Part shown: one piece after another, positions 1 through 17,272 of the stretch
How positions within the stretch are numbered: position 1 is the first letter of the stretch
How the letters are laid out: each line of letters begins with the position of its first letter
NCBI GenBank assembly: GCA_963977445.1
Contig: CAXBPH010000145.1
Location: 1-17,272, forward strand
Direction: 5' to 3'
DNA from: an uncultured bacterium
GTDB taxonomy: Bacteria; Hydrogenedentota; Hydrogenedentia; Hydrogenedentales; JAEUWI01
DNA: 17,272 nucleotides
The notes under the pieces: model-generated
What the model was told of the DNA's origin: nothing
The model's input: only the letters and a program-made list of their open reading frames with translations
The model's database searches: none
Program-made: the position numbers and the translations under genes

Positions 1-104
1 CCCGGATTGGTGTCCAGCCCCGTCGGCGCTACATAGAAGTCCCCGTTGTCGGGTGCGCCGACCGAAATCGCCGCCGATACTACAAGAAGAAATGTGGTCA
101 ACAT
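1..104 (-). CDS. 5' end (runs off window) of a secreted protein, probably a right-handed parallel beta-helix carbohydrate-active enzyme
   Basis: Not in the ORF track. Manual translation from ATG at 104 gives MLTTFLLVVSAAISVGAPDNGDFYVAPTGLDTNPG: a hydrophobic signal-like N-terminus followed by the F/YVAPxGxDxNPG motif typical of beta-helix (pectate-lyase-like/DUF1565-type) N-termini. A GGAG Shine-Dalgarno lies 8 nt upstream. Confidence 0.75.
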   Translation of the reverse strand, partial: MLTTFLLVVSAAISVGAPDNGDFYVAPTGLDTNP

Positions 105-159
105 TCAATACGCTCCAAGGGACAACATGAAGTCAACGCTACCCCGGCGGAGTAACGAT

Positions 160-188
160 ACCGTAGCCTGACTTTCAGAGTGAGACAA
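160..188 (-). promoter_or_regulatory. possible sigma70 promoter for the beta-helix gene
   Basis: Minus strand TTGTCT-17 nt-TACGGT in the 100-bp spacer after the AraC stop codon. Pattern match only. Confidence 0.3.
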
Positions 189-204
189 AATTACGTTCAA
201 CGGC

Positions 205-1068
205 CTATTCCAACATCCAATGGGCTGGCGTAGTTCCGACATGCTTTTTGAAAAGACGATAGAAATGGGAAAGATCCCCAATACCCGAAGCAAAAGCGGC
301 ACCAGGAATAGAGTGGTGCCCCCCCCGCAATAGCGCCTTGGCGTGCTTGAGGCGAATTTTGGTCAAGTACGTATTGAAACTCTCCCCACTCAAATCCCGA
401 AACAGGGTCGTGAACCGACGACGGGACAGATGGGCCTGGGCCGCAGCCCGTTCTACATTCCAGTCTTCATAAAACTGACTATCTACCAGCGCAACAACGC
501 GGCCCACCCGTGCCAGGGCCGAATGGTCGGTCACCTCGGTGGGCATCCGCGCGAGGCGAATCAGCACCTGATCCAACTCCGCCGCGATAGCCAGGTCAAA
601 ACCCGGTTGCTGCTGCCACTGCTCCGCGAGAACGCGGTTCAGACTGGCGCGCAACGCTGTAAATTGTACCACATCCGGTGTAATTGCCCGCTCAGTCTCC
701 GCACAGAGACTCTTCCAAAGTTCGGTGCGGCTGGGCTGAGCACCGAGATAGGCTTCGCCGAGACAGACGAGAAGGAGGATGGATTCGGAGGTATCCTCCA
801 TTCGGTGGGAGATACCTGCCGGAATGGGCCAGAGACTCCCTGCTTCGAGGGCGAGAGCTTCACCCAGGCGCTCGTCTTCCAAAGTAATATGGCCACGTTG
901 AACCACATAAATCTGGTGGAAAGTGTGGCGCTCGATACCCATTCGAAAGCCCGAACCGTGAACACTTTCGGCCACCCGAATACCGTGGGCTGGGATGGAA
1001 AGGGCGATGGGCTGATGAACTACTTCCAACAGTCGATACCCTTCCATTGCCTGAACGGCGAAGTCCAT
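205..1068 (-). CDS. AraC/XylS-family transcriptional regulator with N-terminal cupin sensor domain
   Basis: Cupin motifs (ERHTFHQIYVVQRG...IPAGISHR) and a C-terminal double HTH (AAQAHLSRRRFTTLFR...YLTKIRLKHAKALL...IPGAAFASGIGDLSHFYRLFKKHVGTTP). Confidence 0.95.
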   Translation of the reverse strand: MDFAVQAMEGYRLLEVVHQPIALSIPAHGIRVAESVHGSGFRMGIERHTFHQIYVVQRGHITLEDERLGEALALEAGSLWPIPAGISHRMEDTSESILLLVCLGEAYLGAQPSRTELWKSLCAETERAITPDVVQFTALRASLNRVLAEQWQQQPGFDLAIAAELDQVLIRLARMPTEVTDHSALARVGRVVALVDSQFYEDWNVERAAAQAHLSRRRFTTLFRDLSGESFNTYLTKIRLKHAKALLRGGHHSIPGAAFASGIGDLSHFYRLFKKHVGTTPAHWMLE

Positions 1069-1120
1069 CTAAACCCATCAACAACGTATAGCGGGCACTC
1101 ACAGGAGTTATGGATAATTT

Positions 1121-1160
1121 TGCACCACAAATTGCCCAATATGCAAACAGATTCTCCCAA
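1121..1160 (+). promoter_or_regulatory. tandem AraC-type operator half-sites (TGCA-N10-CCCAA x2, 21-bp period)
   Basis: TGCACCACAAATTGCCCAA (1121-1139) and TGCAAACAGATTCTCCCAA (1142-1160) lie in the divergent araC/GH88 spacer. A candidate -10 TATGAA is at 1186-1191. Confidence 0.7.
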
Positions 1161-1295
1161 ACAGCCAATCGATCTCCTGGCGCGGTATGAAATACTAACA
1201 ACCATGAGCGAAAGGGGCCTTGGGTAGACCTTTCCCCAATCCACTACGTACACTACGCCTATTCGCGGATAGTAACCTGCAGTGAGGTCAAAATC

Positions 1296-2681
1296 ATGCA
1301 ACTGAACAACACCCTGAACCCCGCAGACCTGCGGGGCTCACTTGACGCCTTTTTCGCCATGGCCGGAGAGACCATGCTGTCTCTGGATCAGCACTGGAAT
1401 GCCGCCCAGGGTTCCCCCGTATTCACCGAGGCGGGCGTATACACCAGCCGTGGCTGGACCGAGTGGACCCAGGGATTCCAGTATGGCTGCCTGATTCTCC
1501 AATTTGACGCGACCAACGACGAGCGATTTCTCGAGTTGGGCAAATTGCGTATCCACGACCACATGGCCCCCCACATCAGTCATATCGGGGTTCACGATCA
1601 TGGATTCAACAACCTCTCGACCTACGGCAATGTGCTGCGCCTCGCAGAAGAGGGCCGCATCGACATGCAGGAAGAGGTAAAAGCCTTCTATCAACTTGCC
1701 ATCAAGGTTTCGGGGGCGGTCCAGGCGTCTCGCTGGTCTAAGATCGCCGATGGAACGGGATATATTCATAGCTTCAACGGCCCCCACTCCCTTTTCAGTG
1801 ACACCATCCGTTCCTGTCGCATTCTGATGAAGGCCCACCAACTGGGACACGTTCTCATGGGCGAAGGGGACCGAAAAATCTCTCTGTGTGAACGGGCCGT
1901 GCAGCACATCCAGAACACCCACCGCTACAATGTTTATTACGGTGAAGGCCGTGACATTTATGATGTGCCCGGCCGCGTGGTGCATGAGAGCATCTTCAAC
2001 ATGACCGACGGACAGTACCGGTGTCCCAGCACCCAACAGGGCTATTCCGCTTTTTCCACGTGGACGCGTGGCCTGGCCTGGGTCCTCCTCGGTGCGGCGG
2101 AGGAGCTGGAATTTCTTGACGAACTGAGCGAAACGGACTGCGACGCTGTCGGCGGCAAGGAAGCGTTCCGTGAGATGCTACTTTCGATGGCCCAAGCCAC
2201 CGCCGAATTCTATATTGAACATACGTGCTTTGACGGTATTCCCTTTTGGGACACGGGAGCCCCTGGACTCGTCCATCTTCCTGACTATCAGACGGCGGTT
2301 TCGGATCCTTATAACCCCCACGAACCCGTTGACAGTTCCGCCGCCGCGATTGTGGCACAAGGCCTTCTGCGCCTCGGTCGTTACTTCGGGGTCGATACCG
2401 AGCCGGGCATGCGTTATTTCCAGGCAGGTCTTACGGTCTCCAAGACCCTATTAAGTGCCCCCTATATTTCTGAAGACCCCAAACATCAGGGGCTACTACT
2501 CCATTCCGTCTATCACCGACCCAATGGTTGGGACTACGTTCCCGAAGGACAGTCCGTACCCTGTGGCGAGTCTTCCATGTGGGGAGACTACCACGCCATG
2601 GAGTTGGCCGTTTATCTGAAGCGCCTGATCGATAACGAAGCCTACCTGACCTTTTTCGGCCCCACAGACGCTGCAAAATAG
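1296..2681 (+). CDS. glycoside hydrolase family 88-like (unsaturated glucuronyl hydrolase-like, (alpha/alpha)6 barrel), cytoplasmic
   Basis: UGL-type motifs: EWTQGF, HDHGF, FSDTI, QGYSAFSTWTRGLAW, DSSAAAI, WGDYHAME. No signal peptide. GAGG SD before the ATG. Confidence 0.85.
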   Translation: MQLNNTLNPADLRGSLDAFFAMAGETMLSLDQHWNAAQGSPVFTEAGVYTSRGWTEWTQGFQYGCLILQFDATNDERFLELGKLRIHDHMAPHISHIGVHDHGFNNLSTYGNVLRLAEEGRIDMQEEVKAFYQLAIKVSGAVQASRWSKIADGTGYIHSFNGPHSLFSDTIRSCRILMKAHQLGHVLMGEGDRKISLCERAVQHIQNTHRYNVYYGEGRDIYDVPGRVVHESIFNMTDGQYRCPSTQQGYSAFSTWTRGLAWVLLGAAEELEFLDELSETDCDAVGGKEAFREMLLSMAQATAEFYIEHTCFDGIPFWDTGAPGLVHLPDYQTAVSDPYNPHEPVDSSAAAIVAQGLLRLGRYFGVDTEPGMRYFQAGLTVSKTLLSAPYISEDPKHQGLLLHSVYHRPNGWDYVPEGQSVPCGESSMWGDYHAMELAVYLKRLIDNEAYLTFFGPTDAAK

Positions 2682-2729
2682 AACTATCTAACTTCCGGAA
2701 GTGCACCGGGAAGGAGAGGAATATACCCC

Positions 2730-3875
2730 ATGAATACTATCAAACTCGGAATTATCATGAATGGCGTCACGGGCCGGATGGGTACGAATCAGCACTTGGC
2801 CCGTTCCATTGCGGCAATTCGCTCCGAAGGGGGCATCAAGGTTGACGACAATACGCTCATCGTGCCCGAGCCCATCCTCGTGGGACGGAACGCCAATAAA
2901 CTTGCAGCCCTGGCGAAGGCCCATGGTGATCTTCCCTACTCTACCGATTTGGCGTCCCTGTTGAAGGATGATGCCTACCCTGTCTATTTCGACGCCCAAG
3001 TGACCCAACGTCGTTTCCCCGATGTGAAGGCCGCTATTGCCGCCGGAAAGCATATCTACTGCGAAAAGCCTTCAGCGGAAACGACCGCCCAGGCCCTGGA
3101 GCTACACACCCTGGCGGAAGCAGCCGGCATTAAGCATGGTGTTGTGCAGGACAAACTGTGGTTGCCGGGTTTTCTTAAACTGAAATACCTCATCGACACG
3201 GGGTACTTTGGGCGCATCCTGTCGGTCCGTGGTGAGTTTGGCTACTGGGTATTCACAGGCGAAGATCAGCCTGCCCAGCGTCCCTCCTGGAATTACCGCA
3301 AGGAAGACGGCGGCGGCATCATTTCCGACATGCTTTGCCACTGGCGCTATCTGATCGACAATCTTTTTGGCAAGGTCACCTCCGTCTCCTGTCTTGGTGC
3401 GACCCATATCCCCACACGCATTGATGAGCAGGGCAAGCCCTACGAATGCACGGCCGATGACGCGGCCTATGCGACCTTTGTCACCGACCAGGATATCATC
3501 TGCCACTTCAATTCGTCGTGGTGCGTTCGTGTTCGCCGAGATGACCTCGTAACCCTGCAGGTCGACGGTACCCACGGGTCGGCCGTAGCCGGATTGCGGA
3601 ATTGTGTTACCCAGCACGGAGCCAATACACCGAAGCCCGTCTGGAACCCGGATATTGACAGTCCTATCGATTTCAACGGCGGTTGGACGGATGTACCGAC
3701 CAATCAGCTTCACGACAATGCCTTTAAGGTTCAGTGGGAAAAGTTCCTGCGACATGTGGCCCTGGACGAAGAATTTCCCTGGAAATTGAAAGAAGGCGCA
3801 AAAGGCGTACAGCTTGCGGAGTTGGGTATCCAGAGCTGGAACGAGCGTCGCTGGCTCGACGTGCCAGAACTGTAG
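2730..3875 (+). CDS. Gfo/Idh/MocA-family NAD(P)-dependent oxidoreductase
   Basis: N-terminal Rossmann segment GIIMNGVTGRMG, plus AGKHIYCEKP and GGGIISDMLCHW motifs. Strong SD AGGAGAGGA. Confidence 0.93.
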   Translation: MNTIKLGIIMNGVTGRMGTNQHLARSIAAIRSEGGIKVDDNTLIVPEPILVGRNANKLAALAKAHGDLPYSTDLASLLKDDAYPVYFDAQVTQRRFPDVKAAIAAGKHIYCEKPSAETTAQALELHTLAEAAGIKHGVVQDKLWLPGFLKLKYLIDTGYFGRILSVRGEFGYWVFTGEDQPAQRPSWNYRKEDGGGIISDMLCHWRYLIDNLFGKVTSVSCLGATHIPTRIDEQGKPYECTADDAAYATFVTDQDIICHFNSSWCVRVRRDDLVTLQVDGTHGSAVAGLRNCVTQHGANTPKPVWNPDIDSPIDFNGGWTDVPTNQLHDNAFKVQWEKFLRHVALDEEFPWKLKEGAKGVQLAELGIQSWNERRWLDVPEL

Positions 3876-3938
3876 TATTCGGGACATCCGACACCCCCGC
3901 CACCCGTTTAATTGACCCTAAATAATGGAAAAGTACCT

Positions 3939-4724
3939 ATGAAGAAAGTAGCACTCATCACCGGCGCCAGCCGGGGCATCGGCCGGGGCATTGCCCTCTC
4001 CCTCGCGGCCCAGGGCTATGATATTGCCGGGGTAGCGACCAATCCCGACCAGAACAACATAGAATCGGGACTCTACGAAGTAAAACAGCGGGTAGAGGAA
4101 CTCGGCCAGTCCCTGTGCCCTATTCGCGGCGACGTAGCCAATCTTGACGATCATGGACGTATCCTGGCAGAGACCCTCGATGCCTTTGGCCAAGTAGACC
4201 TCCTCGTGAACAACGCCGGCGTATCTCTGGCCCAGCGTTTTGACATCCTGGAGACAACCCCTGAGAGTTATGACCGCGTCATGGGGATAAATCTTCGGGG
4301 CACCTTCTTCTTGACCCAGGTCGTCGCCAATCACCTGGTGGCCAATCCACGGCGCGACGCCGCCATCAAACCGGCCATCGTATTTATTACGAGCATCTCT
4401 GCCACGGCGGCCAGTGTGAATCGGGCGGAGTATTGCATCAGTAAGATGGGTGGCACGATGGCGGCACAGCTCTTCACCATCCGCCTGGCTGATCATGGCA
4501 TTAATGTCTATGAAATTCAGCCGGGGGTCATTCGCTCAGACATGACCGCAGGAGTCACGGACAAATACGATGCACTCATTGAAGACGGATTGCTGCTGCA
4601 AAAACGCTGGGGCACCCCCGAGGATGTGGGCAAGGCCGTCTTTGCCCTATCCGAAGGGTATTTTGACTATGCTACCGGCGCCGTTATCGAAGTGGGCGGC
4701 GGCTTTGGTATCCGTCGATTATAG
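3939..4724 (+). CDS. short-chain dehydrogenase/reductase (classical SDR; usually auto-annotated 3-ketoacyl-ACP reductase, more likely a sugar-acid oxidoreductase)
   Basis: TGASRGIG cofactor motif, VNNAG, catalytic Ser (SISA) and YCISK. Start moved from the TTG at 3912 to the ATG at 3939 (MKKVALITG). Confidence 0.92.
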   Translation: MKKVALITGASRGIGRGIALSLAAQGYDIAGVATNPDQNNIESGLYEVKQRVEELGQSLCPIRGDVANLDDHGRILAETLDAFGQVDLLVNNAGVSLAQRFDILETTPESYDRVMGINLRGTFFLTQVVANHLVANPRRDAAIKPAIVFITSISATAASVNRAEYCISKMGGTMAAQLFTIRLADHGINVYEIQPGVIRSDMTAGVTDKYDALIEDGLLLQKRWGTPEDVGKAVFALSEGYFDYATGAVIEVGGGFGIRRL

Positions 4725-4765
4725 AGTACATTTTATTTCCGTTCACTCCCTTTCCCTCCCACCGC

Positions 4766-4799
4766 AAACGTCATCGACAATCCGTCGAATTGAGTTTTT
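4766..4799 (+). terminator. weak, imperfect intrinsic terminator candidate after the SDR gene
   Basis: AAAC-G-TCA-TCGAC-AATCC-GTCGA-AT-TGA-GTTT stem with bulges, followed by a T-rich run. Confidence 0.35.
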
Positions 4800-4900
4800 C
4801 GTTTGTCTGAATACCGATGCTCAGGTACACTACGAGCATGTAAAATCATATCGCGCATCCCGGTCATATCGGACGCGAATCTATCCTGGAAAGCACCGCC

Positions 4901-5224
4901 ATGTATTTGTTTACCATCACCGCCACCCCAAACTCCGACAATGAAGAACACGCGAAATTCGAATGCGCCGACGTCTCTGCCTGGATTAACTTTCAGGAGC
5001 CCGCTGGTGCAGAAGAACTCGCACGATTCTATATTCGCGAATCGGGCTGGGCACCGGGCGACACCTTGGCATTTTTCGAAATCGTGGATGATGCCCTGGA
5101 CGACGATGACGAAACCTTGGAATTCGTGAATGAAGCGAAAGAATTTGGACACAGTCTCCTGATCGAGGCCTGGGAAGAAGAGGATGAGGATGAAAATACG
5201 GACGAGAACCCTTCCAACAATTAA
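4901..5224 (+). CDS. small, very acidic hypothetical protein (107 aa)
   Basis: ATG start and protein-like composition with aromatic-containing motifs (VSAWINF, ARFYIRESGW). D/E-rich C-terminal half. Fills the gap between the SDR and sulfatase genes on the same strand. Confidence 0.75.
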   Translation: MYLFTITATPNSDNEEHAKFECADVSAWINFQEPAGAEELARFYIRESGWAPGDTLAFFEIVDDALDDDDETLEFVNEAKEFGHSLLIEAWEEEDEDENTDENPSNN

Positions 5225-6635
5225 CTCATTAAGGCGTTTACGATCTGGCGTACTGGTGGCAGCCCTGGCTGCCATTGCCTTTCCCGCGAGCAGCCTCCCG
5301 AACTTCATTATCATCAACACAGATGATCAGGGCTACGCCGACCTCGGGGTCTATGGTGCAAAAGACTTCAAAACCCCCAACCTGGATCAAATGGCCCGCG
5401 AGGGCATTCGATTCACCAACTTTTATGATCCGGCCAATGCGTGTAGTCCGTCACGCGCGGCCCTCATGACGGGATGCTACCCGGTTCGGGTCAGCCTCCC
5501 CCATGTACTCGGACCCACCTCACTCCATCCCGACCGAATCCCTGTCGGGCTGAACCCCGACGAGGTGACTATCGCGGAAGTCTTGAAGGCCAAAGGCTAT
5601 GCCACCGCCTGTGTCGGTAAATGGCACCTCGGTGACTTGCCCCAATGGCTGCCTACGAATCAGGGCTTCGACTCGTTCTTTGGATTGCCCTACTCCAATG
5701 ATATGTGGCCCAATCATCCCACGGCCAAAAAGTATCCCGATCTGCCGCTTCTCGAGGGCACCGAAGTGCTCGAAGTTAATCCCGACATGGACCAACTGAC
5801 GACACGCTACACCGAACGGGCCCTCTCCTTTATCAAGGCCAACAAAGAACACCCTTTCTTCCTCTACCTGGCCCACAGTATGCCCCACGTTCCGCTGGGC
5901 GTATCTGACAAGTTTCGCGGTGCCTCCAAACAGGGCATGTATGGCGATGTCATTATGGAAATCGATTGGTCCGTCGGGGAGATCATCAAGACCCTCAAGG
6001 AACTTGGGCTCGATGAAAACACCATGATCGTCTTCACCTCCGACAATGGTCCCTGGCTCAGTTATGGCGATCACGCGGGCTCGGCACTGCCACTTCGGGA
6101 GGGCAAAGGTACCACCTGGGACGGCGGTCACCGGGTTCCTTGTATCGTCCGTTGGCCGGGTCAGATTCCCGCAGGACAGGTGAGCGACCTCCTCGTGTCC
6201 AATTTCGACTTTCTCCCCACCATCGCCGCCCGGGTGGAGGTCCCTCTTTCCGCCGATCGTAAGATTGATGGCGAAAATATCTGGTCCATACTTCGCGGAG
6301 TAGAAACCGACACGTCGCCCCACGACGCCTTCTACTTTTATCGCGGCCCCGAGCTTGTTGCCGTTCGCCAAGGCCCCTGGAAACTCCATCGTCCCCACGG
6401 CTATCGCAGTCTGGACGGCGGCGAGGGGGGCTCAGGCGGCACGCCCGTAGTCTACACGCAACTTGAGACGCCCGTGGCGCTATATAACCTGGATACGGAC
6501 ATTGGGGAGTCCAAGAATCTCTCCACGAGCCACCCGGACAAAGTTATTGAACTGGAAGCCCTCATGGCCAGGTTTGACGAGACCATGAAACAGGAGGCAC
6601 GCCCCGCAGGCGAAGCCCCCGCACCCGGCAATTGA
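5190..6635 (+). CDS. secreted formylglycine-dependent (S1) sulfatase, Cys-type, arylsulfatase A-like
   Basis: PNFIIINTDDQG, CSPSRAALMTG (CxPxR), GKWHLG, FTSDNGP, GKGTTWDGGHRVP, LYNLDTDIGE. Basic/hydrophobic signal peptide ending near AFPA. Start is either 5184 or 5190. Confidence 0.95.
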   Translation: MKIRTRTLPTINSLRRLRSGVLVAALAAIAFPASSLPNFIIINTDDQGYADLGVYGAKDFKTPNLDQMAREGIRFTNFYDPANACSPSRAALMTGCYPVRVSLPHVLGPTSLHPDRIPVGLNPDEVTIAEVLKAKGYATACVGKWHLGDLPQWLPTNQGFDSFFGLPYSNDMWPNHPTAKKYPDLPLLEGTEVLEVNPDMDQLTTRYTERALSFIKANKEHPFFLYLAHSMPHVPLGVSDKFRGASKQGMYGDVIMEIDWSVGEIIKTLKELGLDENTMIVFTSDNGPWLSYGDHAGSALPLREGKGTTWDGGHRVPCIVRWPGQIPAGQVSDLLVSNFDFLPTIAARVEVPLSADRKIDGENIWSILRGVETDTSPHDAFYFYRGPELVAVRQGPWKLHRPHGYRSLDGGEGGSGGTPVVYTQLETPVALYNLDTDIGESKNLSTSHPDKVIELEALMARFDETMKQEARPAGEAPAPGN

Positions 6636-6645
6636 TAGAAGACAC

Positions 6646-6683
6646 AAACTCCGAGTCTGAATACCTCAGACTCGGAGTTTTTT
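6646..6683 (+). terminator. intrinsic terminator, possibly bidirectional, between the convergent sulfatase and OPT genes
   Basis: Perfect 15-bp stem AAACTCCGAGTCTGA / TCAGACTCGGAGTTT with a 5-nt loop (ATACC), ending in a T6 run. Confidence 0.9.
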
Positions 6684-6741
6684 CTATCTATTTTGTTCGT
6701 CGTCGGATTTCTAATGCTTCAGCGACGTAACCATAGTGCCA

Positions 6742-8622
6742 TCAGCTCTCGCTCTCTCGACGGCAGGCAATTTTATAAAAGACGATGCAGACGCCCATGA
6801 AGAACGCAAGCGAAGAGAGTTGGTGAATATGAGGGGACATGAAGCCCATCTCAATGGCGAAGTCCCACCCCTCTATTTTGGGAATGGCCAAACCGATCCC
6901 CATGAGCGCTTCGCCCGCTATCAGTCCTGAACCGAACAACAAGCCCCCCTGACTCAGACCGTCCGATGCTTCTCTATCTCGGTTAACCCAGGCGTGCAGT
7001 AGCCCCCCCACGATGATCGGTACGGACAGAGCAAGTGGAAGATAGATGCCTACTGCAATGGGCATCACATGGAGCCGTTTGCTGGACCCCGAATACGTCA
7101 TGAATGCGTCTATGAGGATTATCAGTATACCGACACCAATACCCATCCAAATCATGGTATACGGCAAGTCGCCATCGCCGAAAAAACCTTTCACCAGACT
7201 GGCAAACAAGGTCGCCTGCGGTGCCAGGAGTTGGTCACTTCCAATTACGTAGGATTTGTGGAGGAGTGCGAGAACCGGGGCCATGGCCAGCGCGGGCACA
7301 ACTACCCCGAGCACTTCGGCCCACTGCTGCCGTTCCGGCGTGGCACCCACCAATTGGCCGGTTTTCAAATCCTGAGCTACATCGCCCGCCGTGCAGGCCA
7401 CACAGCAGACCACGCCGGCAACCCCCAACGTGGCCAGAATGGCACTGTCTCCACTGCCACCAGATAGCCAGATAACCACGGCGGCCAGGAGTACCGCGCA
7501 TATCGTCATGCCCGACACCGGAGAATTGGAGGAACCAACAAGACCCACGATGTAGGTCGCCACGGCTGCAAACAGAAAGGCCGCAGGGATCATAACGATC
7601 GTAGAAACCAGGGCCAGCCCGAGACTCTTAATGAGTACAACGTAGAGCACAAAGGTACCGACCACGGAAAAGGCCAGAATGAAGAACAAGGCCTTGAGAG
7701 ACATATTACGCTCTGTACGGATGTCGGTTTCCCCAGCGCCTTGCCCTGCCTGGCCAAGACTCTTAATCCCCGCGACGAGCCCCGCCCGTACGTTGACGAT
7801 AGAATAGAGGCCGCCCACCAGCATCGTGCCCACCCCGAGATATCGTACCTGGGTGCTCCACAGGGTCCATGCATGGGCCACAGGATCCGCCTCGTTAAGG
7901 GCGAAGGAAGGGCCCGCAATGGGGATCGTAATGAGCCAGCCAATCACACCACCGAGGAATACCTGCGACGCCACACCGAGCCCCACAATATAGCCCACGG
8001 CCAATAATGCCGGACTCATATCGGACCCCGCATAGAAAACACGCTGTCCCCGGAGTATGGCGACTTCTACCGTTCCCTGTATGACCTGCAATCCGGAAAC
8101 CATCAACTTAAACAAGGCCCCCAGCCCAAAGCCCCAAGCTATGGCCCGTATCGCCGAGCCACCCGCCTGGCCCACGGTAAGCACTTCCGCACACGCAACG
8201 CCCTCGGGGTAACGTAGGTCCTTCCGGTCCACTATCAACGCTTTACGGAGGGGAACCATGAACACGATGCCCAGCAACCCGCCCATCATGATTATTCCGG
8301 TGCTCACCCAATAGTCGAACTTATCCCAAACACCGGTTATGATGAGCGCGGGAAGGGTAAATATGGCACCGGCCGCCAGACTTTCACCCGTCGAGGCGAC
8401 CGTCTGGGAAATGTTGTTTTCAAGAACCGTACCCCGCTTGAAGCAGCCCCGGAGTACGGCCATGCTCACGACGGCAGCAGGAATCGAAGCGCTAACGGTC
8501 ATGCCAGCATAGAGCCCCAGGTAGACATTGGCGGCACCAAGGACCACGGCGAGCAGCACACCAAGCCCCAGAGACAGGACGGTGGATTCTGGGATATCCT
8601 CATTGTGCGGGTCCGACTTCAT
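6742..8622 (-). CDS. oligopeptide transporter, OPT family (bacterial YSL-like clade)
   Basis: AANVYLGLYAGMTVSASIPAAV, LENNISQT, LRYPEGVACAEVL, GSSNSPVSG, QDLKTGQLVGATP, APQATL, SGLIAGEAL, with many TM segments. ATG at 8622 is preceded by GAGGAG. Confidence 0.95.
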   Translation of the reverse strand: MKSDPHNEDIPESTVLSLGLGVLLAVVLGAANVYLGLYAGMTVSASIPAAVVSMAVLRGCFKRGTVLENNISQTVASTGESLAAGAIFTLPALIITGVWDKFDYWVSTGIIMMGGLLGIVFMVPLRKALIVDRKDLRYPEGVACAEVLTVGQAGGSAIRAIAWGFGLGALFKLMVSGLQVIQGTVEVAILRGQRVFYAGSDMSPALLAVGYIVGLGVASQVFLGGVIGWLITIPIAGPSFALNEADPVAHAWTLWSTQVRYLGVGTMLVGGLYSIVNVRAGLVAGIKSLGQAGQGAGETDIRTERNMSLKALFFILAFSVVGTFVLYVVLIKSLGLALVSTIVMIPAAFLFAAVATYIVGLVGSSNSPVSGMTICAVLLAAVVIWLSGGSGDSAILATLGVAGVVCCVACTAGDVAQDLKTGQLVGATPERQQWAEVLGVVVPALAMAPVLALLHKSYVIGSDQLLAPQATLFASLVKGFFGDGDLPYTMIWMGIGVGILIILIDAFMTYSGSSKRLHVMPIAVGIYLPLALSVPIIVGGLLHAWVNRDREASDGLSQGGLLFGSGLIAGEALMGIGLAIPKIEGWDFAIEMGFMSPHIHQLSSLAFFMGVCIVFYKIACRRESES

Positions 8623-8779
8623 TGTGTACTCCTCTTTACGTAACACTGCCTGAATCGGCCAGCCCCATTGCGCATTGCAATACTCGGACGCAGGCTACAA
8701 ACAACATTCTTGGCCGAACTCTGCGTTGCAAATCCTTGAAATCATTTGTATTCCCTCTGGCTTCGCGCCTTGATCCCGA

Positions 8780-9061
8780 CTATTCATCGAGCGTCTGGTG
8801 GGACGAATGAGACTTCTTGTGAACCCAGTCGACATCCTTCTTTGGAATATCCAGTCGCGTGTAGGCGTAGTGATGAAGGGCGCAAAAATAGTCTGATATG
8901 GACATGTTAAGTCCGTTAGCCGTTTCCCTGATTTCATCAAATTCCTGATCGGTCAGATGAAAGGTGAGTCGTTTCGACTTCCGTTCATGGGCACGAATAC
9001 GTCCTGAGTGGACGTGAGACAACGCCAATTCAATCTTCTTCTCAGAAGATTCCTTATCCAT
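8780..9061 (-). CDS. small hypothetical protein with ribbon-helix-helix (MobC/NikA/CopG-like) DNA-binding signature
   Basis: KSKRLTFHLTDQEFDEIRETANGLNMSISDYF fits the RHH pattern of an alternating beta strand, LT-x-x-E helix A, and MSISDY helix B. ATG at 9061 follows a G-rich SD-like stretch. Confidence 0.65.
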   Translation of the reverse strand: MDKESSEKKIELALSHVHSGRIRAHERKSKRLTFHLTDQEFDEIRETANGLNMSISDYFCALHHYAYTRLDIPKKDVDWVHKKSHSSHQTLDE

Positions 9062-9159
9062 ATTCCCAACCCCTCTTATAGCGTATCGCACACTTCAATA
9101 CGTAAATTATTACTGTTTCAAAGTTGACGGAAAGGAGCCGAGCCCCGCCCCGGTGTAGA

Positions 9160-9786
9160 TTAGGCGCCGGTAGCCTCCGAGCCCGTTCGCGTCAATGGGT
9201 AAGACGCCTCCTCCACGAGATGGGCACCACAGGTTGCTTCCTCCAGCGCCCAGCGGCCGTGGTCTACGTTGGCAATGGAAACCGTTGCATTCCCTGCACC
9301 GACCCCTTCGCTGGCAGTCGCACCAAAAAACTCGGAAACAAAGGCCTGACAAACCATGCCATGGGAGACAACGGCCAGATTCTTGCATTGATTTTCATAG
9401 CATTCTCCGATCCGTGTAAAGGTCTCCCGCACACGAGCCCGAAACTCTGCCATAGCTTCCCCACCAACCGGAACGAATGATTCGTCGGTGAAAAATTCAG
9501 GAGCGGCATCATAGGAGGACTCCACCAGTTCACCTGGATCCCGTTCCCGCAAACCAACGTCGTAGGCCATAGATGCCCCGGTACGTGCGGCAACAATACA
9601 CCCCGTCATTACCGCGCGCCGCAAGTCACTACACACAATTTGGTCGATTCCCTCGTCCATAAACCGACGGGCAAGTAGGTCCGCTTGCCGAATACCCCGA
9701 TCATTCAGGGGCACTTCCTGGTAGCCCTGCATCTTGCGGGCACGGTTATAATCGGTTTCCCCGTGTCGGATTACGAAAACTCGCAC
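9160..9786 (-). CDS. histidine phosphatase superfamily protein (phosphoglycerate mutase-like, CobC/GpmB type)
   Basis: IRHGETDYN, SDLRRA, LRERDPG and VSHG motifs. GTG start at 9786 with AAGGAG SD just upstream. Confidence 0.92.
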   Translation of the reverse strand: MRVFVIRHGETDYNRARKMQGYQEVPLNDRGIRQADLLARRFMDEGIDQIVCSDLRRAVMTGCIVAARTGASMAYDVGLRERDPGELVESSYDAAPEFFTDESFVPVGGEAMAEFRARVRETFTRIGECYENQCKNLAVVSHGMVCQAFVSEFFGATASEGVGAGNATVSIANVDHGRWALEEATCGAHLVEEASYPLTRTGSEATGA

Positions 9787-9840
9787 GACAGCTCCTTTTG
9801 AACAATAAAGCGCACAAGTGTCTCCCATATCCAATTACAG

Positions 9841-9856
9841 ATCTGTGCGCACGGAT
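9841..9856. promoter_or_regulatory. palindromic candidate upstream activator sequence (enhancer) for the sigma54 promoter
   Basis: ATCTGTGC|GCACGGAT is a 16-bp inverted repeat with one mismatched pair, bracketed by CAATT...AATTG. It is centred about 100 bp upstream of the -24 element. Confidence 0.5.
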
Positions 9857-9944
9857 GGAATTGCTGCTACGCGCCACACGCATAAACGGGCCCCGCTATT
9901 GCTATACGTTGATGGACCGGCGCTATTCATTCTGGGTCGGTTCA

Positions 9945-9961
9945 CTGGCACTATACTTGCT
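9945..9961 (+). promoter_or_regulatory. sigma54 (RpoN) -24/-12 promoter upstream of the Pat-type gene
   Basis: CTGGCACTATACTTGCT matches YTGGCAC-N5-TTGCW with exact GG-N10-GC spacing. It is intergenic, correctly oriented and about 100 bp before the start codon. Confidence 0.85.
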
Positions 9962-10062
9962 GTATCTTGTGAACAGCTATGTTATGATAGCCCTTGATCT
10001 TGGCGATATCAACTACCACTTACCGAAGTTAACACTTCTACGTTCAGTCGGGAGCAATAATC

Positions 10063-12816
10063 GTGGCGTCCACCAGTCCATCCTCCGAAAAAAACTTCTC
10101 CGCGGATAAAAACCTCAGTCGTATGGGTCTGGGCAGTATTGAGGCCATTTTCAATCCGAAAACGGTTGCCCTCATCGGCGCTACCGAGAAGCCCGGCAGC
10201 GTTGGCCGCACAATACTCTGGAATCTCATCAGCAACCCCTTTGGCGCGACCATCTACGCGGTAAACCCGAAACGGGCCAATGTACTCGGAATCAAGGCCT
10301 ATCCGAGCATTTCGGATGTTCCGGAACACGTCGATCTCGCCATACTGGTGACGCCCGCCTCGTCTATCCCTGGACTGGTCCGAGAATGCGTCCAGGCGGC
10401 CGTCAAGGGTGCCATTATTATCTCCGCTGGTTTCAAAGAAGTTGGTGAAGAAGGCATCGCCCTGGAATCGGAAGTGCTGGAGGCCGCCCGTCAAGGTAAC
10501 ATGCGTATACTCGGCCCCAATTGCCTCGGCCTCATGAATCCCGTAAGCGGTATGAACGCCACCTTTGCCAGCACCATCGCCCGCCCGGGTAGCGTCGGCT
10601 TCATCAGCCAGAGTGGCGCCCTGTGCACGTCCATCCTCGATTGGAGTCACCAGACCAATGTGGGGTTCAGCGCCTTCGTTTCTATCGGCTCCATGCTCGA
10701 TGTGGACTGGGGCGATCTCATCTATTATCTTGGCGACGACCCCCATACAAAAAGTATCGTCATCTACATGGAATCCATCGGCAACGCCCGGTCTTTTCTC
10801 TCGGCCGCCCGCGAAGTGGCTCTGAGTAAGCCCATCATCGTAATCAAAGCGGGCCAGACCGATGCGGCCGCACAGGCAGCCGCTTCGCATACGGGTTCTC
10901 TGGCCGGTAGCGATGGCGTGCTTTCGGCAGCCTTTCGCCGCAGTGGCGTTTCCCGTGTATATAGTATCGACAGCCTCTTCCACATGGCCGAAGTATTGGA
11001 AAAACAGCCCCGCCCCCGAGGGCCACGTCTTACCATACTCACCAATGCCGGTGGGCCGGGCGTGCTGGCTACCGACGCCGTCATCAGCGATGGTGGTGAA
11101 CTCGCGGATCTGGCACCCGAAACTATCGAAAAACTCGACGCCGTATTGCCCGGAGCCTGGAGCCATGGTAATCCCATTGACATATTGGGCGATGCCGATC
11201 CGGAACGCTACGCAAAAGCCCTGGAGATCGCCGCGCAGGATCCCAATAGCGATGGCCTCCTGGTGATCCTTACCCCACAGGCAATGACCGATCCCACCAA
11301 AACGGCCGAAAAACTTGCCCAAGTGCGTATGCCTCCCCGTAAGCCACTCCTTGCAAGCTGGATGGGCGGAGCCGATGTGGAAGCCGGTGATGCCATACTG
11401 AACGCCCACGATATCCCCACCTTTGACTATCCTGATATGGCGGCCCGGGTTTTTAACCTCATGTGGCGTTATAACTACAACATTTCTGGGCTCTATGAAA
11501 CGCCGGCCCTCCCCGCTGACGACGCACTGAAAAGCCCCGATCGGGACACGGTCGCCAAACTGATTAATTCCGCCCGCGCCGCAGGTCATACGACCTTACC
11601 CGAACACGAATCGAAGAAAATACTTGCTGCCTATGGCATCCCCATTGTCCCGACAGAAGTCGCCAACAGTGCGGAGGAAGCGGTCGAAATCGCCGAGACA
11701 ATGGGCTACCCCGTCGTCCTCAAGCTCTATTCCAATACCATCACCCACAAGACCGATGTGGGCGGCGTACAATTGAATCTAAAGTCGGCCAAGACCGTTA
11801 CCGGTGCCTATGAAAGTATTCGACAGGGCGTTACTGAGAAAGTCGGGGCAGAGCACTTCGAGGGCGTTGTCGTCCAGCCCATGGTTCAAAACGAAGGCTA
11901 TGAAATCATTATCGGCAGCAGTATTGACCCTCAGTTCGGTCCTGTGCTCTTGTTTGGAGCCGGGGGCGAACTGGTTGAGGTCTTTAAGGACAGTGCCCTT
12001 GGCCTTCCCCCACTCAATACCACACTCGCACGACGAATGATGGAACAGACAAAGATCTATACGGCGTTAAAGGGTGTGCGCGGAAGAAAACCCGTTGATC
12101 TCAATGCCCTGGAACAGCTGCTTGTTAAATTCAGCAAACTCGTTGTGGAGCAACCCTGGATCAAGGAAATTGATATTAATCCCCTGTTGGCTTCGCCCGA
12201 TGGCCTCCTGGCACTCGATGGGCGCGTATTGTTACACGGACTGGACGTAGACGAAGCGGACCTCCCACGATTGGCAATACGCCCTTACCCCCTCGAATAC
12301 AGCAATGACTGGACCACTAAGAAAGGGGAGACCGTTCATATCCGCCCCATCTTGTCTGAGGACGAGCCCGCCATGGTTGACTTCCACAAGACTTTGTCAA
12401 CCGACACCGTCTATTCCCGGTATCTTGGACTCATCTCCCTGGATCAGCGGGTCAGTCATGAACGCTTAACGCGTCTTTGCTACATCGACTACGACCGACA
12501 GATAGCTTTGGTGGCGCTCCGCAATAACGAGAAAACCGGTGGAAAAGATATCGTCGCCGTTGGCCGCCTCATGAAAGAGCATAGCCGACGGGAAGGCGAA
12601 TTCGCCATGGTGGTCAGCGACGCCTTTCAGGGACATGGTCTGGGCTCCGAATTACTTCAACGCCTTGTAGATATGGGCCGTAAAGAAGGGCTATCCCGAA
12701 TTACCGGAACCGTCCTTGCCGATAACCGGGCCATGCTCCACGTATGCCAGAAGATTGGTTTCACCCTGAACAAAAAGACGGGCGATCCCACCGAAGTCTC
12801 CATCGACATCGCCTAA
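10063..12816 (+). CDS. pat: acyl-CoA synthetase (NDP-forming)-like / GNAT fusion, protein lysine acetyltransferase Pat/Pka family
   Basis: CoA-binding domain (ALIGAT...YAVNPK, GPNCLG), [34 protein letters not shown]-grasp (YPVVLK...[15 protein letters not shown]) and C-terminal GNAT (IRPI...[15 protein letters not shown]). GTG start after GGGAG; the ATG at 10123 is an alternative. Confidence 0.92.
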
Positions 12817-12843
12817 AGCCGCCTTTGACAATTGGAAGCGCAG

Positions 12844-12856
12844 GTCTCGGACGCGC
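12844..12856 (+). repeat. 13-bp direct repeat, copy 1 (GTCTCGGACGCGC)
   Basis: Identical to 13885-13897. The two copies flank the beta-propeller gene. Confidence 0.6.
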
Positions 12857-12857
12857 C

Positions 12858-12886
12858 TAAGGTGGGCGGCCCGTCCGCCACCCTTA
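12858..12886. terminator. GC-rich imperfect hairpin between convergent genes
   Basis: TAAGGTGGGCGG-CCCGT-CCGCCACCCTTA overlaps the stop codon of the minus-strand gene. No clear U-tract. Confidence 0.4.
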
Positions 12887-13846
12887 ACGCATCAAGGGGG
12901 CCACACGTATTCCGTTGGTGGTGATGATATGTACTTCGTGGGCGTGTGCCGTGGGATGGAAAAACTCCCAGACCACTTCTTTATCCCGCGTTACTTCAAA
13001 GACCTTGGGCATGTTCGGATCTTTCTGAGCGTAACTGCAAATGACCATATTGTTATTGGGCATTCGTTGTCCGCCACACGGATCGCTCAGCCGCCCACCC
13101 ACTTGACTGTTGTCGAGATACCAGACGACTTCATTATCGGGGCCAAATTCGGCAACGCGGTTTCCGTGGGTCAGGTTCACATGGATATTCCCGTTGGGCA
13201 GCAAGATAGCCGTAAAGGGCCAGCTGTCTTCATCTCGATTTCCAAAGAGGGGTAAGTCCGTGGGAATCTCCCGTATGACTTCACCAGCGGGAGTGTATTC
13301 CTTCACTTTGAAGGCAAGGAGATGGGGCACAATATAATTACCATTGGGCAGTTTCCGTGCCATCCGAGTCTGCATGTGATCATTGTCGGTATCCGGCTGA
13401 AGGGGCACTTCCACCTGGATGGCTCCATCGGCCCCGACTTCGAGAATACGGGGCTTGGCTCCCCGTTCAACGATCATGGTGTTGCCATTTTCCAGACGAA
13501 ATACGGTGCCCAATTCCTTGTTGACGGGGTCGAGTTCATAGGTCCACACGACCTCTTCCGTTCCGGCTTTGTATTCACGGGCCGCATTATCAATAGAGAG
13601 TAGAACGTTACCATTTTCCAGGACATACCCATCCCGTGAGTAGCCCTTTACTTCCCAGGTTAGCTCACTGGCTTCGTTGAACAGATAGGTTCCCGTGCCC
13701 CCGGTAATCAACAGAGAGTGCGTAATTCCCTGCGAACTTTCCTGTCGGATCGGTGCCTTCTCGGCGGCCTGGGCGGCGCTGGGTAGCGATACCAGAAGCC
13801 CCATCAATATCGTATTGTGAATAAGCTGCACTACGCGTCGCATCAT
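12884..13846 (-). CDS. secreted beta-propeller protein (PQQ-like/arylsulfotransferase-like repeats), function unknown
   Basis: Signal peptide ending SAAQA. Repeated blades (LENGNVLL, LENGNTMI, LPNGNYIV, LPNGNIHV, MPNNNMVI) with E/V-V-W motifs. GGGAG SD. Confidence 0.8.
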   Translation of the reverse strand: MMRRVVQLIHNTILMGLLVSLPSAAQAAEKAPIRQESSQGITHSLLITGGTGTYLFNEASELTWEVKGYSRDGYVLENGNVLLSIDNAAREYKAGTEEVVWTYELDPVNKELGTVFRLENGNTMIVERGAKPRILEVGADGAIQVEVPLQPDTDNDHMQTRMARKLPNGNYIVPHLLAFKVKEYTPAGEVIREIPTDLPLFGNRDEDSWPFTAILLPNGNIHVNLTHGNRVAEFGPDNEVVWYLDNSQVGGRLSDPCGGQRMPNNNMVICSYAQKDPNMPKVFEVTRDKEVVWEFFHPTAHAHEVHIITTNGIRVAPLMR

Positions 13847-13884
13847 TTGCTCTCTCCCGCTTCAGGCCAATACCATTTCTACGC

Positions 13885-13897
13885 GTCTCGGACGCGC
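13885..13897 (+). repeat. 13-bp direct repeat, copy 2 (GTCTCGGACGCGC), within the hairpin CGCGTC-TCG-GACGCG
   Basis: Identical to 12844-12856. Confidence 0.6.
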
Positions 13898-13901
13898 GAT
13901 G

Positions 13902-13931
13902 ACCCTAACATAGGACTGGGAAGACGTGCAA
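13902..13931 (-). promoter_or_regulatory. possible sigma70 promoter for the beta-propeller gene
   Basis: Minus strand TTGCAC-18 nt-TAGGGT with a TG extended -10. Pattern match only. Confidence 0.3.
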
Positions 13932-13957
13932 TTCGTTTGGATATAAACCCGTGCCCG

Positions 13958-15724
13958 TCACGACGGAACGCCGGGACGATGCAGCTTGTAGGTACGAATA
14001 CGATGGTAAAGCGTATTGCGCGCGACGCCCAACAAGCGCGCGCTCTTTGCAACATTCCAATCCGTTTGCTCCAGGGCTTCAAGGATTCGGACGCGCTCAT
14101 AATCCTCCGAGCGCGGCAAATCATCGCCTATGGGACCATTCACTTTGGACGGACTATTGGAAATCGAAGAACCTGGTCCTTTGGCAATCTCTGGAGGCAG
14201 ATGTTCCGGTTGGATAATGGAATCGTGGCAAACGATGAAGGCCCGCTCGAGACAATTCTCCAGTTCGCGGACGTTTCCGAACCAGGGATAGGGTACAAGC
14301 AGATCAAGGGCCGCCGGGGAGAGACCGGAGATTTCCTTCTTAAACGTCGTATTGAACTTCTTGCAAAGATGATCAATCAGCAAGGGAATATCGGCGCGTC
14401 GCTCCCGTAGTGCTGGCAGTTCAAGGCGCACTACATTCAGCCGGTAATACAGGTCTTCTCTGAAGGAATTTTCTTCAATCTTTCGAACCAGATTCTGATT
14501 GGTTGAGGCAATAATCCGTACATCCACTTGTACAGGGCGTGTATCACCCACCCGTTCAAATTCTCGTTCCTGCAACACCCGAAGCAAACGTAGTTGCAGG
14601 CGGGGAGAGACATCACCAATTTCATCGAGAAGTATGGTCCCACGATTTGCGGCCTCGAAACGTCCGACTCGGTCACGGACGGCCCCGGTGAATGCCCCTT
14701 TAACGTGACCGAACAATTCACTTTCCAGAATGTCCTCTGCCAGGGCGGCACAGTTAACTTTAATGAAGGGGCCATTGGCGCGGTGGCTCGTGTAGTGGAG
14801 CGCCGCCGCGACAAGTTCTTTGCCGGTGCCACTCTCACCGTAAATCAGGACGGTGGAATCAGTCTCGGCGACATTCTCGATAAGATTGAAGACCTCCAGC
14901 ATTTTGGAGGACTTCCCTATCATGCTCTGGTACTGATGACTGGAGGCCAACTGTTTTTCGAGTCGGGTAATTCGGGTCAGATCCCGAATCACAAGCACAG
15001 CACCCCCAGAGGCGGGCCCACCGGATTCCAATGGCGTGGTCGACATGACAAAGACCTTCTCACCACTCCGTGGGAGTGTTGCCTCCACACGAAATTCCTC
15101 CACCTCGTTTCTCGTGCTCAAGGTAGTAGAGAGCGCCTCACCCGCTTTCTTTAACAAACCAGCGAAGATACTATCCGCGGGTTTCCCGGCCATCTCCTCC
15201 ATATCTTCCCCCAGCATCTGACTTGCTGCCAGATTGACCTGACGGACAACGCCGGTCGCATCAACCGTAACTATACCCTCTTTTACGGCGTGAAAAAGTG
15301 CTTCCAGTTCTCGGCGATAGGAATCCATACGCGATGCGTAGTCATCTCGTTCTGCCAACAAATGGAGGCGATCCACGGCCATGCGAACAACACGCTTTAA
15401 GGCGTCACCGGTAACGGGTTTGGAAAGATAATCGAAGGCCCCCAGCCGCACCGCCTCGGTGGCGGTCTCAATACTTGGTTCCCCCGTTATCATGATCACC
15501 ATGGTTTCGGGGGAATTCTTACGAAAATATCGCAGTATGTCTACCCCCGTCTCTCCGCCCAAAACGATGTCGGTCACAACCACATCAAAGTGATCCTCTT
15601 CCAGATGTCGCACCGCCTCGGCATAATTCTCTGCGGCGCGGACAGAGTAACCCGCATCTTCCAGAAAACGGGCAAAAGTCAAGCGAAGTACCGCCTCATC
15701 TTCGACTATCAATACATTACACAT
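13958..15724 (-). CDS. sigma54-dependent response regulator (NtrC/AtoC/ZraR-like enhancer-binding protein), REC-PAS-AAA+-Fis HTH
   Basis: Receiver (LIVEDE, VVTDIVL, AFDYLSKP), PAS-like segment (EGIVTVDATG...VNLAAS...VLVIRDLT), Walker A GESGTGKE, ESELFGH..GAFTGA, Walker B LLDEIG, FREDLYYRLNV, and HTH WNVAKSARLLGVARNTLY. ATG at 15724. Confidence 0.95.
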   Translation of the reverse strand: MCNVLIVEDEAVLRLTFARFLEDAGYSVRAAENYAEAVRHLEEDHFDVVVTDIVLGGETGVDILRYFRKNSPETMVIMITGEPSIETATEAVRLGAFDYLSKPVTGDALKRVVRMAVDRLHLLAERDDYASRMDSYRRELEALFHAVKEGIVTVDATGVVRQVNLAASQMLGEDMEEMAGKPADSIFAGLLKKAGEALSTTLSTRNEVEEFRVEATLPRSGEKVFVMSTTPLESGGPASGGAVLVIRDLTRITRLEKQLASSHQYQSMIGKSSKMLEVFNLIENVAETDSTVLIYGESGTGKELVAAALHYTSHRANGPFIKVNCAALAEDILESELFGHVKGAFTGAVRDRVGRFEAANRGTILLDEIGDVSPRLQLRLLRVLQEREFERVGDTRPVQVDVRIIASTNQNLVRKIEENSFREDLYYRLNVVRLELPALRERRADIPLLIDHLCKKFNTTFKKEISGLSPAALDLLVPYPWFGNVRELENCLERAFIVCHDSIIQPEHLPPEIAKGPGSSISNSPSKVNGPIGDDLPRSEDYERVRILEALEQTDWNVAKSARLLGVARNTLYHRIRTYKLHRPGVPS

Positions 15725-15747
15725 AGGCTTTATTTCCCTCAATCACT

Positions 15748-17272
15748 TTACTTCTCAGGTCCATCCAGTGGAAGAAACACGCTGAATCGTGTAGACACAT
15801 CAACCTCGCTGTTCACCTCGAAGAATCCCCCGTGATCTTTTACGATGCCATCGGAAACAGAAAGGCCCAGGCCCGTCCCCTTGTCCCGCCCTTTGGTCGT
15901 GAAAAACGGATCAAAAATTCGTTGTCGGGTGGACTCGGTCATGCCCGTCCCCCAATCGTCCACCGTCATCATGAGAAAAGGGCACCCGTTGCGAAAAATC
16001 GGTCTTGTGGCGATTGCCATCCTCTTTTCCGGGTCACTCTCCGGGTACCGGTCATCAAGTGCGTGTACCGCATTGATAATGAGGTTCATTAACACCTGTT
16101 GCAACTGTTCTGGACGGCAGCGTATACGGGGCAACGTATCAGGCAATTGGAGGTCCAATGCTATATGGGATTTTTCGATCTTTTTTCGACTGAGGGAAAG
16201 CACCGACTCCACGACATCATGGATGGACGCGTAGGAGTACTGCTCGCACTTCTGCCGCGAAAAAGTGAGGAGATTCTTGACGATCGTAGCGACCCGATCG
16301 GCTTCCGAGCGAATCAGCTCGGCAAATTGCCTGTCGGGCGAATCCAGGGGCATATTCTTGAGCAGAATGTCGGCACAATTCATGACGCCGTTAATCGGAT
16401 TATTGATCTCATGGCCTACACCGGCCGCCAACTCGCCAATCGATGCCAGTTTGGAGGCCTGGATTACCTGTGCTTCCGCTTCCCGACGCTCCACAGCCTC
16501 GCCCAGCGTCCGCGCGATGGCCTCTATCATGGCGCAGTCTTCCCGGAGCAGTTTTCCCGATATCCCCTCTTCCACGGCCTCTCGGTAAACCAACTCCAAC
16601 TTGCCGCGATTTCGGCCCCCCACTATTATGGGAGCACTAAAGGTCCAGGAGGTGGTTTTTACCATTATTTCTTCATAGACTTGTCCATCAAACACAATGC
16701 GCGCCCGGGTAATCTCGGGATAGGTGCACGCCGGCCGGACCAGTTGCGCCACAGACCGAAACACGTCTGTTTCGACCGCTTGCTCCCGTATTACTTCGCC
16801 GACACTATAGAGACACAAAATTTTCTTGTTGCGCTCTTTCAGTTCGCCCAGCAATCGCTCCTGTTCCTGGCGCGCCTTAAATTCCACGGAAATATCCCGG
16901 AGTAACCCCGAGTAGTATCGGTGTCCGTCAATACATACTTCGCTGATGGATAAATGAACCGGGATGGCAGAGCCGTTTCTGTGCTGACCGGTAACTTCGC
17001 GGCCAATGCCGATAATTCGCCGCACCCCGGTCTCGTGATAATTACGAATGTAACTGTCGTGATGGATGGATACCTCTTCGGGCATTATCATGCGGACATT
17101 CTGACCCAGCAATTCTTCTCGGCTGAACCCAAACATACGCTGAGAAGCCAGGTTCGTCTCGAGAATAATGCCGGCCTCGTCTATCGTGATAATCGCATCG
17201 ATGGTGCTCTCCACCAAACCGCGAACCCAGACATCGCTCGCCCGAGTCGTTATCAACGAAGATACGATATCT
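15748..17272 (-). CDS. sensor histidine kinase with FixL-like PAS, a GAF-like domain, HisKA and HATPase (5' end probably outside the window)
   Basis: H box [12 protein letters not shown] box [34 protein letters not shown]. The PAS contains HDSYI...IIGIGR. The frame stays open from 17256 to the window edge (DIVSSLIT). Confidence 0.93.

Follow-up and report, generated by a model that had tools for sequence, protein, structure and literature searches.

A contig from an uncultured bacterium of the Hydrogenedentota carries a histidine kinase with a FixL-like PAS domain, a sigma-54 activator and a gene of Pat architecture, and raises the question whether these parts form one circuit and what that circuit would produce. 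The window, i.e. the whole stretch of DNA analysed, is this one whole contig of 17,272 nt; the source genome (G000) comprises 7.1 Mb. According to the available part of PMC11406978, Hydrogenedentota are predicted to be facultatively anaerobic, and the source bacterium probably is as well. With moderate confidence we propose that a sensor, a regulator and one of the targets of a regulon responding to low oxygen in Candidatus Hydrogenedentales are all encoded on this contig.

Organization of the locus

The following features were located in the window by Pfam and motif searches, alignments and scans with a position weight matrix (PWM).

9160..9786, minus strand: histidine-phosphatase (His_Phos_1) gene, divergent from pat (Pfam)
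9799-9814, no strand: weak enhancer site, 9.0 bits, overlapping the strong dyad (PWM)
9809-9824, no strand: predicted enhancer (UAS), strong dyad AGCGCACAAGTGTCTC, 14.1 bits (PWM scan)
9834-9849, no strand: weak second dyad ATTACAGATCTGTGCG, 6.6 bits (PWM scan)
9946-9960, plus strand: sigma-54 promoter TGGCACTATACTTGC (exact TGGCAC-N5-TTGC)
10063-12816, plus strand: pat, 917 aa, GTG start (Pfam: CoA_binding, Succ_CoA_lig, Ligase_CoA_2, ATP-grasp_5, GNAT)
10885-10911, plus strand: catalytic-His motif SHTGSLAGS (alignment)
11740-11769, plus strand: 10-residue protein motif (alignment)
~12337-12765, plus strand: GNAT domain (Pfam)
12884-13846, minus strand: 320-aa protein, signal-peptide-like N-terminus, Mala_s_1-like (Pfam)
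13958-15742, minus strand: sigma-54 activator (bEBP), 594 aa (REC, PAS, Sigma54_activat, AAA_lid, HTH_8)
14615-14632, minus strand: activator Walker B LLDEIG (motif search)
14681-14698, minus strand: activator GAFTGA (motif search)
14816-14839, minus strand: activator Walker A GESGTGKE (motif search)
15569-15586, minus strand: activator receiver DVVVTD (motif search)
15748-17271, minus strand: histidine kinase, soluble (PAS, HisKA, HATPase_c)
16396-16413, minus strand: kinase H-box HEINNP (motif search)
16996-17016, minus strand: kinase IIGIGRE (motif search)
17047-17064, minus strand: kinase HHDSYI (motif search)

For the PAS domain of the kinase, 1d06 and 1dp6, both haem domains of FixL, were hit with E ~1e-27 and ~45-50% identity across ~120 residues. 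In this alignment the FixL motifs HDSYI, IIGIGR and HLSI are kept, which we take to contain the proximal His, the O2-contacting Arg and the distal residues, respectively. The Arg that we number 206 in BjFixL is not conserved in register (R-N in the window, S-R in BjFixL). The haem-PAS is followed by a middle region without assigned domain and then by HisKA and HATPase_c; this core is closest to AtoS, LvrB and ZraS. AtoS-AtoC are the best-scoring NCBIfam equivalogs, and the proteins stay below the cut-offs for AtoS (213 vs 646) and AtoC (445 vs 714), as the kinase does for the FixL equivalog (202 bits vs 850). Since the window is a whole contig, the 5' end of the kinase gene is cut; the length of orthologues suggests that just a few N-terminal residues are missing. 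Among orthologous kinases the haem-PAS motif is retained in 40 of 46.

The adjacent activator combines an N-terminal receiver (PF00072), a sigma-54 interaction domain (PF00158, E 8.9e-71) and a C-terminal Fis-type HTH (PF02954). Walker A (GESGTGKE), Walker B (LLDEIG) and GAFTGA are intact, in agreement with the original prediction of an intact enhancer-binding protein beside a kinase with a FixL-like PAS. A profile search found one copy of rpoN in the genome (Sigma54_DBD, E 3.9e-64, contig C291). The activator has a single-copy orthologue in 53 of 133 genomes of Candidatus Hydrogenedentales, and the kinase adjoins the NtrC-type activator in 46 of 51 fetched loci. No paralogue of the activator was found in G000 at E 1e-100. 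No FixL-type PAS was found beside its 73 nearest relatives from outside the Hydrogenedentota, a set picked by activator similarity that does not imply absence elsewhere. In G000, 27 strong Sigma54_activat matches were obtained among the 37 listed, and the proximity of pat and activator alone is therefore weak evidence for a functional link.

The pat gene converges on the kinase-activator pair, with the 320-aa gene between pat and the activator. Only the genus of the window has this Mala_s_1-like gene downstream of the activator, and a place for its product in the circuit is not obvious. It was rejected as an activator target: the 111-bp gap 13847-13957 contains, by eye, no GG-N10-GC in register and no dyad site of at least 8 bits. 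On the other side of pat, the divergent arrangement with the histidine-phosphatase gene is retained across the genus and in G011. The true start of the latter gene is probably the GTG at 9784-9786, which has AAGGAG ahead of it, and not the TTG at 9834; translation from 9786 opens with VRVFVIRHGET, and the alignment of orthologues begins only at residue 9-17 of the long ORF.

Promoter and enhancer sites of pat

Within the window, TGGCAC-N5-TTGC is matched exactly just once, by TGGCACTATACTTGC. Genome-wide, 37 such matches were found compared to ~16 expected from base composition. The element (-24 TGGCAC, -12 TTGC) is located 103 bp ahead of the GTG start of pat, and transcription is predicted to start near 9972. 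Conservation of the -24/-12 element, proposed earlier as a check, was observed: the promoter is retained at positions -91 to -129 in 8/8 further genomes of the genus as well as in G022, and at -223 in G011. All 11 pat genes with a sigma-54 promoter belong to genomes carrying the activator. G017 and G028, which have a His-keeping pat and no activator, have neither promoter nor dyad site. Five genomes (G020, G021, G030, G036 and G040) contain both activator and pat, but their pat has neither promoter nor site. Two further sigma-54-like sites in the window were set aside as chance matches, one on the minus strand inside the 320-aa ORF (13348-13362, 1 mismatch) and one just beyond the OPT stop codon (6727-6741), because 26 of 200 shuffles reached the three matches with at most one mismatch that the window contains.

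Candidate enhancers were derived by de novo expectation maximization (EM) on 15 gaps downstream of the activator, with pat loci excluded from training. This yielded the palindrome AGGACACTAGTGTCCT, of the form wGsrCA-N4-TGysCw. An initial asymmetric PWM had been dropped, as its CTG tail penalised real sites, and was substituted by the palindromic model. Searching G000 for the regular expression GCGCA-N4-TGT close to sigma-54-like sites did not settle the matter (motif under-represented, 31 mixed hits). In the 11 pat regions with a sigma-54 promoter, 12 sites of at least 9 bits were found in 8 regions, compared to 0.6 expected; the 17 pat regions without such a promoter gave 1 site in 1 region (0.97 expected). 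Three of the 11 promoter-bearing regions have no site of at least 9 bits, and one of these three is cut by a contig end. A sigma-54-like element is present 95-160 bp downstream of 61/110 dyad sites (3.8 expected), and the same geometry was found for 32/57 sites in loci outside the training set (1.8 expected). As related genomes are not independent, these counts overstate the support.

In the window the strong dyad AGCGCACAAGTGTCTC begins 137 bp before the promoter TGG. Only 36 sites of at least 14 bits exist in the entire 7.1-Mb genome, and arithmetic from this genome scan gives a chance of ~3e-4 for such a site in a 66-bp slot. The weak dyad ATTACAGATCTGTGCG follows 25 bp after the strong site and is by itself not significant. 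It overlaps the palindrome ATCTGTGCGC/GCGCACGGAT at 9841-9856, which is probably the one that had been noticed originally. The sigma-54 promoter with a palindromic site in front of pat, noticed originally, was confirmed, with palindromes at both 9841-9856 and 9809-9824. The spacing of the weak dyad resembles a 24-bp pair on contig C198. Two good sites are typical of the other targets; the pat promoter has one strong and one weak site. Dyad site and promoter persist where pat is apart from the regulator, by 16 kb in G004 and on another contig in G022. A scan by itself did not suffice to define the regulon of G000, as the genome-wide enhancer-plus-promoter filter was not enriched (13 found, 11.9 expected). 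Support for the circuit consequently comes from a single promoter specified in advance, together with conservation. From comparative genomics, the activator is predicted to bind the dyads upstream of its target promoters.

With ~25 further activators in the genome, the pat promoter might be served by another of them, the real targets of the pair being only its own operon and genes elsewhere and its convergence with pat a coincidence. In line with this, pat is not co-oriented with the pair, one gene intervenes, the adjacency is lost in G004 and G005, a single strong site is present, and the site filter gave no enrichment across the genome. We nevertheless regard this explanation as quite improbable, as a motif obtained from activator-adjacent DNA of other families scores 14.1 bits at pat at the stereotyped distance, site and promoter remain together in G004 and G022, and no paralogue in G000 reaches E 1e-100 with the activator. 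The recurrence of a pat-free motif at the usual enhancer distance speaks for the earlier view that kinase, activator and pat promoter are one circuit.

Output of the circuit and the pta-ackA neighbourhood

The same-strand gene directly downstream of the activator is pta in 19 fetched loci (12 genera, another family), mostly followed by ackA; 4 loci have a tandem USP gene there, and another 4 a REC-only gene. Sigma-54-like sites were detected in the activator-downstream gaps of 20 loci in all, among them 16 of the 19 pta loci. The kinase-activator pair thus has pta-ackA as its ancestral, or at any rate commonest, neighbour. Of the synteny of kinase, activator and pat that had been proposed as a check, the first two genes stayed together across the order; linkage to pat is confined to the genus of the window, G011 and G098, and is broken in G004 and G005. 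Neither pta nor ackA was found in G000. Across the order AckA is encoded in 53 genomes and Pat in 44, with both in just 4. In G098, which belongs to the pta-ackA family, pat adjoins the activator and there is no ackA. Elsewhere in G000, the best enhancer-plus-promoter sites are found ahead of multihaem cytochromes and of a cytochrome-FeS-NrfD operon, and multihaem cytochrome operons are predicted to be further regulon members.

In the 917-aa protein, the alpha and beta parts of a predicted ADP-forming acyl-CoA synthetase are fused to a C-terminal GNAT domain, the 'Pat architecture'. The aligned counterpart of H254 of 4xyl_A is His276, within SHTGSLAGS; PatZ shows a gap and NTTAGMD at this position. 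SHTGSLAGS is shared with the bona fide enzymes 2csu, 4xyl and 8wzu, and the conserved His motif of the beta (ATP-grasp) part is also present in the alignment. The synthetase part scores just under the NCBIfam cut-off for acetate-CoA ligase TIGR02717 (550.1 bits vs 567.15). In PatZ the catalytic His is lost (H254 of ACD1 = L245), which abolishes synthetase activity (PMC12184503), and the synthetase domains of type I/II GNATs are defined as inactive through loss of this His (PMC8556138), as stated in the accessible parts of both articles. None of the paralogues of the order with a lost His carries a sigma-54 promoter. The original prediction had named lysine acetylation or acetate/acyl-CoA flux as the output. 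Because the catalytic His is kept, formation of acetate and ATP is the likelier of the two, and the idea of lysine acetylation alone lost ground; lysine acetylation is probably not the chief output.

These data suggest the following model. The soluble FixL-type kinase would bind haem and sense O2 and, by analogy with FixL, autophosphorylate in its deoxy form and phosphorylate the adjacent REC-PAS-AAA+-HTH activator. The latter would open sigma-54 promoters from wGsrCA-N4-TGysCw dyads, which it would bind ~110-140 bp ahead of them. In most families the pair is located directly upstream of pta-ackA, and in the genus of the window the same enhancer-plus-promoter arrangement would act in front of pat. 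Given the retained catalytic His, and with no pta or ackA seen in the genus, the fusion probably takes over the conversion of acetyl-CoA to acetate and ATP by substrate-level phosphorylation when O2 is scarce. Most likely, then, kinase and activator switch on a neighbouring gene for an acetate/ATP-forming enzyme, as judged from sequence, with familiar parts in a new wiring.

Two variants concern the output. The AMP-forming Acs of the genome carries a PKTRSGKIMRR motif, whose lysine is the classic Pat substrate. A circuit with the same wiring could serve protein lysine acetylation, with a PatZ-type protein whose synthetase-like part only senses acetyl-CoA. This agrees with the intact GNAT domain, the presence of such an Acs and the best PDB matches, the acetyltransferase chains 9it0 and 9isq, which we take to be the E. 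coli PatZ structures of PMC12184503 (near whole length, E 3e-163). We consider it unlikely, since PatZ lost the catalytic His and with it synthetase activity (accessible parts of PMC12184503 and PMC8556138), the 917-aa protein has the SHTGSLAGS of 2csu, 4xyl and 8wzu, the His-less paralogues never have a sigma-54 promoter, and pat replaces pta-ackA in position and distribution. A bifunctional enzyme under oxygen-sensor control, with the synthetase half forming acetate and ATP at low O2 while a futile acetate cycle is blocked, is a tentative but conceivable extension.

The signal may also differ. Haem-PAS sensors bind several diatomic gases, and the same wiring could report NO, CO or redox instead of O2, or the decisive metabolic signal could come from the activator's own PAS, which lies between REC and AAA+. 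The shifted propionate-contacting Arg of BjFixL and the multihaem cytochromes in the predicted regulon fit such a signal; the retained O2-binding Arg (IIGIGR) and HLSI distal residues of FixL argue against it, and the predicted targets (acetate/ATP formation, USPs and cytochromes) fit oxygen limitation. Overall we find both alternatives, a ligand other than O2 and a decisive signal through the activator's PAS, rather doubtful.

For the Hydrogenedentota, which are uncultured and globally distributed, the low-oxygen model is the first concrete one of oxygen-responsive gene control, and it specifies sensor, regulator, DNA motif and target genes. It would imply that a FixL-type haem sensor was recruited to the sigma-54/enhancer route in place of FixJ, and suggests that one regulon exchanged pta-ackA for an ADP-forming synthetase-GNAT fusion. 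The clade of Pat-architecture proteins with a kept catalytic His is probably mis-annotated as pure acetyltransferases, which affects MAG-based metabolic reconstructions of acetate formation. A bifunctional enzyme, if true, would overturn the textbook view of the Pat-architecture synthetase domain as always a dead sensor, and would represent a non-orthologous replacement of pta-ackA within a conserved FixL-type/sigma-54 regulon.

Comparison with known systems

The original prediction had known of no described system with this wiring, but NmpRSTU and LurSR provide precedents, and the closest described systems are NmpRSTU, NtrYX and LurSR. In NmpRSTU of Myxococcus xanthus, signalling from a haem-based oxygen-sensor kinase ends at an NtrC-like sigma-54 activator. 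This activator recognises pairs of GCGCA-N5-TGCGC dyads in front of sigma-54 promoters, that of its own operon among them, and regulates an oxygen-related regulon (PMC11841059, available part). The window resembles it in a putative haem-sensor kinase, a sigma-54 activator, predicted dyad enhancers and a proposed oxygen-related regulon. The Nmp sensor NmpU is a globin-coupled kinase, its signal is relayed by way of a second hybrid kinase, NmpS, the logic being inverted, and the targets are oxygen-utilisation genes and not acetate-forming enzymes (PMC11841059). In the window the kinase is of the FixL-type PAS kind and adjoins the activator, and the dyad spacing is N4.

The rhizobial FixL-FixJ system shares the haem-PAS (45-50% identical, 1dp6 and 1d06) joined to a HisKA/HATPase core; the partner in the window is an NtrC-type sigma-54 activator and not the LuxR-type FixJ. 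A haem-PAS kinase and an NtrC-family response regulator also make up NtrY-NtrX, which has been connected with respiration at low oxygen; the NtrY of Brucella is reported to carry a haem-PAS. NtrY is membrane-bound with a HAMP domain, whereas the kinase of the window is soluble. To our knowledge, NtrX is generally considered not to act via the GAFTGA/sigma-54 route; in the present case both an intact GAFTGA and sigma-54 promoters were found.

Activation of the por-pta-ackA operon by LurSR is reportedly sigma-54-dependent. LurSR is a two-component system of Desulfovibrio vulgaris that activates an operon holding por, pta and ackA, and it resembles the present pair in its sigma-54-type response regulator and in the conservation of regulator and sites across an order (PMC6456213, available part). 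It differs in its lactate-related signal, with no haem-PAS described in that part of the article, and in phylum and motif (PMC6456213).

With regard to the target, E. coli PatZ and S. enterica Pat have the same order of CoA-binding, ligase-CoA, ATP-grasp and GNAT domains and align over the full length (E 3e-163), but the synthetase catalytic His is lost in PatZ and retained here. We know of no report of E. coli patZ as a sigma-54 gene. The enzyme of Korarchaeum cryptofilum (4xyl) differs from the putative bacterial enzyme, in which alpha, beta and GNAT parts form one chain. Both its alpha-subunit His254 motif and its beta-subunit HK.D.GGV align with the 917-aa protein, and the role proposed here, fermentative ATP formation, would be the same.

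Linkage of the kinase-activator pair to pat

The window is one complete contig (C145, 17,272 bp) of a 7.1 Mb genome in 464 contigs (G000), in which the following features were located.

205-8646: genes for an AraC regulator, GH88-like hydrolase, GFO/IDH/MocA oxidoreductase, SDR, sulfatase and OPT transporter
Start most likely GTG at 9784-9786, preceded by AAGGAG (-): histidine-phosphatase gene, separated from pat by a 276 bp intergenic region
9809-9824: predicted activator site AGCGCACAAGTGTCTC, 14.1 bits, starting 137 bp ahead of the promoter
9946-9960: sigma-54 promoter TGGCACTATACTTGC, an exact TGGCAC-N5-TTGC element
10063-12816 (+): pat, 917 aa, with CoA_binding, Succ_CoA_lig, Ligase_CoA_2, ATP-grasp_5 and GNAT domains
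12884-13846 (-): secreted Mala_s_1-like protein, 320 aa, converging on pat
(-), converging on pat: sigma-54 activator, 594 aa, REC-PAS-AAA+-HTH_8
(-), converging on pat: kinase, PAS-HisKA-HATPase, first few codons missing at the contig end

The genes at 205-8646 look like a sulfated-polysaccharide utilisation cluster, and its OPT-sulfatase part stays beside the histidine-phosphatase and pat genes throughout the genus. The 320-aa protein is probably a beta-propeller; only in the window's genus does its gene lie between activator and pat.

The original prediction was a circuit leading from a haem-PAS kinase through a sigma-54 activator to the sigma-54 promoter of pat. An intact enhancer-binding protein is indeed present, with Walker A (GESGTGKE), Walker B (LLDEIG) and GAFTGA motifs, and one rpoN gene was found in G000. 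The adjacent kinase carries the FixL-like PAS domain that had been proposed, which matches the haem domains of Rhizobium and Bradyrhizobium FixL (E about 1e-27) and also DosP (E about 1e-19). It aligned with FixL at HDSYI (containing the proximal His), IIGIGR and HLSI, one propionate-contacting Arg of FixL being offset by one position; the residues of these motifs presumably have the roles described in the FixL literature. All the elements named in the original prediction were thus confirmed. Among NCBIfam equivalogs, AtoS/AtoC scored best with the pair, both under cut-off. As 27 of the 37 Sigma54_activat matches listed for G000 were strong, the closeness of the activator to pat alone says little, and the circuit question had to be decided by comparing other genomes of the order Candidatus Hydrogenedentales.

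The proposed synteny held only in part. The order kinase, activator, 320-aa gene and convergent pat was kept in six genomes (G000, G001, G002, G003, G006 and G008). It was not kept in G004, where the pair lies 16 kb away from pat, or in G005, where pair and pat are on separate contigs and 2.2 kb of other DNA follows the activator. In G011 another gene separates activator and pat, and in G007 contig ends interrupt the region where the order would be read. In G005 a Mala_s_1-like fragment follows the activator, and another copy adjoins pat.

Of the 133 genomes of the order, 53 have a single orthologue of the activator, at 54% identity or more, against at most 43% for paralogues. The kinase gene lies directly upstream in 46 of 51 fetched loci, window counted, and 40 of these 46 kinases retain the FixL-type motif. 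Contig ends truncate two of the exceptions; three others are short kinases that lack this PAS (419-460 aa; loci L044, L045 and L046 of G020, G036 and G030, respectively). Neither dyads nor pta/pat linkage was found at these three loci, as if sensor input and regulon had been lost or rewired. A run of telomere-like CCCTAAG/CCCTAAA heptamers lies between genes at ~6780-6830 of L045, before the short kinase.

Directly downstream of the activator and on the same strand, pta was found at 19 loci from 12 genera of another family (f5), followed in most by ackA; a tandem universal-stress protein and a receiver-only protein occupy this position at four loci each. Other neighbours of the pair include an AMP-forming Acs (G064), pyruvate:ferredoxin oxidoreductase (G036), and a HemN-like radical-SAM enzyme and cytochrome c554 (G029, G095). 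In G098, pat adjoins the activator in directly convergent orientation and is preceded by a gene for an MtrC/MtrF-like multihaem cytochrome. Acetate/acetyl-CoA metabolism together with anaerobic electron transfer forms the common theme. One locus with activator, pta and ackA (L066, G092) carries, at 1739-3439, a gene for a group II intron reverse transcriptase/maturase, a few hundred bases past ackA.

The sigma-54 promoter and a predicted enhancer motif

The promoter ahead of pat, predicted as near-consensus, proved to be exact; the whole genome contains 37 such exact matches, and ~16 are expected from base composition by our own arithmetic. The promoter was scored as conserved where a GG-N10-GC element agreed with the consensus at 8 or more of 10 letters. 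In all eight remaining genomes of the genus, and also in G022, such an element precedes the pat orthologue by 91-129 bp; in G011 it lies at -223. No such element was seen ahead of the 17 more distant pat homologues or of the one more distant synthetase-only homologue. Two one-mismatch elements in the window, at 6727-6741 (-), immediately beyond the stop codon of OPT, and at 13348-13362 (-), within the 320-aa ORF, have no upstream dyad and are therefore probably due to chance.

Sigma-54-like elements (GGCAC/T-N5-wTGC) were present in the gap between activator and next gene at 20 loci. To train a palindromic model by EM, the non-coding DNA of 16 non-redundant gaps was taken, all pat loci being excluded; 15 were long enough and were used. 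All top seeds converged on AGGACACTAGTGTCCT (wGsrCA-N4-TGysCw), usually found as two copies, 15 bp apart, straight after the activator stop codon. The motif was tested on DNA outside the training set, against a background in G000 of 0.119 hits/kb at ≥9 bits. Upstream regions of pat with a sigma-54 promoter gave 12 matches in 8 of 11 regions (0.6 expected); 17 regions without the promoter gave a single match (0.97 expected). One of the three missed regions ends at a contig edge, and two hold a near-threshold variant of the site of sister genomes. A weak second dyad (6.6 bits) follows the window's site by 25 bp, and the whole of G000 contains 36 sites of at least 14 bits.

Of the 110 sites of at least 10.5 bits in the fetched loci, 61 are followed by a sigma-54-like element 95-160 bp downstream (random positions, 3.8), as are 32 of 57 sites at loci outside training (1.8), figures that overstate independence since some untrained loci are close relatives of training loci. 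The enhancer-to-promoter geometry is stereotyped. Site and promoter before pat are kept in G004 and G022, where pat and regulator are apart; neither was found before pat in G017 or G028, two genomes with a similar pat and no activator.

Acetate formation and protein acetylation as possible outputs of pat

Lysine acetylation and acetate/acyl-CoA flux had both been proposed as output. The best PDB matches of the 917-aa protein were the protein-acetyltransferase chains 9it0 and 9isq (nearly full length, E 3e-163), presumably the structures of E. coli PatZ from PMC12184503. ADP-forming CoA ligases and the archaeal ACD1 came next. In the alignment, the catalytic-His motif is identical to that of the active enzymes 2csu, 4xyl and 8wzu; His276 aligns with H254 of 4xyl_A, a place at which the PatZ sequence shows a gap and NTTAGMD. 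HK.D.GGV, the motif of the beta part, was likewise found. H254 of ACD1 is reported to be replaced in PatZ by L245, abolishing ACD-like activity (PMC12184503), and a review defines type I/II GNAT synthetase domains as inactive for want of the catalytic His (PMC8556138). The 917-aa protein, which retains His276, thus has the Pat architecture but fails this defining feature.

Among the pat homologues of the order (L001-L030), the catalytic His (SHTG/SHVG; window motif 10885-10911) is kept in 20 of 30 and lost in 10, whose loops are degenerate and longer. All 11 promoter-bearing pat genes keep it, and the His-losing set never has a sigma-54 promoter. Neither pta nor ackA was found in G000, which is 94% complete. 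AckA occurs in 53 of the 133 genomes (window's family 0/14, f5 46/54) and Pat, counted at E 1e-190 or better, in 44 (10/14 and 2/54, respectively). Only four genomes have both, as neighbours in one (G020); in G098, a member of the pta-ackA family with pat beside the activator, ackA was not found. We infer from these sequence comparisons that pta-ackA may have been swapped for an ADP-forming synthetase within one regulon, a non-orthologous replacement. With the catalytic His kept and pta/ackA not found, pat is better read as serving acetate/ATP formation than lysine acetylation alone. A candidate substrate for the GNAT half of the fusion protein is an AMP-forming acetyl-CoA synthetase of G000 (contig C197:326-2185, locus L169; 1005 bits, cut-off 725) with the C-terminal motif SLPKTRSGKIMRR.

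Further predicted targets and related systems

In the window's genus, a dyad and a TGGTAT/TGGCAC-N5-TTGC element lie ahead of the kinase gene (L031 ~6400-6900; L036, L037, L081, L082), which suggests autoregulation of the pair. A second, divergent sigma-54-like element in the same DNA faces a CitMHS/DASS-type (CitMHS/Na-sulfate-symporter-family) transporter gene and suggests that this anion transporter is co-regulated. The equivalent DNA of G000 falls beyond the contig end. Scanning G000 for enhancer-plus-promoter combinations gave the following candidates on other contigs.

C198 ~6900-7300 (L085 ~3400-3800): divergent multihaem cytochrome pair, two dyads of 16.9 and 16.5 bits, 24 bp apart
C62: cytochrome c7/FeS/NrfD operon, among the best combinations
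C203: small ORF, among the best combinations
C73: EB_dh/PKD protein, less convincing

The C198 pair, a 693-aa MtrC/MtrF-like and a 354-aa c3/c7-like protein with sigma-54-like promoters toward both, may be an extracellular electron-transfer module of the same regulon. As the filter returned 13 cases across G000 against 11.9 by chance, the regulon is small and not definable from scanning alone.

By analogy with FixL, the deoxy haem-PAS kinase would autophosphorylate at low O2 and pass its phosphate to the receiver domain of the activator, which would assemble on the dyads and promote open-complex formation at sigma-54 promoters. These would precede acetate-/ATP-forming enzymes (pta-ackA or the synthetase-GNAT fusion) as well as stress proteins and cytochromes; the activator's own PAS domain is a possible second input. 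Such a low-O2 switch makes sense since the phylum is predicted to be facultatively anaerobic (PMC11406978). From these sequence comparisons, we regard the kinase-activator-pat circuit as likely.

Full-text searches of the openly accessible literature, on the regulatory wiring, the phylum and the Pat/synthetase enzymes, listed neither a pairing of a FixL-type PAS kinase with a GAFTGA activator nor a sigma-54-controlled Pat-architecture gene. The nearest described systems are NmpRSTU, LurSR, which is reportedly sigma-54-dependent, and NtrYX. In NmpRSTU, a globin haem kinase signals by way of a hybrid kinase to NmpR, an NtrC-like regulator, and the system has GCGCA-N5-TGCGC dyads and sigma-54 promoters (PMC11841059). 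LurSR is described as a two-component regulator that activates por-pta-ackA in Desulfovibrio (PMC6456213).
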